Source: a virus
Virus record (IMG/VR): IMGVR_UViG_3300047546_001659
Coordinates: 1-64,000 of that record
DNA: 64,000 nucleotides
Strand: one strand, 5' to 3'
The notes under the pieces were generated by a model. It did not search any database. It was given only the letters and a program-made list of their open reading frames with translations, and had not been told where the DNA came from. Within the stretch, counting starts at the first letter, position 1. Every line of letters begins with the position of its first letter. The translations under genes and the position numbers were made by a program. Below, piece by piece: positions 1 through 64,000 of this stretch.

Positions 1-256
1 CTTCAGCAGCATAATAGTCGTCTTTTACTTTAAGATCTTTATCATAATTTTCTTTTGATTCATCTTCAGACTTGTAGATTTCATAAGAAGCAGTTGGTTG
101 ATCTTTCTTTCTTTCAAGACCCTTGAATACATGATCTTGATCAGTAACACCGGGGACTACTTTTTTATTAAGCAATACTTTATGCATTGCTTTGAAGTTC
201 TTTTCCCCTTTAGAAAGAGGTTCTGCTACTTCCTGAATATCATTGGGTGACTTCAT
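1..256 (-). CDS. Hypothetical protein, probably prohead core/scaffold-associated; runs off the window edge
   Basis: Not in the ORF track. ATG at 256 with GAGGA SD at 265-269; frame open to position 1 (MKSPNDIQEVAEPLSKGEKNFKAMHK...). Highly charged; lies where gp68 sits in T4, after the portal and gp67-like genes. Confidence 0.55.
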   Translation of the reverse strand, partial: MKSPNDIQEVAEPLSKGEKNFKAMHKVLLNKKVVPGVTDQDHVFKGLERKKDQPTASYEIYKSEDESKENYDKDLKVKDDYYAAE

Positions 257-482
257 CTGATGGTTCCTCAATTTGTGTTTCTGTTGTTTCATCTGAAAAT
301 TCTGCCTGGGGCTCTTCATTTTGAATTTCAGGTTCATAACCAAACATCTGAGCTGCAACAGAAGGGAACATATTGTTAATTGCCTCAGCTGCCTTTGATG
401 TCATTACTGAATCAATAGCAGGCGCAAGATTAACAGCGTCCTTATTCCATGCATGAACTAGAATATCTTCAATATCACTCAT
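240..482 (-). CDS. Small acidic prohead core protein (gp67-like by position)
   Basis: 80 aa with a very acidic C-terminus, directly downstream of the portal gene; GGAGG SD; late-promoter box upstream. Confidence 0.55.
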   Translation of the reverse strand: MSDIEDILVHAWNKDAVNLAPAIDSVMTSKAAEAINNMFPSVAAQMFGYEPEIQNEEPQAEFSDETTETQIEEPSDEVTQ

Positions 483-505
483 TTTGCCTCCAAAATTCTT
501 TAATT

Positions 506-513
506 TATTTATA
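506..513 (-). promoter_or_regulatory. T4-type late promoter TATAAATA
   Basis: Plus strand reads TATTTATA at 506-513, in the gap upstream of 240..482. Confidence 0.7.
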
Positions 514-524
514 AAAATATCATA

Positions 525-2117
525 TTATCTACCAGCACCGTCTATATTAGGAACAGTGCCTGGTTTTTGTTGTATTGTTTGTGCATCATTAAAATTAGTA
601 TTTGCTATGGTGTCTTCTTCACCATCAGCTGGTTCAGGATAACTTCCTTCTTCAGCAATTTCTTCCATCATTTGTTGAATATCTTCATCAGATTGCATGA
701 GAATATTCTTGCGTACCCATTTATCTGAATAAAAACGACCAATATATGGGAGTACATTTTGAAGATTCTGAAGTCTATTTTGTAATACTTCAGCTTGTTT
801 AAATTCTTCAAAATGATTATCTATAGCAAAGTCAAAGTTAATTGCATTAGAAATAGCTGGCCAATCTTGCTCAGAAACAATACCCTTAAGGATTAATTGT
901 TTCTCTAAAGCCTTCATGAATAATTGAGAAAATCTCTTTCTCAAACGGCCGGCAAATTTAGTAAACTTTACTTCGTCACGAGTAATTTCGGCAGCACGAC
1001 CTAAATTAAATCCTGCCTCAGCACCTTGTAAACGTGATACTGGAACGTTCAATGATTGATAAAGTTTTTTAAGAAAATATTCAACGTCTTGTATTTCACC
1101 AAGATTCTGGCCGGCTGGTAATGTAGTGATTTCTGTACCACGATTACCTTCACGACGAGGAAGCCAATAATCTTCTAACATCGTCATATACTTACGATCG
1201 TCACGCACCTCACCAGTAGTAGCGTCATACACAAGACGGTTCTTGTGCTTGACCATCATCTCTCTAAGATATTGTTCTGCCTTTATCTTAGGAAGATTTC
1301 CAACGTCAATATAGAATATGCGACGTTCAGGAGCACGGGAAATACGATATATAACTGTCGCATCTTCAAGAGTTCTCAATTGGTTAAGTGGACGGATAGC
1401 CTTCTGTAGATAAGAATAAACAAATGCGTTGTTCTTATCCATCAAACCTGATGTGCAATGTAGAATAGAATCTACAGATATTTTAACGCCTTGAGTGGCA
1501 CCAGTATCCAATGGAAGACCAGCATTACCACCAGCAGGTAGGAAGTTTCTTTCGTTATAAACGAAGTATTCATTTTGCTTAGCAGTAACTGTTACCATAC
1601 CTTTTGGTTTTTTACGAACTTCACGAACCTTGCGAATCTTACGAGGATCAATGTAGCGAAGTTCTTTAATACCAAGACGAGGATTTTGTTCGTCAATAAT
1701 TACATGGAAATACATTCTTCCATCAATATACCATCTTTTAACAATTTCATAAGCTTCATTTTGAAAATTTAAAAGATCAAGAATGTTTTCAAATTCATCT
1801 TTGATTTTATTTTTAACTTGATCAGAGTATTCAAGTTTATCTGTGTTGATATCTACTATCTTATCAGAGTCTGTATCAACCATTTCGTTTACAATATCGT
1901 CAATAGCACGATCAATGTCTGCTTCTAAAGAAATTTCACGATATTTTGAAACTAATTCTGATTCTGTTCTTGCGGTACCATCAAGATCAATATAGGTACC
2001 ATAGGCACCACCTGCTGCAACTACAACTGCACCATCATCGTTGACTCTTGGAGCAAACGATTCTACAGGGGTTTCATCTTTTCTTTTGATTTCAAAGCCA
2101 AAAAGCTGTACTGCCAT
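525..2117 (-). CDS. gp20: Portal vertex protein (T4 gp20 family)
   Basis: Motifs LFGFEI, WYIDGR, IYRISRAPERRIFYIDVGNLPKIKAEQY, MLEDYWLPRREGNRGTEITTLP, ITRDEVKF; synteny gp19-gp20. Confidence 0.98.
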   Translation of the reverse strand: MAVQLFGFEIKRKDETPVESFAPRVNDDGAVVVAAGGAYGTYIDLDGTARTESELVSKYREISLEADIDRAIDDIVNEMVDTDSDKIVDINTDKLEYSDQVKNKIKDEFENILDLLNFQNEAYEIVKRWYIDGRMYFHVIIDEQNPRLGIKELRYIDPRKIRKVREVRKKPKGMVTVTAKQNEYFVYNERNFLPAGGNAGLPLDTGATQGVKISVDSILHCTSGLMDKNNAFVYSYLQKAIRPLNQLRTLEDATVIYRISRAPERRIFYIDVGNLPKIKAEQYLREMMVKHKNRLVYDATTGEVRDDRKYMTMLEDYWLPRREGNRGTEITTLPAGQNLGEIQDVEYFLKKLYQSLNVPVSRLQGAEAGFNLGRAAEITRDEVKFTKFAGRLRKRFSQLFMKALEKQLILKGIVSEQDWPAISNAINFDFAIDNHFEEFKQAEVLQNRLQNLQNVLPYIGRFYSDKWVRKNILMQSDEDIQQMMEEIAEEGSYPEPADGEEDTIANTNFNDAQTIQQKPGTVPNIDGAGR

Positions 2118-2138
2118 ATTATATTTTCCTTAGAGAAG

Positions 2139-2167
2139 AGGGCCGTCTGAATATTTATGACGGCCCT
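2139..2167 (-). terminator. 9-bp GC-rich stem-loop between tail tube and portal genes, with a late-promoter-like CATAAATA spanning the loop
   Basis: AGGGCCGTC (2139-2147) and GACGGCCCT (2159-2167) form a perfect inverted repeat with an 11-nt loop. The pyrimidine tail on the minus strand (CTTCTCT) is weak. Confidence 0.6.
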
Positions 2168-2179
2168 TTATCCCTATGG

Positions 2180-2731
2180 TTATGATCCACCTGCGTTGCC
2201 AGTTATACTGTTCAACACTTCGAAATTATCATATTGGAATTGAACCTGGAAAGCTTCAATTTCATCTGTTGTATTCCAATCAAGATCAATAGGAGATACT
2301 ACTTGTGGGAATATTCCATTGAATTGATATACTCTAAGAATTTCACCAGCTTTACCATACTGAGTAACAGTAGCTTGTGATTTATAGAGTGAAGGTGCAC
2401 CAGATCCAAGATTATTGATATTTTGCTGATACAACTGAATTGAATTGTTCCATTGTTCCATTGCATTACGAACGAGGAAGTCTTCGTCGTTAATGATTGT
2501 AACAGTCCATGGATCAAATACACGGTCACCAGCAATCTTAAGTTTTCTTCCAAAATATGGTACTTCAATTAGACCCAATGTTGAACTTGGAATCTGAGCT
2601 GTACGACATAAGAAAGGAGTCTTAAGATCAGCAACAGGATTAACAGGATTACTGATAATTACCTGGAATAAACTTGCGCGAGCTCCACCGAAGGTAAGCT
2701 GGGCGCGAATGTCATTAATATTAAAAGCCAT
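2180..2731 (-). CDS. gp19: Tail tube protein (T4 gp19 family)
   Basis: GGARASLF, IEVPYFGRKLKIAGDRVFDPWTVTIINDEDF, FPQVVSPIDLDW; follows the sheath gene. Confidence 0.97.
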   Translation of the reverse strand: MAFNINDIRAQLTFGGARASLFQVIISNPVNPVADLKTPFLCRTAQIPSSTLGLIEVPYFGRKLKIAGDRVFDPWTVTIINDEDFLVRNAMEQWNNSIQLYQQNINNLGSGAPSLYKSQATVTQYGKAGEILRVYQFNGIFPQVVSPIDLDWNTTDEIEAFQVQFQYDNFEVLNSITGNAGGS

Positions 2732-2745
2732 TTACCATTCTCCCC

Positions 2746-4767
2746 TTAGAACTTGCCTACGATTTCATCAAACTCTACACCGGTGCGAACAGCAACGAAG
2801 TTAAGCTGGATGAAGTTGATTGAACGTGCTGGTTTAATGTAGATATCACCACGGAATTCGTTGCGATCAATAACCTCTGGAGTGTTGTTTGTTGTGTCAC
2901 AAACTACTCTGAAGTCATAGATACCACGACGACCCTGAATATCACGAAGATATGGTTCTACAAGATTGCGGAAAGCTGCTCTTGTAAAATCATCGTTCAT
3001 TTCAAATAGTGATGATTGAGCTGCCTTAGCAATTGCCTTTTCAAGCACAATGAACAATCTACGTACGTTAATACGATCGAATGCAGAAGGCTTGTTAAGA
3101 AGTGTTTTATCACCATAAAGAACAACACCTTGACCAGGGAAGTTCACTACAGGATTTACACCATTCTTATAAAGTTGATCACGATCAGCCTTATCAGGAT
3201 TAAATGCAAGCTTTACAACATTCTTAATTGCGCCACGATTGAAACCTGCAGGTGAGAACCAAGGATCGCGAAGATTGTCAGTTCTTACGCAGAGACCGGC
3301 AATATCACCATTCATTGGAACCCAACGGTACACATCGTTATACTTATCGTATTGATACTTGTGTCCTGAATCAAGAACAGCATAAGATGTTGAACGAAGA
3401 AGATTTCTAAAAGCTACAACATTTGACATTTCACTTCCAGGTACATTTACAGTTGAAGTACTTGGCGGTGTTATGAAAGCAACGCAGTCTTTTCTTACTT
3501 CGCAAACGTTATCTATGATGTAATTTGCAACTTGTTCTCCTGAACCACCGTAAGCACGACCAGCAAGAATAAGTGAAATATCTACGTCTTCTGATGAAGA
3601 GAAGAGATCATAGGCAGTTAAAATTTTAGATACTGATATTGAAGACTCAGCATCGTCTGAACCACCACCAGCAAATGACATTGTTCTTACTTTTTTATTA
3701 TTAAGAGCAGTCATTGAGGCCGCAGTTGTACTTGAAAATAGATCGTATCCTGGCCATACCCACTGTGAATTGTTCTTAAGAACATCTTTCCAATAGATTG
3801 AACCACCTTGTTCACCACGGGCGTCAGAAGCACGTGATACATTTTTCCAAACTTCAAGAATTTGACCTGGGGTACCTGTGATAGCACCGTCTTCATCAGC
3901 AACAACAATATGCATTTCATCGCTTACAGCTGTATTTGCATTTCTTGCTGAGAAGTAATTTGATTTACCAGGAGCTGAATCTACAGAATTAAAATATTCC
4001 CAATATCTTGTTGCTGCGGAAGTACCAGCCGCAACTTGATAAGACCAGTTACCCTTAAGTTTTTGTACACCGTCAATTGTGTATGTAACTTCTGAAGCTC
4101 CAGTTTGTTCTACAGATTTTACTTTTACATACTGTGTTCCAATTGTTGAATTTCCGATTAGAATATAATCACCAATATTAATAGTGTTAAAAACATCGGT
4201 AGCAGCATCAACTGCAAATGTATTAGAGCCTGTGAATACTAAAGTACTTGCTCCAACGTTAATTGAAACTGTGAGGTCTGCATTAGCTGTTGGTGTGGTT
4301 GCAGCAATTGAACCTGAATATGCAGTAGCATCTGGGCACACAGAAATTTTCAATGAGTTTCCAAGTGAACCTGGATATTTTGCATAAAAATTAATTGAGT
4401 CACTTGATGTTAAAGTAGATTCATTGGCAGTGTAATCAACATTATTTTTAATTACTGAAGTTGAAGATGAAGCACCGCCTGTGTTTGCAACAGCGTTATA
4501 ATTAGTAGCACCAGCTGCTCTTGATACAAACAATTGATTGCCGTAGGCAAGAAAATTTGCAGCAGTGAAAAATGTTTCGAAATTTGATGATGTTGGCTTA
4601 CCATATACATTGACTAACTCATCCTCAGAAGAGATAAGAACTCTCTCTTCTACAGGACCCCAGCGAAATACGCCGCCAATAGCGCCTACAGTTGAAGTAA
4701 CTGCTGGCACAATCGTAGTTAAGTCAATTTCTGATACATTAACACCAGGACTTACTTGAAATGGCAT
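2746..4767 (-). CDS. gp18: Contractile tail sheath protein (T4 gp18 family)
   Basis: SPGVNVSEIDLT, FRWGP, WFSPAGFNRG, SAFDRINVRRLF, IYIKPARSINFIQLNFVAVRTGVEF. Confidence 0.98.
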   Translation of the reverse strand: MPFQVSPGVNVSEIDLTTIVPAVTSTVGAIGGVFRWGPVEERVLISSEDELVNVYGKPTSSNFETFFTAANFLAYGNQLFVSRAAGATNYNAVANTGGASSSTSVIKNNVDYTANESTLTSSDSINFYAKYPGSLGNSLKISVCPDATAYSGSIAATTPTANADLTVSINVGASTLVFTGSNTFAVDAATDVFNTINIGDYILIGNSTIGTQYVKVKSVEQTGASEVTYTIDGVQKLKGNWSYQVAAGTSAATRYWEYFNSVDSAPGKSNYFSARNANTAVSDEMHIVVADEDGAITGTPGQILEVWKNVSRASDARGEQGGSIYWKDVLKNNSQWVWPGYDLFSSTTAASMTALNNKKVRTMSFAGGGSDDAESSISVSKILTAYDLFSSSEDVDISLILAGRAYGGSGEQVANYIIDNVCEVRKDCVAFITPPSTSTVNVPGSEMSNVVAFRNLLRSTSYAVLDSGHKYQYDKYNDVYRWVPMNGDIAGLCVRTDNLRDPWFSPAGFNRGAIKNVVKLAFNPDKADRDQLYKNGVNPVVNFPGQGVVLYGDKTLLNKPSAFDRINVRRLFIVLEKAIAKAAQSSLFEMNDDFTRAAFRNLVEPYLRDIQGRRGIYDFRVVCDTTNNTPEVIDRNEFRGDIYIKPARSINFIQLNFVAVRTGVEFDEIVGKF

Positions 4768-4811
4768 TGGTTTCTCCTTTATAATAAAATATTTTCAGTA
4801 TCTAGTATGAT

Positions 4812-4819
4812 TATTTATA
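4812..4819 (-). promoter_or_regulatory. T4-type late promoter TATAAATA for gp18
   Basis: TATTTATA on the plus strand in the gp17/gp18 gap; AAGGAG SD before the gp18 ATG. Confidence 0.75.
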
Positions 4820-4824
4820 AAATC

Positions 4825-6423
4825 CTAGTTTAGAAGAAACCTTTCGAAGGCATTATCACTCATAGTCTTAGGTCCTAGGTCATCAGGATGGCCGTCATCT
4901 AAGAAACCAAACGGGGTAAAATCATCCTCATGGGCATCCATAAGGCGTTGTCTAATATCTGTATTAGAAACGTCCTTAAAATAATTCTGTTGTATAAGCC
5001 AAGCAAACATAACCAAACACATTACCAAATCGTCATGATAGCCTTCTTCAGCATTATAAGACGTGCCATCTACCACATATGTTGACAACTCGTGAATTAT
5101 ATCATAGTCATTTAATATTATCTTATTTTCTTCTATAATTGATTTTATATTTGCACAACCTATTCTTTTAGTTATTTTCGTTGTTTTTATACCTAATCTA
5201 GATTGACCCGGATTGTTTCCTACAACAGTACCCTTTCGGCCGGTCTGTCTAGTCATAATTACATTTTCGTATTCTAAATCTTGATGTAGAATGTTAACGA
5301 CCTGAGACCCAACATTTACCTCAATCAGAACAGCAGCATCATTATAATACCTACCAACATTGTGAATTAATGTTGGAAATAAAAGCTGAGATATATTAGA
5401 ATCAGCAAAAGTAGCCACCACTTCATACGGAACCGTAGTGCAATCTATTACAACAAAAGTTGATGCATCAAGGCCTAAACCTTCAGAAACATCTACCGTC
5501 ATAGCATAGATATGGTCCTTTACGGGTTGTTTATATACATTGACACCCCCGTTAATTTCAAGGGGTCTTACAAAGGTCAATTTATTAAGTGTTGAGGGAT
5601 GAATCAACGTATTGGTAGATCCTAAGAACTCACATTCAAACTCTTGCCTGAATTGATCAACGGAGGTATTTCTGATTGTCTCCTCTTTCCATCTTTCATC
5701 TCTACCAGGAACATCTGACCAATGTACATCTACACGAGCGTAGTTATTTCTACCCTCCTCTGAATCTACCCAAATCTTATAGAATAGATTCATTCCATTT
5801 GGTGTAGATGTTATGAGAAGTTTGGATGTGTTACCTGACGAAATTGTAGGAAAGACCGAAGCAAAGAAGGCGTCTTGTACGTTACGCGGGACGAAGGCAA
5901 ACTCGTCCAGATATACAAGATTATATGATTGACCACGAACAGCAGATGAGGATGTAGATGAAGCTAGAATCTTAGAACCATTTTCAAGTTCTATGTTACC
6001 CTTATTCCATTCAACAATACCTTGTTGCATCCATTTAGGAAGCCATTCATAAGCAAGTTGAACACGAGATAAAATTTCTCTGGCTTGACGTTCTTTATTA
6101 GCTAATACTGCAATATTGTAATTCTCGTTAAATAATACCTTATGAAGTAGATAACCAACAACCCCTGTGGTTTTACCCACCTGACGAGGCATCTTACATA
6201 TTGTAAATCTATTATCATCAAAGGTCTTAAACATCCTTTTTTGATATTCAAAAGGTTTAAAAGGTATAAGACCTCTATCAACTGAAACAATCTTTACGTA
6301 TTTTTCACAAAAGTAATCAACATCTTCAGCACACTTAATGTATTCCTGAATTTGTTCTTTTGTATATTGTAGTTTGACGTCTCTGTTCTTTAGGTTTTTA
6401 TTACCTAGATATATCTCGCTCAT
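4825..6423 (-). CDS. gp17: Terminase large subunit (T4 gp17 family)
   Basis: Walker A RQVGKTT, Walker B LVYLDEFAF, coupling motif STPNG, nuclease motifs VDVSEG and HDDLVM; no intein visible. Confidence 0.98.
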   Translation of the reverse strand: MSEIYLGNKNLKNRDVKLQYTKEQIQEYIKCAEDVDYFCEKYVKIVSVDRGLIPFKPFEYQKRMFKTFDDNRFTICKMPRQVGKTTGVVGYLLHKVLFNENYNIAVLANKERQAREILSRVQLAYEWLPKWMQQGIVEWNKGNIELENGSKILASSTSSSAVRGQSYNLVYLDEFAFVPRNVQDAFFASVFPTISSGNTSKLLITSTPNGMNLFYKIWVDSEEGRNNYARVDVHWSDVPGRDERWKEETIRNTSVDQFRQEFECEFLGSTNTLIHPSTLNKLTFVRPLEINGGVNVYKQPVKDHIYAMTVDVSEGLGLDASTFVVIDCTTVPYEVVATFADSNISQLLFPTLIHNVGRYYNDAAVLIEVNVGSQVVNILHQDLEYENVIMTRQTGRKGTVVGNNPGQSRLGIKTTKITKRIGCANIKSIIEENKIILNDYDIIHELSTYVVDGTSYNAEEGYHDDLVMCLVMFAWLIQQNYFKDVSNTDIRQRLMDAHEDDFTPFGFLDDGHPDDLGPKTMSDNAFERFLLN

Positions 6424-6619
6424 CTCTGATTGCTCTTTTAATTTCTACAACCTTTTCTTTTTCTATAAGCTCGATACAAAGGTTAGTAATATCTATATCT
6501 TTTTGCAAAAAAAACATTTTTGTTTTTAACTTTTCAAGTTGATCATTGTAAAATTTTAATTCTTCTTCTTTTCTTCTTTTTGTCTCGTATATATCAGTAA
6601 GAAGAATTATCTTACTCAT
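6401..6619 (-). CDS. Small charged coiled-coil hypothetical protein between the terminase subunits
   Basis: 72 aa, overlaps both gp16 (8 nt) and gp17 (23 nt) on the same strand, heptad-like pattern. Confidence 0.6.
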   Translation of the reverse strand: MSKIILLTDIYETKRRKEEELKFYNDQLEKLKTKMFFLQKDIDITNLCIELIEKEKVVEIKRAIRDERDISR

Positions 6620-7007
6620 TACTTTTATCTTTTATCATTTTAAGAAGATCAGCTGAAGTTAATACTAGATTATTATTAGTAATGTTCTTTTGTTCAGGAA
6701 CGTCTTCTTTTTCTAATTCTTTTTTAGCCTTAGCTAATTGTAAAAGGTCTTTATTAGCATCAGCCATTGTTTTAATAAGATTTGTGGCTACTTCAAAAGC
6801 ACGTGCCGATTCAGATTGTTTAGCAATATCAATAATATCTTCTAAAGCATTTTGACCTTTTTCAATAATATTGTATAAATTAGTACGTGCATATTCATAA
6901 TCATCACTATTATTGGCTTTGAGTGCAGGAAGAACCTGTGTTATTTTAGAGGGGGCTTCCATTGGTTCTATTCCTAATGATTGTGAAATAATGTCTTTCT
7001 TAGCCAT
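6612..7007 (-). CDS. gp16: Terminase small subunit (T4 gp16 family)
   Basis: DDYEYARTNLYNIIEKG, ESARAFEVATNLIKTMADANKDLL, ITNNNLVLTSADLLKM; position between gp15 and gp17. Confidence 0.92.
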   Translation of the reverse strand: MAKKDIISQSLGIEPMEAPSKITQVLPALKANNSDDYEYARTNLYNIIEKGQNALEDIIDIAKQSESARAFEVATNLIKTMADANKDLLQLAKAKKELEKEDVPEQKNITNNNLVLTSADLLKMIKDKSNE

Positions 7008-7008
7008 T

Positions 7009-7818
7009 TTAATTATCTTCTATTGTCACAATAAATCCATAATTATCATCTTCTTCAATTTGTGATAATGCAACGGATAAATCGGCATTACTAGTAGGTT
7101 CACCATCAATTGTCAATCCAGGTCTTACTGATGTTGTAGTCAATTCTGTGTTTGCAGTAAGATCAGGAAATATTTTAACAGTAGCAAATTTAATAATTTT
7201 ACTAGAAGTAACAGGTCCATAAAAGTAACACTTCATTGTAAAATTAAGAGTAAATGTTAAAACCTTACGAGCTAGAAAATCATTTTCATATGAGTCTTCA
7301 ATTTGTACGTCATTTAAAATAAGTGGTATATCTGTTACATTATCAAAATCATTTCCTAATAATTTTGCACTTACCGTCCATTCTGGCGTAAAATAGGGAA
7401 GAATCTGTTCAATAATTCGTAATCCATCTTCCATAGTTTTTGATAAAATTTGCAATTTAAATCCTACATCATAAGGTACAGGATTAAAAACCTTATCATA
7501 GACATTTGTACCATTTACATTTTTTCTTGAAACAATCTTATTGATTGTTTGCAGTTTTCTTTCAGGGGCATATTGAATAGCCGAGATTGCAAAGGCCATT
7601 CTAGGAAGCTTGATAGAAGTCAAAGCAATCGCATCTGGATTATCAGTAATACGAGCTAAAAACTTTTCACGAGGACCATATGCAATAGGAACTTTGAAAT
7701 TTTGTTCAAGATTACCATTTTCATCTCTTCTTTCAATCTTTATATTATTAAAAAGAGTGCCAAAAATAGTAACATATTTTTTAAATAATGTATTGTAAAA
7801 TGAAGTACCTCCAATCAT
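7009..7818 (-). CDS. gp15: Tail sheath stabiliser/terminator (T4 gp15 family)
   Basis: FGTLFNNI, KVPIAYGPREKFLAR, LPRM, PVPY, IIEQILPYFTP, TLNFTMKCYFYGP. Confidence 0.95.
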   Translation of the reverse strand: MIGGTSFYNTLFKKYVTIFGTLFNNIKIERRDENGNLEQNFKVPIAYGPREKFLARITDNPDAIALTSIKLPRMAFAISAIQYAPERKLQTINKIVSRKNVNGTNVYDKVFNPVPYDVGFKLQILSKTMEDGLRIIEQILPYFTPEWTVSAKLLGNDFDNVTDIPLILNDVQIEDSYENDFLARKVLTFTLNFTMKCYFYGPVTSSKIIKFATVKIFPDLTANTELTTTSVRPGLTIDGEPTSNADLSVALSQIEEDDNYGFIVTIEDN

Positions 7819-8546
7819 TAGGCTCTCCTTTCAAATTCACTGAATGGATCTCTTTCAGTAAAATCAAGGAAATCTAATCCTGAAGTTTCAAACATTTCAT
7901 TTTGAGCAGTACTATCAAGTTTATCAATATTATAATTTTCAGTCACAATAGGATCACCATTTTCGTCTGTAATAGTAACACCTGCCTCTGATTGCATATA
8001 ATATGGATCTGTTGTGGTTAAGAATGCATTATACGTTTGATCAATAATATCTACACCAGTATTAAATACCTCATTAGAGTATTCAAATAATTCACAAGTA
8101 AGATCATAAAATTGCAATGCACCCATTTGATAGAAGACAGGTTTCTTATTAACAAATTTAATAGTGTATAGTGCTTTTGTGAATGGGAAGAAAATTAAAT
8201 CACCTTCAAGTGGTCTATCTCTATTAAGTACTGATCCTACTTCTGAATCATATACTCTCATTGCAACAGAAAATGTAATCTGTTCTCTTACTTCTACACC
8301 AAATGCTGATAAGAATTCACCCTCACCATCAAACCCGTCAATATTACGTACATACATTTCTACAGAAATAGCATTACCATATTCAGTAAAGTTCTGTTCT
8401 CTAAATGTATTATTATAATTAACAATTTTTCTTGGAACGTAATAATTATCTACACCGTAAATTTTTATTGATTCAATTACTAGATCTTCAATTAATCTTT
8501 GTTCACCAGATGAAGAAAAATTGTTAAAATAAAGAGAAGTTGCCAT
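7818..8546 (-). CDS. gp14: Neck protein (T4 gp14 family)
   Basis: EQRLIEDLVIESIKIYG, YVPR, RPLEGDLIFFP, FYQMG, CELFEYSNE, DFTERDPF. Confidence 0.95.
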   Translation of the reverse strand: MATSLYFNNFSSSGEQRLIEDLVIESIKIYGVDNYYVPRKIVNYNNTFREQNFTEYGNAISVEMYVRNIDGFDGEGEFLSAFGVEVREQITFSVAMRVYDSEVGSVLNRDRPLEGDLIFFPFTKALYTIKFVNKKPVFYQMGALQFYDLTCELFEYSNEVFNTGVDIIDQTYNAFLTTTDPYYMQSEAGVTITDENGDPIVTENYNIDKLDSTAQNEMFETSGLDFLDFTERDPFSEFERRA

Positions 8547-8549
8547 CTA

Positions 8550-9290
8550 TTATCCGATCATATCAGTAACAGGGAGACTATAACTACTAATCATCTCTTG
8601 TTCGTATTTTTCAATCTCTTCATGAGCGTCATTATATATTTTTTCACCATTATATTGAACACCGCCAGGCAATTGCATTCCAATAAACTTAGTTAAATTA
8701 GAACCCCATTGTTTTTTAATTAAAGCTGTGGCATATCTTTGAAGCCAACGATCATTCCAAACATCTTGATAGTCTACAGGATCAACAACCTGATAAGCCT
8801 CAACAACAAGATATTGGCCAACAATAACTTTATCCCAATTGACGTCTACATATAGTTTATTTGTATTTCTATTATATCTTATAGGCTGTTTACCAACCAA
8901 CAATCCTTCTAATAATTGTAGATGTTGGAAAGCCATATAATAAGGTACCATTGATTGATATGTTAATGTGTATAAGTCATTTAAAGCAATTTGATATCTT
9001 ATATTGAAGATATTGTTTGTGGCAATATAATCGCCAATATCAAAGATATTAACAGCACCAATTATATTTTGAGGTAGAGTAATATATTTGTTATCAATAT
9101 CTTCTTGAGTAAATTGATGTTTATAATATATCTTTGATGTACCATCAAAATGATAATCCCAGTAATATTTGAGAGCTTCGTCTATACGATCCTCAACTTG
9201 ATCATCATCAACATTGATTTCAATGACTGGTTTGCCTAATTTTCTAAGGCAATATTCTTTAAATTCAGAACGAGAAGTAATTGTTGCCAT
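8550..9290 (-). CDS. gp13: Neck protein (T4 gp13 family)
   Basis: YCLRKLGKPVIEINVDDDQVEDRIDEAL, YHFDG, WLQRYATALIKKQWGSNLTKF, LPGGVQYNG. Confidence 0.96.
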   Translation of the reverse strand: MATITSRSEFKEYCLRKLGKPVIEINVDDDQVEDRIDEALKYYWDYHFDGTSKIYYKHQFTQEDIDNKYITLPQNIIGAVNIFDIGDYIATNNIFNIRYQIALNDLYTLTYQSMVPYYMAFQHLQLLEGLLVGKQPIRYNRNTNKLYVDVNWDKVIVGQYLVVEAYQVVDPVDYQDVWNDRWLQRYATALIKKQWGSNLTKFIGMQLPGGVQYNGEKIYNDAHEEIEKYEQEMISSYSLPVTDMIG

Positions 9291-9310
9291 TATTAAATAT
9301 CCTTTTGAGA

Positions 9311-9318
9311 TATTTATG
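9311..9318 (-). promoter_or_regulatory. Late promoter variant CATAAATA for gp13
   Basis: TATTTATG on the plus strand; the 15-mer TGAGATATTTATGTT (9306-9320) is repeated exactly at 46546-46560. Confidence 0.6.
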
Positions 9319-10200
9319 TTATTTGAAAATAAGAGTCCATGGGTTGGTTACACCCTGTCCAAACTGGTTTAATGTTGCAACATAATTAGAACCAGAGACT
9401 ACAACGGTTGTTCCAGGGCTTGCAGCGGTTCTGGTAGTCCCATCAGGTGCTGTAAATAGAAAATTAGAATATGTAGTTGGAAATGTAATTTGTATTGTTC
9501 CACCTAAACTTCTATTAGTATTTGCTACTACTGTTCCTGCAGTTACAGAAACACCAGAAATTTTAGTTCCGCCTGTATAACTATTTCCCAGCATACCCCC
9601 ATAACCACCACCATCATAATTAGGAATTATACCACCACCAGCTCCAGCATTCCAACCACCACCACCGCCACCACCACCAGCACCGTCAGTACCACCACCT
9701 CTATTTCCACCATTAGTACCAGTACCAATTACACCAGCATTTCCAGGATTACTTGTTTGAGCATCTTGACCGGCATTACCATTACCCGAACCACCACCAC
9801 CACCACCGCCCCCAGCAACAGCTTGAATTACACCATTAATAGCAAGTACGGAGGCACCACCTCCGCCACCGCCCTGACCTGATGTTCCTACACCACCAGA
9901 GGCACCACCAAGCCCCCCTCTGAAATAGTATCCACCCATATTAGGGCCTTCACCATAATTATTATTCTGAGTGTTAGATCCACCTCCACCACCTCCGCCA
10001 CCTGAACCTACTCCAGCAGTTACAATATCACCAGGTGCCATTGCTAATGTAAAACTGATAGATGTTCCACCTCCAGCTTCACCGCGATAACTCGTATCTG
10101 GTCCTCCGTAACCTCCACCTCCGCCTCTCATAAAGACAGTTATATTAGAAGGAGTTGCTGCACCACCACCATAACCTAATAATGTATTATAAATTGACAT
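9319..10200 (-). CDS. Glycine-rich putative adhesin / fibre cap protein
   Basis: Repeated G5-G9 tracts (AVAGGGGGGGG, GAGGGGGGGGWNAGAGGG) like polyglycine-II sandwich adhesins (T2/S16 gp38 type); follows a short fibre gene. Confidence 0.6.
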   Translation of the reverse strand: MSIYNTLLGYGGGAATPSNITVFMRGGGGGYGGPDTSYRGEAGGGTSISFTLAMAPGDIVTAGVGSGGGGGGGGSNTQNNNYGEGPNMGGYYFRGGLGGASGGVGTSGQGGGGGGASVLAINGVIQAVAGGGGGGGGSGNGNAGQDAQTSNPGNAGVIGTGTNGGNRGGGTDGAGGGGGGGGWNAGAGGGIIPNYDGGGYGGMLGNSYTGGTKISGVSVTAGTVVANTNRSLGGTIQITFPTTYSNFLFTAPDGTTRTAASPGTTVVVSGSNYVATLNQFGQGVTNPWTLIFK

Positions 10201-10201
10201 A

Positions 10202-10909
10202 TTAAGTTAAACCTGCACCGGTTATTATTGCAGCTGAGGCACTAGTATAAAATACCGTACATAAACCTTTTATTCCCAAGGTTCTATTACCAGTTGTAGC
10301 TGCAGATTGGCCTGCCCAATGCATGGTCAATCCAGTACCTTGTGTAATAGTAAGAGCAGCAGTTGTACTGCTATTATGAATTGTTATATTTTCACCTGCA
10401 GTAAAAGTACCTGATGGAATTGTTACCGTTCCACCGGATAAAGAAACTGTTTTACCACTATCTAAATCTATTAAAGTATATCCAGAGGATGATGTATTAA
10501 TTGGCACTTGTCTTAAATTACCAATTCTATCAGAGACAGTATTTGCAGCTGTAAGATTGCCTCTTCTATCTAATATTAAATAATCTCTTGATGCGCCACT
10601 ATTATCTCTCATCCTCCATCTAAAAGATCTATTAGCTGCAAATGTTGCATCACTTGAATAATATATTCCCGTATCATCAAGACCAGTTGTAAGTGTATAA
10701 AATGAAGTAGATTCGTCTGTTCTTAATGCAATACTACCTGCAGGACTCAACACCCTGAATCCACCATCGGAACCATTTGCCCATAAATTTGCACTATGAA
10801 TATGTGCACCTGTAAATGTAAATGATCCAGTAGTATTGACTGCTTCCGAAAGAGAAGCATTAAGATCAGCTGCTGTTAATACATCACCCTGTAAATATGT
10901 TTTTCCCAT
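10202..10909 (-). CDS. Short fibre/adaptor protein
   Basis: N-terminal GDVLTAADLN anchor-like motif; C-terminal ~100 aa domain (MHWAG...TGNRTL..KGLCTV) homologous to the C-terminus of 33210..34868. Confidence 0.6.
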   Translation of the reverse strand: MGKTYLQGDVLTAADLNASLSEAVNTTGSFTFTGAHIHSANLWANGSDGGFRVLSPAGSIALRTDESTSFYTLTTGLDDTGIYYSSDATFAANRSFRWRMRDNSGASRDYLILDRRGNLTAANTVSDRIGNLRQVPINTSSSGYTLIDLDSGKTVSLSGGTVTIPSGTFTAGENITIHNSSTTAALTITQGTGLTMHWAGQSAATTGNRTLGIKGLCTVFYTSASAAIITGAGLT

Positions 10910-10912
10910 CTC

Positions 10913-11272
10913 TTATCCCATTATTAAACCGTTTTCAGGAGGAATATCTGGTCCTCCTAACACTGCAGTTCCTAATCTACCAGCATTTGATGGTGATTCT
11001 AGGGGTGCAAATGATGTAGTACTACCTGCTGTAATTACCGCACGACATCCACAAATACTTCCATCAACTGCTGTAATTTTACCCTCACATTTGAAATTAC
11101 CCGAACCATTTGTAATAGGCGTTACACCATGACCTGGTATTGGGCAAACATGTAAATCACCAACACGTGCTGTCAGGATCCCTTCAGTTCTAGCTGTTGA
11201 GGCGCTTGTTATTATAACACCACCATGACTACTAGAGTCACCTAATCGTGCTATAAGTGATACACTTCCCAT
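10913..11272 (-). CDS. PAAR-repeat spike tip protein (gp5.4-like) with a C-terminal extension
   Basis: ARLGD.SSHGGVI, ARVGDLHVCPIPGHG, ITAVDGSICGC: three PAAR-like repeats with His/Cys Zn ligands, then ~30 extra residues. Confidence 0.88.
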   Translation of the reverse strand: MGSVSLIARLGDSSSHGGVIITSASTARTEGILTARVGDLHVCPIPGHGVTPITNGSGNFKCEGKITAVDGSICGCRAVITAGSTTSFAPLESPSNAGRLGTAVLGGPDIPPENGLIMG

Positions 11273-12823
11273 TTATGCTCCGCCTATAAATTCTAAGGAA
11301 GAAAAAGCCCAGTTATCATTTTGTTTATAACTACCAACCCACTGATTCATAGTATATCTAAAGTATATAGGTGTGTTTTTAATACTATCAGGAAACCCTG
11401 TATATTCTATTTTTGTCCAAACATTAGTAGGTATACTATCTGCTGAGCCTGTTGCAATAGTTATCCAATTAGTATTATCAGTAGAATACTGAAGATAGAA
11501 ATCTTCACCACTATCAGGAGGATCTCCCCATTCACCACCACCTTTATTTAAATAAAATGAAACACCTTTATAGTATCTTAGAGTATAACTATTTGTAGAT
11601 GTAAAGATTCTATTGATACTTGTACTTGTTGATATATCAGTTGCAGTATGACCAAATAATCCAATCTTAACATCTGTTCTGTTTCCCAAAGGATTCATTT
11701 TTCTATTAGGACTAGCCACACCACCTATATTAGCAGAATTGATATTTGAAGGCAATAAAACCTGACTTTGTATACTGTCACCAACCGTATAAGAGGCAGG
11801 ATCATTAAAATTGATAGGACATTGTGGATTTACCGTGACACCTTCCAAAGATGATACTGCCCAGTTATCACCATCATTGTTAATATTATTTGTTGCATCG
11901 TAAGGATTGGTTTGTAATGCTAATAACCTTAACCAAACAGAAGATGATTTGATAGAATCAGGTATTTTAAATGTTATTGGATTCCATCCTGTTGTTCCAG
12001 TTGGAAATGGAGTTGTTTCTTGTAAATTTATCCATGTACTATTATTTGTAGAGTATTGTAAAAATATTGATTCATTGGCAGTTGTTGATCCATAATAACC
12101 AGGAGTGGTTGACCATAATACTGAGGAATCAGGATTTAATATTTGTAAAGCTACTCCAGATGGAGCATACGTATCAGTCAAATTAATTCTTAATATATTA
12201 TAACCAGCAGTAACTGATACAGAGTAGTTTGTACTTGATGTATAATTCAATGAATTTGATACAACCTGTATCCCGTTAATATAAATTACTGCTGAATTGT
12301 CAGAGGATACTGTAAAAGTGTATGTACCAGTTGTAGGAAAATAAATGATTGCAAATAAATTAGCGTTTAAATTGGGGTTAATTGGATCTAAAGTTTCTGG
12401 AAATACTCCATATGTAGTAAAAAAGGTTGAGGGTGTAAATGGTGAATCGTAAGCCTTAAAATTAATATAATATTTCCAGCTCTTTTGATTTATTGAATAC
12501 CAATTATATGATGTAGATAAATCAGGTTGATGGTTACCCCAATCTGCAGGACCATTACCATTTGGTTGGCTAACAAAATATTTTAAATAATCATATCTGG
12601 CAAGACTTACAGCGTTTTTAGTTCGAACAAATCTATATCCATTCTCGCCATATGAATTTACTTTGCTACCAAAAGTACAAATTAAATTAGTAGGATCCCC
12701 CAAAAGGTTACTCATATTGGAGTAATTAAAATGGGGAGATCCTACTTGACTTGGTAGAAAAATATTTGCTGCTGCCCCTAGCGTGTAGGTTGAAGCATCA
12801 GCAAGATTTATTATTTTTGGCAT
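11273..12823 (-). CDS. Putative carbohydrate-binding virion protein: two reelin-subrepeat-like jelly rolls with an inserted PA14-like domain
   Basis: Internal duplication (LQYSTNNSTW / LQYSTDNTNW; PDSIK; DNWAVSSLE / DNWAFSSLE) and a PA14-like segment (FPTTGTYTFTVSSDNSAVIYING...TAGYNILRI). Confidence 0.6.
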   Translation of the reverse strand: MPKIINLADASTYTLGAAANIFLPSQVGSPHFNYSNMSNLLGDPTNLICTFGSKVNSYGENGYRFVRTKNAVSLARYDYLKYFVSQPNGNGPADWGNHQPDLSTSYNWYSINQKSWKYYINFKAYDSPFTPSTFFTTYGVFPETLDPINPNLNANLFAIIYFPTTGTYTFTVSSDNSAVIYINGIQVVSNSLNYTSSTNYSVSVTAGYNILRINLTDTYAPSGVALQILNPDSSVLWSTTPGYYGSTTANESIFLQYSTNNSTWINLQETTPFPTGTTGWNPITFKIPDSIKSSSVWLRLLALQTNPYDATNNINNDGDNWAVSSLEGVTVNPQCPINFNDPASYTVGDSIQSQVLLPSNINSANIGGVASPNRKMNPLGNRTDVKIGLFGHTATDISTSTSINRIFTSTNSYTLRYYKGVSFYLNKGGGEWGDPPDSGEDFYLQYSTDNTNWITIATGSADSIPTNVWTKIEYTGFPDSIKNTPIYFRYTMNQWVGSYKQNDNWAFSSLEFIGGA

Positions 12824-12829
12824 TGCCTA

Positions 12830-13450
12830 TTAGGCACCTAAAAGACTCTTGAACTCTTCAGTGTGTTTTTTGCGATCTTCAAGACCAATTGTTCCGCCGT
12901 TGATCTTTTTTGTAACAGCAGTAACATCGTCTTTATCAGCTAATGCATTAAGACCATTTTTATGCCAGAACCAAGCAGCTGATTCACAAGCACCCTCTGG
13001 AGTCTCAAGATAAAGAGCACATTCTTCAACAGTAATACCCATATCAGAAGCCATTGCTGAGTAGTTATTCTTACCAGTAAGCTGAATCAACCCGCGACCA
13101 CGATAACGGAAACCATCACCTGATGCAGTATCGCCATTACCCATACGTGATGCATAAACTACGTTAGCAATCTTTTCTGGTTGACGAGCATATTCAGCAG
13201 CATTACGTCCAGCATTTTTAAAATATTTTGGAAATACCTTATCAAGACTCTCAGCTGAGTAGTTAAGATTTTCTACAATAGCTCTAAAACCACCAGACTC
13301 GTGTGCAGTCTGAGCAAGGAAATGAGCAAGGCGAAGCGGAGTATTGATTTCATATTTTTCAGCGAAATTATCTAGACTGCCTGCAAGTGCTTTAACAACT
13401 TCTGGCTTTGAACTAGGATAACCGTGTTTAATTTGTTCTTCTGTAAGCAT
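12830..13450 (-). CDS. Glycoside hydrolase family 19 lysozyme/endolysin
   Basis: RLAHFLAQTAHESGGF..VENLNYS, YRGRGLIQLTGKNNY, SAAWFW, VTKKINGGTIGLEDR; GAGGT SD. Confidence 0.93.
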   Translation of the reverse strand: MLTEEQIKHGYPSSKPEVVKALAGSLDNFAEKYEINTPLRLAHFLAQTAHESGGFRAIVENLNYSAESLDKVFPKYFKNAGRNAAEYARQPEKIANVVYASRMGNGDTASGDGFRYRGRGLIQLTGKNNYSAMASDMGITVEECALYLETPEGACESAAWFWHKNGLNALADKDDVTAVTKKINGGTIGLEDRKKHTEEFKSLLGA

Positions 13451-13460
13451 GATCTACCTC

Positions 13461-14936
13461 TTATGTTATAGTATTATTATACATTATAAAAGCAAGTTTA
13501 ACTGTTGGAGGTGTATATGAATAAGTTTGACCTGCTCTTATATTAACTACATTTGCTGCATCTGTAGTATTTAATTTAAATTCTGATACATCCGTCATTG
13601 TGTGAATATGATCAAGTGTATCCTCATATGTATGACTACCAATATCAACAGCAGTCCCTACACCCACTTCCTGACCTGTCAAAGGTCCAAGATGTGAATG
13701 ATTGCCATTAGCTGCCATATCTACTGAATAAATTGTAAATGTATTTGATGAATTTAAAACAACATCGTGATATGTATTTGATGAATCGAAATTAGCATAT
13801 ATGTAATATCCACGAAGATCAGGTGTTTCATTTTCACCATTACAGAAATGCCAATTTACTGGTAACCCAGTTGAATTTGAACTAATACCTTCATATAATG
13901 TGTTTTTACCAATTGAATAACCTATAATTACACCATTTGCAATTGGTGTATTAGCATCAGTTGTAATCCAAGCTTTTAAAATCTTAGATTTCAAACTAAC
14001 ATTTGCAGTATAGGTTACTTGATGTGAATGTGCACCCGCTTCTAATATTTGATAAGCTGTTTGATTATTCTTATCTGATTTATATGTTTTAGCTACAGGA
14101 AATATGTTATGATTATGATTTAAAACAGTATTTGATGGTATAGTAAATGATATTGTATTAGAAAGTTGAATTACTCCATCATTTCCGTCTTTTGCTATTA
14201 GAGGCAATATTTGACCATTTGCTGAATTTATATGATCTGCGTCATCTTGAGAATAATAAGGGCTTGGAAGATTATTGCCAAATACAATTACACCTTTAGG
14301 AAAAAATGATAATTTTGTATCATTATAACCAGTAAAAGTTGTTGTGAGTCTAGGATCCCTTAAGATAGGATCAACTGCAATTGCCTTGATACCTTTTATA
14401 TTTCCATCATCATCTGGTTGTGCAAAAGGAATACCCCTTAACCCATCAGCAATACCTGTCACAACATGTCTATGTGTATCAGTACCTTTTTGTTCATAAT
14501 AAAATGCCGTAGAAGAAGCAGTATCACCTAGCTTATAACCTAAAGCATTGTAGATAGTTGTTCTTCCTAGTGTTGTTGGATTATGAGAGACAGGTTCATA
14601 CAATGTACCTGCGGTATTTGGCATGTCTGTTGTTGCTTCTATACATACACCATTATTATTTGCCCAATCATTGCTTGTATCTATACAAGAAATTACTGGA
14701 TTGCTTTGTAATCCAGATAATGAACCATCGGGTTTATAATATTGAGCAACAGGATAATAAATTTCTGAATATTGTCTATAGTATTCATAATTTAAAGTGC
14801 CTGAAAGTGTGTTGGCAAAATCTTCGTCTTTACCATACCAAAATAATACTGAATACAATGGAATGTAAGGATCTTTACCCTTTGGAGCATTAGCTGTTCC
14901 GTCAGTTCTAATCAATCCTACTTTAGATAAAGGCAT
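13461..14936 (-). CDS. Tail-collar/HxH-motif fibre tip protein
   Basis: Tail-collar motif LPVNWHFCNGENETPDLRG; five HxH metal-binding motifs (HRH, HNH, HSH, HSH, HIH). Confidence 0.6.
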   Translation of the reverse strand: MPLSKVGLIRTDGTANAPKGKDPYIPLYSVLFWYGKDEDFANTLSGTLNYEYYRQYSEIYYPVAQYYKPDGSLSGLQSNPVISCIDTSNDWANNNGVCIEATTDMPNTAGTLYEPVSHNPTTLGRTTIYNALGYKLGDTASSTAFYYEQKGTDTHRHVVTGIADGLRGIPFAQPDDDGNIKGIKAIAVDPILRDPRLTTTFTGYNDTKLSFFPKGVIVFGNNLPSPYYSQDDADHINSANGQILPLIAKDGNDGVIQLSNTISFTIPSNTVLNHNHNIFPVAKTYKSDKNNQTAYQILEAGAHSHQVTYTANVSLKSKILKAWITTDANTPIANGVIIGYSIGKNTLYEGISSNSTGLPVNWHFCNGENETPDLRGYYIYANFDSSNTYHDVVLNSSNTFTIYSVDMAANGNHSHLGPLTGQEVGVGTAVDIGSHTYEDTLDHIHTMTDVSEFKLNTTDAANVVNIRAGQTYSYTPPTVKLAFIMYNNTIT

Positions 14937-14948
14937 TTAAATTCCTAA

Positions 14949-15980
14949 TTATGTAGTTGGGAAACCTTTGGCTGACATCAAACCAAACCAAGTAACACCA
15001 CCATCAAATGTCATAAAGGTAACAAAATCTGTATAATTAGGTTGTGTTGATAGGGTAGGACCATCAGGTGCGTATATACCTTCACCCGCTGGCCAGTAGA
15101 TTGTTTGGTTAGACCAATCTACCGTTCTTCCGCCTGTCGAATCTTGTTTAAGAGCTATGGTCATACTAAATGATTTGCCTGCAACAAGACCAGATGTACC
15201 TAAAGTTATTGCAACAATATCCTGATTTAAAGTAAGAGTTGCAAGATTACCATCAGCAGGATCAACTATAATTGTTGTACCTGAATTACCTTTAGCGTTA
15301 ATCACTTCACTATAATTTTGAAATGAAGGGGCATAGATAGTATTACCACTAAAATTCATTCCAGTTGAAACAGAATTTGTAATATAAGCTCCGGAGTCAA
15401 ATGTGATGCCCGTTGCATTAGCATTTACTCTGAGGAAGAAATTGCCTTTACCAGAATAAGTTTGTGGAACATCTGTTAAGTTGATAAAGGCAAGAGTACC
15501 AGTGGCACCAGTTGAACCTCTGTAACCTACATCACCCTGTGATCCTTTATAACCAACAGAACCCTGGAATCCTTCTGATCCCTGATAACCCTCAGAACCT
15601 TTATATCCTTCTGATCCTTGATATCCAGCAGAGCCCTGATAACCCAAATTACCTGCAGAACCTGTATAGCCAACAGATCCCATATAGCCCGTATCACCTA
15701 ATGAACCCTGATATCCTGAAACGCCTACAGGCCCATCTGGTCCAGTTGAGCCTGTAAATCCTGTTGTTCCTTGTGATCCAGTAAATCCAGCAGACCCTCT
15801 ATAACCAGCAGAACCAGTATAACCTGTTAATTCAGATAATGGCTTTCCTAAGATAGCCATAACTGCATTATTAGACCAATACGGACCCTGTGATCCAATT
15901 ACAATAAGAGATCCTACATCGGCCTGACCGCCGGTAGAATTAGCTGTATCTATCTGGGAAACATAAATTTTGGTAGCCAT
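14949..15980 (-). CDS. Collagen-like fibre protein with a C-terminal beta domain
   Basis: ~110 aa of G-X-Y repeats (GYTGSA/GYQGSE); C-terminal domain ending PTLSTQPNYTDFVTFMTFDGGVTWFG, shared with 26398..26946. Confidence 0.75.
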   Translation of the reverse strand: MATKIYVSQIDTANSTGGQADVGSLIVIGSQGPYWSNNAVMAILGKPLSELTGYTGSAGYRGSAGFTGSQGTTGFTGSTGPDGPVGVSGYQGSLGDTGYMGSVGYTGSAGNLGYQGSAGYQGSEGYKGSEGYQGSEGFQGSVGYKGSQGDVGYRGSTGATGTLAFINLTDVPQTYSGKGNFFLRVNANATGITFDSGAYITNSVSTGMNFSGNTIYAPSFQNYSEVINAKGNSGTTIIVDPADGNLATLTLNQDIVAITLGTSGLVAGKSFSMTIALKQDSTGGRTVDWSNQTIYWPAGEGIYAPDGPTLSTQPNYTDFVTFMTFDGGVTWFGLMSAKGFPTT

Positions 15981-16015
15981 ATTAAATCCTGGTTGACTAA
16001 ATTATTATATGATAC

Positions 16016-16023
16016 TATTTATA
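16016..16023 (-). promoter_or_regulatory. T4-type late promoter TATAAATA for the fibre gene starting at 15980
   Basis: TATTTATA on the plus strand in the divergent intergenic region. Confidence 0.7.
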
Positions 16024-16045
16024 CTGCCAAATATAACAATTTAGG

Positions 16046-16074
16046 TTGCATAGATAATACATATATTTTATAAT
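16046..16074 (+). promoter_or_regulatory. Sigma70-like promoter of the heptose operon
   Basis: TTGCAT (16046-51), 17-nt spacer, TATAAT (16069-74); GAGGT SD at 16084-88; ATG at 16096. Confidence 0.7.
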
Positions 16075-16095
16075 GGTTAAATTGAGGTAATTTAT

Positions 16096-17250
16096 ATGAT
16101 TTGTGTCATTGGTGATTTTATATCTGATATTTATGTGTATGGTGAAATAAACAGGATTTCACCCGAATCTCCCATACCAATCTTCAAAAAAATGAATGAA
16201 GAGATCAGGCAAGGTGGCGCTGGCAATGTTGTTGCCAATTTAAAAGCTCTCGGAATAGACCCAAAAACATTTGGTTCTAACAATTCATCAAAATACAGAT
16301 TTGTAGTTGATAAACACATTTTATTTCGTATGGATGATGAAAATTATGTTGCTAATATTGATAAACCTAGTTATAATTTAAATGATGTCAATTACGTAAT
16401 AATATCAGATTATAATAAAGGATATCTGCATAATAGTCAAGAGATAATCAATTACTGTAAGAATAATAATTGTTTTGTTATAGTGGATCCTAAGAAATCA
16501 ATTGATAATTATAAAAATGTAGATATTGTTAAACTCAATGAAAAAGAATTAAAAGAGTATTGTTCTTCATATAACAATATTGAAGATATTTTAATTGATA
16601 ATAATATTGGATGTTTAATAGTTACTAAAAGTGCTGATGGAGCTATTATTCACACCCTCAATAATACTATAGAAATTGAAGCAGAACAACACCAGGTATC
16701 TGATGTAACAGGTGCTGGTGATATTTTTATTGCTGTGCTTACATATTTTTTAAATAAAGGAAATGATCTTGAAAGTGCTGTAAGAAAAGCAGTAAAACTT
16801 GCAAGTATATCAGTTACTAAATTTGGCACTTATACTTTACAGCCTGAAGATATTAAAAAAGCATATACTGTTTTTACTAATGGATGTTTTGATATTATTC
16901 ACAAAGGTCATGTTGAATATCTCAAAAAATCAAAACAACTTGGTGATAAATTAATTGTTGGTTTAAATTCTGATTCTTCAGTTAAAAGATTAAAGGGTGA
17001 AGATAGGCCTGTTAATAATCAACAGGATAGAAAAGCTGTTTTAGAATCACTAGATTGTGTAGATGAAGTTATTATTTTTGATAACGATACACCCTATGAA
17101 CTTATTAAGAGTATTCAACCCGATATTATTACAAAGGGTGGTGACTATACATCGAATACTGTTGTTGGTAATGATCTTGCTGATGTTGTTATTATTCCTT
17201 ATGTAGAAGGTTATTCAACTAGTAAAATTTTGGAGAAATCAGTTGGTTAA
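16096..17250 (+). CDS. hldE: Bifunctional heptose-7-phosphate kinase / heptose-1-phosphate adenylyltransferase (HldE/RfaE-like)
   Basis: PfkB half: RISPESPIP, GGAGNVVANL, ISDYNKG, VDPK, DVTGAGD. Nucleotidyltransferase half: VFTNGCFDIIHKGH, VGLNSDSSVKRLKGEDRP, KGGDY, GYSTS. Confidence 0.93.
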   Translation: MICVIGDFISDIYVYGEINRISPESPIPIFKKMNEEIRQGGAGNVVANLKALGIDPKTFGSNNSSKYRFVVDKHILFRMDDENYVANIDKPSYNLNDVNYVIISDYNKGYLHNSQEIINYCKNNNCFVIVDPKKSIDNYKNVDIVKLNEKELKEYCSSYNNIEDILIDNNIGCLIVTKSADGAIIHTLNNTIEIEAEQHQVSDVTGAGDIFIAVLTYFLNKGNDLESAVRKAVKLASISVTKFGTYTLQPEDIKKAYTVFTNGCFDIIHKGHVEYLKKSKQLGDKLIVGLNSDSSVKRLKGEDRPVNNQQDRKAVLESLDCVDEVIIFDNDTPYELIKSIQPDIITKGGDYTSNTVVGNDLADVVIIPYVEGYSTSKILEKSVG

Positions 17251-17602
17251 AAGAATTGTTGAAAAGGGTTGGGGTAAAGAAATAATATTTGCCAATCATC
17301 CTGAATATTGCGGCAAACTCTTAATATATGATAATGAAGGTTCAACAAGTTCCATGCATTTTCATAAAGATAAAAAAGAATCTTGGTATGTCTTACAGGG
17401 ATCTTTTGAATATAAAACTATAGATACATCAACAGGTAAAGTTCAATCAAGTATTATGTACCAAGGTGATACATGTACAAACTTTCCTTTATTGATTCAT
17501 CAATTAATTGCATTAGAATCAAACTCGATAATTATAGAAACCTCTACTTACGATAGTGGTGAAGATAATTATAGGGTTATTCCAGGAGATAGTCAAAAGT
17601 GA
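17243..17602 (+). CDS. Cupin-fold sugar(-phosphate) isomerase (type II PMI / D-lyxose isomerase-like)
   Basis: KGWGKE, SMHFHKDKKESWYV, later His (LIHQL): cupin HxH-x4-E...H metal site. TTG start with GGAG SD, overlapping the hldE stop. Confidence 0.75.
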   Translation: MVKRIVEKGWGKEIIFANHPEYCGKLLIYDNEGSTSSMHFHKDKKESWYVLQGSFEYKTIDTSTGKVQSSIMYQGDTCTNFPLLIHQLIALESNSIIIETSTYDSGEDNYRVIPGDSQK

Positions 17603-17910
17603 AATACTTAGTAGATATAGACGGAACAATATGTTCTCTAACAGATGGTAAATATGAAGAAGCAATACCTTTTGTTGATAGAATAAAATATTTAAATGAA
17701 ATGTATGATAAGGGTCATACAATTGTTTATTGGACCGCAAGAGGTGGCAATTCTGGTAAAGATTGGTCATTGTTAACCAAGCAACAGTTATTTGATTGGA
17801 ATGTAAAATATAATGAATTGCTATTTAATAAGCCAACATACGATATATGGATTGATGATAAAGCAATGAACGCAGAAAGATTCTTTGATGATATTGATAA
17901 CTGGGTATAA
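17599..17910 (+). CDS. Small capless HAD phosphatase (EcbF/BcbF capsule-biosynthesis phosphatase-like)
   Basis: HAD motifs VDIDGT, WTARG, NKP, IDDK; GTGA start/stop overlap with the cupin gene; AGGAG SD. Confidence 0.8.
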   Translation: MKYLVDIDGTICSLTDGKYEEAIPFVDRIKYLNEMYDKGHTIVYWTARGGNSGKDWSLLTKQQLFDWNVKYNELLFNKPTYDIWIDDKAMNAERFFDDIDNWV

Positions 17911-18664
17911 AGGGTTTATTGGCAGTAATCTTATAAAAAGATTTAAACCTGAAGATCTTATTTTGGTTGGATATGAAGATTGTTTTTCTTCTTTATTTTT
18001 AACTGATTGGTCTAAGGTAACCAAGATATATCATTTAGGTGGCATAAGTGATACTACATGTAGTGATTTAAATTTACTACATGAATACAATGTAAACTTT
18101 ACTATGGAATTATTCAATCGTGCTAAAATACATAATATCCCTATCGTTTATGCTTCTTCAGCTTCTGTATATGGTAATAGCCTTACATATACTCCTAACC
18201 CATTGAACCATTATGCAATATCTAAAGCTAATGTTGATATATGGGTAGAATCTAATTATAAAGATTTTAAAAATATCATCGGTGTTAGATTTTTTAATGT
18301 TTATGGTGATGGTGAAGATCATAAAGGAAATCAAGCTTCACCAATTCATCAATTTACTTTGCAGGCTAAACAAAATAAAAACATAAAAGTTTTTGAAGGG
18401 TCTGATAATTTTATTAGAGATTTTATTTGGGTTGAAGATGCTATTGATTGTATAATTGAAGATAAACATTCTGGCATATATGACGTAGGAACATCAAAAC
18501 CCGTATCATTTAGATTCATAGCTGATTTGATAGCAAAGAAATATAATTGTTCTGTAGAAGAAATAAAATTTCCGGAAAAATTAAGGCACAAGTATCAATT
18601 CTATACATGTGCCCGTAAACATTATAATAAACAATTTATGGATGTTAGAGAATACTTAAAATAA
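17888..18664 (+). CDS. hldD: ADP-L-glycero-D-manno-heptose 6-epimerase-like extended SDR (HldD/GmhD/RfaD)
   Basis: ITGYKGFIGS, YASSASVYG, PLNHYAISK (YxxxK), RFFNVYG..EDHKG..AS, RDFIWVED, KYQFYT match the HldD pattern; ATG at 17888 preferred over TTG at 17885. Confidence 0.85.
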   Translation: MILITGYKGFIGSNLIKRFKPEDLILVGYEDCFSSLFLTDWSKVTKIYHLGGISDTTCSDLNLLHEYNVNFTMELFNRAKIHNIPIVYASSASVYGNSLTYTPNPLNHYAISKANVDIWVESNYKDFKNIIGVRFFNVYGDGEDHKGNQASPIHQFTLQAKQNKNIKVFEGSDNFIRDFIWVEDAIDCIIEDKHSGIYDVGTSKPVSFRFIADLIAKKYNCSVEEIKFPEKLRHKYQFYTCARKHYNKQFMDVREYLK

Positions 18665-18665
18665 A

Positions 18666-19376
18666 TTATCTTTCATCACCAATATTTTCTTCTTTTAAAC
18701 TTACATTCTTTTTACGATTAACAATTGTTGTACCTTCAAATTTATCATAAGCAAATAATCCGGCTTGTGATATATTAAATATATCTGCTCTAAGAACAAC
18801 ATCAAGGGATTCGCATATACCTCTTTGTATAGTATGAGCAACTAAGTTTTTTGCAATCTGCGGATCTATTGCATAGGCATGAGCTCTACAAATAAAATGG
18901 TAATTGTGATTTAAAGTACCGTGCGGAGGTATATTAATTATTGGCATGGTACCTTTTTGTTGTTCTAAGCTTCCTAGATAAACAATAGTGTTATATCCGG
19001 TATGATACAAATAAGGTTTTATCATTACCGCGTCATGTTCTAAGATCACAATTGGCTTATCTAATTCAATACATCTTGTCCATAAAGAAAAATGACTTAG
19101 ATAACAAGCTATCTCAGTGATAGAAAGATGGTGATCAAATACCTTCAGCCATTTTAAATGATTTGAATTTTTTGAATGTTCAGGTATCTTAATAGAGACA
19201 TTATCAGTACCGTCAAAGGCATCCCAAACCTGATAAGGCATTCTTATATTTTCACATGAATGTTGACATCTCAGAGATAATTTCTCAGACTGCATGTGAT
19301 CTTTAATAGTTATGATATAGGCAGATTCTACTCCTATATCATAACTATATTGCAATGATTTTGATAAATCAATCAT
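18666..19376 (-). CDS. GT25-like glycosyltransferase
   Basis: AYIITI, AFDG, EIACYLSHFSLW, IVILEHDA, AHAYAI..QIAKNL: the GT25 (Lex2B/LgtB) pattern. Confidence 0.8.
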   Translation of the reverse strand: MIDLSKSLQYSYDIGVESAYIITIKDHMQSEKLSLRCQHSCENIRMPYQVWDAFDGTDNVSIKIPEHSKNSNHLKWLKVFDHHLSITEIACYLSHFSLWTRCIELDKPIVILEHDAVMIKPYLYHTGYNTIVYLGSLEQQKGTMPIINIPPHGTLNHNYHFICRAHAYAIDPQIAKNLVAHTIQRGICESLDVVLRADIFNISQAGLFAYDKFEGTTIVNRKKNVSLKEENIGDER

Positions 19377-19379
19377 TTA

Positions 19380-21170
19380 TTATCTTTTAAAGACTGTTTT
19401 TTCAGCTCGAGCTTTATCTAATTCATCTCTGAAGAATTTAATTTTTTCAGTCTTCAAATCTTCTTTGCCATATCTTCCTGGTTTATGAACTTGCACAAGC
19501 ATCTTAGTACTTAATATGATATTGCTAAGATGATTCATTCCATATTCTAATTGAGATCTCAAAGCATCGGGTTCAACCTTATCTTTATTTTTTTCAATCA
19601 GATTATGCCAAGCATCTGTATATTCATATTCAACATCCACCAATTCAATATCAACATCATTTAAGAAAGCAAGATAAGAATCGGAACTTCCCGCTAGAAT
19701 TTTTTCATAATTTAATTTCATATCAAACATTCTAATAGTGCTTGGTGTAATAGTTCTTACATGTGATGGGTCATCCCAATAAATTTCACAACGATGATGT
19801 GGAACTTGAATTTCCCATAGTGCACCATTATCAGAGATTCTATACATCTCCTTAATGATATCAGTAAATGATACACCATCATGACCAAGATGCTCAAGAA
19901 TATCTTTAGCAACAATGTGCATATATTCATCATCAGGCCATGGCCATTTTTTAGAATTTAGATCAACAACTTCATCTGGATTGCAAATTTCTGAGTAGTC
20001 AACATTATGGAAATCATCAAACTTTTTAAATCCACAACCAATATTCAATCTTCTTACTTCTTTATCTCTTGAAGGAAGATCAACATGTTCAAGATTAAAC
20101 TTTCTTTCTAGTTCTTTATAAAGAATTTGGAAGGTGTTATTCCATACATCTTTTTGTTCTTGTCTAAAGAGAGTAACACTTTCATAGTAAGGTGTCTTAA
20201 TAGAATAAGGTGCATTCAAAGCCCACGTGTGATAAGGTAACAATGGAGTTATAATCCATGTTTCTTTACCAAGAGCTGCAGAGGCATGAGCTACTGCTGT
20301 GCAACTTGTAATAACTAAATCTAAATTAGAAATAGCAGCAAGTGTATCATCCCAGGTATTGATTTGATCTTTAAGGTCAATAATTTCTTCCGGAAGATTT
20401 ACAAGATTGTTATCACGTTGTAAAGAATATAATTGAATTTCTTTATATTCAGAAAGTTGTGTTAAGAAATTAACTGGAAATCTTCTGAATTGCTGATGTT
20501 CAAATTTAGGATTACCAGCCCATCTAATACCAACTTTATATTTCTTATCCGTCTTAATAATATCTTTCCAGCTTTCTACCATATCAGGTAAAGCAGTCAA
20601 ATAGGGATTACCAGGAAAATCTTCAAATGTATATCCACAAATCCATCCTGCACTAAATCCTGGAATCCAGAAATCATGAGGAACAGTATTTGATTCCATT
20701 CTGGAAATACATTTTTCAACACCGTCAATTCTTGAGATAATAGAAGCAAGCTGAGGATCACAAGCTACATAAACATGATTTGCTTTAAGTTTACGCTTGA
20801 GTGATGTTGCAAATCTTGCATGAATCAATTCATCACCGAGACCACCTTCAAGTGATAGAATAATATTCTTGCCTTCTAAAGAATGTTCATTTGGATTATA
20901 GATTGGTGCTGTAGTTCTTAGTGGAGGACTGCCGTAGACATTAATGAATCTACCATTTTCTAACAATTCACAACCTTCACGATATTTGTTCTGTTGTAAC
21001 AAAAACCATCCACGATTGAAGCTGTGTCGAATCCACATTTCAGGATTTGGTTTGCCTTCAGGATCTAATATACCCTGAGGTCCTAAGCTTTGCAATTCTT
21101 CTGAAATTTTCCAGGCTTCATCAAACTTGCCTTCAAGCATCAATTTAAGTTGTAAATCAATCTTATGCAT
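19380..21170 (-). CDS. TPR-like + GT-B (GT9/FlmG-like) glycosyltransferase fused to a class I SAM methyltransferase
   Basis: Helical N-terminus; EGGLGDEL, KVGIRWAGNP, LYSLQ, DTLAAISNLDLVITSCTAVAHASAALG; C-terminal RLNIGCG...DILEHL...EMYRI...VPH...DPSHVR. Confidence 0.82.
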   Translation of the reverse strand: MHKIDLQLKLMLEGKFDEAWKISEELQSLGPQGILDPEGKPNPEMWIRHSFNRGWFLLQQNKYREGCELLENGRFINVYGSPPLRTTAPIYNPNEHSLEGKNIILSLEGGLGDELIHARFATSLKRKLKANHVYVACDPQLASIISRIDGVEKCISRMESNTVPHDFWIPGFSAGWICGYTFEDFPGNPYLTALPDMVESWKDIIKTDKKYKVGIRWAGNPKFEHQQFRRFPVNFLTQLSEYKEIQLYSLQRDNNLVNLPEEIIDLKDQINTWDDTLAAISNLDLVITSCTAVAHASAALGKETWIITPLLPYHTWALNAPYSIKTPYYESVTLFRQEQKDVWNNTFQILYKELERKFNLEHVDLPSRDKEVRRLNIGCGFKKFDDFHNVDYSEICNPDEVVDLNSKKWPWPDDEYMHIVAKDILEHLGHDGVSFTDIIKEMYRISDNGALWEIQVPHHRCEIYWDDPSHVRTITPSTIRMFDMKLNYEKILAGSSDSYLAFLNDVDIELVDVEYEYTDAWHNLIEKNKDKVEPDALRSQLEYGMNHLSNIILSTKMLVQVHKPGRYGKEDLKTEKIKFFRDELDKARAEKTVFKR

Positions 21171-21195
21171 ATTCTACTCCATAATATATTCATAT

Positions 21196-21224
21196 AATAT
21201 ATGATAAATTTGTATAAAAATCAA
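21196..21224 (-). promoter_or_regulatory. Sigma70-like promoter for the GT/methyltransferase and GT25 pair
   Basis: Minus strand: TTGATT (21224-19), 17-nt spacer, TATATT (21201-196); GGAGT SD at 21180-76. Confidence 0.5.
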
Positions 21225-21232
21225 GGAAAAAA

Positions 21233-24200
21233 TTATCTGGAACTTACAAATACTGTTGCTGAATCTCTCGTTGAGCTAGCAAATATTGACACCCACTTAT
21301 TAGAAGTTCCAATTTGAACAGGTGTTGTTTTCCATGCAGCTGTTGCATTGTCACCTGCTAAACCATATGAATTCTTACCCCATGACCAAAGTGTACCATC
21401 AGCTTTAATACCAATTATTGTGTAACTAACGTCAGCTGCAACTGTTGAACCAATAGCATAAACTTGTTTCCACTTAGCCGATGAACCAATAATTGTAGGT
21501 GAAGATTGTACTGTATTAGTTAAAATAGGAGGTCTGAAACCACCTATTCTTCCCCAACCCATTAATAAACCATCATAATTGATACCGAAAATTGATCCTT
21601 CACTCGCTGTAATATATTTATAGTGTTGCATATAATAGTCTTCAGTGTTTTTATATCCTGACTGAATTGAAACAGGAGATCCCTTACCAAATACGTTACC
21701 CCACCAATAAACATAATCATCAGCACCTATAGCAACACCGACACTTTCACCAATAGATGCTGATTTAAATTTTTGAATGCCAGTTCTGGTTACAGTAGGT
21801 TTAGTAATTTGTGTATCTAATCTATCATTTTTACCCCATACACCTGTACTATTATCAGTACCCCACTGTAATAAATTGCCGTACACGTCAACACCAATAT
21901 TTAAATTTTGTATTTGACTAATTGAAGTAAATGGTGCAAGACCGTTTGGTAGTGTCTGAAGAGTGTTGTTGCTATTTGTAATAGCAGCATTCCAGTGATA
22001 CTGTAATCCGTTGACATTATTTGCAAACCCACCATATGCACCCAATTGATTCCATTTAGTTAACCCAAGACTAGTCCAAGAACCTTCCCAACTAGGTAGG
22101 CTTAAATTTGTATCAACAATATTATAATTATAATGTCCTACCAATGCGTCATATGGTACATATACTCCTCCATGCCATCCTGCAACAGCTAATTTATTAT
22201 TCTGTGATGGATCTTTAATAAACACAAAAGGTTGATCATATGTTCCAGAATCTGAATTATTTTCAGTTCCAAAATTATTTGGACCTAGTGGATATGTTTT
22301 AGAAAATTCTAATAATTTTGGCCAAGGTATTGGTGCACCGGCACTTCCTGAGTAATTATAAATGTTGTTTGCATAACCTGCAATGTTTGTACCAATATTT
22401 AATTCTGTTGGTGCTAATTCAGCACTCTGAACTGATGCTCTAGAAGTGGCAGTTTTACCATTCATTCTATCTGCCATATATCCAGTGACAAATGCTTTTC
22501 CTTCACTATCAAAAAGAATAGATGTATGGTTAGCACTACACCACACTGAAACCCATTGTGATGCTAAAGCTGTGCCCGCTATACCGGATATACCTACTAA
22601 AACTGGTGAAGATCTATTAATTGTACTATTATCACCCAATGCTCCTCTACCATTATATCCCCAACCCCAAGCCTGTCCACCAGTATCAATTGCAATATTG
22701 TGATACTGGCCTGCTGACATAAAGGTAAATGAAGTACCCGATTTAACTTGAATTGGTGAAGATTTATTTACTGTAGTACTATCACCAAGTTGTCCCTGAT
22801 CATTCGTACCCCAAGTCCATAGTTTACCAAGAGTATCTAATGCTAACGCCCCGGCAGCTCTTGCCTTTACAAGTACAAAACTTGTTCCCGCCATAAGCTG
22901 AACAGGTGATGATCTAGAAATAGTAGTTGTATCACCTAATCTACCATCACCATTATAACCCCAAGCCCACAACTGACCTAAACTATTTAAAGCAAATGTT
23001 GTAGCACTACCGGTTACAATATCAGTCCAATTATTTGCTGTTCCAATTTGAACAGGTGATGATCTGTTAGTTAATGCACCAAGAGTTTGGGCTAATTCAC
23101 CATTACCATTATATCCCCAACCCCATATAGTACCATCAGTTCTAATTCCCACTTTATGAATATTATGACCGGCAAATTTACTCCATTTACCAGGCAATTT
23201 TCTAAAATATGAAAATGTAGGACGAGATAACTGAGTTGCTGCTATAACATCAAGATCCACGTTAAAAGATAAAGACTCACCATAACCATCATATCCCTTA
23301 AACCACAAATCATCATTATTATCAACAACAAATATACTTTCGTAGTTAATTACAGTTCTTGATGATATCTGCTTAACTGACAAATCTTGACTATAAAGTA
23401 CATCAAATCCATTTATATCGTTACAATATGTCCATGTATCCCAATTTGATGTATAACGACCATGTCCTAAACCTTTGAATCCTAAGAAACCACCTGAGGG
23501 ATGATTATATCCTGAAGCTATGACTCTACCATCAACAGTTAGACCAAAGAAATTAGTATCATTGCCAGCAATAGCAGTAAAACTTGAACCAGCAAAAATT
23601 TGAACTGGTGAATAATACACACTATATGGTCCATATTTGGGTTTTATTTCACCACCACTATTTGCTCCCCACCCCCATACTGTACCATCTGATCTTAGTG
23701 CAGCCACAGCACTATGTTTAGTCGCAATAGCAGTATAACTATAAAAATTTAAAGGAACATAATCAAATAAGAAATTATAGATAGTTACGGTGTTGTTATT
23801 TTGCCAAGCAAATCTACCCGAGCCTGAAGATCCTATTAATTTAAGAACACCAGGTTGATCAGATCTTACCAGTCCCTGAACTGATAATAATGCAACACTG
23901 CTCACAGCATACACTTGTGTCAATGATGATCTTCTACCTAAAGAACCCGTTGGATCTGTACTCCAATCATCACCAAGTGGTTGTGAAGTTGTATTTTCAC
24001 CTGTTGCCCAAACAGTTCCGTCACTACGAAGAGCCCAATATTGTCTACCAGAATAACTATGTGCAACTTGTGTATAAGACGAAGAAGAAATAAGAACAGG
24101 GGATGATCTTTGTAATGTAGTACCATCACCAACTGATCCTTGGCTGTTTTCACCCCAGGCCCATAATCTACCGTTGATATCAATAGCTGTAGCAGTAGAT

Positions 24201-25903
24201 ATACCCGCTTTAACAATAGTAAATGAAGATCCACCAGCAATTTGAATTGGTGAAGATTTGTTTATAGTAGTGTTATCACCAAGTTGACCAACGTGGTTTC
24301 TTCCCCAGGCGTATAATTTACCTACTGTATCAATTGCATAACTTGAATCAAAGGATACACCAACATAAACAAAACTTGTACCTGCTAAGACTTGTACTGG
24401 TGAAGACTTATTAATAGTAGTATTATCGCCTACTTGACCATATGCATTATACCCAAATCCCCACAGTTTATAAGTAGAATCAATGGCCATAGTATGAGAT
24501 GGACCGGTTGCAACAAAATTAAAACTAGTACCTGATTTAACTTGAATTGGTGAAGATTTATTTACAGTTGTACTATCACCAAGTTGTCCTAGGTTATTAG
24601 AACCCCATATGAATAGTTTACCATCTGTTCGAATAGCTGCTGCAATTTTTTCAACATAATTTCCAATAGAAACAAAATTCCAAGATCCTCCGACCTGTGT
24701 AGGAGAAGATCGATCAATGGTTGTACTCTGACCCAATTGACCTTTATCACTTCCTCCCCACATCCATAATGTATAATCATCTTTGATTGCAGCACAATAA
24801 TAATCATCGGTTGCTATAGCTCTGTAGAATTTTGCAGTACCAGAAACATTGTATCCGATCTGCATAGGGCTTTTATAAGATGCAGATCCATATGGGGTTG
24901 TTCCATATCCTGACCCCCAGACCCACAATCCGTTGTTTGCAGAATCAATAGCAACCGTATGCCCGCCACCAAGATTTGAGGCTAATACAGCTGTCCAGCT
25001 TCCTGCAACCTGTGTAGGAGCATTTCTTAATATGGTTGTACCATCACCAAGAGCATATGTACCATTATATCCCCAACCCCATAATGTTCCATTTGTTCTA
25101 AGTGCAACAACATGTGAAGCCCCTGCATGAACAAAATTATATGAAGCACCTACGTTAATGGCAGTTTCTGTAAGAGCTCCTGAACCAGTACCACCATTAC
25201 CAATCATGCCAATAGAGTTGTTTCCTAAAGCATAAAGTTGATAATTGCTGTCAATGTAATGGATCGTTCTATAGCTGGGCGCATACCAAATATAATTAGT
25301 TGTTGCGTAGATATATGATTTATTTGTAACCTGAACAGGTGAAGATCTATTTGTACCTGAATTATCACCAAGTTGATTGTTGTTATTTAAACCCCAGGCC
25401 CAAAGTGTACTATCTGATCTGATTGCAGATGCAGCAGAACCAGATGCATTAATAGAGTTCCATGATCCTGGAACTTGCACTGGTGATGATCTATTGATAG
25501 TGGTAATATCACCCAATTGACCAACAGTATTTAATCCCCAAGTATAAATTTTACTATTATAATCTAAGGCAACAAAGAAGTTATTACCGGCAACAAGATC
25601 TTTAAATTTTGAGGCACTGATCTGAACTGGTGAAGACCTATCAATGGTTGTATTATCACCCACTTGCCCACTTGAATTTCTTCCCCAACCCCATAATGTA
25701 CCGTCAGTCTTGATTGCGGCAGCTGCTTCACCACCATTGACAACTTTTTTCCAAGTACCAGAAATTAAAACAGGACTTGATCTAGTTGCAACACTATAGG
25801 TTCCATCCCAGATTTGATAGAAGGCAGAAGCACCCCAACCATATACGTTGGAGTAACCTACAGTTGAAGAACCATCACCAGCAAGTAAAAAATTATTAAA
25901 CAT
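21233..25903 (-). CDS. Large RCC1/BLIP-II repeat beta-propeller protein, putative receptor-binding cap
   Basis: Many repeats of [L/V]W[GAT]WG.N..GQLGD.TTI[N/D][R/K]SSP[V/I]Q across 1556 aa. Confidence 0.88.
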   Translation of the reverse strand: MFNNFLLAGDGSSTVGYSNVYGWGASAFYQIWDGTYSVATRSSPVLISGTWKKVVNGGEAAAAIKTDGTLWGWGRNSSGQVGDNTTIDRSSPVQISASKFKDLVAGNNFFVALDYNSKIYTWGLNTVGQLGDITTINRSSPVQVPGSWNSINASGSAASAIRSDSTLWAWGLNNNNQLGDNSGTNRSSPVQVTNKSYIYATTNYIWYAPSYRTIHYIDSNYQLYALGNNSIGMIGNGGTGSGALTETAINVGASYNFVHAGASHVVALRTNGTLWGWGYNGTYALGDGTTILRNAPTQVAGSWTAVLASNLGGGHTVAIDSANNGLWVWGSGYGTTPYGSASYKSPMQIGYNVSGTAKFYRAIATDDYYCAAIKDDYTLWMWGGSDKGQLGQSTTIDRSSPTQVGGSWNFVSIGNYVEKIAAAIRTDGKLFIWGSNNLGQLGDSTTVNKSSPIQVKSGTSFNFVATGPSHTMAIDSTYKLWGFGYNAYGQVGDNTTINKSSPVQVLAGTSFVYVGVSFDSSYAIDTVGKLYAWGRNHVGQLGDNTTINKSSPIQIAGGSSFTIVKAGISTATAIDINGRLWAWGENSQGSVGDGTTLQRSSPVLISSSSYTQVAHSYSGRQYWALRSDGTVWATGENTTSQPLGDDWSTDPTGSLGRRSSLTQVYAVSSVALLSVQGLVRSDQPGVLKLIGSSGSGRFAWQNNNTVTIYNFLFDYVPLNFYSYTAIATKHSAVAALRSDGTVWGWGANSGGEIKPKYGPYSVYYSPVQIFAGSSFTAIAGNDTNFFGLTVDGRVIASGYNHPSGGFLGFKGLGHGRYTSNWDTWTYCNDINGFDVLYSQDLSVKQISSRTVINYESIFVVDNNDDLWFKGYDGYGESLSFNVDLDVIAATQLSRPTFSYFRKLPGKWSKFAGHNIHKVGIRTDGTIWGWGYNGNGELAQTLGALTNRSSPVQIGTANNWTDIVTGSATTFALNSLGQLWAWGYNGDGRLGDTTTISRSSPVQLMAGTSFVLVKARAAGALALDTLGKLWTWGTNDQGQLGDSTTVNKSSPIQVKSGTSFTFMSAGQYHNIAIDTGGQAWGWGYNGRGALGDNSTINRSSPVLVGISGIAGTALASQWVSVWCSANHTSILFDSEGKAFVTGYMADRMNGKTATSRASVQSAELAPTELNIGTNIAGYANNIYNYSGSAGAPIPWPKLLEFSKTYPLGPNNFGTENNSDSGTYDQPFVFIKDPSQNNKLAVAGWHGGVYVPYDALVGHYNYNIVDTNLSLPSWEGSWTSLGLTKWNQLGAYGGFANNVNGLQYHWNAAITNSNNTLQTLPNGLAPFTSISQIQNLNIGVDVYGNLLQWGTDNSTGVWGKNDRLDTQITKPTVTRTGIQKFKSASIGESVGVAIGADDYVYWWGNVFGKGSPVSIQSGYKNTEDYYMQHYKYITASEGSIFGINYDGLLMGWGRIGGFRPPILTNTVQSSPTIIGSSAKWKQVYAIGSTVAADVSYTIIGIKADGTLWSWGKNSYGLAGDNATAAWKTTPVQIGTSNKWVSIFASSTRDSATVFVSSR
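22740..24589. repeat. Near-identical 56-bp direct repeat inside the RCC1 gene
   Basis: 22740-22795 and 24534-24589 match at 54/56 positions by manual alignment; both lie within GQLGDSTTVNKSSPIQVKSGTSF. Confidence 0.85.
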
Positions 25904-25904
25904 A

Positions 25905-26393
25905 TTATTCCGGTTTACTAGGCCATACTACTTGAGATATATTAGTCAATTCTGTATTTTGATAGGATGCAGGTAGATCTCTTAATTGTTGTCTATAATT
26001 TTCCCAAGCTGAATTAAATTCAGGAGAATTTACTTTTATAACATCAGCTAACTGCGTCCAATCAGATTCTAAAAGTAATCTATTTCTTGCATCCCTTACT
26101 TCTTTTAGAATTATAGATTTCAACTGTTCTAAAGTATAAATGTCAGTAACATTTGCTTTATTGATAATTTGTTTTACTTTATTATCTTCAAAAACATAAG
26201 AAACACCAGTAATAGTTTCTAAAGTGTGATCAATAGTTATTTCTGAAGATTGTACTTCATACCAACCTAGGTTGTTTAATTCTTCTGTGTTGTTTTCTAA
26301 TAAATCCAATCCACTAATGTTCCTCCAAGATTTAGGAAGATCATCATGTAGTTCTACAACATTATTGTTTTCAACATAAGCAAATCTGGACAT
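25905..26393 (-). CDS. Phage tail fibre assembly chaperone-domain protein
   Basis: VRDARNRLLLESDWTQLAD...WENYRQQLRDLP...WPSKP motif; start probably MSRF at 26393. Confidence 0.82.
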   Translation of the reverse strand: MSRFAYVENNNVVELHDDLPKSWRNISGLDLLENNTEELNNLGWYEVQSSEITIDHTLETITGVSYVFEDNKVKQIINKANVTDIYTLEQLKSIILKEVRDARNRLLLESDWTQLADVIKVNSPEFNSAWENYRQQLRDLPASYQNTELTNISQVVWPSKPE

Positions 26394-26397
26394 TTTA

Positions 26398-26946
26398 TTA
26401 CCTACTATCAATCATTGATGCTATACCTCTCCAAGTTGTACCTCCATCATCAGTAACAAATGCAAGTATATCTACACCAGTTGAAAGTACAGGAGCAACA
26501 GCACTAGGCCATTTAACTGAAGCTGGCCATGTTATAGTATAACTTCCCGCTGCTGTTAATTCTAATATAAATGAATAAACTCTTGAAGAAGGTGGAGCGT
26601 TGGTAAAAGTAAATGCTGTGGTTGTTGAAATTGTCTTAGTAAAATAATTTGACAAAGCACAATTAACATTGTTTGTAGAAACTACAGAATATACCTGTGA
26701 AAAGTTACCAGTTAAATCTAAATTTGAAGTTGGTATAGCACTTGATGTACCAATACTAAGTGCTGTTATATTAACGTTAGACATAACAGCATTATTGGCT
26801 GGAGCCATAGGAAATCCTCCAACCTTGGCTCCATCATGAACCACTACAACATCTTTGGTAGTATCAATAGTTATTTCACCGACTGCTCCGGTAAAAGTGC
26901 TATGATCAGCTGTTGTTCCGCGTCTAAATTGTACTTGAGTTGCCAT
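26398..26946 (-). CDS. Fibre adaptor: Mtd-type N-terminal domain plus C-terminal beta domain
   Basis: VQFRRGTT...FTGAVGEITIDTTK..VVVHDG...GG (major tropism determinant N-terminal-like); C-terminal WPASVKWP..APVLSTGVDILAFVTDDGGTTWRG. Confidence 0.78.
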   Translation of the reverse strand: MATQVQFRRGTTADHSTFTGAVGEITIDTTKDVVVVHDGAKVGGFPMAPANNAVMSNVNITALSIGTSSAIPTSNLDLTGNFSQVYSVVSTNNVNCALSNYFTKTISTTTAFTFTNAPPSSRVYSFILELTAAGSYTITWPASVKWPSAVAPVLSTGVDILAFVTDDGGTTWRGIASMIDSR

Positions 26947-26967
26947 ATTTTTTACCTAATTTTATAA

Positions 26968-26975
26968 TATTTATG
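26968..26975 (-). promoter_or_regulatory. Late promoter variant CATAAATA
   Basis: TATTTATG overlapping the stop codon of 26971..27165, upstream of 26946. Confidence 0.45.
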
Positions 26976-27165
26976 TGAGAGATCCATAATCATAACTGGA
27001 GGTAACTGTACTAGTAGCACCAGTGATGGTCCCATAATCAACCTGCATAACGCCTGTAAAAGCATTATAGGTGATATTCCAGGAAGTTCCATCCCACGTC
27101 CAAGCCGTTAAGCCATTGGTGAATGTATCATTAACAGCTGGGCTATCTGGAAAATTAATGGCCAT
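26971..27165 (-). CDS. Minimal 'MAINFP' module protein
   Basis: 64 aa; N-terminus MAINFPDSP...WTWDGTSW shared with three other ORFs; C-terminal DYG..DYG repeats; AAGGA SD. Confidence 0.7.
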   Translation of the reverse strand: MAINFPDSPAVNDTFTNGLTAWTWDGTSWNITYNAFTGVMQVDYGTITGATSTVTSSYDYGSLT

Positions 27166-27183
27166 GATAAATTCCTTTTTTAA

Positions 27184-27191
27184 TATTTATA
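27184..27191 (-). promoter_or_regulatory. T4-type late promoter TATAAATA
   Basis: TATTTATA on the plus strand, intergenic, upstream of 27165. Confidence 0.65.
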
Positions 27192-27200
27192 TTTCAATTT

Positions 27201-29312
27201 TTATTGATCCGGCAATGGAAATTTAGGAACTCCAAAATTTGAAGTATATTTAGCATATAAACATATAGAAAATTGATCTATAAATCCATTCATGTAAGTA
27301 GAACTTGCATCATAACCAATGAAAGGTCCGTGTGTTATAGATGTATAATCATTTGTATCTGTATAACTAGAACCCCTTTGAATACCGTCTACAAATAATC
27401 TAGTAGTTCCTGATGATCTACAAACAGCAAAATGATACCATTGACCTAGATTAGGATTAAATCCAGAGTCAATTCTGGTTGCACCATTTGAATAAAACTG
27501 AAATGTTGGAGTACTAGTTAAACCTACAAATAAAGTACCTGTTGAAAAGAATCTAGTACTTGCGGTTTTTGCAGAGAGATTAATCCAAAATTCAATTGTA
27601 AAATCACCTTTTCCAAATGCAAAAACTGGATTTGCTATATTGTTTGTATGTGTTAAATTCAAATAACCATTTGTACCATTGAAAAATATAGTATTTGAAC
27701 TAAATTTTTTATTAGTAGAAGAAACTATAGCTCCTCCTAGAGTCCTTATGTTTGTTCTACTATTTGCATCATATATTTTTAAATTTGATCCATTTAATAA
27801 AAATATAGTATTATTATCACTAGTTGATGGTTTAGTAGGAAGTGTAAATGAAGGATTTGTATAACGAGCAATACCTTTTGATATTCTTAGATCTGAAATA
27901 TATCCCTGAAATTTATTTGTTCCATCAGTTGCATTATGACCTACTGCTGGTGTGGCAAGGCCTGGTGCTGTAGAATAATCTACTAATGAGGTTGTAGATG
28001 CTGAATTGCTTAAAATTCCATTAATATATAATCTAATTACCCCATTTTTTCTTGTTACAGCAACATGTACCCACTGCTTTGGAGGAACTAATATTGATCC
28101 AGTATTGTGAAAAGTAGTTCCATCATAAAATTCAAGAATATAGTTAGCTTTTAATCTAAAATAAAAATTTGATCCAAAAGTAAAAATTACTTGTTGTGTA
28201 TTAGTTCTCGTAAATACCCAGGCCTCAACAGTAAAATCTCCTGTGCCCCAATAAACATCAAGGGTAGGCATTTGCAAATTATCACTAGTACCATCAAAAT
28301 ATATACTTCCACCTATATCAGTATTAGAATATTGAGAAATTGATTTAGCAAAAGGAGAAAACGAAAAATTTTCTGGTCTATTACCACCATCAGAGAGTGT
28401 GGTGTTGCTTGTTCCTTTATCAAGATTATTAATACCTGACATTACTAAAAATATAGTATTAGAATCTGCAGTTAAATTTGTTGTTGGAACTGAAAATGTA
28501 TTACCTGAATATGCAGACGATCCCTTTATAATTCTAAGATTATTCATAAAACCTTTATAATTATAGTTAGAATATGAATGATATCCAATTAAATTCATCA
28601 TGTTAAAATTTGTATTATTGAATGCAGATGCAACTTCTACACCATCTTTATACAATCTTAATGTATTTGATATTCTAGTAACGGCAACATGATACCATTT
28701 TGAAATAGTAATTGGAGTAGGATCAAAAATATAAGTACCTTGAGAACCCTGAACCCTATAACCAACAGCTAACCTATCTGCCCCATCAATAAACACCAAA
28801 AAAGCACGATCATTGACCCCTCCTGCAGGATCTGAGGAAACTATAGGATTTCCAAGAACACTTCCGCTCGCTGATCCTGTATTCTGAGGATATATCCAAA
28901 CCTCAAATGAAAAATCTCCGGATCCAAGTGCAATATGATTAAAGGTAAAATAATTACCTCCTAGAAAAGCTCCATTAAAATAAGTTGACCAACCAAATGG
29001 GCTATAAGGACTAAATGCTCCTTGTGCTGCTAAACTAGCTCCTGTCTGAGTTATGGTAACATTTCTTGATGAGCTATCGTAAAAGGCATAATTATTAGAT
29101 TTATTATCACCAATAGATTTTAAAAATAGTATATTAGAATTAGATGGTACAACATTATTCAAATTATAATGAACACTGTAATCAGATGGCCATGTGTTAC
29201 CAATTCTCTGGCTTCTTTCAACATCTTTAAGGTTCCACATTCCACTGGCTGAATATTCACCAATGCTTGTGTTTACACCAAGATATCCACCATTTGGTCT
29301 AGTTCTTGCCAT
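27201..29312 (-). CDS. Triple LamG/concanavalin-A-like domain protein
   Basis: Three copies of GDF[S/T]xE.W...W.H.A..R.....RL[Y/F].[D/N]G...[Y/F].G[F/Y]I..LR; paralogue of 29314..31404. Confidence 0.85.
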   Translation of the reverse strand: MARTRPNGGYLGVNTSIGEYSASGMWNLKDVERSQRIGNTWPSDYSVHYNLNNVVPSNSNILFLKSIGDNKSNNYAFYDSSSRNVTITQTGASLAAQGAFSPYSPFGWSTYFNGAFLGGNYFTFNHIALGSGDFSFEVWIYPQNTGSASGSVLGNPIVSSDPAGGVNDRAFLVFIDGADRLAVGYRVQGSQGTYIFDPTPITISKWYHVAVTRISNTLRLYKDGVEVASAFNNTNFNMMNLIGYHSYSNYNYKGFMNNLRIIKGSSAYSGNTFSVPTTNLTADSNTIFLVMSGINNLDKGTSNTTLSDGGNRPENFSFSPFAKSISQYSNTDIGGSIYFDGTSDNLQMPTLDVYWGTGDFTVEAWVFTRTNTQQVIFTFGSNFYFRLKANYILEFYDGTTFHNTGSILVPPKQWVHVAVTRKNGVIRLYINGILSNSASTTSLVDYSTAPGLATPAVGHNATDGTNKFQGYISDLRISKGIARYTNPSFTLPTKPSTSDNNTIFLLNGSNLKIYDANSRTNIRTLGGAIVSSTNKKFSSNTIFFNGTNGYLNLTHTNNIANPVFAFGKGDFTIEFWINLSAKTASTRFFSTGTLFVGLTSTPTFQFYSNGATRIDSGFNPNLGQWYHFAVCRSSGTTRLFVDGIQRGSSYTDTNDYTSITHGPFIGYDASSTYMNGFIDQFSICLYAKYTSNFGVPKFPLPDQ

Positions 29313-29313
29313 T

Positions 29314-31404
29314 TTATCTCACATTGAATGCGTTTGCGGGTACAGGGAAAGTAGCTGTATATCTAGCTGCTCTTGTTACTCTAACATCATCTAAATAACC
29401 GGTAAATTTTTGTGTTGTATCCAACAGGGCACCAACTGAGAATCCACCTTGTCCGTAGTTAGTTGTATCTGCTGCTGAACTTACAAGAGCTCCATTTTTA
29501 AAACCATATACCGTCGAGCCTGATCTACTTACTGCCACGTGTGTCCATGTGTTAGAAGGAATTGTATCAGTAAAAGTAACGTTAGTACCAATACCAGAAA
29601 GTCCAATTGAAAAAGTAGTGCTATTAAATTGTAAGAAAAATCCACCTGTACCTAAATTAAATAAACAAACTTGAGTTACAGACTGAGTAAAAGTTGGATA
29701 TACCCACATTTCAACAGTAAAATCACCAGTACCGAAATTTAACATTGGATTACTTATACCAGTTATTTGTCTTGAAGTACCATCAAAATAATAGCTGCCT
29801 TTACCAAATTTCTTTTGAGACTGAGAAATAGAAGCTGATCCCAATGTCTTTAAATTATTTTTACCTGTTTTATCAACAACACCGCCATTAGTTCCTTTTA
29901 TATGCAAAACAGCATCACTATCTGTAGTTAGAGGTGATGAAGGAGGTGTAAAATCTGTTGTATATAATGCTCGACCTTTGATATATCTTATATCATACAT
30001 ATGACCTGTTACATAAGTAGTTCCCGCGGGATCCTTACCTGAAGTATATCTTAAATTATTTGTATAATTAAATGTATCAGAATAAGTACTTCCTACCTGA
30101 GTACCATTTACAAAAAGTTTAGTTGCGTTTGATATTTTACAAGCTGCAACATGATACCACTGCTGATAAAGTGCAGCATAAAGGCCACCAGGTGAAGTAA
30201 TTCTATCAGCTGCAATCCCAGTATCAGCAGCATAAGCAAAATTAGAACCATTATGGTAAACAATAATTCTATTGCCACTGCCTGTAGGATCAGTTAAATC
30301 AAACCAATCTTGCCTATTACCAGTACCAGCTAAAGTTGGATATGTCCAAAATTCGATTGTGAAATCATCATTTGCAGTAAACAAAAGTGCAGAAGATCCA
30401 ATATTACTTTGCAAATAATCTGTACTTCCATTAAAATATATACTTCCACCATATGAAGTGTTACTATAAGTATCTGATGGATAAAAAGGTGAGAATGGCT
30501 GTACTGATAATGTGGAACCAGAGCTAGGTGTTACTGTATATTGATTTGATGAACTATCTTTAAATCTATTATCTTTACATGTTAAAAATAATGTATTACT
30601 TACAGATGAAAGTGGTCTAGTTGGTGGAGTAAAATTACTTGTGTATAAAGCAGTACCCACTACAAATCTAATATTAGAAGCCCATCCAGTATAATACAAA
30701 TTAGGTGTCTGATTAGCTCCTATTCTAGGAGTAGAAAATGCAGTATATGTAGTATTATCCGTAGCTGTGGTGGCTTCAGCTACACCATTAATATAAAGAG
30801 TTGCTGTGCTTGAACCACTTGAAGATTTTACCAATGCAAAATGATACCATTGATAAGGAGTCAACGTAGTATTACCACCAACTATTGTAGCACTATTGTT
30901 TATTCTTCCTTGTATTTTACTACTAACTATTCTCAATTCTATTGTTTGAGTTGCATTATAAAGCTTTACTAGAGGTATTTCAGCCGCTGAAACAGTCGTA
31001 GGAAAAAACCAACCTTCTAGTGTATAGGAATTATTACCAACAGCTGTCATGTTGGTAGGAAGTGTTAAGTAGTCTGATGATCCACCAAAATAATTTGACC
31101 AACCAGTAGGGCTGAAAGGACTAAAAGATCCTTGCAGTGGTGAACCATTAACATTTATACTATATAAATTTGAGTATGTTGAATCATTTACATAGATTGT
31201 ATTATTAACAAATTCACCTTCTTCACCATTTAATAATAAAACAGTGTTGTTAAAGGAAGTATCTCTGAGTGTTGTATCTACAGGCCATGTTTGACCTGAC
31301 ATACCTGTTATAACACTATTTAAAGACCAAACCCCGTTAATTGAGTTGGTATTCAAAGTGTTAATACTACCCGACAATCCACCGTCGAGTTTGGTTCTAG
31401 GCAT
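29314..31404 (-). CDS. Triple LamG/concanavalin-A-like domain protein
   Basis: Same three-domain architecture (YTLEGW, DFTIEFW, DFTVEMW); likely start MPRTK at 31404 with a TAATG overlap. Confidence 0.85.
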   Translation of the reverse strand: MPRTKLDGGLSGSINTLNTNSINGVWSLNSVITGMSGQTWPVDTTLRDTSFNNTVLLLNGEEGEFVNNTIYVNDSTYSNLYSINVNGSPLQGSFSPFSPTGWSNYFGGSSDYLTLPTNMTAVGNNSYTLEGWFFPTTVSAAEIPLVKLYNATQTIELRIVSSKIQGRINNSATIVGGNTTLTPYQWYHFALVKSSSGSSTATLYINGVAEATTATDNTTYTAFSTPRIGANQTPNLYYTGWASNIRFVVGTALYTSNFTPPTRPLSSVSNTLFLTCKDNRFKDSSSNQYTVTPSSGSTLSVQPFSPFYPSDTYSNTSYGGSIYFNGSTDYLQSNIGSSALLFTANDDFTIEFWTYPTLAGTGNRQDWFDLTDPTGSGNRIIVYHNGSNFAYAADTGIAADRITSPGGLYAALYQQWYHVAACKISNATKLFVNGTQVGSTYSDTFNYTNNLRYTSGKDPAGTTYVTGHMYDIRYIKGRALYTTDFTPPSSPLTTDSDAVLHIKGTNGGVVDKTGKNNLKTLGSASISQSQKKFGKGSYYFDGTSRQITGISNPMLNFGTGDFTVEMWVYPTFTQSVTQVCLFNLGTGGFFLQFNSTTFSIGLSGIGTNVTFTDTIPSNTWTHVAVSRSGSTVYGFKNGALVSSAADTTNYGQGGFSVGALLDTTQKFTGYLDDVRVTRAARYTATFPVPANAFNVR

Positions 31405-31760
31405 TAGCTTATTTGCTCCCAACTACAAATAGCCTGCAATGCAGCATTAGCTGATGCAGTGAGTTGGATTGAAGAATTTTCAAGTATATAAAAAGTAGTA
31501 TCTTTACCAACAACAGTAAGTGCAGAGTTTGCAGGTACAACAACGTTTTTAACAACAGATGTGTTAGAACCATTAACATTCAATTCAACAGTTACTGAAT
31601 AAGGGTTTGCATTTATATTAGCAACGTTGATAGAATTGATTTTATAAATTGTATTAGTACCTGTAGCATTCTGAACTATATTTGCAGTCGTCGTAGAGAC
31701 GTTCATATATGCTGTGTTACCAAAAATACTAGTGATGTTTACTATATTTGGGTTTGCCAT
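31404..31760 (-). CDS. Small beta-rich virion adaptor protein
   Basis: 118 aa, MANPNIVNITSIFGNT...VVPANSAL...ICSWEQIS; GGAGG SD; sits between a short collagen fibre and the LamG pair. Confidence 0.6.
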   Translation of the reverse strand: MANPNIVNITSIFGNTAYMNVSTTTANIVQNATGTNTIYKINSINVANINANPYSVTVELNVNGSNTSVVKNVVVPANSALTVVGKDTTFYILENSSIQLTASANAALQAICSWEQIS

Positions 31761-31767
31761 TTATATA

Positions 31768-32340
31768 TTATCCTCCAAAAATTATATTCATGGCAATAGA
31801 TTTGCCTAGTGAAATTCCACCCGATGAACCTGTAAATCCAATTGATCCTGTGAACCCGGCGGGATCACCTTTGGATCCGGTATAACCAACAGGAGATCCT
31901 TGTGATCCAGTATAACCGCGAGGACCTGGTTGTGTTGCAATGTCTACCCACTGTTCTGATGTACTATCATTATAATAAATTTTTAATGTTGCTGTATTAC
32001 TATTAAACCAAAGATATCCTTGAGCTGCTGCACCCGGTACAGTATCAGAAACCGTAACTGAAGCACCTCCTCCACCACCAGTTCCACCAACACCCGCTGA
32101 TCCTGTATAACCCCTTAAACCCTGATCACCTTGCGAACCAGTATAACCAGGAGTAGTGCTGACTGGGCCTATTTCTCCCTGTGAGCCAGTATAACCCAAA
32201 TCACCCTTTGATCCGGAGTAACCAATAGTTGTAGATGAAGCACGCCAATATCCGCCGCCAGAACTAGACCAAATCCAAGTTCTGTCTCCTACTGAATACG
32301 ATTGCCCTTCAACAGGACTATTAGGAAAATTTATAGCCAT
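31768..32340 (-). CDS. Short collagen-like fibre protein with MAINFP N-terminus
   Basis: MAINFPNSP...WIW; GYTGS repeats; internal VSDTVP...GYLWFNSNTATLKIYYND...QWV module; hydrophobic C-terminal GKSIAMNIIFGG. Confidence 0.72.
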   Translation of the reverse strand: MAINFPNSPVEGQSYSVGDRTWIWSSSGGGYWRASSTTIGYSGSKGDLGYTGSQGEIGPVSTTPGYTGSQGDQGLRGYTGSAGVGGTGGGGGASVTVSDTVPGAAAQGYLWFNSNTATLKIYYNDSTSEQWVDIATQPGPRGYTGSQGSPVGYTGSKGDPAGFTGSIGFTGSSGGISLGKSIAMNIIFGG

Positions 32341-32367
32341 TAATTATTTCTCTTTATACGTATTTAT

Positions 32368-33210
32368 TCAATATGCTTGGGTATTAGTATTAGGAAATGT
32401 TCTAGTATTATTAAGTCCCCATATTATTCTTACAACACCATTTGCACCATATCCCGGTACTTGTACATACCATCCACCTCTACCACCTCCTCCTCCATAT
32501 AACCCACCTGGTCCACCTACACCATTGTTTCTAGTTACACCATCTGCACCAGATGAACCTGATTTTCCACCTTCACCACCGGAACCAGGACCTTGGTTAC
32601 CGCCTCTCCCACCCGCACCAGCATTACCTTGACCATATATTCCTACACCACCACCACCGCCGCCATCTTCAAACCAACCATTACCATTATGCAACATTGC
32701 AGCACCACCGCCACCAGAACCACCAGAACCGGGATTGCCATTTGCGGTTAGACCATTACCACCATCACCCCCATTGCCATTATACCCACCAGCACCTCCT
32801 GCTCCTGAAATGCCGGTTCCTCCACTTCCGCCTCCTGTTCCAGCCCATCCACCACCACTTGCAGGATTATAATTACCAGAAATACCTCCGCTGCCTCTTA
32901 CAGTGGATGTACTAAAAAAGAAACTGTTAGTTGCATTAGCTGAAGGAGTCTGTCCTCCTAAACCCACGGATAAATTATAGGTATTACCTGGTACTACGGA
33001 AATATTGTTTCTCCATCCTAAACCACCACCACCTCCGCTTCTAGAAGCAGCACCTGTACCACATCCTCCTCCGCCTATACAAAGAACTGTTACATTATAA
33101 ACACCCGGTGGACATGTCCATATATAATCACCTGGTGTTGTATACAAAGATTCACCTGGCTCACTATTATACTTTGCATTAGTGCCTATTACTGAATTAA
33201 CAATAGACAT
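32368..33210 (-). CDS. Glycine-rich putative adhesin / fibre cap protein
   Basis: YTTPGDYIWTCPPGV..VTVLCIGGGG, GGGGGLGWRNNISVVPGNTY, GGLYGGGGG, GANGVVRIIWG; translationally coupled to the upstream fibre gene. Confidence 0.68.
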   Translation of the reverse strand: MSIVNSVIGTNAKYNSEPGESLYTTPGDYIWTCPPGVYNVTVLCIGGGGCGTGAASRSGGGGGLGWRNNISVVPGNTYNLSVGLGGQTPSANATNSFFFSTSTVRGSGGISGNYNPASGGGWAGTGGGSGGTGISGAGGAGGYNGNGGDGGNGLTANGNPGSGGSGGGGAAMLHNGNGWFEDGGGGGGVGIYGQGNAGAGGRGGNQGPGSGGEGGKSGSSGADGVTRNNGVGGPGGLYGGGGGRGGWYVQVPGYGANGVVRIIWGLNNTRTFPNTNTQAY

Positions 33211-34868
33211 TAGAATAGATTTCCACTTATTGTAAATGTATTAGAATATTGAACACATATAATAGTAGCTAAACCTCTTTGTAATAATGTTCTATTACCT
33301 GTATTTGCAGTACCTGCCCAATACATTGTTGTACCAGTATTAGCAATAATAGTAATATTTGCACTAGTATTATTGAATATTGTACAGTTAAATCCTGTAA
33401 GAACAACATCACTATTAATTGTAACATTACTAGTGGTGGATAATAAAGAACCATTATCACCATTTGCAATAACATATGAAGTAGATTTTTCATATACAGG
33501 AAGATCAGTTGTTCCTCGTGAACCAGTGTATCCTACAGGTCCTAAAAATCCATGTGATGATATTTCTACCCATTGTGAACTATCACCATCACTAGTATAA
33601 ACTAATTCAATACCATAATCAGAATTAAACCATCTATCACCATCTAATGGACTTGGAGGTGCAGTATTAGCAATTGTATATGCTCCTCCTGATCCATTCA
33701 ATCCTCTTGAACCCGTATAACCTATAGAACCGGTAAAGCCAGTACCACCAGAACCCGTGAATCCAACAGAACCAGTGTAACCAGCTCCTGTAGATCCAGT
33801 AAAACCAACTGAACCAGTATATCCTATAGAACCTGTAAAACCAACTGAACCTGTATAACCGACCGAGCCTGTAAACCCAATCGAGCCAGTAAAACCAACT
33901 GAACCCGTATATCCTATAGAACCCTGTGAACCAGCATACCCAGTAACAGTTGAAGAATAAACAACACCAGCATTATACAAACCTGCAGCTTTGGCATGAG
34001 CTAATATTCTAGCATCTGAAAGTTTAGACCCACTATAATAAACCGTATGTGATCTAATGTTGGGAGATTGACCATCTGTAGTTGGATTATAACCAATACC
34101 AAATGTAGTTGATGTACCGCCTGTTGGTTCATTTACATATGAAGCAGTTGCGACCTTTATTCCATTTAAATACACTGTTAAGGTTTTCGCTGTACTATCT
34201 TTTACAACTACAAAATGATTGGGAACACCGTTTACAACCCATGCATCTAATGAAGTTAATTGATCTGTACCATTACCATATTCCCAGAATATAGCAATTT
34301 GACCAGTATTTTGAATTCTAATAATAAACTGATAATTTACTGGTGCAGTTTCTCCAGTCGCACCAATATTGGCTACATAGATTGGATTAGTTCCATTTAA
34401 ATTAGGTATTAAAACAGTTTCCCAAGTCCAGTCACCAGTTATAGGAGCTGAAAGCCCCATCAACGATGATGAGGCAGCTCCTGCAGTAGTACTTGAAAAT
34501 AATATACCATTAGCACTTGTATTGGAAGGATAAACAGGACCAAATGCTTGAGTATATGTACCACTTAATGTCAAATTGCCAGCAGGTGCATACGAACCAT
34601 AGTTAATTACACTACCAGCTACTTCGTTAAATTTATACCAGAGATAAGGTGTATCTATAGAAATTTCTTGATCTAGAGAATTTACACCTACAATATATCC
34701 TGGTATACCCTGTGAACCTGTATAACCTATATCACCTTTTGATCCAGTGAAACCAATTGCAAGTGTGTTGGCTTGCCATAATCCATAGTTATTTGCCCAG
34801 TACCAAGTCTGGTTTCCATATGTGTATATTTGATTATTAGATGGATTGCTAGGAAAATTAATTGCCAT
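33210..34868 (-). CDS. Collagen-like fibre protein with a LamG-like domain
   Basis: MAINFP N-terminus, LamG-like domain (WTWET...HFVVV...VYLNG), G[YF]TGS[VI] run, GDRWFNSDYG module, C-terminal domain shared with 10202..10909. Confidence 0.78.
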   Translation of the reverse strand: MAINFPSNPSNNQIYTYGNQTWYWANNYGLWQANTLAIGFTGSKGDIGYTGSQGIPGYIVGVNSLDQEISIDTPYLWYKFNEVAGSVINYGSYAPAGNLTLSGTYTQAFGPVYPSNTSANGILFSSTTAGAASSSLMGLSAPITGDWTWETVLIPNLNGTNPIYVANIGATGETAPVNYQFIIRIQNTGQIAIFWEYGNGTDQLTSLDAWVVNGVPNHFVVVKDSTAKTLTVYLNGIKVATASYVNEPTGGTSTTFGIGYNPTTDGQSPNIRSHTVYYSGSKLSDARILAHAKAAGLYNAGVVYSSTVTGYAGSQGSIGYTGSVGFTGSIGFTGSVGYTGSVGFTGSIGYTGSVGFTGSTGAGYTGSVGFTGSGGTGFTGSIGYTGSRGLNGSGGAYTIANTAPPSPLDGDRWFNSDYGIELVYTSDGDSSQWVEISSHGFLGPVGYTGSRGTTDLPVYEKSTSYVIANGDNGSLLSTTSNVTINSDVVLTGFNCTIFNNTSANITIIANTGTTMYWAGTANTGNRTLLQRGLATIICVQYSNTFTISGNLF

Positions 34869-34871
34869 TTA

Positions 34872-39836
<4,965 letters not shown>

Positions 39837-39866
39837 ATGGCCCTCTTACAAACAGTATATACTGTG

Positions 39867-40070
39867 TTAATTATCTAAAGATTCGTTTTTCTTTGTTTTG
39901 GAATTTGCTTTATCTAAAGCTTTTTGTAATTCCTCAACTTTACTATTTAGGTTTGTATTTTGCTTCTCATAAAAAGCAATCTGAGCTGATTGCAAGATAT
40001 TACTCTTGGTCAGCTCAGTTACCATATTCGTTAATTTTTCCACGTAGATATTATATAACTCAGGACCCAT
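39867..40070 (-). CDS. Small coiled-coil protein, possibly a fibre chaperone
   Basis: 67 aa heptad pattern, lying between two fibre genes on the same strand. Confidence 0.55.
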   Translation of the reverse strand: MGPELYNIYVEKLTNMVTELTKSNILQSAQIAFYEKQNTNLNSKVEELQKALDKANSKTKKNESLDN

Positions 40071-40088
40071 AATATAGAACTTTCACTA

Positions 40089-41672
40089 TCAGAATGAACC
40101 GCCGTCTAATGATCCATAATAGAGGTTAGTACCATCTGATTGTAGAACATATCCAGCAGCCCCAGCAGTTAATTTCTGAAGACCTGATGTTGTATTACCA
40201 ACAAGTAAATCACCATCAGTGTATGTCTTAAATCCAGTACCACCTGATCCATATCCAAGAGCAGTTGAAAGAGTCAAGGTATTAGCCTGAATAGCAACTG
40301 TTAGTGAATTTGTACCAGTAATATTAAGTGCTGTTGAATTAGAAACTAATGCACCTGAATCTAAGTATGCTTTAAGAGTAGCTTGATGATATGAACCATC
40401 TCCAGTATCAACGAATGTTGTAGGTGTTACTGTTAATCCATCAAATAACTTATAAACACCATCTGATGCATCACGGAAGAAGCCAGTATGTTCATGACCA
40501 CCACCGTTATTATTATAGTTACCAAAGAAACCAATATCAATAAGGTCTGTTTGAGTATTGTTAGCAGCAAGTTGAATTAACGGATCAGTTACAATGTAAG
40601 ATTCGACGTTTGAGAATACTGCATTACCAGTAATATGTAAGTCACCACCAATATAGAAGTCATGATAAACTGTGCCAGTGTTAGCAATAAAATTACTATT
40701 TACTGAAAGATTATGAATTTCAATTGTGTTAGCAGATGATGTTATATAAGATGAACTATCAGAACCAAGTCTTAGTTGAGTAAACCAACCAGTATTATAA
40801 ACTGCTCCAACAGAACCGATATCAAATGAATTATCTGAGGTTGGAATTACAGTACCATAAAGACTACCGTTGAGAGTAACTCTATCTTGAATTGCATCAC
40901 CAAGAACAACATTACCGTTGAGTGTTGTTTGACCATTTACTGTTAATGAATCAAATGTTTGAGTAACAGAAGGATTAATATGTACGCCTGTACTATTTGA
41001 TACAAGACCTGTACCTGCAACTACTGCAATTGTTGGTGTTGAAGATTCACCAGTACCACCAGTTACTGATGTACCATTACCTGCCGTGATACTTTGGACA
41101 TAATCACCATCTGTATCAACACCAAGTGTTACACCGTTTGCATTGGTAATTGTAACATTAAGTGTTGCATCACCTAGATTATTAAATGTAACGTTACCAG
41201 TTGCATCACCAGAAAGGGTAAGTTTTGGTGAACGGTTGATTGTAGTTACAAATAGATTTTCAATAGTTGTGTTGGCAGCTGAAAGATAAAGATTACCAGA
41301 GAGTGTTCTGGAATCTGTATTTTGAACAAATGAAGGTCCGGCTGCAGCTGTTGTTGACCAGAATAATTTACCAGATCCATCTACTGCAAGAACGGAACCC
41401 GATGGACCATAAGAACCATTTGCAGAAAGACTGTCAATAGTTGCATTGGCTGTTTTGATTTGATTGAGCCAACCAGTACTGTTTGCAACAAGTGCTTGGT
41501 TAGCTGTAAGAATACCAGGATTTCTTTCACCTGCGATAGGTAAAACAGAACCGAAATTACCGATATAAACGACATTACCAGAGGCTGTAAATGCCAATTC
41601 ACCATTGGCCAGCGACCCCGGCTGTGCTGTGGTTTGTGAACGTTTAATTTGTAATAAATTTGGGGACGCCAT
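40089..41672 (-). CDS. Tail-fibre-like protein with gp37-like N-terminus
   Basis: LQIKRSQTTAQPGSLANGELAF; domain VTDPLIQL...DIGFFGNY...HTGFFRDASDG shared with 34872..39836; ends LDGGSF; GGAGGAG SD. Confidence 0.75.
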   Translation of the reverse strand: MASPNLLQIKRSQTTAQPGSLANGELAFTASGNVVYIGNFGSVLPIAGERNPGILTANQALVANSTGWLNQIKTANATIDSLSANGSYGPSGSVLAVDGSGKLFWSTTAAAGPSFVQNTDSRTLSGNLYLSAANTTIENLFVTTINRSPKLTLSGDATGNVTFNNLGDATLNVTITNANGVTLGVDTDGDYVQSITAGNGTSVTGGTGESSTPTIAVVAGTGLVSNSTGVHINPSVTQTFDSLTVNGQTTLNGNVVLGDAIQDRVTLNGSLYGTVIPTSDNSFDIGSVGAVYNTGWFTQLRLGSDSSSYITSSANTIEIHNLSVNSNFIANTGTVYHDFYIGGDLHITGNAVFSNVESYIVTDPLIQLAANNTQTDLIDIGFFGNYNNNGGGHEHTGFFRDASDGVYKLFDGLTVTPTTFVDTGDGSYHQATLKAYLDSGALVSNSTALNITGTNSLTVAIQANTLTLSTALGYGSGGTGFKTYTDGDLLVGNTTSGLQKLTAGAAGYVLQSDGTNLYYGSLDGGSF

Positions 41673-42085
41673 TAAAAGTCTCCTCCGTCGAGTGTTTGAT
41701 TTGAAATTTCAAGTGGTAGTATTGTATATTTATCAGATTCGGACACGTAAGTCAAAATATATCCATTCGCCGGCATACCCACTACAACATCATCTAAACC
41801 TGCTAATGTACTTGATCCTCTTGAACCCGTATATCCAAAAGAGCCAGTATATCCCTGAGACCCGGTATAACCCTGTGAACCTGTGTATCCAAATTCACCT
41901 TGGGAGCCCTGATAACCTACGGAACCTCGATATCCGGTCTCACCTCGAGAACCTTGATAACCAACTGATCCCTGAAACCCAACAGTGCCCACGTTTTGCC
42001 AACGTGAGCCATCCCATCTCCAGGTTTTGCCGCCGGTGACTACTTCATCACCAATTTGCGGACTGTTAGGAAAAACTAATGCCAT
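41672..42085 (-). CDS. Short collagen-like protein with MAINFP-type N-terminus
   Basis: MALVFPNSPQIGD...WRWDGSRW, G[YF]xGS repeats, LAGLDDV motif, ends LDGGDF. Confidence 0.72.
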   Translation of the reverse strand: MALVFPNSPQIGDEVVTGGKTWRWDGSRWQNVGTVGFQGSVGYQGSRGETGYRGSVGYQGSQGEFGYTGSQGYTGSQGYTGSFGYTGSRGSSTLAGLDDVVVGMPANGYILTYVSESDKYTILPLEISNQTLDGGDF

Positions 42086-42129
42086 CTATTCTTTACCATT
42101 TTATATTATTTATTTCTTGTAAAAACATA

Positions 42130-45100
42130 TCAGTTACGTATAAATCTGCCAGTAAATCTTGGTTGTGAAGCAGTTGGTGTATTATCAGTTAATTGTGAAC
42201 CTGCAGCTGCATTTTGATAAACAAACAATTCAAAATAATCACTAGCAGAAGCATAAACAATTTCTGATATTGTTACTGCAACTGAAGTACCATATGCTGG
42301 TATTTTCATACCATTTCTTAGAGCTGATCCATTTTTATAAATTGCAATACTTACAGTACCAGTATTACTATTAGTTAAACCTGAGAAAGATACATGGCCT
42401 TCTAAATGATAATAACCTGTTTGTTGTGGTGTGAATGAACTACTAGCAACCTCAGCATTTAAATCGTAATCAGTTGTATTAAATGTTACTTTAGTCCAGT
42501 TGTTATTAGCAATTGATTGTTGAGTAGTTTTTCTTAAACCGAAATTAGATCCTGTAACTACTGCTTGTGATCCTGTATATCCTATTGCACCTTGTGAACC
42601 AACATAACCTACGGATCCAACATAACCTTCAGAACCAACATACCCTGCATCACCCACTGAACCTGTGAATCCAAGTGAACCAGAATATCCTATATCACCT
42701 TGTGAGCCAACATAGCCTGAACCAATAGATCCAGTGAATCCCGCTGAACCAGTTGATCCGGTAAACCCTGTTGACCCTGTAAATCCTGCACCTGTGGAAC
42801 CAGTATATCCAAGAGAACCTGCAGGTCCTTGAGGTCCTGTCAAACCAATTGAACCTTGTGATCCTGTGTATCCGTTAGTACCTGCTGAGCCTGTATATCC
42901 GCCTGCAGGACCAGCAGAACCAGTGAATCCCATTTCACCAGGAGGTCCACCTGCGGTAATACCTAACCATACTTGTTCAGGTTCATAATAGATACTCAAT
43001 ATACCTGTATTAGAATCTAACCATAACAGCCCATCCCACTGTATAGCTGGTGTTGTATCACTAACAATAACGTTAGCTATACCTTCAGAACCAACATAAC
43101 CAACTTCACCTTGTGAACCAGTGTAACCGAGTGATCCTGTAAATCCTATACCTCTAGACCCAGTAAATCCTTTATCACCTTGTGAACCTACAAATCCTGT
43201 GTCTCCACGTGATCCTGTATAACCAATAGATCCAGTGTAACCTAAATCACCTCTAGAACCGACATAGCCTTGAGATCCATCATAACCTGCACCTGTCGAT
43301 CCTGTAAATCCTTGATCACCTTGAGAACCCGCATACCCTACATCACCTTGTGAACCAACATAACCAGCACCGGTAGAACCAGTATAACCTAAATCCCCCT
43401 GTGATCCCGTATATCCCAAATCACCTTGTGATCCAGAATATCCTAATGATCCCGAATAACCTATTTCACCCTGTGATCCTGCATAACCTACAGAACCTGT
43501 ATATCCTATTGATCCAGTATATCCAATAGAACCAGTATAACCATAACCCCCTTGTGAACCTACAGAACCAACATAACCTGCATCACCTCTATCACCAATT
43601 CTTGCTAAAGTAAGAACTGAAATGGTTGCATCTGGAATCGATGAATCACCAGATAAGAATGAAATAGGAACAGTTGAATATGTTGAGTTATCAATTGGAC
43701 TATTAATGATTGCAAATAAAGCATAATTATTTGTGTTGGTACTTGAGGTAATCTTAAAGTGACCTTTAATACCTGAAGTAGAAGCACCAATAACTAGAAG
43801 AGAATTGAATATGTAAGTTAAATCAAGTGCATTTTTATTAATATAAAGAGTATTAGCATTATTAAAAGTAGTATTGCTAAATCTTAAAGTACCTGTACCA
43901 GGATCTGCTGCTTCAGTGTTTGCACTAAAATAGAATAGATAATTATAACCAGCAAATTGACCAGGTTGGCCTTCTATACCTTGAGAACCAGTAAATCCTC
44001 TATCACCTTGAGATCCAGTGTAGCCAATAGAACCAGTATATCCTAGATCACCTTGAGAACCTACGTAGCCTTCTGAACCAACATATCCAGCACCCGTTGA
44101 ACCAGTATAGCCGAGATCACCTACTGATCCAGTAAATCCTATATCACCTTGTGGTCCAGCTGGGCCTGTATCGCCCTGTGATCCAGTAAATCCTTGATCA
44201 CCCTGAGAACCTACATAACCAGCCCCCTGAGAACCTGTATAACCTAAATCACCTTGTGAACCAACATAGCCTTCAGAACCAGTAAATCCTGTTCCCTGTG
44301 ATCCAGTATAACCTAAAACCCCTTGTATACCCTGTGATCCTGTGTATCCCAAAGAACCAGAGTAACCTAATGAACCTGAATATCCAAGAGGTCCAATATT
44401 ACCCTGTATACCTTGATCACCTTTAGAACCCGTAAAGCCCTCTGATCCTGTATATCCTATAGATCCTGTATAACCAAAGGAACCAGTATATCCCAGATCA
44501 CCATAAGATCCAGTATAACCAATATCCCCTTTAGAACCTGTATAACCAAAAGAGCCAGTATATCCTATTGATCCTGTATAGCCAATAGAACCAGTGTAAC
44601 CTAAATCACCATAAGAACCTGTATAACCAATATCACCCTTAGAACCAGTATATCCTATTGATCCTGTATAACCAATAGATCCAGTATAGCCTCTTACACC
44701 CTGATCACCTTGAGAACCAGTGAATCCTAGTGAACCAACATATCCTGTAGAACCAGTATAACCTAAAGATCCTGTGTAACCAAAAGAACCCGTATATCCT
44801 AATGAACCAGCATAACCTGTTATTCCTTGGTCACCTTTGGAACCAGTAAAGCCTGTTGAACCCAAATAACCCGCTGAGCCAGTATAACCGGTGTCACCAA
44901 TATCACCAGTACGAGCAAAAGTTAGAACAACATTAGATTCATTAGTATAGTCAGAATTGCCTGAAACAAAGCTTACTGGAACAATAAAGTAGTTGCTAAT
45001 AAATTGATGTTCACCTATAATATTAAATATAGATGATTTACCTACTTCATCCAAGCTATTGATAGAAAATTGACCTTTAATAGCTGATGTTGAGTCATCA

Positions 45101-46503
45101 ATTGTTTGTAAGAATGAGTATGTTGAATCATAGAATATATCATTCTCATTAATAAACATCTTTGTAACAGATGTATAGGTATTACTATCAAACTTATAAT
45201 GACCTGCACCCGGATCTGTATTTGATGTATTTGCACTAAATTTATAATTAAATGATGCACCACCAAAGTTACCTGTTGTACCTTGTGGACCTTGAACACC
45301 TCTAGAACCCGCGTAACCTATAATACCTTGTGAACCTACAAAACCTGAAGAGCCAGTATAACCTTGCGATCCACCATAACCAGTTGCACCACGTGAACCT
45401 TGATAACCTTCAGATCCTCTATAACCAGTTTCACCTTGGGTAGTACCAAAATATCTTACTTCAATCTCAGCACCATTTTGAGGTGCATATGCCAGTGTTA
45501 GTTCTGTTCCAGCTACTGTATAATCAACAGTAGGTGTTTCTAAAATACCATTAACAAAAACAAAGATATGATTAGGATCAGAGGTAGAATCTGATAAAGT
45601 AAATTGTGTATTGCTTCCGTTAGCAATATAACGAGATGATTTATATGGTCGACCTGCGCCTTCAGAACCAGTATAACCAATACCTATAGATCCTGTATAA
45701 CCTATAGAACCGGTATAGCCGTCTTGACCACCTGAAGGTCCTTGTGGTCCAACTGCACCCACTGAACCCTGATAACCTGTAAGACCTAACGAACCCTGAT
45801 ATCCAACTGAACCGGTATAACCTACAGAACCTTCTGATCCTTGATAACCTGGTGATCCTATTGTAATATCAAAATATCTTACCTCAATCTCAGCATTAAG
45901 AGGAGGTGCGTTATTAAAAGTAATTGTTGTTCCTGATACTGAATAATCAACATCAGGACTTTCAAGAATACCGTTTGTAAATACTAAAATATGGTTAGCA
46001 TTGGCAGTATTTTCAGCTAAAGTAAATACAGTATTGCTGCCATTTCCTGTATATCTAGATGAACTAGAAGGTTTACCTACGAGGCCTGCAGAACCTGTAT
46101 ATCCAGCACCTCTTGAACCTGTGAAACCTAAGGAACCAGCATAACCTTGTGCGCCACCTGGATCACCTGCAGGTCCTTTATCACCAACTGATCCTGAATA
46201 ACCTATAGAACCTGAATAACCAGTACTGCCTTGAGATCCTGAATAGCCAACATTACCTGCCGAACCGGTATAACCAACACCATCGTTTTCAATATATCTT
46301 ATTTCAATATCAGTAGAATTAAATGGGGTTGACGCTAAATTTATTGTGTTACTATTGACAATAACATAGTCAACATCTGGAATTTGTACAAGACCGTTGA
46401 CAATAACAAGGATGCTATTGGCTGAGTTTACTGTCTGTAAAAGTGGGTAGGAATTAGCCGTTCCGTTGGCAGATATTTGTTGACTATTAAAAACCAGAGA
46501 CAT
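42130..46503 (-). CDS. Large collagen-like fibre protein with three N-terminal beta domains and a C-terminal C1q/TNF-like head
   Basis: Hundreds of residues of G-X-Y (GYTGSxG). Three NG....P.VDY.....I....P....IE[IV]RY domains. C-terminus WTKVTFNT...FTPQQTGYYHLEGHV...IYKNG...DYFELFV is a gC1q-like pattern. Confidence 0.82.
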   Translation of the reverse strand: MSLVFNSQQISANGTANSYPLLQTVNSANSILVIVNGLVQIPDVDYVIVNSNTINLASTPFNSTDIEIRYIENDGVGYTGSAGNVGYSGSQGSTGYSGSIGYSGSVGDKGPAGDPGGAQGYAGSLGFTGSRGAGYTGSAGLVGKPSSSSRYTGNGSNTVFTLAENTANANHILVFTNGILESPDVDYSVSGTTITFNNAPPLNAEIEVRYFDITIGSPGYQGSEGSVGYTGSVGYQGSLGLTGYQGSVGAVGPQGPSGGQDGYTGSIGYTGSIGIGYTGSEGAGRPYKSSRYIANGSNTQFTLSDSTSDPNHIFVFVNGILETPTVDYTVAGTELTLAYAPQNGAEIEVRYFGTTQGETGYRGSEGYQGSRGATGYGGSQGYTGSSGFVGSQGIIGYAGSRGVQGPQGTTGNFGGASFNYKFSANTSNTDPGAGHYKFDSNTYTSVTKMFINENDIFYDSTYSFLQTIDDSTSAIKGQFSINSLDEVGKSSIFNIIGEHQFISNYFIVPVSFVSGNSDYTNESNVVLTFARTGDIGDTGYTGSAGYLGSTGFTGSKGDQGITGYAGSLGYTGSFGYTGSLGYTGSTGYVGSLGFTGSQGDQGVRGYTGSIGYTGSIGYTGSKGDIGYTGSYGDLGYTGSIGYTGSIGYTGSFGYTGSKGDIGYTGSYGDLGYTGSFGYTGSIGYTGSEGFTGSKGDQGIQGNIGPLGYSGSLGYSGSLGYTGSQGIQGVLGYTGSQGTGFTGSEGYVGSQGDLGYTGSQGAGYVGSQGDQGFTGSQGDTGPAGPQGDIGFTGSVGDLGYTGSTGAGYVGSEGYVGSQGDLGYTGSIGYTGSQGDRGFTGSQGIEGQPGQFAGYNYLFYFSANTEAADPGTGTLRFSNTTFNNANTLYINKNALDLTYIFNSLLVIGASTSGIKGHFKITSSTNTNNYALFAIINSPIDNSTYSTVPISFLSGDSSIPDATISVLTLARIGDRGDAGYVGSVGSQGGYGYTGSIGYTGSIGYTGSVGYAGSQGEIGYSGSLGYSGSQGDLGYTGSQGDLGYTGSTGAGYVGSQGDVGYAGSQGDQGFTGSTGAGYDGSQGYVGSRGDLGYTGSIGYTGSRGDTGFVGSQGDKGFTGSRGIGFTGSLGYTGSQGEVGYVGSEGIANVIVSDTTPAIQWDGLLWLDSNTGILSIYYEPEQVWLGITAGGPPGEMGFTGSAGPAGGYTGSAGTNGYTGSQGSIGLTGPQGPAGSLGYTGSTGAGFTGSTGFTGSTGSAGFTGSIGSGYVGSQGDIGYSGSLGFTGSVGDAGYVGSEGYVGSVGYVGSQGAIGYTGSQAVVTGSNFGLRKTTQQSIANNNWTKVTFNTTDYDLNAEVASSSFTPQQTGYYHLEGHVSFSGLTNSNTGTVSIAIYKNGSALRNGMKIPAYGTSVAVTISEIVYASASDYFELFVYQNAAAGSQLTDNTPTASQPRFTGRFIRN
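42560..44890. repeat. Degenerate 9/18/27-nt codon-periodic tandem repeats encoding G[YF][TVS]GS[QILKE]
   Basis: Recurring plus-strand units like GA(A/T)CC(A/T)GT(A/G)TA(A/T)CC. Similar arrays at ~15500-15830, 31820-32220, 33700-33940, 35700-35870, 37900-38800 and 39180-39560. Confidence 0.85.
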
Positions 46504-46506
46504 TTA

Positions 46507-46535
46507 TTGCCTTATTTTTTATCTAGATATATAAT
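46507..46535 (+). promoter_or_regulatory. Sigma70-like promoter for the triple glycosyltransferase
   Basis: TTGCCT (46507-12), 17-nt spacer, TATAAT (46530-35); GAGGT SD at 46569-73. Confidence 0.65.
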
Positions 46536-46550
46536 GATAGAATTCTGAGA

Positions 46551-46558
46551 TATTTATG
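46551..46558 (-). promoter_or_regulatory. Late promoter variant CATAAATA for the 1457-aa collagen fibre gene
   Basis: TATTTATG on the plus strand; same 15-nt context as the box upstream of gp13. Confidence 0.6.
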
Positions 46559-46578
46559 TTTTTATAATGAGGTATATT

Positions 46579-49353
46579 ATGAACCTTCCCAATATTGCTA
46601 TACTTGATTTGATAGGCCTGGTTTACGATGGCACAACTCTCCAAAAAAGAGGTTTGGGTGGTTCAGAATCTGCAGTTATTCTTATTTCAAAAGAACTAGC
46701 TAAACTAGGATTTCCTATTACTGTTTTTAATGCTTGTGATGTGGATGATGCAAAATCAGGAATTTATGATGGTGTAATTTATAGACCCATCTCAAGTTTA
46801 AATTCTAATGATAAATTTGATATTGTAATATCATCTAGAACGGTTGTTCCTTTTGTTCCTGATCATTATTATGATGCATTTGCAACAGCAACAAGACATC
46901 ATCCAAGCCTTTTTAAAACAATCAGAGATAATGCAGAACTTAAGATTATGTGGATGCATGATACTTTTGCATCAGGTGATCTTAATTTAGAAGATCTATT
47001 AGTAAATGGATTTATTGATAAAATCTTTACATTATCAGATTTTCATACTGCTTATGTTACTAATTGCAATCATGGCCGCCGACGCAATTTTGAAGTGTTA
47101 AAGAATAAAGTATTTCAAACAAGAAATGCTATTGTTAATTATATTGATGAGGTTGATATTGGTGCAAAAGATAGAAATCTTTTTGTTTACAATGCTTCCG
47201 TTACAAAAGGCATGTTGCCTCTTATTGATGGTATATGGCCTCAAGTAAAAAGATATATCCCTGATGCTAAATTAAAAATAGTTGGAGGATATTATAAATT
47301 TAGAGACGATTCACCTTTAGATGCTCAAGGTGAAACTCTTATGAAGCTTGTAAAAGAACAAAAGTATAAAGACCTTGATATTGAATTTACTGGTATTATT
47401 ACACAAAAAGAAATAGCTGAATTACTTGCTAAAGCCAATATGTTTCTTTTCCCTGGTGCCTTTCCAGAAACATTCGGCATATCAACATTAGAATCTTTAA
47501 CATATAATACTCCTCTTGTGGCTACCCGTTTTGGGGCCTTAGAAGAGACAGCTATTGATTTGGCTTCTTACTTTATTGATTATGCAATTGAACCTAATAG
47601 CCTGTTTACAGAAATAAACACCCAAGATCAAATTAATAAATTTGTTGAGAAAGTGTTTAGAGCTTATAATGATCCTTATCTTCATCAACAAAAACAATAT
47701 TACTGTAATGTAATTAAAGATATCAATACTTGGGATACTGTTGCCTTACAATGGAAACAATTCTTCCTAAAACAATTTGATATACCTTTACCTGTTAATG
47801 AATATCGTAAGGTTACTTACATTAATGATAAGGTTCATCGTGTCTATGGTAGAAGGTTTGCTAATAAAGAAGAAGGCCATAATTATAAGTTAGGACATGA
47901 ACAACCAGTAAGTATTATTACACCTTTTTATAATGCAGAAAAATATATTGCTAATTGTATTAATTCTGTAGCCTCTCAAGACTATAACAACTATATGATG
48001 TACCTGATTAATGATTGTAGTACAGATAATTCATTAAATATAGCCAAAGAGTGCATTGATAGTTTTCCTAAAGATATTCAGGGTAAATTTGTTATTATTA
48101 ATAATAAAGCTAATAGGGGAGCAGTTTATAATCAAATTAGAACCTTAAAAACATTTCCTATTGATGATGATAGTCTTGTTATGTTTTTAGATGGTGATGA
48201 TTGGTTAAGAGCAGATAATAATATATTTAATTTTTACAATAATCTTTTTGCTAATGATAAAACCGATTATGCTTATGGTAGTTGTTGGTCTTTAGCAGAT
48301 AATATTCCTTTGATTGCTCAACCCTATCCTAAAGAAATTAAAAAGAACAAATCATATAGAGAACACAAATTTAATTGGGGAATGCCTTATCCTCATCTTA
48401 GAGTCTTTAGAAAAAAATTGATCAATAATATTGATGAAGAAGTTTTTAAAGATGAGGTTGGTAATTGGTTTAAAGCAGGTGGAGATAATGCAACTTTTTA
48501 TAATATAATTGAACAAGCTGATCCTAATAAGATTGTAGCTGTTCAAGAAATATTTTATAATTATAATGATACAAATCCTATTAATGATTATAAGGTACAC
48601 GGTGAATTACAAAACCAAAATGCTGCAAAAATAACGAGTAATTCCAAACCGATCGAGGCCCCTGAAGTTATAGAAAATTTTAAAGAATCTAAAGATATTA
48701 TTAATCAAGTAGCCAAAGAAATAAACAACAAGACAAAGGTAATCAATTCATATATGAAGAAGAAAATTTTAATTGCTATACCTACTGCAAGAAATATAGA
48801 GGCTCAAACTTTTAAATCAATTTACGATTTAATTATCCCAGATGGATATGAAGCCAATTTTCAATATTTTTATGGATATCAAGTAGATCAAGTACGCAAT
48901 CTTATAGCTGACTGGGTTGTCAAAGGCTATGATTATCTCTTTGCTGTTGATTCTGATATTGCTTTTGCACCTGATACATTACTCAAACTTCTATTACATG
49001 ACAAAGATATTGTTTCCGGTATCTATAGACAACGTGTTCCCGAAAGACAAACTTTGGAAATCTTTGAGTCTAATGATAAGGGTGGCTATACTCACATTGA
49101 TTGGGAAAAGATTAAGGGTAAGGGAGTTGTTGAGATAGGTGCTTGTGGATTTGGATGCGTTCTTATTAAAAAGAATGTTTTAGCAGATATTGGATATCCA
49201 CAATTTGCATATAAATCAGCTCTTGATCATAACCATACTTTCTCAGAAGATTTATATTTTGCTAAAATGGCTTCTGAAAAAGGTTATAGATTCTATGCTG
49301 ACACTTCTATCGTCTGTGATCACATAGGATCATACGTATTCAAAGTATCTTAA
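46579..49353 (+). CDS. Three-domain glycosyltransferase (GT4-like GT-B + GT2 GT-A + second GT-A)
   Basis: GT4-like: GLGGSESAV, WMHD, FPETFGISTLES. GT2: SIITPFYNAEKYI, INDCSTD, FLDGDD. Third domain: ILIAIPT, RNLIA, AVDSDI, GFGCVLI, SEDLYF. The SD favours ATG 46579 over 46567. Confidence 0.9.
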   Translation: MNLPNIAILDLIGLVYDGTTLQKRGLGGSESAVILISKELAKLGFPITVFNACDVDDAKSGIYDGVIYRPISSLNSNDKFDIVISSRTVVPFVPDHYYDAFATATRHHPSLFKTIRDNAELKIMWMHDTFASGDLNLEDLLVNGFIDKIFTLSDFHTAYVTNCNHGRRRNFEVLKNKVFQTRNAIVNYIDEVDIGAKDRNLFVYNASVTKGMLPLIDGIWPQVKRYIPDAKLKIVGGYYKFRDDSPLDAQGETLMKLVKEQKYKDLDIEFTGIITQKEIAELLAKANMFLFPGAFPETFGISTLESLTYNTPLVATRFGALEETAIDLASYFIDYAIEPNSLFTEINTQDQINKFVEKVFRAYNDPYLHQQKQYYCNVIKDINTWDTVALQWKQFFLKQFDIPLPVNEYRKVTYINDKVHRVYGRRFANKEEGHNYKLGHEQPVSIITPFYNAEKYIANCINSVASQDYNNYMMYLINDCSTDNSLNIAKECIDSFPKDIQGKFVIINNKANRGAVYNQIRTLKTFPIDDDSLVMFLDGDDWLRADNNIFNFYNNLFANDKTDYAYGSCWSLADNIPLIAQPYPKEIKKNKSYREHKFNWGMPYPHLRVFRKKLINNIDEEVFKDEVGNWFKAGGDNATFYNIIEQADPNKIVAVQEIFYNYNDTNPINDYKVHGELQNQNAAKITSNSKPIEAPEVIENFKESKDIINQVAKEINNKTKVINSYMKKKILIAIPTARNIEAQTFKSIYDLIIPDGYEANFQYFYGYQVDQVRNLIADWVVKGYDYLFAVDSDIAFAPDTLLKLLLHDKDIVSGIYRQRVPERQTLEIFESNDKGGYTHIDWEKIKGKGVVEIGACGFGCVLIKKNVLADIGYPQFAYKSALDHNHTFSEDLYFAKMASEKGYRFYADTSIVCDHIGSYVFKVS

Positions 49354-49553
49354 AAATAATTTACAGGCGGTGCTTGGTTAGGAACTGTAGGTGTAGTTCC
49401 TAACACATCTGAAGCTTTTTGCTTTAATATAGAAAGTGGTTCTACAGTCTCACCAATTTTTTTAACTATTACTTTAGTTTCCATTGGTGCAGTTCTTGCA
49501 ACTGTAACTAATACATTACCATATTTTTGTATTACAATCCTTGAGTCACGCAT
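49350..49553 (-). CDS. Hypothetical small protein
   Basis: 67 aa, coupled to the upstream gene (TGATG); its stop shares TTAA with the convergent GT stop. Confidence 0.5.
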   Translation of the reverse strand: MRDSRIVIQKYGNVLVTVARTAPMETKVIVKKIGETVEPLSILKQKASDVLGTTPTVPNQAPPVNYF

Positions 49554-49879
49554 CAGCGAGTAACCTCGGGATTTACTGTTACAATACCTTCAAGAATTCT
49601 TGATGAGACATTGTTTGAATGTAATTGAAGATCATATACATAACGGCTATTTGTAAGATTAGCCGTTGATGCAGCATTCATAGACAAGGTTACTAAACCT
49701 GATGTGTTTCCCAAAGCAACATTAATTGTATAATATGTTGATGATGTATAGGTTTTTCTTATCTGTGCATTTGCAGTATAACCTGATATATCAAAGGCAT
49801 CACCATTTGAATCAATCAAATAAATGTTATGAATAAAATCAGCACCTTGATCTATTACTAGATTAGTCTTTATTGCCAT
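49553..49879 (-). CDS. Small beta-sandwich virion structural protein
   Basis: NLVIDQGADF...DISGYTANAQIRKTY...RYVYDL...RILEGIVTVNPEVT; a type I recall next to fibre genes in T4-like cyanophages. Confidence 0.7.
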   Translation of the reverse strand: MAIKTNLVIDQGADFIHNIYLIDSNGDAFDISGYTANAQIRKTYTSSTYYTINVALGNTSGLVTLSMNAASTANLTNSRYVYDLQLHSNNVSSRILEGIVTVNPEVTR

Positions 49880-51521
49880 TTTTTAAACTATCTATTTCAG
49901 CCTTAAGTTCCTTAATGGCTTCAATTAAAAGAGGCACCAATTTATCATACTGAACTGTTAGATATTTTTCATCAACAGGTGCAGGGAATACAGCTTCTGG
50001 TAATACTGCTTGAACTTTTTGTGCCGAAAGACCAACTTGAATCTTCTCATCATCATATCCAAGTTCTTTAGCAGTATCATTACCTTTATAATAGAATCCA
50101 TCTAGGCTTTGTACTTTTTCAAGAGCATTCTCAATAGGTCCTATTACATCTTTGAGTCTCTCGTCGGAGTAATAGGCAATAACGTTACCTTTGGCTCTTA
50201 TTTCACCTTTGTTATTTTGTCCCGGTGCATTTACTCCAACACCTAAACTTCTAGCTTCAACATCTACATCATCAGGATTAGAACCATGGTTATCGTCAAA
50301 TCCTAATATGCCATTATCTTCATCAACAACAACCAATACTTGTTTTATTTTACCTTTTTTATCAGGTAATATTAAATCAAAATTTACATTTGTAGGGGGT
50401 GCTAATAATCTTACATAACCTGAACCAGCAGCACTTTCTAATCTTATAGCACCTTCAACATGCAAAGCATCAAGTGGTGTGGTAATACCACCAACGCCAA
50501 GTGCATTTGCAAAATAAGCTTTTGTAGTATTAGCAGATAGTATTATAGTGTTACCAGTTGAGGTTCTTGTACCAGGTGTTGCATTTGGAAATACTGTGGC
50601 AGTTAAAGTTCCTAAATTCAAATTTATTACTTCAGCAACTGTATTTGTAAAAACAGAATGTCCAATAGTATTTTGAAAAATATTTCTTGCAAAATTAGAT
50701 CCACCACCAGCACCATTATACATAAATGTTATATTTGAGGCTATGGTATTACTATAATATCCGTGTGAGAAATGTCTACCTGCTCCAACGATATCCACAT
50801 CACCAGCTGAGCCAATACCATTAATGAAATAATTATTAGATCCTGCAAATAAAACATTGGCTGTGAAGAGTGAATTACTTCCTGAAATTGAAAGGTTTGA
50901 GGTCTTTACTGTACCAACCTTTAGTTCATAAGCATTAAAATAAGAATTAGTATCACCGGCCGGTAAATTATCATTGTAAGAAATATATACACCGGTTCTG
51001 GTAATTATTGTGTTTCCGTCTGCAGCACCAACAACAAGATTGGCTGCAAAATTAGCACTTACAATATTAGCCTGATTAAATGCTACACTATTTTTATATA
51101 AGAAATTATTACCTACAAACAATTGATCAGTAAAATATGCGGAATTGGTACTAACATTACCTGTTCTGATTACAGTATTACCCATTGAAATAAGGGTTTT
51201 AGTATAAGCTGTTGATCCATCAATCAACATACCAGATGAAGTAATGATTGCGTTTGATGTAGGACCAGAATTGAATATTAATTGATTTGAATTTGCAATA
51301 GCATTAGCTGTACTATTTGTACTTAAAAATAATGATCCAGCATTAGAAACAAAATAACTGTTGGCATAAAAGGTACCAGTAATAGCAGCATTACCAGGAG
51401 CTGTATTAGAATTGGTAGAAACAACGTATTGTGCTAAGGCATTAATAACCAAATTGGTTTTTGTTAACCACTGGCCAAATGAATCAGTTGATTGAGTAAT
51501 AATTCCTACATTGATTGTCAT
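49863..51521 (-). CDS. Tail fibre with C-terminal intramolecular chaperone (peptidase S74)
   Basis: YYSDERLK Ser-Lys dyad, VGLSAQKVQAVLPEAV, YDKLVPLLIEAIKELKAEI; N-terminal TDSFGQWLTKTN anchor. Confidence 0.88.
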   Translation of the reverse strand: MTINVGIITQSTDSFGQWLTKTNLVINALAQYVVSTNSNTAPGNAAITGTFYANSYFVSNAGSLFLSTNSTANAIANSNQLIFNSGPTSNAIITSSGMLIDGSTAYTKTLISMGNTVIRTGNVSTNSAYFTDQLFVGNNFLYKNSVAFNQANIVSANFAANLVVGAADGNTIITRTGVYISYNDNLPAGDTNSYFNAYELKVGTVKTSNLSISGSNSLFTANVLFAGSNNYFINGIGSAGDVDIVGAGRHFSHGYYSNTIASNITFMYNGAGGGSNFARNIFQNTIGHSVFTNTVAEVINLNLGTLTATVFPNATPGTRTSTGNTIILSANTTKAYFANALGVGGITTPLDALHVEGAIRLESAAGSGYVRLLAPPTNVNFDLILPDKKGKIKQVLVVVDEDNGILGFDDNHGSNPDDVDVEARSLGVGVNAPGQNNKGEIRAKGNVIAYYSDERLKDVIGPIENALEKVQSLDGFYYKGNDTAKELGYDDEKIQVGLSAQKVQAVLPEAVFPAPVDEKYLTVQYDKLVPLLIEAIKELKAEIDSLKNGNKD

Positions 51522-51751
51522 TTATTTTCTAATGCCTTTGTTAGAAGATCTTTGATTGAAGAAATATCATTTTTTATAGAATCTATTTCTTCCTTAAGAT
51601 TATTTATTTCATTTATTTTACTTGCTTCTAACATTCTTTTTTGTCTTGCTTCTTTGTAAGCTAATAATCCATCTATATCACGGTTTACAAAGGCACCTGG
51701 ATTACCTCTTTGCTGTACAAATTCATCATCTAATACTTTTCTTTTATCCAT
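51518..51751 (-). CDS. Small coiled-coil baseplate-region protein
   Basis: 77 aa, EINNLKEEIDSIKNDISSIKDLL heptads; follows the DUF4815-like genes. Confidence 0.65.
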   Translation of the reverse strand: MDKRKVLDDEFVQQRGNPGAFVNRDIDGLLAYKEARQKRMLEASKINEINNLKEEIDSIKNDISSIKDLLTKALENK

Positions 51752-51753
51752 AA

Positions 51754-53454
51754 TTATACCTGTAATGCTACAGCTCTTACATCACGCATTGTCGGGAAAT
51801 TAGCACCATCTACTGAGAATATGGCTATTTTGATAGAGAATGTATCAAAACCTCTATGAATAACACCAGCTGATGTGTAATATGTTAATGTTCCTACAGA
51901 TATTCCATTAGGGGCATCGCCTATTGAATCAAGATATGATACAGTATTTACAGGTGATGAGGGGCGAGATGTTGCAGAAGGTACACCAAATCTATATTCT
52001 TTATAATCTTCAAAATCTTTAGGTGAGCCATATATAGCGCCCAAACCATCAAGATAAGAAAGTTCTGTCCATGGTTTTGTATCAAATACATCAGAATCAG
52101 TTTGTGAATTTAAAAATTTACCATAAACTTTAATGTTTGTTCCTGGTGGTCTATATCCTGTGATCCAAACCTTTAAATCTTCTGCTACGGCGTCAAGAAC
52201 TACTGTTTTAGAGATATATTTACTTCTTGCATTACCATATCTAGTATGTTCATTGGTATCATCATTATTAATATAATTTGTAATATAATCTATTGTCTTG
52301 GTAGATAAATCAAGTACAGGTGAAAGATATTGACTAGAAGTATAAAGACCTATTTCATATGTTGATGTACCTTTTGTACCATATGTGCCGGTTGCTACTT
52401 CATTTGAATAACTTCTAATAATTCTTTCATAATCTCTAAATTCAAACAGGTCTTGATTTTGTATTACTGTACCAACTGAATCTTTTGTCAAAGCTGCTGA
52501 ATATGTTGCATTACTTGTACCATAATATTTAAAATCAGCATATGTACCAATAGGTTCATTCATTTTAAATTTAGGTACAACAGCATTATAGGGAATATCA
52601 TCAATAGATAATGTTGTTGCATTTGCTATAAGATTGGATGGTGTTATTAACTGCAGGTTGGCGTAATTTGATGTTCTATAAATTCTTAAATTTTTGTATT
52701 TTGTTGTATCAAATTTACCATTAGAATTTTTAATATGTAAAACCCCTTTACTCTCATCAATATATTTTACAAAGCCTCTTGGGTATTTTGTAGCATCAGT
52801 TAAAGTCTGTGTGAGATTTGTTGCATTCGCTGCATATACAATATCACCGATGTAAATTGGAACATTATTATCTTTTCTATAGATACCACCTGATGTAGAA
52901 AGATCTAATGTAATAAAATCTACTGTATCATTTCTAAAAGTAACTTTACCGGTACTTACTGGGAATTGTGCAATATACAAATTAAATTTTAAATCTTGTG
53001 TCTGAACTGCGGTCCAAGAATTACCATTTGATGAAATATAGAGTACTCCAGAATAAGCTTGTTGAGTTACAGACTGACCAGTAAGAACATCTTTTCCTCC
53101 AATTTCAGCACACCACATATCATAATCAGGAGTATTGTTATCCGGATAAACATAAAAAGCATATGGTTTATCTGTTTGAAGCATTAGGGGTTCTTGAAAT
53201 TTAAAAATAGTTTCTGCAGATGCATCTTCACTTACTAATATATCTTTAGGATATAAATGTCCAGAACCCATTCTTTTAGATGTATCTGGAACACCATTAT
53301 TTGTTTGAACAACTACACAAAACGCACCCAGTGAAGAAGATTTATTCTTGAAGAAAACACCTATTTGAGTAAGAAATACACCAGGAAGATTGCCAACTGA
53401 TGATGCATCAATTGTAAATGTTTGTGCAATTGGATTTGTTGCTTCTAATGCCAT
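51754..53454 (-). CDS. DUF4815/VrlC-like baseplate structural protein, C-terminal part
   Basis: NPIAQTF...GVFLTQIGVFF, T.FKFQEP, GVLYISSNGNSWT..Q.QDLKF.LY.A.F, SPVLDL, KYISKTVVL, FSIKI...P..RDVRAVAL. Confidence 0.75.
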   Translation of the reverse strand: MALEATNPIAQTFTIDASSVGNLPGVFLTQIGVFFKNKSSSLGAFCVVVQTNNGVPDTSKRMGSGHLYPKDILVSEDASAETIFKFQEPLMLQTDKPYAFYVYPDNNTPDYDMWCAEIGGKDVLTGQSVTQQAYSGVLYISSNGNSWTAVQTQDLKFNLYIAQFPVSTGKVTFRNDTVDFITLDLSTSGGIYRKDNNVPIYIGDIVYAANATNLTQTLTDATKYPRGFVKYIDESKGVLHIKNSNGKFDTTKYKNLRIYRTSNYANLQLITPSNLIANATTLSIDDIPYNAVVPKFKMNEPIGTYADFKYYGTSNATYSAALTKDSVGTVIQNQDLFEFRDYERIIRSYSNEVATGTYGTKGTSTYEIGLYTSSQYLSPVLDLSTKTIDYITNYINNDDTNEHTRYGNARSKYISKTVVLDAVAEDLKVWITGYRPPGTNIKVYGKFLNSQTDSDVFDTKPWTELSYLDGLGAIYGSPKDFEDYKEYRFGVPSATSRPSSPVNTVSYLDSIGDAPNGISVGTLTYYTSAGVIHRGFDTFSIKIAIFSVDGANFPTMRDVRAVALQV

Positions 53455-53470
53455 TAATAAATTCCTTAAA

Positions 53471-54892
53471 TTAACCTAATGTACTTCCATCACCATCTGA
53501 GAACCCATCAAATCCAGGTGCACCCGCCGCTTCCAATGCATCAAAAGCACTGGGCATATCACCACAAGGGTCTGGTGAGTGATCACCACCTCCACCTCCA
53601 CCGCCGCCTCCTCCGCCTCCTCCATAAGTAGGTGGTGGGGATGGTGGAGGTGGTGGATCTTGTGTAGTCCAAGTAAGAGGAGGCTGATCTTTCGTATTTG
53701 TAGAAGGTGTAAAGATAGGATCAATAATTTTAAATTGGACGTCTTGTTGTGTAACTGAAAGACCCATTGAAGTATATACACCTTCTGCAGATGTAATAAT
53801 GGCATCTTTATTATCAAGATTATTTACATTTGTGAGCATGAAAGATCTTTCACCTGCTCTAAATGTATTTTCTGGAAGATAGAAAATAAGAAGAATTTCA
53901 CCATAACGATTAGCTGTTAAAGTTCCTCCTAATGCTCCTGATGGTGTAAATTTATCAGCCGGGTCACCTTTAAATCCTGCAGCAAATTTATCTTCATCAA
54001 CAGTTCCATTTTCTTTAACAAAATCTTGACTAATTTGTGCCATGCAACAGTATTGACTTACTAATTTTTTATCAAAGAAAGGATATAGTATTGATCCTGG
54101 TCTTAAGAATCTTCCTATAATACCAATCTTTCTTCCTTTCATATAAGGAAGCATTGAAACATCCCTTACCACATTACCCATATCTTGATAAGTAGTTTGT
54201 GATGTTACTTTAATATCAGTAATAGTTTGTTTAACATCCATGGCCCAGTAATTGGTTTGACCACTCTCACCTGTTTGTTTAGGTGCACTATAGGTGGTAT
54301 CAATATCCTTGAAAGCACCATTAGCAGCAGCATCCTGCCAATTTTTAGCTTGGTCAATTGTAATCGTTTGAGGTGCTTGTTGAGTGGTTACATTGGTACC
54401 ATCATAGTTTGGATAACAGTGTAAGGCACCCTTGTAATTGTAAAATGTTTCTGCACAATTTCTATACATAGTCGCATAGGGGTTGCCGCCAAGTTTGATG
54501 CTGTTGTAGTTCAACATCATTAGACGACCACGCCATCCAACAGCAGTAGTATTAGTTTCATCAACTATTAAATCATTATATACTTCACCGAAATTAGGTC
54601 TAGCAATTGATTTAGAAGAACTAATAGCCATGTTAAATTCAGGATCATTAGTTCTTCCAATTGTACCGTCATTAAATGGATCTGCAAAGATACCATTTTT
54701 AAATCTTTCCAAACCACTTCCATCAGCTCTAGGAAGAGAAAGAGTCTTTGTATCCAATGCTAAGGCATTCAAGACAGAATAGTATTCAAGGGCTTTAATT
54801 CTTTGCTCAAGAGCAAAGATTTCTTTCATTGTATAGCCCTTAGTTGTTTGGATGTTTACTCTAACAGCAAGATCTTGTCTTTTGTAACCCAT
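53471..54892 (-). CDS. DUF4815/VrlC-like baseplate structural protein, middle part
   Basis: YTMKEIFALEQRIKALEYYSVL..L, GLERFKNGIFADPF, PYMKGR.I, LYPFFD, FRAGERSF.LT; ends in a Pro/Gly low-complexity tail. Confidence 0.75.
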   Translation of the reverse strand: MGYKRQDLAVRVNIQTTKGYTMKEIFALEQRIKALEYYSVLNALALDTKTLSLPRADGSGLERFKNGIFADPFNDGTIGRTNDPEFNMAISSSKSIARPNFGEVYNDLIVDETNTTAVGWRGRLMMLNYNSIKLGGNPYATMYRNCAETFYNYKGALHCYPNYDGTNVTTQQAPQTITIDQAKNWQDAAANGAFKDIDTTYSAPKQTGESGQTNYWAMDVKQTITDIKVTSQTTYQDMGNVVRDVSMLPYMKGRKIGIIGRFLRPGSILYPFFDKKLVSQYCCMAQISQDFVKENGTVDEDKFAAGFKGDPADKFTPSGALGGTLTANRYGEILLIFYLPENTFRAGERSFMLTNVNNLDNKDAIITSAEGVYTSMGLSVTQQDVQFKIIDPIFTPSTNTKDQPPLTWTTQDPPPPPSPPPTYGGGGGGGGGGGGGDHSPDPCGDMPSAFDALEAAGAPGFDGFSDGDGSTLG

Positions 54893-54894
54893 AA

Positions 54895-57800
54895 TTATTC
54901 TGCTTCCGAAAATGTTAAGGATGGATATGGTGTAACATACACATCTGCAATTTTTAATCCCGTATCATTTACAATAGGTGGTTTTGAATTATAAGAAGGT
55001 GCACTTGATTTGACACTTAATAGACCATCTTTATTTATTATAAGGGTATCAACTCGTGGCAGATAATATTCAATGTTATAAGTCATGTTAGTATCTGGTT
55101 CAATGGCCATTTTAACACTTGGTGAAGAATAATATACTAATGATGTGTTGGCTGGATTGATTGTATAATTTGGAAAAACTGCAGATACAGAACTAACAGC
55201 TGTATTTTTCATTACAGGTCTAAAATCAATGTGATTTCTAAGATCATAAAGATTACCAGAGATATCTTTGTAAACTGGAATCTGTGCAGTAACAACAGCT
55301 GTTGTATTTGCAGTATTAGCATCATCAATTGAGTAGGAATCTACAGAGAAGAATGTTGCCTTTGTTGAGGTAACATTAGGTGTAAAATGATCTAGTCTTA
55401 CAAATATTCTTGATGTAGAAGAGATAGCATTTTTAAATTGCGGAAGAATGGAGATGTAACTTAAACCATAGAAATTATCTCTTTGTCCATTATCAAAACT
55501 AAACCAATCTTTTCTATCAGGATTGGTATTAGCAAAATTAGCACCAACATATATTGCTTTAATATTATATACATCAGGAATACCAAGAGACCACGGACCA
55601 CTTGTTGATGCTGGATGACTTGCGCAATTAATAGCTACATAAGCATCTTTTGTAACAACTTTTTCTATAGGTGTTGCTTGATTTCTTACTAAAGGAACTT
55701 GTGCTCTTATTTGATATGTTTGACTTGTATCTAAATCAAGAGCAACAGTGATACCCATTTGATTTACTTTAGGAGGTGAACCAGATGTTGAGAATGAAAT
55801 AACATTACCACCACCATTGAAATCAACGTGTGTGCCTACCTTAAAAAATCTTTGTAGAGTAATAGAACTTGCATCAGCTACACCTGATAGAGGTGGTGTA
55901 ATTGAAATACTATTAGCAGAATTGATAGCTGTGATTGTATGATAAGAAACTGTAGGAACAGTTGCAACTTTATAGGAAGCTTTAATACCATCACCTACCT
56001 TAGGGAAAATACCGGAAGTTGTTGGCGTGGTAATAGGATATGATAATGAACCCCAGTTATTGATAAAGCTACCAGTTGCAGCAGTAACAGCAGCACAAGT
56101 AACGTTACTGTGAGTAGCGTTAGAGACACCGCCCTGTGAACCCAAACTTATAGTAGTTGTTGAATAACAGTTGGCTAATGTATCTTGTGCAAATTGTACA
56201 TGTATATCAGTAGAAAGACTATCATCAAGCCCTGCAGTAGCACCATAATTAAATTCGTCTGTTCCCGATGTAAATGATGCTGTAAAAGATCCTGATCCAC
56301 GAGTTGCATTTACTGCATCTAATGTTGTTCTATAGATGTAGGAGGTATTGTTAGCACCAGTTGAACTTAATAATCTTTTAGTTCCATCTAGACCAGTATA
56401 GAACAATAATGATTTTTGTGTTGTATCACTTTGATATAGTTGATTAAATGATCCAGTAGTTGTTCTTGTTTCTGGAACAATATCACCAAAGATTTTTGTA
56501 AATGTACCACTTACTTTACCGATACTTTTTACGTTTGCCTGAAAACTATTTCCTGGTACTAAATTGATATTAGTAACATAAACAAGATATTGAGCTTGTG
56601 CGGTTCCTTTAATACCTGAATAATATTTTACAGCACGGATGGTTGCATTACCAACAATTGTTCCTGTTGGATTTACACCACCTGCAAAGTTTTTAGTAAG
56701 TGAGTATTGATTGGCGCTATAAAGATCAACTGATTCTATTCCTCCAACATCAACTATACCGGAGAAATCCGCAACCTTCATATAGTTACCGAAATTTACT
56801 GTTACTCTTTCATTAAGTGATGAATTAGAATCAATACCTCTTCTTACTTCAATTCTTCTTGGTGATCTAAATTCAACTCTGTAACCATCAACATAAGCAA
56901 CACCTGGTGAAACAGTATAATACATTGTTTGTGTATTAGAAGTAGGTTCAACATTTACTTGAAATGGTTTTACAACATAATCACCAGATTCTTCTTTGGT
57001 TCTTTTTGCCATAACATCCCCAATAATTGAATAAAGAGGATCTTCTTGAATAGTTACAGCAGTACCTGTCCCACCACTGAAATCTACTACAGGTACAAAA
57101 TCTTTAGGTATAATAACATCTGTATTAGTAGTATCATAAGCAATAAGATCAGGAACTAGTTTAAGTCTGTAAGCACCAGGAGCGTTATAATTAGGACTTC
57201 CTAATGAGTTATCATACAAAGATGGATCTTCGTGAGGTGTTACAATATATTCTTTTGTATTGAACCCAACTTTAATACCTACAGCATTAGTACTGTGTTC
57301 TTTAATCATGAAATTTTTTGGATTTGATTTAAGGAAGAATCCTTTTTGATAAATTATACCTTGGCCAACGTGAAGACCAAATCCAGTACCTAAAGCATTT
57401 ACTGTATTATTACTTGGAAGTGTATAGATATCTCCAACATAATAATTAGGATTCAACGCACCTGTTTTGTCTTGCAGAGGTGAATATACATTTATCTTTT
57501 CACCTGCTGTACTAAATGTATAAACAGGAGTACCAGTACCAGTCAATGATCCGCCACTTGAAGCGTCTGAACGACCTGTATTAATATAAATTACATAGGC
57601 TCTATTAGTATCATTACTACCACGATTTACAGCAGCTTCTGCACCACTAAATGCCTCAAAAATTGCAGCTCTTAAAAGTGTATTATTTGAAACCAGAAGA
57701 TAAGAATCTGACATATGTGACTGGACATTGGCAACATCAGTTACTTCTCTAGTTAACAATTTAAAATCTAAAGTTGCAGTGTTACTATCTTTAAATTTAA

Positions 57801-58032
57801 CTTGTGGCAATGCGGGATATTGAGTAAAATTGCAACCTTCAACCACAGAACCATCTTTGTAAATACTAGAACCAAATCTTGAGATTTGTTTCTGCATCAT
57901 TGTTTGAAGCTGAGTTAATTCTCTCGCTTGCACGGCAGTTGATGGGCGGAACAAAACGCGATAATACATTTTGTCTTCATCATAATCATCATAAAAAGGT
58001 GCAACATTAAAATTCGTTTGTAACTCAGCCAT
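54895..58032 (-). CDS. DUF4815/VrlC-like baseplate structural protein, N-terminal part
   Basis: TNFNVAPFYDDYDEDK.YYRVLFRP..AVQARELTQLQ, NYNAPGA.RLKL, AKRTKEESGDYVVKPF, PGVAYVDGY, LRNHIDFRP, YYLPRVD. Confidence 0.82.
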   Translation of the reverse strand: MAELQTNFNVAPFYDDYDEDKMYYRVLFRPSTAVQARELTQLQTMMQKQISRFGSSIYKDGSVVEGCNFTQYPALPQVKFKDSNTATLDFKLLTREVTDVANVQSHMSDSYLLVSNNTLLRAAIFEAFSGAEAAVNRGSNDTNRAYVIYINTGRSDASSGGSLTGTGTPVYTFSTAGEKINVYSPLQDKTGALNPNYYVGDIYTLPSNNTVNALGTGFGLHVGQGIIYQKGFFLKSNPKNFMIKEHSTNAVGIKVGFNTKEYIVTPHEDPSLYDNSLGSPNYNAPGAYRLKLVPDLIAYDTTNTDVIIPKDFVPVVDFSGGTGTAVTIQEDPLYSIIGDVMAKRTKEESGDYVVKPFQVNVEPTSNTQTMYYTVSPGVAYVDGYRVEFRSPRRIEVRRGIDSNSSLNERVTVNFGNYMKVADFSGIVDVGGIESVDLYSANQYSLTKNFAGGVNPTGTIVGNATIRAVKYYSGIKGTAQAQYLVYVTNINLVPGNSFQANVKSIGKVSGTFTKIFGDIVPETRTTTGSFNQLYQSDTTQKSLLFYTGLDGTKRLLSSTGANNTSYIYRTTLDAVNATRGSGSFTASFTSGTDEFNYGATAGLDDSLSTDIHVQFAQDTLANCYSTTTISLGSQGGVSNATHSNVTCAAVTAATGSFINNWGSLSYPITTPTTSGIFPKVGDGIKASYKVATVPTVSYHTITAINSANSISITPPLSGVADASSITLQRFFKVGTHVDFNGGGNVISFSTSGSPPKVNQMGITVALDLDTSQTYQIRAQVPLVRNQATPIEKVVTKDAYVAINCASHPASTSGPWSLGIPDVYNIKAIYVGANFANTNPDRKDWFSFDNGQRDNFYGLSYISILPQFKNAISSTSRIFVRLDHFTPNVTSTKATFFSVDSYSIDDANTANTTAVVTAQIPVYKDISGNLYDLRNHIDFRPVMKNTAVSSVSAVFPNYTINPANTSLVYYSSPSVKMAIEPDTNMTYNIEYYLPRVDTLIINKDGLLSVKSSAPSYNSKPPIVNDTGLKIADVYVTPYPSLTFSEAE

Positions 58033-58041
58033 TTCTATTCC

Positions 58042-59538
58042 TTAGAATTTAAAATATATTTTAACATCTTCAGATTTAATACCTGTTCTACTGATAGGTT
58101 CAATATTTTTATAATATAAAACCTCAGATGAATAAGGAACAAGATCTTTATTATTTATTGTTGAAATAACAACTGTTTTTCCTGACGATAATGAAGTAAT
58201 TGTTTCATAAGGATTGAAAGTGCCCACTTCATTAAGGACATATATGCTTGAAGTATTCATGAAAGCAACAGTAGCTTTAGCTTTACTATTAAATCCCTGT
58301 ATTTCTTCACCAACAGAAAGAAGAGACGGTGCAGTTAAGACACCAAAATTTAACATTTGATTAAATGTTCTTCCCTGAAAGTTAGCAAGATTAGCAGCGG
58401 CTGTTGGATTCTGAATAAGTGAAACTTGTCTATATTTACCCCAAGGTGGTAAATTATCAAATGAAGAAGTTGAAACTGAAAGACCAACAGTATCACCACC
58501 TAGTTCAGAAGTGGGATTAGATCCGTGTCCTTCCTCGGGAGAAATTATAGCATAAGCTGTTGCATTAGATCCAAAATATGTATTACATTCAATTGAAATA
58601 TTTGCGTAAGTATAATTTCTACCTCTAGCTATTACACGAATAGAAGAAATATTACCATTAGCATTTACTTCTGAAATAGCCTTAGCACCTGAACCATCAC
58701 CTGTAATATAAACTTGTGGACCAATTTTAAATTTAGAAGTGCTGCTTAATCCTGTTATGGATTTATCTGTAAACACATATTTTCCAGAACTATTAACAAT
58801 ATAATCCTTGATAAGTGTTAATGCACCTGACCCTGAACCAGCTGAAATATAAAAATAAGAATTAGTATAAGCCCCACTAATTGAGATAACACCTGAATTT
58901 GATACTTTAAATTTTTTATCACTTATTATACTATCAAATGTACCGTTTCCAGAAATATAGTTGTTACCTGAATTGCTAGGTAGAATGACATGAAGTGCAC
59001 CGGGCTCTGCCGTTGCAACAACTGTTGGATTGGGAATTATAGGAAAATATACATCAGTGGAAAATTTCTTTACATTTTTATTATTAATGGCAAACATAAA
59101 TTTCCATTTGTATCCATCGGAGGTATTGAAATCCCCTTTTGACACAGTCAAATTTGGCTCTACAGTTGATGGAGCACCATAATTATTAAACAAACATTTA
59201 TAAACACGATTTAAACTATTAATAACATAAAAGTTTTTACTATAAAGATTAGGATCATTATGAGTATAATAATCATAAACGGTTCCTGAAGTCCAATTAA
59301 TTTTCTTTCCAACACACACAATATCATCTGGTGTTACTTTTTTACCAAAAATCATTTCTTTATTAACATCAATAAATGATGTCTGTACAGAAGTGTTTGG
59401 TAATGGAGGAATTGAATCATCATCCCATTCAAAATATTTGCCAAAAGCAATATAAAAATTAGAAGCAGTATTGCCGACACTTTCTTTAAATGCCTCGACA
59501 AATTTATTTTTAATGTTTTGTGTAAAGGTGCCTGCCAT
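58042..59538 (-). CDS. gp8: Baseplate wedge protein (gp8-like)
   Basis: FYIAFGK...W.D...PP.P, WTSGTVYDYY, FYVINS..RVYKCLFNN.G.PSTVEP, DGYKWKFM, ISP..GHGSNP..ELG, VLY..NI.PI.R...EDVKI. Confidence 0.85.
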   Translation of the reverse strand: MAGTFTQNIKNKFVEAFKESVGNTASNFYIAFGKYFEWDDDSIPPLPNTSVQTSFIDVNKEMIFGKKVTPDDIVCVGKKINWTSGTVYDYYTHNDPNLYSKNFYVINSLNRVYKCLFNNYGAPSTVEPNLTVSKGDFNTSDGYKWKFMFAINNKNVKKFSTDVYFPIIPNPTVVATAEPGALHVILPSNSGNNYISGNGTFDSIISDKKFKVSNSGVISISGAYTNSYFYISAGSGSGALTLIKDYIVNSSGKYVFTDKSITGLSSTSKFKIGPQVYITGDGSGAKAISEVNANGNISSIRVIARGRNYTYANISIECNTYFGSNATAYAIISPEEGHGSNPTSELGGDTVGLSVSTSSFDNLPPWGKYRQVSLIQNPTAAANLANFQGRTFNQMLNFGVLTAPSLLSVGEEIQGFNSKAKATVAFMNTSSIYVLNEVGTFNPYETITSLSSGKTVVISTINNKDLVPYSSEVLYYKNIEPISRTGIKSEDVKIYFKF

Positions 59539-59551
59539 AATATCAGCCGTA

Positions 59552-61141
59552 TTAAGTGGTTGTTACTGAATCATAAACTAATTCTGTATTTAAATTTTTA
59601 CTATCTAAAATTGTCGGATGACCAAATACTTTATTACCTACTGGGTGGTAAACTTGTTTAAGAACATCAATATATTTATCCAAGGATTTTTCAACCTGAA
59701 TTTCATATGAAAATTCTTGGTAATAATCACTATCTTGAATATATTTGTCGGCGTTTAAGAAACCACTAGTATCAGTCCATTCACCTTCCGATTTACCTAT
59801 AGCACCAGATATAATAGTCAACTCTGCAGAACATTCAGAATTAGCAGTATTATAAAATTCTAATGTCTCATCATCATTAAATCCAAAGCCTGATGATATT
59901 AATTCTACAGTTTCTATTACACCGTTACCAGTTGTAGGTACACCGTGTATAATACTATCATTGCCCCAGAATTTGCCCTTAGGATCTTTTATTCCATATC
60001 CCTTAACTTTGTAATCTATAACTTCAACTGTAACATCACCATCATAACGATGATCACCTGAGCTTATAGACCCTAGAGAAGCAATAGTACCTACTTGAAC
60101 AATACTATCAGTTAATGCGTTACCGATTACGGATCCAACTGAAGCCATTTTTAAATTTGATCCATACGAGGCAGCACTAATTAATGTATTCATTTCTGGA
60201 TCAAGTAAATTTGTATTATATGTAAAATTGACCGTATTAGAAATAGATTTAACTTTGAATACTGCTCCGGAACCCTTTGTATTAGCACCTTGTGTAATCA
60301 ATATAGTAGAATTGGTTGAATAACCATACCCACCGTCTCTCAATATAAATCTTAAATAACCTCTTAACTTATCACTATCAGTTAAAGTGCTTACATCATA
60401 TATTAGACCTTCACCAGATGTACTAGTGGTTTGCAAAGGATCACCTGGTGTATTATTTTCAGATGATGTAAATACAGTTGCACCTATTGCAGATCCTTTT
60501 ACTTTAGAAGCTTCTAAAATATTAATTCCATCAGTAAGAAGATATTCACCTTTAACAAATAATGAACCAGAAGGACCTGGAACTAAATCTTTTACATAAA
60601 GAACATGGGCTACTTGAAGACCTGTATAAATTTGTACTGAGGAAGAGACAAAGGCAACTGCACCTGACGTAGTACCCTTTATATATTTTTTATGATAAAG
60701 GTGATTGATATCTGTTTCTTCAATTTCAATATATTGATTAGATTGCCATGTACCATCAGAGGTTCTTAACATATCCTCTTGAGGAACAAATAAAAGTATT
60801 TCTAGATCGTATAATAATCTAAAAAGTAATTTGAGACCTTCGACAGATCCTTTTGATCTATAAACATCTAATATATGTTTTTCTAAAAGGGCTTTATCTG
60901 ATAATACTTTTCTTGGTATACCAAACATAAACTTTGAAAGGTAGTTATCAATATATTCCGTTGATACTTCATCAACATCCGAATATTCAAGTAATCTTCT
61001 TGATTTGAATATAGGACCACCTTCATCCATCCATTCATAATAAGCTTTGACAAAAGTGACAAAATCATCACCCTCTTCCCTATAAAATTCAGGAAATTGT
61101 CTGCTAACCAATGATGATATTTTTTTAAGTTCAGCTTCCAT
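59552..61141 (-). CDS. Baseplate wedge protein (gp7-like)
   Basis: QFPEFYRE...FVTFVKAYYEW, YRSKGS..GLKLLFRLLY, SDGTW, IQDSDYYQEFSYEI, YHPVG..VFG; lies between gp6 and gp8. Confidence 0.78.
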   Translation of the reverse strand: MEAELKKISSLVSRQFPEFYREEGDDFVTFVKAYYEWMDEGGPIFKSRRLLEYSDVDEVSTEYIDNYLSKFMFGIPRKVLSDKALLEKHILDVYRSKGSVEGLKLLFRLLYDLEILLFVPQEDMLRTSDGTWQSNQYIEIEETDINHLYHKKYIKGTTSGAVAFVSSSVQIYTGLQVAHVLYVKDLVPGPSGSLFVKGEYLLTDGINILEASKVKGSAIGATVFTSSENNTPGDPLQTTSTSGEGLIYDVSTLTDSDKLRGYLRFILRDGGYGYSTNSTILITQGANTKGSGAVFKVKSISNTVNFTYNTNLLDPEMNTLISAASYGSNLKMASVGSVIGNALTDSIVQVGTIASLGSISSGDHRYDGDVTVEVIDYKVKGYGIKDPKGKFWGNDSIIHGVPTTGNGVIETVELISSGFGFNDDETLEFYNTANSECSAELTIISGAIGKSEGEWTDTSGFLNADKYIQDSDYYQEFSYEIQVEKSLDKYIDVLKQVYHPVGNKVFGHPTILDSKNLNTELVYDSVTTT

Positions 61142-62934
61142 TATTGTCTTACAACGTTAATTGAAATGAGTAGTTTGGAAAAATCAATTTTAAGATATTT
61201 ACTTTCTTGAACAACAATATCATCATTTAAAGTAATAGCATAAAAATCAATATAGTTAATATAATCTTGTACGGTAATATCTAAAACTACAGCACCTGTA
61301 TCATAATTAACAGTTCCTATATTTTCATTTAAAATGATTTGTTTAGAATCAGGTGTGAGGTAATATAGTCTTAAAAGACCTTCACCATTATCTGAAATGC
61401 GGGCATTGTAAGATACATTATCTTTAAGGTAAGTAAAGAAATCAGATCTTACTGTTTCTTCTTCACCTTCTATATAAGGTTTTTTAAATGGTCTATATAG
61501 AGGATTTGAGAAGGAAAAAGATAATCTTTGTGAAATTCCTTTTGGAGGTGCGGTTCTGTATATTGCTCTTAAGTATGTTTGATTACTAATGATTGCTGGA
61601 TCTGCTTCATCAATCATTGATGATAATCTTGATTTTCTTAAATCGTTACCAAAATCTGTAAGATAAAGATCGCTATATTCTTGAATTTTTGAAATAACTT
61701 CTGTTTTTAATTGTTGTAAACTTTTTGAAGTGAGAGTAGGATCATATCTAACATCTGATACTACTTCAACATAGAGATATTCAGGATCTATAATAACAGG
61801 TTCTGTGGTAATACTTTTTGTTTTTAAATAAGTAATAATATTTGTTTTTAACTCTGAAGCTACAATTGGATTGCTTCCGTAAGGAATCATACTAATAATA
61901 ACCTTACCATATTGTGGAGGATCTGCAAGTTCACCCCCATAAACATTTACTGTTTTGATTTGTGGATAACTTTCAATAATTATATTTTTATAATCATCTT
62001 TGGTCACAGCACGATTTTGAGATGCAAAGTGTCGAGGAGCGTTATACTTAATTGATTCAATAGTTTCTCTTTCAGATCCATCAGCAGCAGGTGTATTTGT
62101 TGAAACTGCTACCGAATATAATCCATTTTCTACTTTTGTAGTAGGTGTAAAAGTATAAGCCTTGTTACCTAATTCACCGTTGGTTGATCTATATTTGATA
62201 TTTACAATGTTTCCATTTGTTAATTTTTTGCCCAATATTCCATCACCGAATATGATTTCATATTGATTTGCACCATATCCTTGAATAAAATAAATTTCAG
62301 AATTAGAATCTAAACCGTACAGATTTTCAGCGTAAGTGTAAACAGAATTTGAGGAATCTGTGGTCGATTTAACAACAGTTACCTTTATACTATTGGTGTC
62401 AACATTCTCTGAATTAATAATGTATCTTACACCATCAGCCACATTAAAAAACTCATTTACGATTTTGCCTTCATAAATGTAAACAGGATCACTTGTATAT
62501 GAAACACCATTATATGTTAAAACAAGTGTTTCATCAGTAGTAAAATCTAAATTGGTATTATCAACAACTGCCCTTGTTGTATAATTTTCAGGTATGGTAA
62601 CTGTTGGAGGAGTATCTTGTCCTGTATTAACAGTAAAAGAAACAAGAGCTCTGGCAGATGTTCTAGATCTCGGTAAGTAATTTAATTCTTTAGCATGTGA
62701 AACAACTGAATTTTTAATTTGAGCTGAATCTAAAAACATTTCACTTCCTATCATATTAAGATAGTAAGCATTCATATAGGAATTATATGAAAGAAGATCA
62801 ATCAAAGCATTAAGATTTGATCCTTCAAAATCATAGTCTTTAAATTCAGTTTTACTCTTCAAAAAAGTTTTTAGGTTTTGTTTAATACCATCAAAACTTA
62901 ATTCGGATACACTTAAGAATCCTGTGTTTGCCAT
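61141..62934 (-). CDS. gp6: Baseplate wedge protein gp6
   Basis: LSFDGIKQNLK.FL, FKDYDFEGS.L..LIDLLSYN, EMFLDSA....SVVSHAK.L.Y.PRS, FGDG.LG, ESIKYNAP..F..QNRAVT..DY, PPQYGKV. Confidence 0.95.
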   Translation of the reverse strand: MANTGFLSVSELSFDGIKQNLKTFLKSKTEFKDYDFEGSNLNALIDLLSYNSYMNAYYLNMIGSEMFLDSAQIKNSVVSHAKELNYLPRSRTSARALVSFTVNTGQDTPPTVTIPENYTTRAVVDNTNLDFTTDETLVLTYNGVSYTSDPVYIYEGKIVNEFFNVADGVRYIINSENVDTNSIKVTVVKSTTDSSNSVYTYAENLYGLDSNSEIYFIQGYGANQYEIIFGDGILGKKLTNGNIVNIKYRSTNGELGNKAYTFTPTTKVENGLYSVAVSTNTPAADGSERETIESIKYNAPRHFASQNRAVTKDDYKNIIIESYPQIKTVNVYGGELADPPQYGKVIISMIPYGSNPIVASELKTNIITYLKTKSITTEPVIIDPEYLYVEVVSDVRYDPTLTSKSLQQLKTEVISKIQEYSDLYLTDFGNDLRKSRLSSMIDEADPAIISNQTYLRAIYRTAPPKGISQRLSFSFSNPLYRPFKKPYIEGEEETVRSDFFTYLKDNVSYNARISDNGEGLLRLYYLTPDSKQIILNENIGTVNYDTGAVVLDITVQDYINYIDFYAITLNDDIVVQESKYLKIDFSKLLISINVVRQ

Positions 62935-63323
62935 TATCTTACTCTTCTAAGAATTAAATCTAAAGTTATCGGAACAGTATTATTTGTTAAATAAAATACT
63001 ATTGTGGCATAATAAGCATTTTCATCGGGAAGAGCTTTAACATTTACAGAATAAAGACTAGCTCTTGGTTCATAATTTCTAATAGTTTCTGATATTTTTT
63101 CTTTTATGATATATTCAGTATCTCTACTAATATTTTCAAATAATGTGTTTCTAATACCCGCACCCAAATTAGGATTAAAAAATCTTTCGCCTGGGTTTGT
63201 TAAAAGAAGATTGCGAATGGATCTTTTTACTGACTGCTCATTAGTAAGCAGCACCAGATCTCCCTTGATCGGATGTACATCAAAATTAGTAGGTATATCT
63301 GAATAAAATACAGTTGTTGTCAT
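62934..63323 (-). CDS. gp25: Baseplate wedge protein gp25 (sheath initiator)
   Basis: YSDI...F..HP..GD, SVKRSIRNLLLTNPGERFFNP.LG, IRNYEPR, LRRVR. Confidence 0.93.
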   Translation of the reverse strand: MTTTVFYSDIPTNFDVHPIKGDLVLLTNEQSVKRSIRNLLLTNPGERFFNPNLGAGIRNTLFENISRDTEYIIKEKISETIRNYEPRASLYSVNVKALPDENAYYATIVFYLTNNTVPITLDLILRRVR

Positions 63324-63328
63324 TTAAA

Positions 63329-63336
63329 TATTTATA
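63329..63336 (-). promoter_or_regulatory. T4-type late promoter TATAAATA directly upstream of gp25
   Basis: TATTTATA on the plus strand, 5 nt from the gp25 ATG, overlapping the upstream stop codon. Confidence 0.55.
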
Positions 63337-64000
63337 ATGATGTCTGACATGCGCGTAGATACTGTGGATTGTATTTTTGAATGTCGTTTGCTGTTGATGC
63401 AGCTAGTTGCCAGCCTTGCATTATAGGTTTTGATCCAAGAGGAGAGAAATTTTCGCCCATCATAGTAGCATTCATTCCTAACATAAAGGGGATAGCATTA
63501 TCAGATCTTCTCATTTCTATTGTTGAAGTAACAGGAACATTTAAATTACTACAAAGATTAGTAGCCATTTGAGATACTTGTTGACCGTAATAAGTAGAAG
63601 ATGGAGGCATTTCTGGTGAACCCGTAATCATTCTTGATACCATGGATGTAATAGGGATTGAACCACCCATCGAAGCAAAGTTTTGCATACCAAAACTTAC
63701 CACCCCAGTACCACCTTGATTTGTACCAAATGCACCAACTCTTCTACAAAATACTTGATCAATGGCAGGCAGAGAAACAGGAGCTTCACCAAAGAAACTT
63801 TTACCAGCATATGAAGGTGGGGTAAGCATTGGGTTATTTGCTCTGGTTGATGTAGCTATTCTATTGCCCGTAATAACTTCTGACATCATACCGCCAATAG
63901 CAAGTCCTCCTCCCTTACCTAATAATGATGCCATGGCAATACCACCAAGAGAACCAAGTGATGCTAATGATCCACCAAGTGGTGTTTGATTAAGAAGACT
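63332..64000 (-). CDS. C-terminal part of a larger, probably baseplate-associated protein; start lies outside the window
   Basis: The frame of the 63332..63934 ORF stays open to position 64000 (SLLNQTPLGGSLASLGSLGGIAMASLL...); Gly/Met/Ser-rich; function not recognisable. Confidence 0.55.
   Translation of the reverse strand, partial: SLLNQTPLGGSLASLGSLGGIAMASLLGKGGGLAIGGMMSEVITGNRIATSTRANNPMLTPPSYAGKSFFGEAPVSLPAIDQVFCRRVGAFGTNQGGTGVVSFGMQNFASMGGSIPITSMVSRMITGSPEMPPSSTYYGQQVSQMATNLCSNLNVPVTSTIEMRRSDNAIPFMLGMNATMMGENFSPLGSKPIMQGWQLAASTANDIQKYNPQYLRACQTSL

Follow-up and report, generated by a model that had tools for sequence, protein, structure and literature searches.

ADP-heptose is synthesized in five steps carried out by GmhA, HldE (or HldA plus HldC), GmhB and HldD. 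The pathway is of interest as a target for antibiotics, and an innate-immune agonist originates from it. To our knowledge, GmhA is taken as its sole entry enzyme. GmhA (TIGR00441, PF13580) is an alpha/beta SIS domain of ~190 aa, and GmhB is a HAD phosphatase of the HisB-N type, with a Zn-binding Cys loop in many members. Aldose-ketose isomerases also exist among cupins, including a small archaeal phosphomannose isomerase (PMI; 7zvy), the D-lyxose/D-mannose isomerase 7nzo (PF07385), the cupin phosphoglucose isomerase 1j3p and the C-terminal domain of type II phosphomannose isomerases (PF01050), which sits in GDP-mannose pyrophosphorylases. Other metal cupins belong to sugar-nucleotide gene clusters, such as WbuC and CapF, which we take to be NDP-sugar tailoring enzymes acting on UDP-keto-sugars with an SDR partner.

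A phage precedent is AfhF of phage HY126 (9iqw), a capless mini-HAD. It is described as a Mg-dependent arabinose-1,5-bisphosphate phosphatase of a UDP-arabinose pathway for DNA hypermodification; acting after the anomeric kinase and before the nucleotidyltransferase, it strips a sugar 1,omega-bisphosphate of its distal phosphate (PMC13326640). A full-text literature search, in which viral heptose enzymes were covered through their authors' commentary, retrieved no paper that ties a cupin to the isomerization of sedoheptulose-7-phosphate (S7P). The viral cassette described here follows the five-step logic of the bacterial ADP-L-glycero-beta-D-manno-heptose pathway, with a homologous kinase, nucleotidyltransferase (NTase) and epimerase. 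It differs in that proteins of no or only distant relationship would take the place of two of the five enzymes, in an HldE that is ~90 residues shorter and in being a module encoded by viruses and Patescibacteria.

A four-gene cassette in a T4-like structural module

The window, that is, the whole stretch of 64,000 nucleotides analysed, belongs to an uncultured T4-like myovirus, whose structural module it represents. It comes from a 118-kb record (118,011 bases) with a CheckV completeness of 69%. The cassette comprises four overlapping genes on the strand opposite to that of all flanking structural genes, and after it come a GT25 gene and then a GT9-like/methyltransferase gene:

16096..17250, plus strand: HldE-like kinase/nucleotidyltransferase, 384 aa, PfkB and CTP_transf_like domains
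17243..17602, plus strand: cupin, 119 aa, TTG start, His3-Glu metal site
17599..17910, plus strand: capless HAD, 103 aa, GTG start, 1xpj/AfhF/TIGR01689 type
17885..18664, plus strand: HldD-like extended SDR, 259 aa, alternative ATG start at 17888
18666..19376, minus strand: GT25-family glycosyltransferase, convergent with the cassette, Glyco_transf_25 62.8 bits
19380..21170, minus strand: two-domain GT9-like/methyltransferase protein, 596 aa, the GT9 part as a lead only

These ORFs confirm the layout proposed in an earlier sequence-only reading, in which hldE and hldD enclose two small overlapping genes. The overlaps are 8 nt between the HldE-like and cupin genes, 4 nt (GTGA) between the cupin and HAD genes and 23-26 nt between the HAD and HldD-like genes, and Shine-Dalgarno sequences (GGAG and AGGAG) are located 7-10 nt 5' of the cupin and HAD starts. 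The same reading found no SIS-domain gene in the window, which also holds for the whole record at its 69% completeness, where a SIS_2 search retrieved no match.

Judged by its domains, the product of 16096..17250 is a compact, divergent HldE-like bifunctional enzyme, with a PfkB kinase (PF00294, 92.7 bits, cut-off 25.8) and a cytidylyltransferase-like domain (PF01467 CTP_transf_like, 76.9 bits, cut-off 21) in a single chain. A PfkB-type heptose-7-P kinase is predicted for residues ~1-255, and for residues ~256-384 a heptose-1-P nucleotidyltransferase of the cytidylyltransferase-like type; the sequence shows GAGD and HxGH motifs. All NCBIfam equivalog cut-offs were missed, namely those of NF008454 (301.1 bits, E 1.2e-89; cut-off 521), TIGR02198 (183.6 bits, E 5e-54; cut-off 345) and TIGR02199 (176.8 bits, E 2e-52; cut-off 181.5). 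In an alignment with Burkholderia HldA (4e84) and HldC (5x9q), the kinase lid region lacks ~35 residues. The C-terminus, ...PYVEGYSTSKILEKSVG, is as the sequence-only reading had quoted it, but its reading of a Lys there, as in E. coli HldE, in place of an Arg linked to CDP/UDP-heptose output is misplaced. The diagnostic Arg of the STTR5 motif, (F/L)XXGRSTT, precedes STT at position 5 (PMC11573728). The window protein reads YVEGYSTS, with Tyr at that position, and the Lys after STS is not diagnostic. The missing Arg argues against marked NTP promiscuity and makes ADP-heptose the most likely product, which does not by itself prove ADP specificity.

The HldD-like SDR carries the GxxGxxG (TGYKGFIGS) and YxxxK (YAISK) motifs, aligns with TIGR02197 (195.3 bits, E 1.4e-57; cut-off 274.6) and PF01370 Epimerase (86.2 bits) and is predicted to be an ADP-heptose 6''-epimerase. 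Eight of 80 viral loci and one cellular locus (L033) have a homologue of the neighbouring GT25 protein next to their heptose genes. For the 596-aa protein, no Pfam match was obtained even at E<=10. Its N-terminal ~365 aa are, as a lead only, GT9-like and a candidate heptosyltransferase, Glyco_transf_9 being found in 10-94% of the members of its nearest Atlas clusters. Residues ~367-490 look methyltransferase-like, and a PHROG methyltransferase match covers 367-490. Homologues of this protein occur in 23 of the 80 NTase-selected viral loci (defined below) and beside the cluster in the loci L032 and L033.

The cupin and the mini-HAD phosphatase

The AF2 model of the cupin (pLDDT 95.2) is all-beta, and the modelled beta-helix fold, together with the G(X)5HXH(X)3-4E and H motifs, places the product of 17243..17602 in the cupin superfamily. 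The metal site, His39-x-His41-x4-Glu46...His86, had been noted from the sequence, and it is borne out by 58 relatives (43-80% identity), in which H39, H41, E46 and H86 belong to 18 invariant residues (the others are K8, W10, G11, E13, Y22, K25, S37, K44, W48, G53, F55, E99, D108 and R111). Many solved cupins match the model at Z 12-15, with the best at ~14-15. CapF ranks first structurally, through its cupin domain (2zkl, Z 15.3), with many others, phosphomannose and D-lyxose isomerases among them, within ~1 Z; the isomerases 7zvy, 7nzo and 1j3p were retrieved at Z 14.5, 14.0 and 12.6, respectively.

Pfam matches to Cupin_1 and Cupin_2 are weak, Cupin_1 (21.7 bits) being marginally under its cut-off of 22, and the best named match is WbuC (TIGR04366; 30.9 bits, cut-off 42), a profile also matched by 53 of the 58 relatives. 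The window cupin falls under every family-specific cut-off (Lyx_isomer, PF07385, 15.2 versus 20.8; PF01050 unlisted at E<=10). Of the 58 relatives, Lyx_isomer was matched at E<=0.01 by 39 and MannoseP_isomer by 30; GMP_PMI was matched by 29, and some relatives surpass the Pfam cut-offs for PF01050 and PF07385. The protein also matches phrog_7851, labelled 'cysteine dioxygenase'. Homology to SIS proteins was not detected, either by hhalign of the cupin family against the GmhA alignment (0.2% probability) or by Pfam. In contrast to the alpha/beta GmhA, this is a beta-barrel of 119 aa with a His3-Glu metal site. It has the fold and the His/His/Glu/His motif of the cupin-type aldose-ketose isomerases and would share their manno-configured products, but it is smaller than LyxI, would act on a heptulose phosphate and is free-standing, unlike the PMI domain. 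Like WbuC and CapF, it is a metal cupin of a sugar-nucleotide gene cluster; unlike them, it follows the kinase and NTase in its occurrence, not the SDR, and it swaps with GmhA.

In the product of 17599..17910, motifs I-IV are readable as DIDGT, WTARG, NKP and IDDK, and 52 sequences share D6-x-D8-G-T10, T46, K78 and D86-D87; by these motifs it is a HAD superfamily phosphatase. The earlier description of a capless 103-aa HAD lacking the Cys-rich Zn motif proved accurate, as the sequence contains one Cys. HAD structures head the Foldseek list of its model (pLDDT 85.1). The top hit is 9iqw, the D-arabinose 1,5-diphosphate phosphatase AfhF (32-35% identity), and ranks 1-5 are AfhF/1xpj/TIGR01689-type entries. 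A phmmer search against PDB sequences likewise retrieved 9iqw (E 4.1e-11) and 1xpj (E 6.9e-7), and TIGR01689 gave 26.6 bits, missing its cut-off of 162. AfhF is the nearest characterized relative. The two phage proteins are homologous, but the window HAD is shorter still, and its substrate would be heptose-1,7-bisphosphate, not arabinose-1,5-bisphosphate. No GmhB model was listed against it at E<=0.01, and GmhB structures were found only at Foldseek E 0.009-0.05. It shares with GmhB the HAD superfamily, the four core motifs and, presumably, the reaction, but belongs to another HAD subfamily, lacks the Cys-rich Zn loop and is ~80 residues shorter. Its PHROG match, phrog_1238, is mislabelled 'phosphoheptose isomerase'.

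Linkage with heptose genes and near-exclusion of GmhA

Viral loci were selected either by the NTase (best 80 of 561 matches) or by GmhA (best 80 of 235); they share ancestry, and their counts should not be read as independent events. The arrangement seen in the window is real and not a chance one. Of the 80 NTase-selected loci, 71 have the cupin next to HldE genes, and seven of the nine without it end at a contig edge; reciprocally, HldE kinase and/or NTase genes are encoded in 18 of 20 cupin-selected loci. Gene order differs among these loci, which speaks against a single frozen block, and P-SSM2 and P-TIM68, two cultured cyanophages, have the same gene set. The mini-HAD is missing in 67 of the 80 NTase-selected loci, which means that a gene for the phosphatase step is often absent, and it accompanies a canonical GmhA in 15 of the 80 GmhA-selected loci.

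The GmhA HMM matched none of the 100 loci selected by NTase (80) or cupin (20) and all 80 positive-control loci. SIS_2 was likewise absent from all 58 whole virus records searched (that of the window and 57 others with the cupin), among them the complete genomes of P-SSM2 and P-TIM68 and records with completeness ratings of 100%, 100% and 99%. A giant-virus record (NCLDV capsid match, 46.4 bits) encodes HldE and a HAD-cupin fusion, with no SIS_2. Among the best 80 of the 235 GmhA viral loci, 23 contain an HldE kinase or NTase, and two of these 23 contain the cupin; cupin and GmhA occur together in the viral loci L180 and L192.

The cupin was additionally found in cellular genomes. Within a sample of 251 Patescibacteria genomes, 21 contain a TIGR02198 kinase, of which 17 encode GmhA, directly adjoining the heptose-7-P kinase in 16. 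This GmhA slot is one that the cupin can occupy: genome G307, which lacks GmhA, has the order SDR-cupin-kinase, versus SDR-GmhA-kinase in G331, and in G469, also without GmhA, kinase and cupin lie within one 441-aa ORF. The cupin was thus detected in two of the four kinase genomes without GmhA versus none of the 17 with it (Fisher p ~0.03). Among 28 cellular cupin genomes, a GmhA match of >=185 bits was obtained in seven, including four of the 13 whose cupin lies beside the kinase. In 15 of the 28 loci no heptose genes are encoded within ~8 kb, the 13 Pfam-annotated ones showing mixed contexts. The mutual exclusion of cupin and gmhA for which the sequence-only reading had proposed a test is therefore strong but not strict, as both are present in two viral loci and in four of the 13 cellular cupin-kinase genomes.

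Fusions of three kinds were retrieved. HAD-cupin fusions account for all 120 of the longer HAD homologues listed, of 287 found (at least 120 in all), kinase-cupin fusions for 108 clusters with PfkB, Cupin_2 and PF01050, and a cupin-NTase fusion is represented by P0289.

A proposed viral route to ADP-heptose and its alternatives

We consider it probable that the cupin is a S7P isomerase non-homologous to GmhA and that the HAD is a GmhB analogue. Assignment of the two proteins to the GmhA and GmhB steps, as the sequence-only reading proposed, is supported by the near-exclusion with GmhA in viruses, the slot swap in Patescibacteria, the fusions to HAD, kinase and NTase, the affinity with manno-specific isomerase cupins and the position of AfhF as nearest relative of the HAD. 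The cassette would then be a self-contained viral route to ADP-heptose. The cupin, in the pathway position of GmhA, would isomerize S7P, a ketose of the pentose-phosphate pathway, to D-glycero-D-manno-heptose-7-phosphate (H7P) via an enediolate, with a divalent metal bound by His39, His41, Glu46 and His86. This would be the GmhA reaction on an unrelated fold, and the C7 homologue of the reactions that mannose-6-P isomerases and D-lyxose/D-mannose isomerases of the cupin type catalyse. Homology suggests that O1 would then be phosphorylated by the compact HldE through its PfkB half. The 103-aa HAD would strip the 7-phosphate as GmhB does, a step that its characterized homologue AfhF performs on arabinose-1,5-bisphosphate. 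The NTase half of HldE would yield an NDP-heptose, most likely ADP-heptose, and the HldD-like SDR would epimerize C6''. Without an oxidoreductase, S7P and H7P would be the sole carbonyl-bearing intermediates, which would leave a metal-enediolate cupin no other substrate in the pathway. The GT25 and GT9-like/methyltransferase neighbours probably consume the product, which could end up on the host surface or on virion fibres.

The WbuC and CapF affinities of the cupin (its best NCBIfam and top structural matches) and the presence of an HldD-like SDR beside it in 72 of the 80 NTase-selected loci would also suit a tailoring enzyme acting after nucleotide activation, for example a CapF/WbuC-like metal epimerase on an SDR keto-intermediate. 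Isomerization would then be left to the GmhA of the host, which could supply it to the window phage, and the co-occurrence of GmhA and cupin in two viral loci and at least seven of 28 cellular genomes points in the same direction. However, this appears unlikely. The cupin stays with the kinase and NTase in 16 viral loci and three cellular ones (L034, L045 and L047) where the fetched stretch has no SDR, and its fusions among the sampled sequences are to kinase, phosphatase and NTase, none being to an SDR. In addition, it takes the GmhA slot in G307, SIS is absent from the 58 virus records, the giant-virus record included, and CapF ties structurally with the phosphomannose and D-lyxose isomerases.

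Alternatively, the same four-step logic might act on another ketose phosphate and yield a different NDP-sugar or heptose stereoisomer instead of ADP-D/L-glycero-manno-heptose, which we judge quite improbable. The HldE-like, HldD-like and HAD proteins all score under the NCBIfam equivalog cut-offs, so that the exact sugar is a prediction; the kinase is a shortened form, the weak affinities of the cupin are with hexose and pentose isomerases, and the substrate of AfhF is a pentose bisphosphate, in a pathway of the same logic that leads to UDP-arabinose. Nevertheless, the best models of kinase, NTase and SDR are all heptose-specific (E 5e-54, 2e-52 and 1e-57), and by established chemistry a HldD-type 6''-epimerase fits only a sugar with a C6 stereocentre, i.e. 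a heptose. The arabinose pathway, as described in PMC13326640, relies on unrelated kinase and NTase families and a SIS isomerase, and the Patescibacteria cupin swaps with GmhA beside orthologous kinases. That the cupin is non-catalytic here (a regulator, a sugar-binding chaperone or an unrelated travelling moron gene) is hardly credible. The 15 of 28 cellular loci without nearby heptose genes would be compatible with it, but the metal site and all 18 residues are invariant in the 58 relatives, and the linkage and the three fusion kinds persist over phages, giant viruses and Patescibacteria.

Beyond the isomerase and phosphatase assignments, which we favour, a wider reading is possible but doubtful. 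The cupin may represent a second class of S7P isomerase that, with an AfhF-like mini-phosphatase and a short HldE, defines a 'viral-type' ADP-heptose pathway prevailing in T4-like phages, giant viruses and Patescibacteria, and the GT9-like/methyltransferase and GT25 proteins may move its product onto virion fibre proteins or the infected-cell surface, changing recognition. If the assignments are correct, heptose annotation scored on GmhA would overlook hundreds of viral and Patescibacteria lineages, and the labels 'cysteine dioxygenase' for the cupin and 'phosphoheptose isomerase' for the phosphatase, which both GenBank cyanophage records and PHROGs carry, would be wrong. The 119-aa enzyme and the 103-aa phosphatase would be handy parts for enzymatic NDP-heptose synthesis. 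Bacterial and eukaryotic viruses alike could make a bacterial-type sugar donor without host help, starting from a universal pentose-phosphate intermediate.

The heptose cassette and its flanks

The window covers a structural module of a T4-like myovirus, with PHROG matches for portal, sheath, tube, terminase and baseplate wedge proteins and for many collagen-like fibre genes, nearly all of these structural genes being on the minus strand. Its portal protein shares 50–57% identity with the portals of cultured T4-like phages infecting Stenotrophomonas and Synechococcus, and in a DNA search against cultured phages, the epimerase alone was matched (65–73% identity). The source record comprises 118,011 bases, with a CheckV completeness of 69%. 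The heptose cassette, which is the sole plus-strand block within the first 39 kb of the window and has a positive GC skew, consists of four genes:

16096–17250, plus strand: ORF1, HldE-like protein (384 aa)
17243–17602, plus strand: ORF2, cupin (119 aa)
17599–17910, plus strand: ORF3, capless HAD protein, here mini-HAD (103 aa)
17885–18664, plus strand: ORF4, HldD-like SDR (259 aa)

A collagen-like fibre gene and a GT25 glycosyltransferase gene flank the cassette. The four ORFs overlap by 8, 4 and 23–26 nt, and GGAG/AGGAG motifs precede the starts of the cupin and mini-HAD genes. The description of the four-gene cassette in the sequence-only reading was therefore correct in all checkable details. 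The GC content of 16001–18000 (28.5%) is the minimum of the window, with 34–37% in the upstream bins (12001–16000) and 30.5% downstream (18001–20000); this low GC and the positive skew are as expected of an inserted cassette. A sigma-70 promoter scan of 15800–19500 gave no signal (31 sites, 26.7 ± 4.5 expected), and no terminator was found at the operon end in the same scan.

Elsewhere on the minus strand, 9319–11272 encodes a 293-aa protein with long Gly runs and no PHROG match, a 235-aa protein without a match and a 119-aa PAAR-like protein, this trio being placed between head–tail connector genes and fibre genes. A 1556-aa RCC1-like repeat protein (21233–25903, minus strand; PHROG 'regulator of chromosome condensation' families, E 1e-79) is encoded inside the tail-fibre region, adjoining a tail-fibre assembly gene.

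ORF1 contains PfkB and cytidylyltransferase-like Pfam domains, and its top NCBIfam model is HldE (E 1.2e-89), with a score under the equivalog cut-offs. Compared with Burkholderia HldA, the stretch from its N-terminal strand region to the core is ~35 residues shorter, which accounts for its compactness (384 aa versus the 475 positions of the HldE model). ORF4 is an extended SDR whose top model is ADP-glyceromanno-heptose 6-epimerase (E 1.4e-57, under cut-off). The C-terminal Lys of ORF1 had been proposed as diagnostic of the nucleotide used. This was misplaced: the Lys follows STS, and the diagnostic residue is at the Arg position. According to a passage of a commentary (PMC11573728), the hallmark of promiscuity is (F/L)XXGRSTT, with Arg at position 5. 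Burkholderia HldC (FEHDRSTT) aligns here with YVEGYSTS, so that the window has Tyr, and 12 cupin-linked heptose-1-phosphate nucleotidyltransferases (NTases) have Y, Q, L, L, L, Y, Y, F, Y, K, Y and R. The missing Arg would fit an ORF1 NTase of no marked NTP promiscuity; ADP specificity is not thereby proven.

Properties of the cupin and the mini-HAD

In Pfam, the window cupin matched Cupin_1 and Cupin_2 only, both below threshold. An alignment of 58 cupin sequences, which was the basis for an AlphaFold model with a pLDDT of 95.2, contains 18 invariant positions. Among these, H39, H41, E46 and H86 form the classical cupin metal site; K8, K25, K44 and R111 are also invariant. In structure searches with the model (Foldseek, VIA wide), many cupins were tied at Z 12–15, including the CapF cupin domain, the 112-aa Thermococcus phosphomannose isomerase, KdgF, quercetinase, D-lyxose isomerase and cupin phosphoglucose isomerase, and CENP-C was also among the matches tied within ~1–2 Z. 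With such generic cupins tied, the fold cannot decide the function. When the 58 relatives were scanned singly (E ≤ 0.01), 53 matched the WbuC cupin family, 39 D-lyxose isomerase, 30 the C-terminal domain of type II phosphomannose isomerase and 29 the bifunctional GMP/PMI model, and some remoter relatives passed the Pfam cut-offs of PF01050 and PF07385. At E ≤ 1e-30 the family has 130 representative clusters, rising to 2,548 at E ≤ 1e-10, and it is unrelated to GmhA, the SIS-fold isomerase of sedoheptulose-7-phosphate (S7P) (hhalign probability 0.2%). A comparison of the family profile with PDB sequences was set aside as uninformative (oxalate decarboxylases E 3e-5, D-lyxose isomerase only E 0.076).

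The mini-HAD retains all four HAD motifs, and no NCBIfam model of GmhB, the heptose-1,7-bisphosphate phosphatase, matched it at E ≤ 0.01. By sequence, the solved structures closest to the mini-HAD are 9iqw (E 4.1e-11) and 1xpj. Foldseek with the mini-HAD model (pLDDT 85) also ranked 9iqw first, at 32–35% identity, whereas GmhB structures matched only at E 0.009–0.05. The 9iqw entry is entitled 'phage HY126 encoded D-arabinose 1,5-diphosphate phosphatase AfhF', and no mention of 9IQW was found in the full-text literature. As described in the part of PMC13326640 dealing with it, AfhF is a Mg-dependent phosphatase that converts arabinose-1,5-bisphosphate to arabinose-1-phosphate between the kinase and nucleotidyltransferase steps. 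This step follows the same chemical logic as that of GmhB.

In GenBank and PHROGs, the cupin of cultured cyanophages P-SSM2 and P-TIM68 is labelled 'cysteine dioxygenase' (phrog_7851) and the mini-HAD 'phosphoheptose isomerase' (phrog_1238), while the kinase half is of 'unknown function' (phrog_8133). The first two labels look swapped or wrong (window 17243–17910; matching loci L001, 8379–9060, and L002, 8837–9606).

Linkage of the cupin to heptose genes and its distribution relative to GmhA

P-SSM2 and P-TIM68 share the cassette gene set with the window. HldE kinase and/or NTase genes were within 6 kb of the cupin in 18 out of 20 cupin-selected viral loci, and the cupin was present in 71 of 80 NTase-selected loci (best 80 of 561 matches). 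Of the nine loci lacking it, seven are truncated at a contig end, and the other two (L081 and L117) have no cupin in the stretch examined. Gene orders vary: kinase/NTase-cupin-HAD-SDR, NTase-cupin-kinase-SDR, kinase/NTase-SDR-cupin and SDR-kinase/NTase-cupin. The mini-HAD was missing from 67 of the same best 80 NTase-selected loci, so that in many loci the phosphatase step falls to other enzymes.

A GmhA HMM derived from seven cellular ORFs had no match in these 100 viral loci and retrieved all 80 GmhA-selected viral loci used as positive control. Searches of whole virus records (1 + 9 + 48) for SIS_2 also found none; among these records are the complete genomes of P-SSM2 and P-TIM68 and others rated 100%, 100% and 99% complete. 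Viruses do encode GmhA (235 matches): among the best 80 of these, HldE kinase or NTase was present in 23 loci, only two of which contained the cupin. In both exceptions, phage contigs L180 (9983–15748) and L192 (9971–16016), GmhA of the SIS type and a pair of NTase and cupin genes fit within 6 kb; the pair is separated from GmhA by a chaperonin gene in L192, where a ferredoxin-like gene directly follows the cupin. The viral loci are best-scoring, phylogenetically related subsets, and their counts give a pattern rather than a probability.

The mini-HAD accompanied canonical GmhA and two SDR genes in 15 of the best 80 GmhA-selected loci. Eleven loci with this gene set (L159, L161, L166, L168–L171, L200, L202, L215 and L216) had no match to an HldE-type kinase and may, judging from their gene content, follow a different NDP-heptose route, e.g. 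of the GDP-heptose or deoxy-heptose type.

The cupin is also fused to pathway enzymes. A mini-HAD-cupin fusion of ~217–240 aa accounted for all 120 longer homologues listed, of 287 found, and for 12 of the 20 cupin-selected viral loci. One of these fusions is in L013 (204 kb), whose match to an NCLDV major capsid protein exceeded the cut-off; a giant virus therefore carries HldE and the HAD-cupin fusion, and no SIS_2 domain was found in its record. Two longer HAD-cupin fusion proteins contain an extra ~250-aa domain recognised by no Pfam model, N-terminal in P0226 (482 aa) and C-terminal in P0259 (484 aa). A search with the kinase-cupin protein of Patescibacteria genome G469 retrieved 108 clusters of ~430–465 aa with PfkB, Cupin_2 and, mostly, PF01050, and those with names were labelled as Patescibacteria lineages. 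There was one cupin-NTase fusion (P0289), and no cupin-SDR fusion was seen in the sampled homologues. Its fusions with the step 2, 3 and 4 enzymes place the cupin inside the core pathway.

In cellular organisms, the cupin was detected in 28 species genomes from many phyla, 13 of which encode HldE kinase or NTase in the same locus. No heptose genes were found near the cupin in the other 15, and the 13 of these loci with Pfam annotation have mixed contexts. GmhA (TIGR00441) scored at least 185 bits in seven of the 28 genomes and 110–122 bits in three, and was weak or absent in 18; it was strong in 4 of the 13 genomes with a cupin-kinase cluster. The mutual exclusion of cupin and gmhA, put forward as a check in the sequence-only reading, thus held as near-exclusion in viral loci, and its strict form is ruled out by the seven cellular genomes and by L180 and L192. 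Both genes can be present in Gram-negative genomes that encode an LPS pathway of their own. Co-occurrence of the cupin with the rfaE domain II NTase (27 out of 28 genomes) was dropped as uninformative, because in the sampled phylum of one of these genomes, G013, the NTase was present in 99 of 151 genomes and the cupin in G013 alone. In that sample (G084–G233), the NTase is a stand-alone protein of ~170 aa scoring over the TIGR02199 cut-off.

Among 251 sampled Patescibacteria genomes, 21 contained a TIGR02198-type kinase (E ≤ 1e-20), and 17 of these encode GmhA, directly beside the kinase in 16 and 2.6 kb away in one. In two of the four genomes without GmhA, the cupin takes its place. In G307, the cupin (E 5.6e-38) is directly beside the kinase, in an SDR-cupin-kinase order that mirrors the SDR-GmhA-kinase order of G331; in G469, a 441-aa ORF comprises kinase (18–313) and cupin (325–429) and is followed by NTase and HldD. 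In G455, the kinase is on a 2.6-kb contig, hence uninformative, and in G483 neither GmhA nor cupin was found. In two GmhA-positive genomes, weaker cupin matches (58 and 38 bits) are distant from the kinase. The cupin thus adjoins or is fused to the kinase in two of four GmhA-less and none of 17 GmhA-bearing genomes (p = 6/210, ~0.03).

Proposed route, alternatives and candidate acceptors

The WbuC and CapF matches of the cupin, together with the cases in which it coexists with GmhA, favour a CapF/WbuC-like tailoring epimerase within a pathway dependent on GmhA of the host, which is the main alternative and one we regard as unlikely. It is highly improbable that the same logic serves to make a different NDP-sugar, since the cassette includes an HldD-type epimerase and the cupin swaps with GmhA. 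Linkage, near-exclusion, slot replacement and fusions are best explained by the prediction, made in the sequence-only reading, that the cupin and mini-HAD fill the GmhA and GmhB steps.

It is thus likely that the cupin is a metal-dependent S7P isomerase replacing GmhA and that the mini-HAD serves as an analogue of GmhB. The metal-enediolate cupin would isomerise S7P at the GmhA step, and the mini-HAD would act, in a GmhB-like step, on a heptose bisphosphate bearing the 7-phosphate. Once O1 is phosphorylated there is no carbonyl, which limits a metal-enediolate cupin to S7P or D-glycero-D-manno-heptose-7-phosphate unless an oxidoreductase is its partner; we infer that these are the only substrates open to it. 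In the full texts that could be searched, no cupin tied to the S7P isomerase step was found. Judged by title, nothing relevant was found there on GmhA and cupin together, nor did a literature search find anything relevant on ADP-heptose or GmhA/HldE in viruses and archaea.

Downstream of the cassette, and convergent with it, are the GT25 gene and a gene for a 596-aa protein with no match in Pfam, even at E ≤ 10, or in NCBIfam. Residues 367–490 of this protein match a PHROG methyltransferase family, and residues 1–365 are similar to Atlas clusters with a GT9 heptosyltransferase domain in 10–94% of their members; coming from these look-alikes alone, a GT9-like label is only a lead. The only long plus-strand gene in the fibre module besides the cassette (46567–49350) encodes a 928-aa protein with GT1/GT4-like and GT2 domains and a weakly GT-like C-terminal third region, which may be a second glycan-building enzyme. 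According to a passage of a review (PMC4515613), cyanobacterial LPS is without heptose. Collagen-repeat (G-X-Y) fibre proteins, two of them longer than 1400 aa, are encoded on the minus strand at 14949–15980, 33213–34868, 34875–39836 and 42133–46503. If the heptose goes onto virion proteins, these four would be candidate acceptors.
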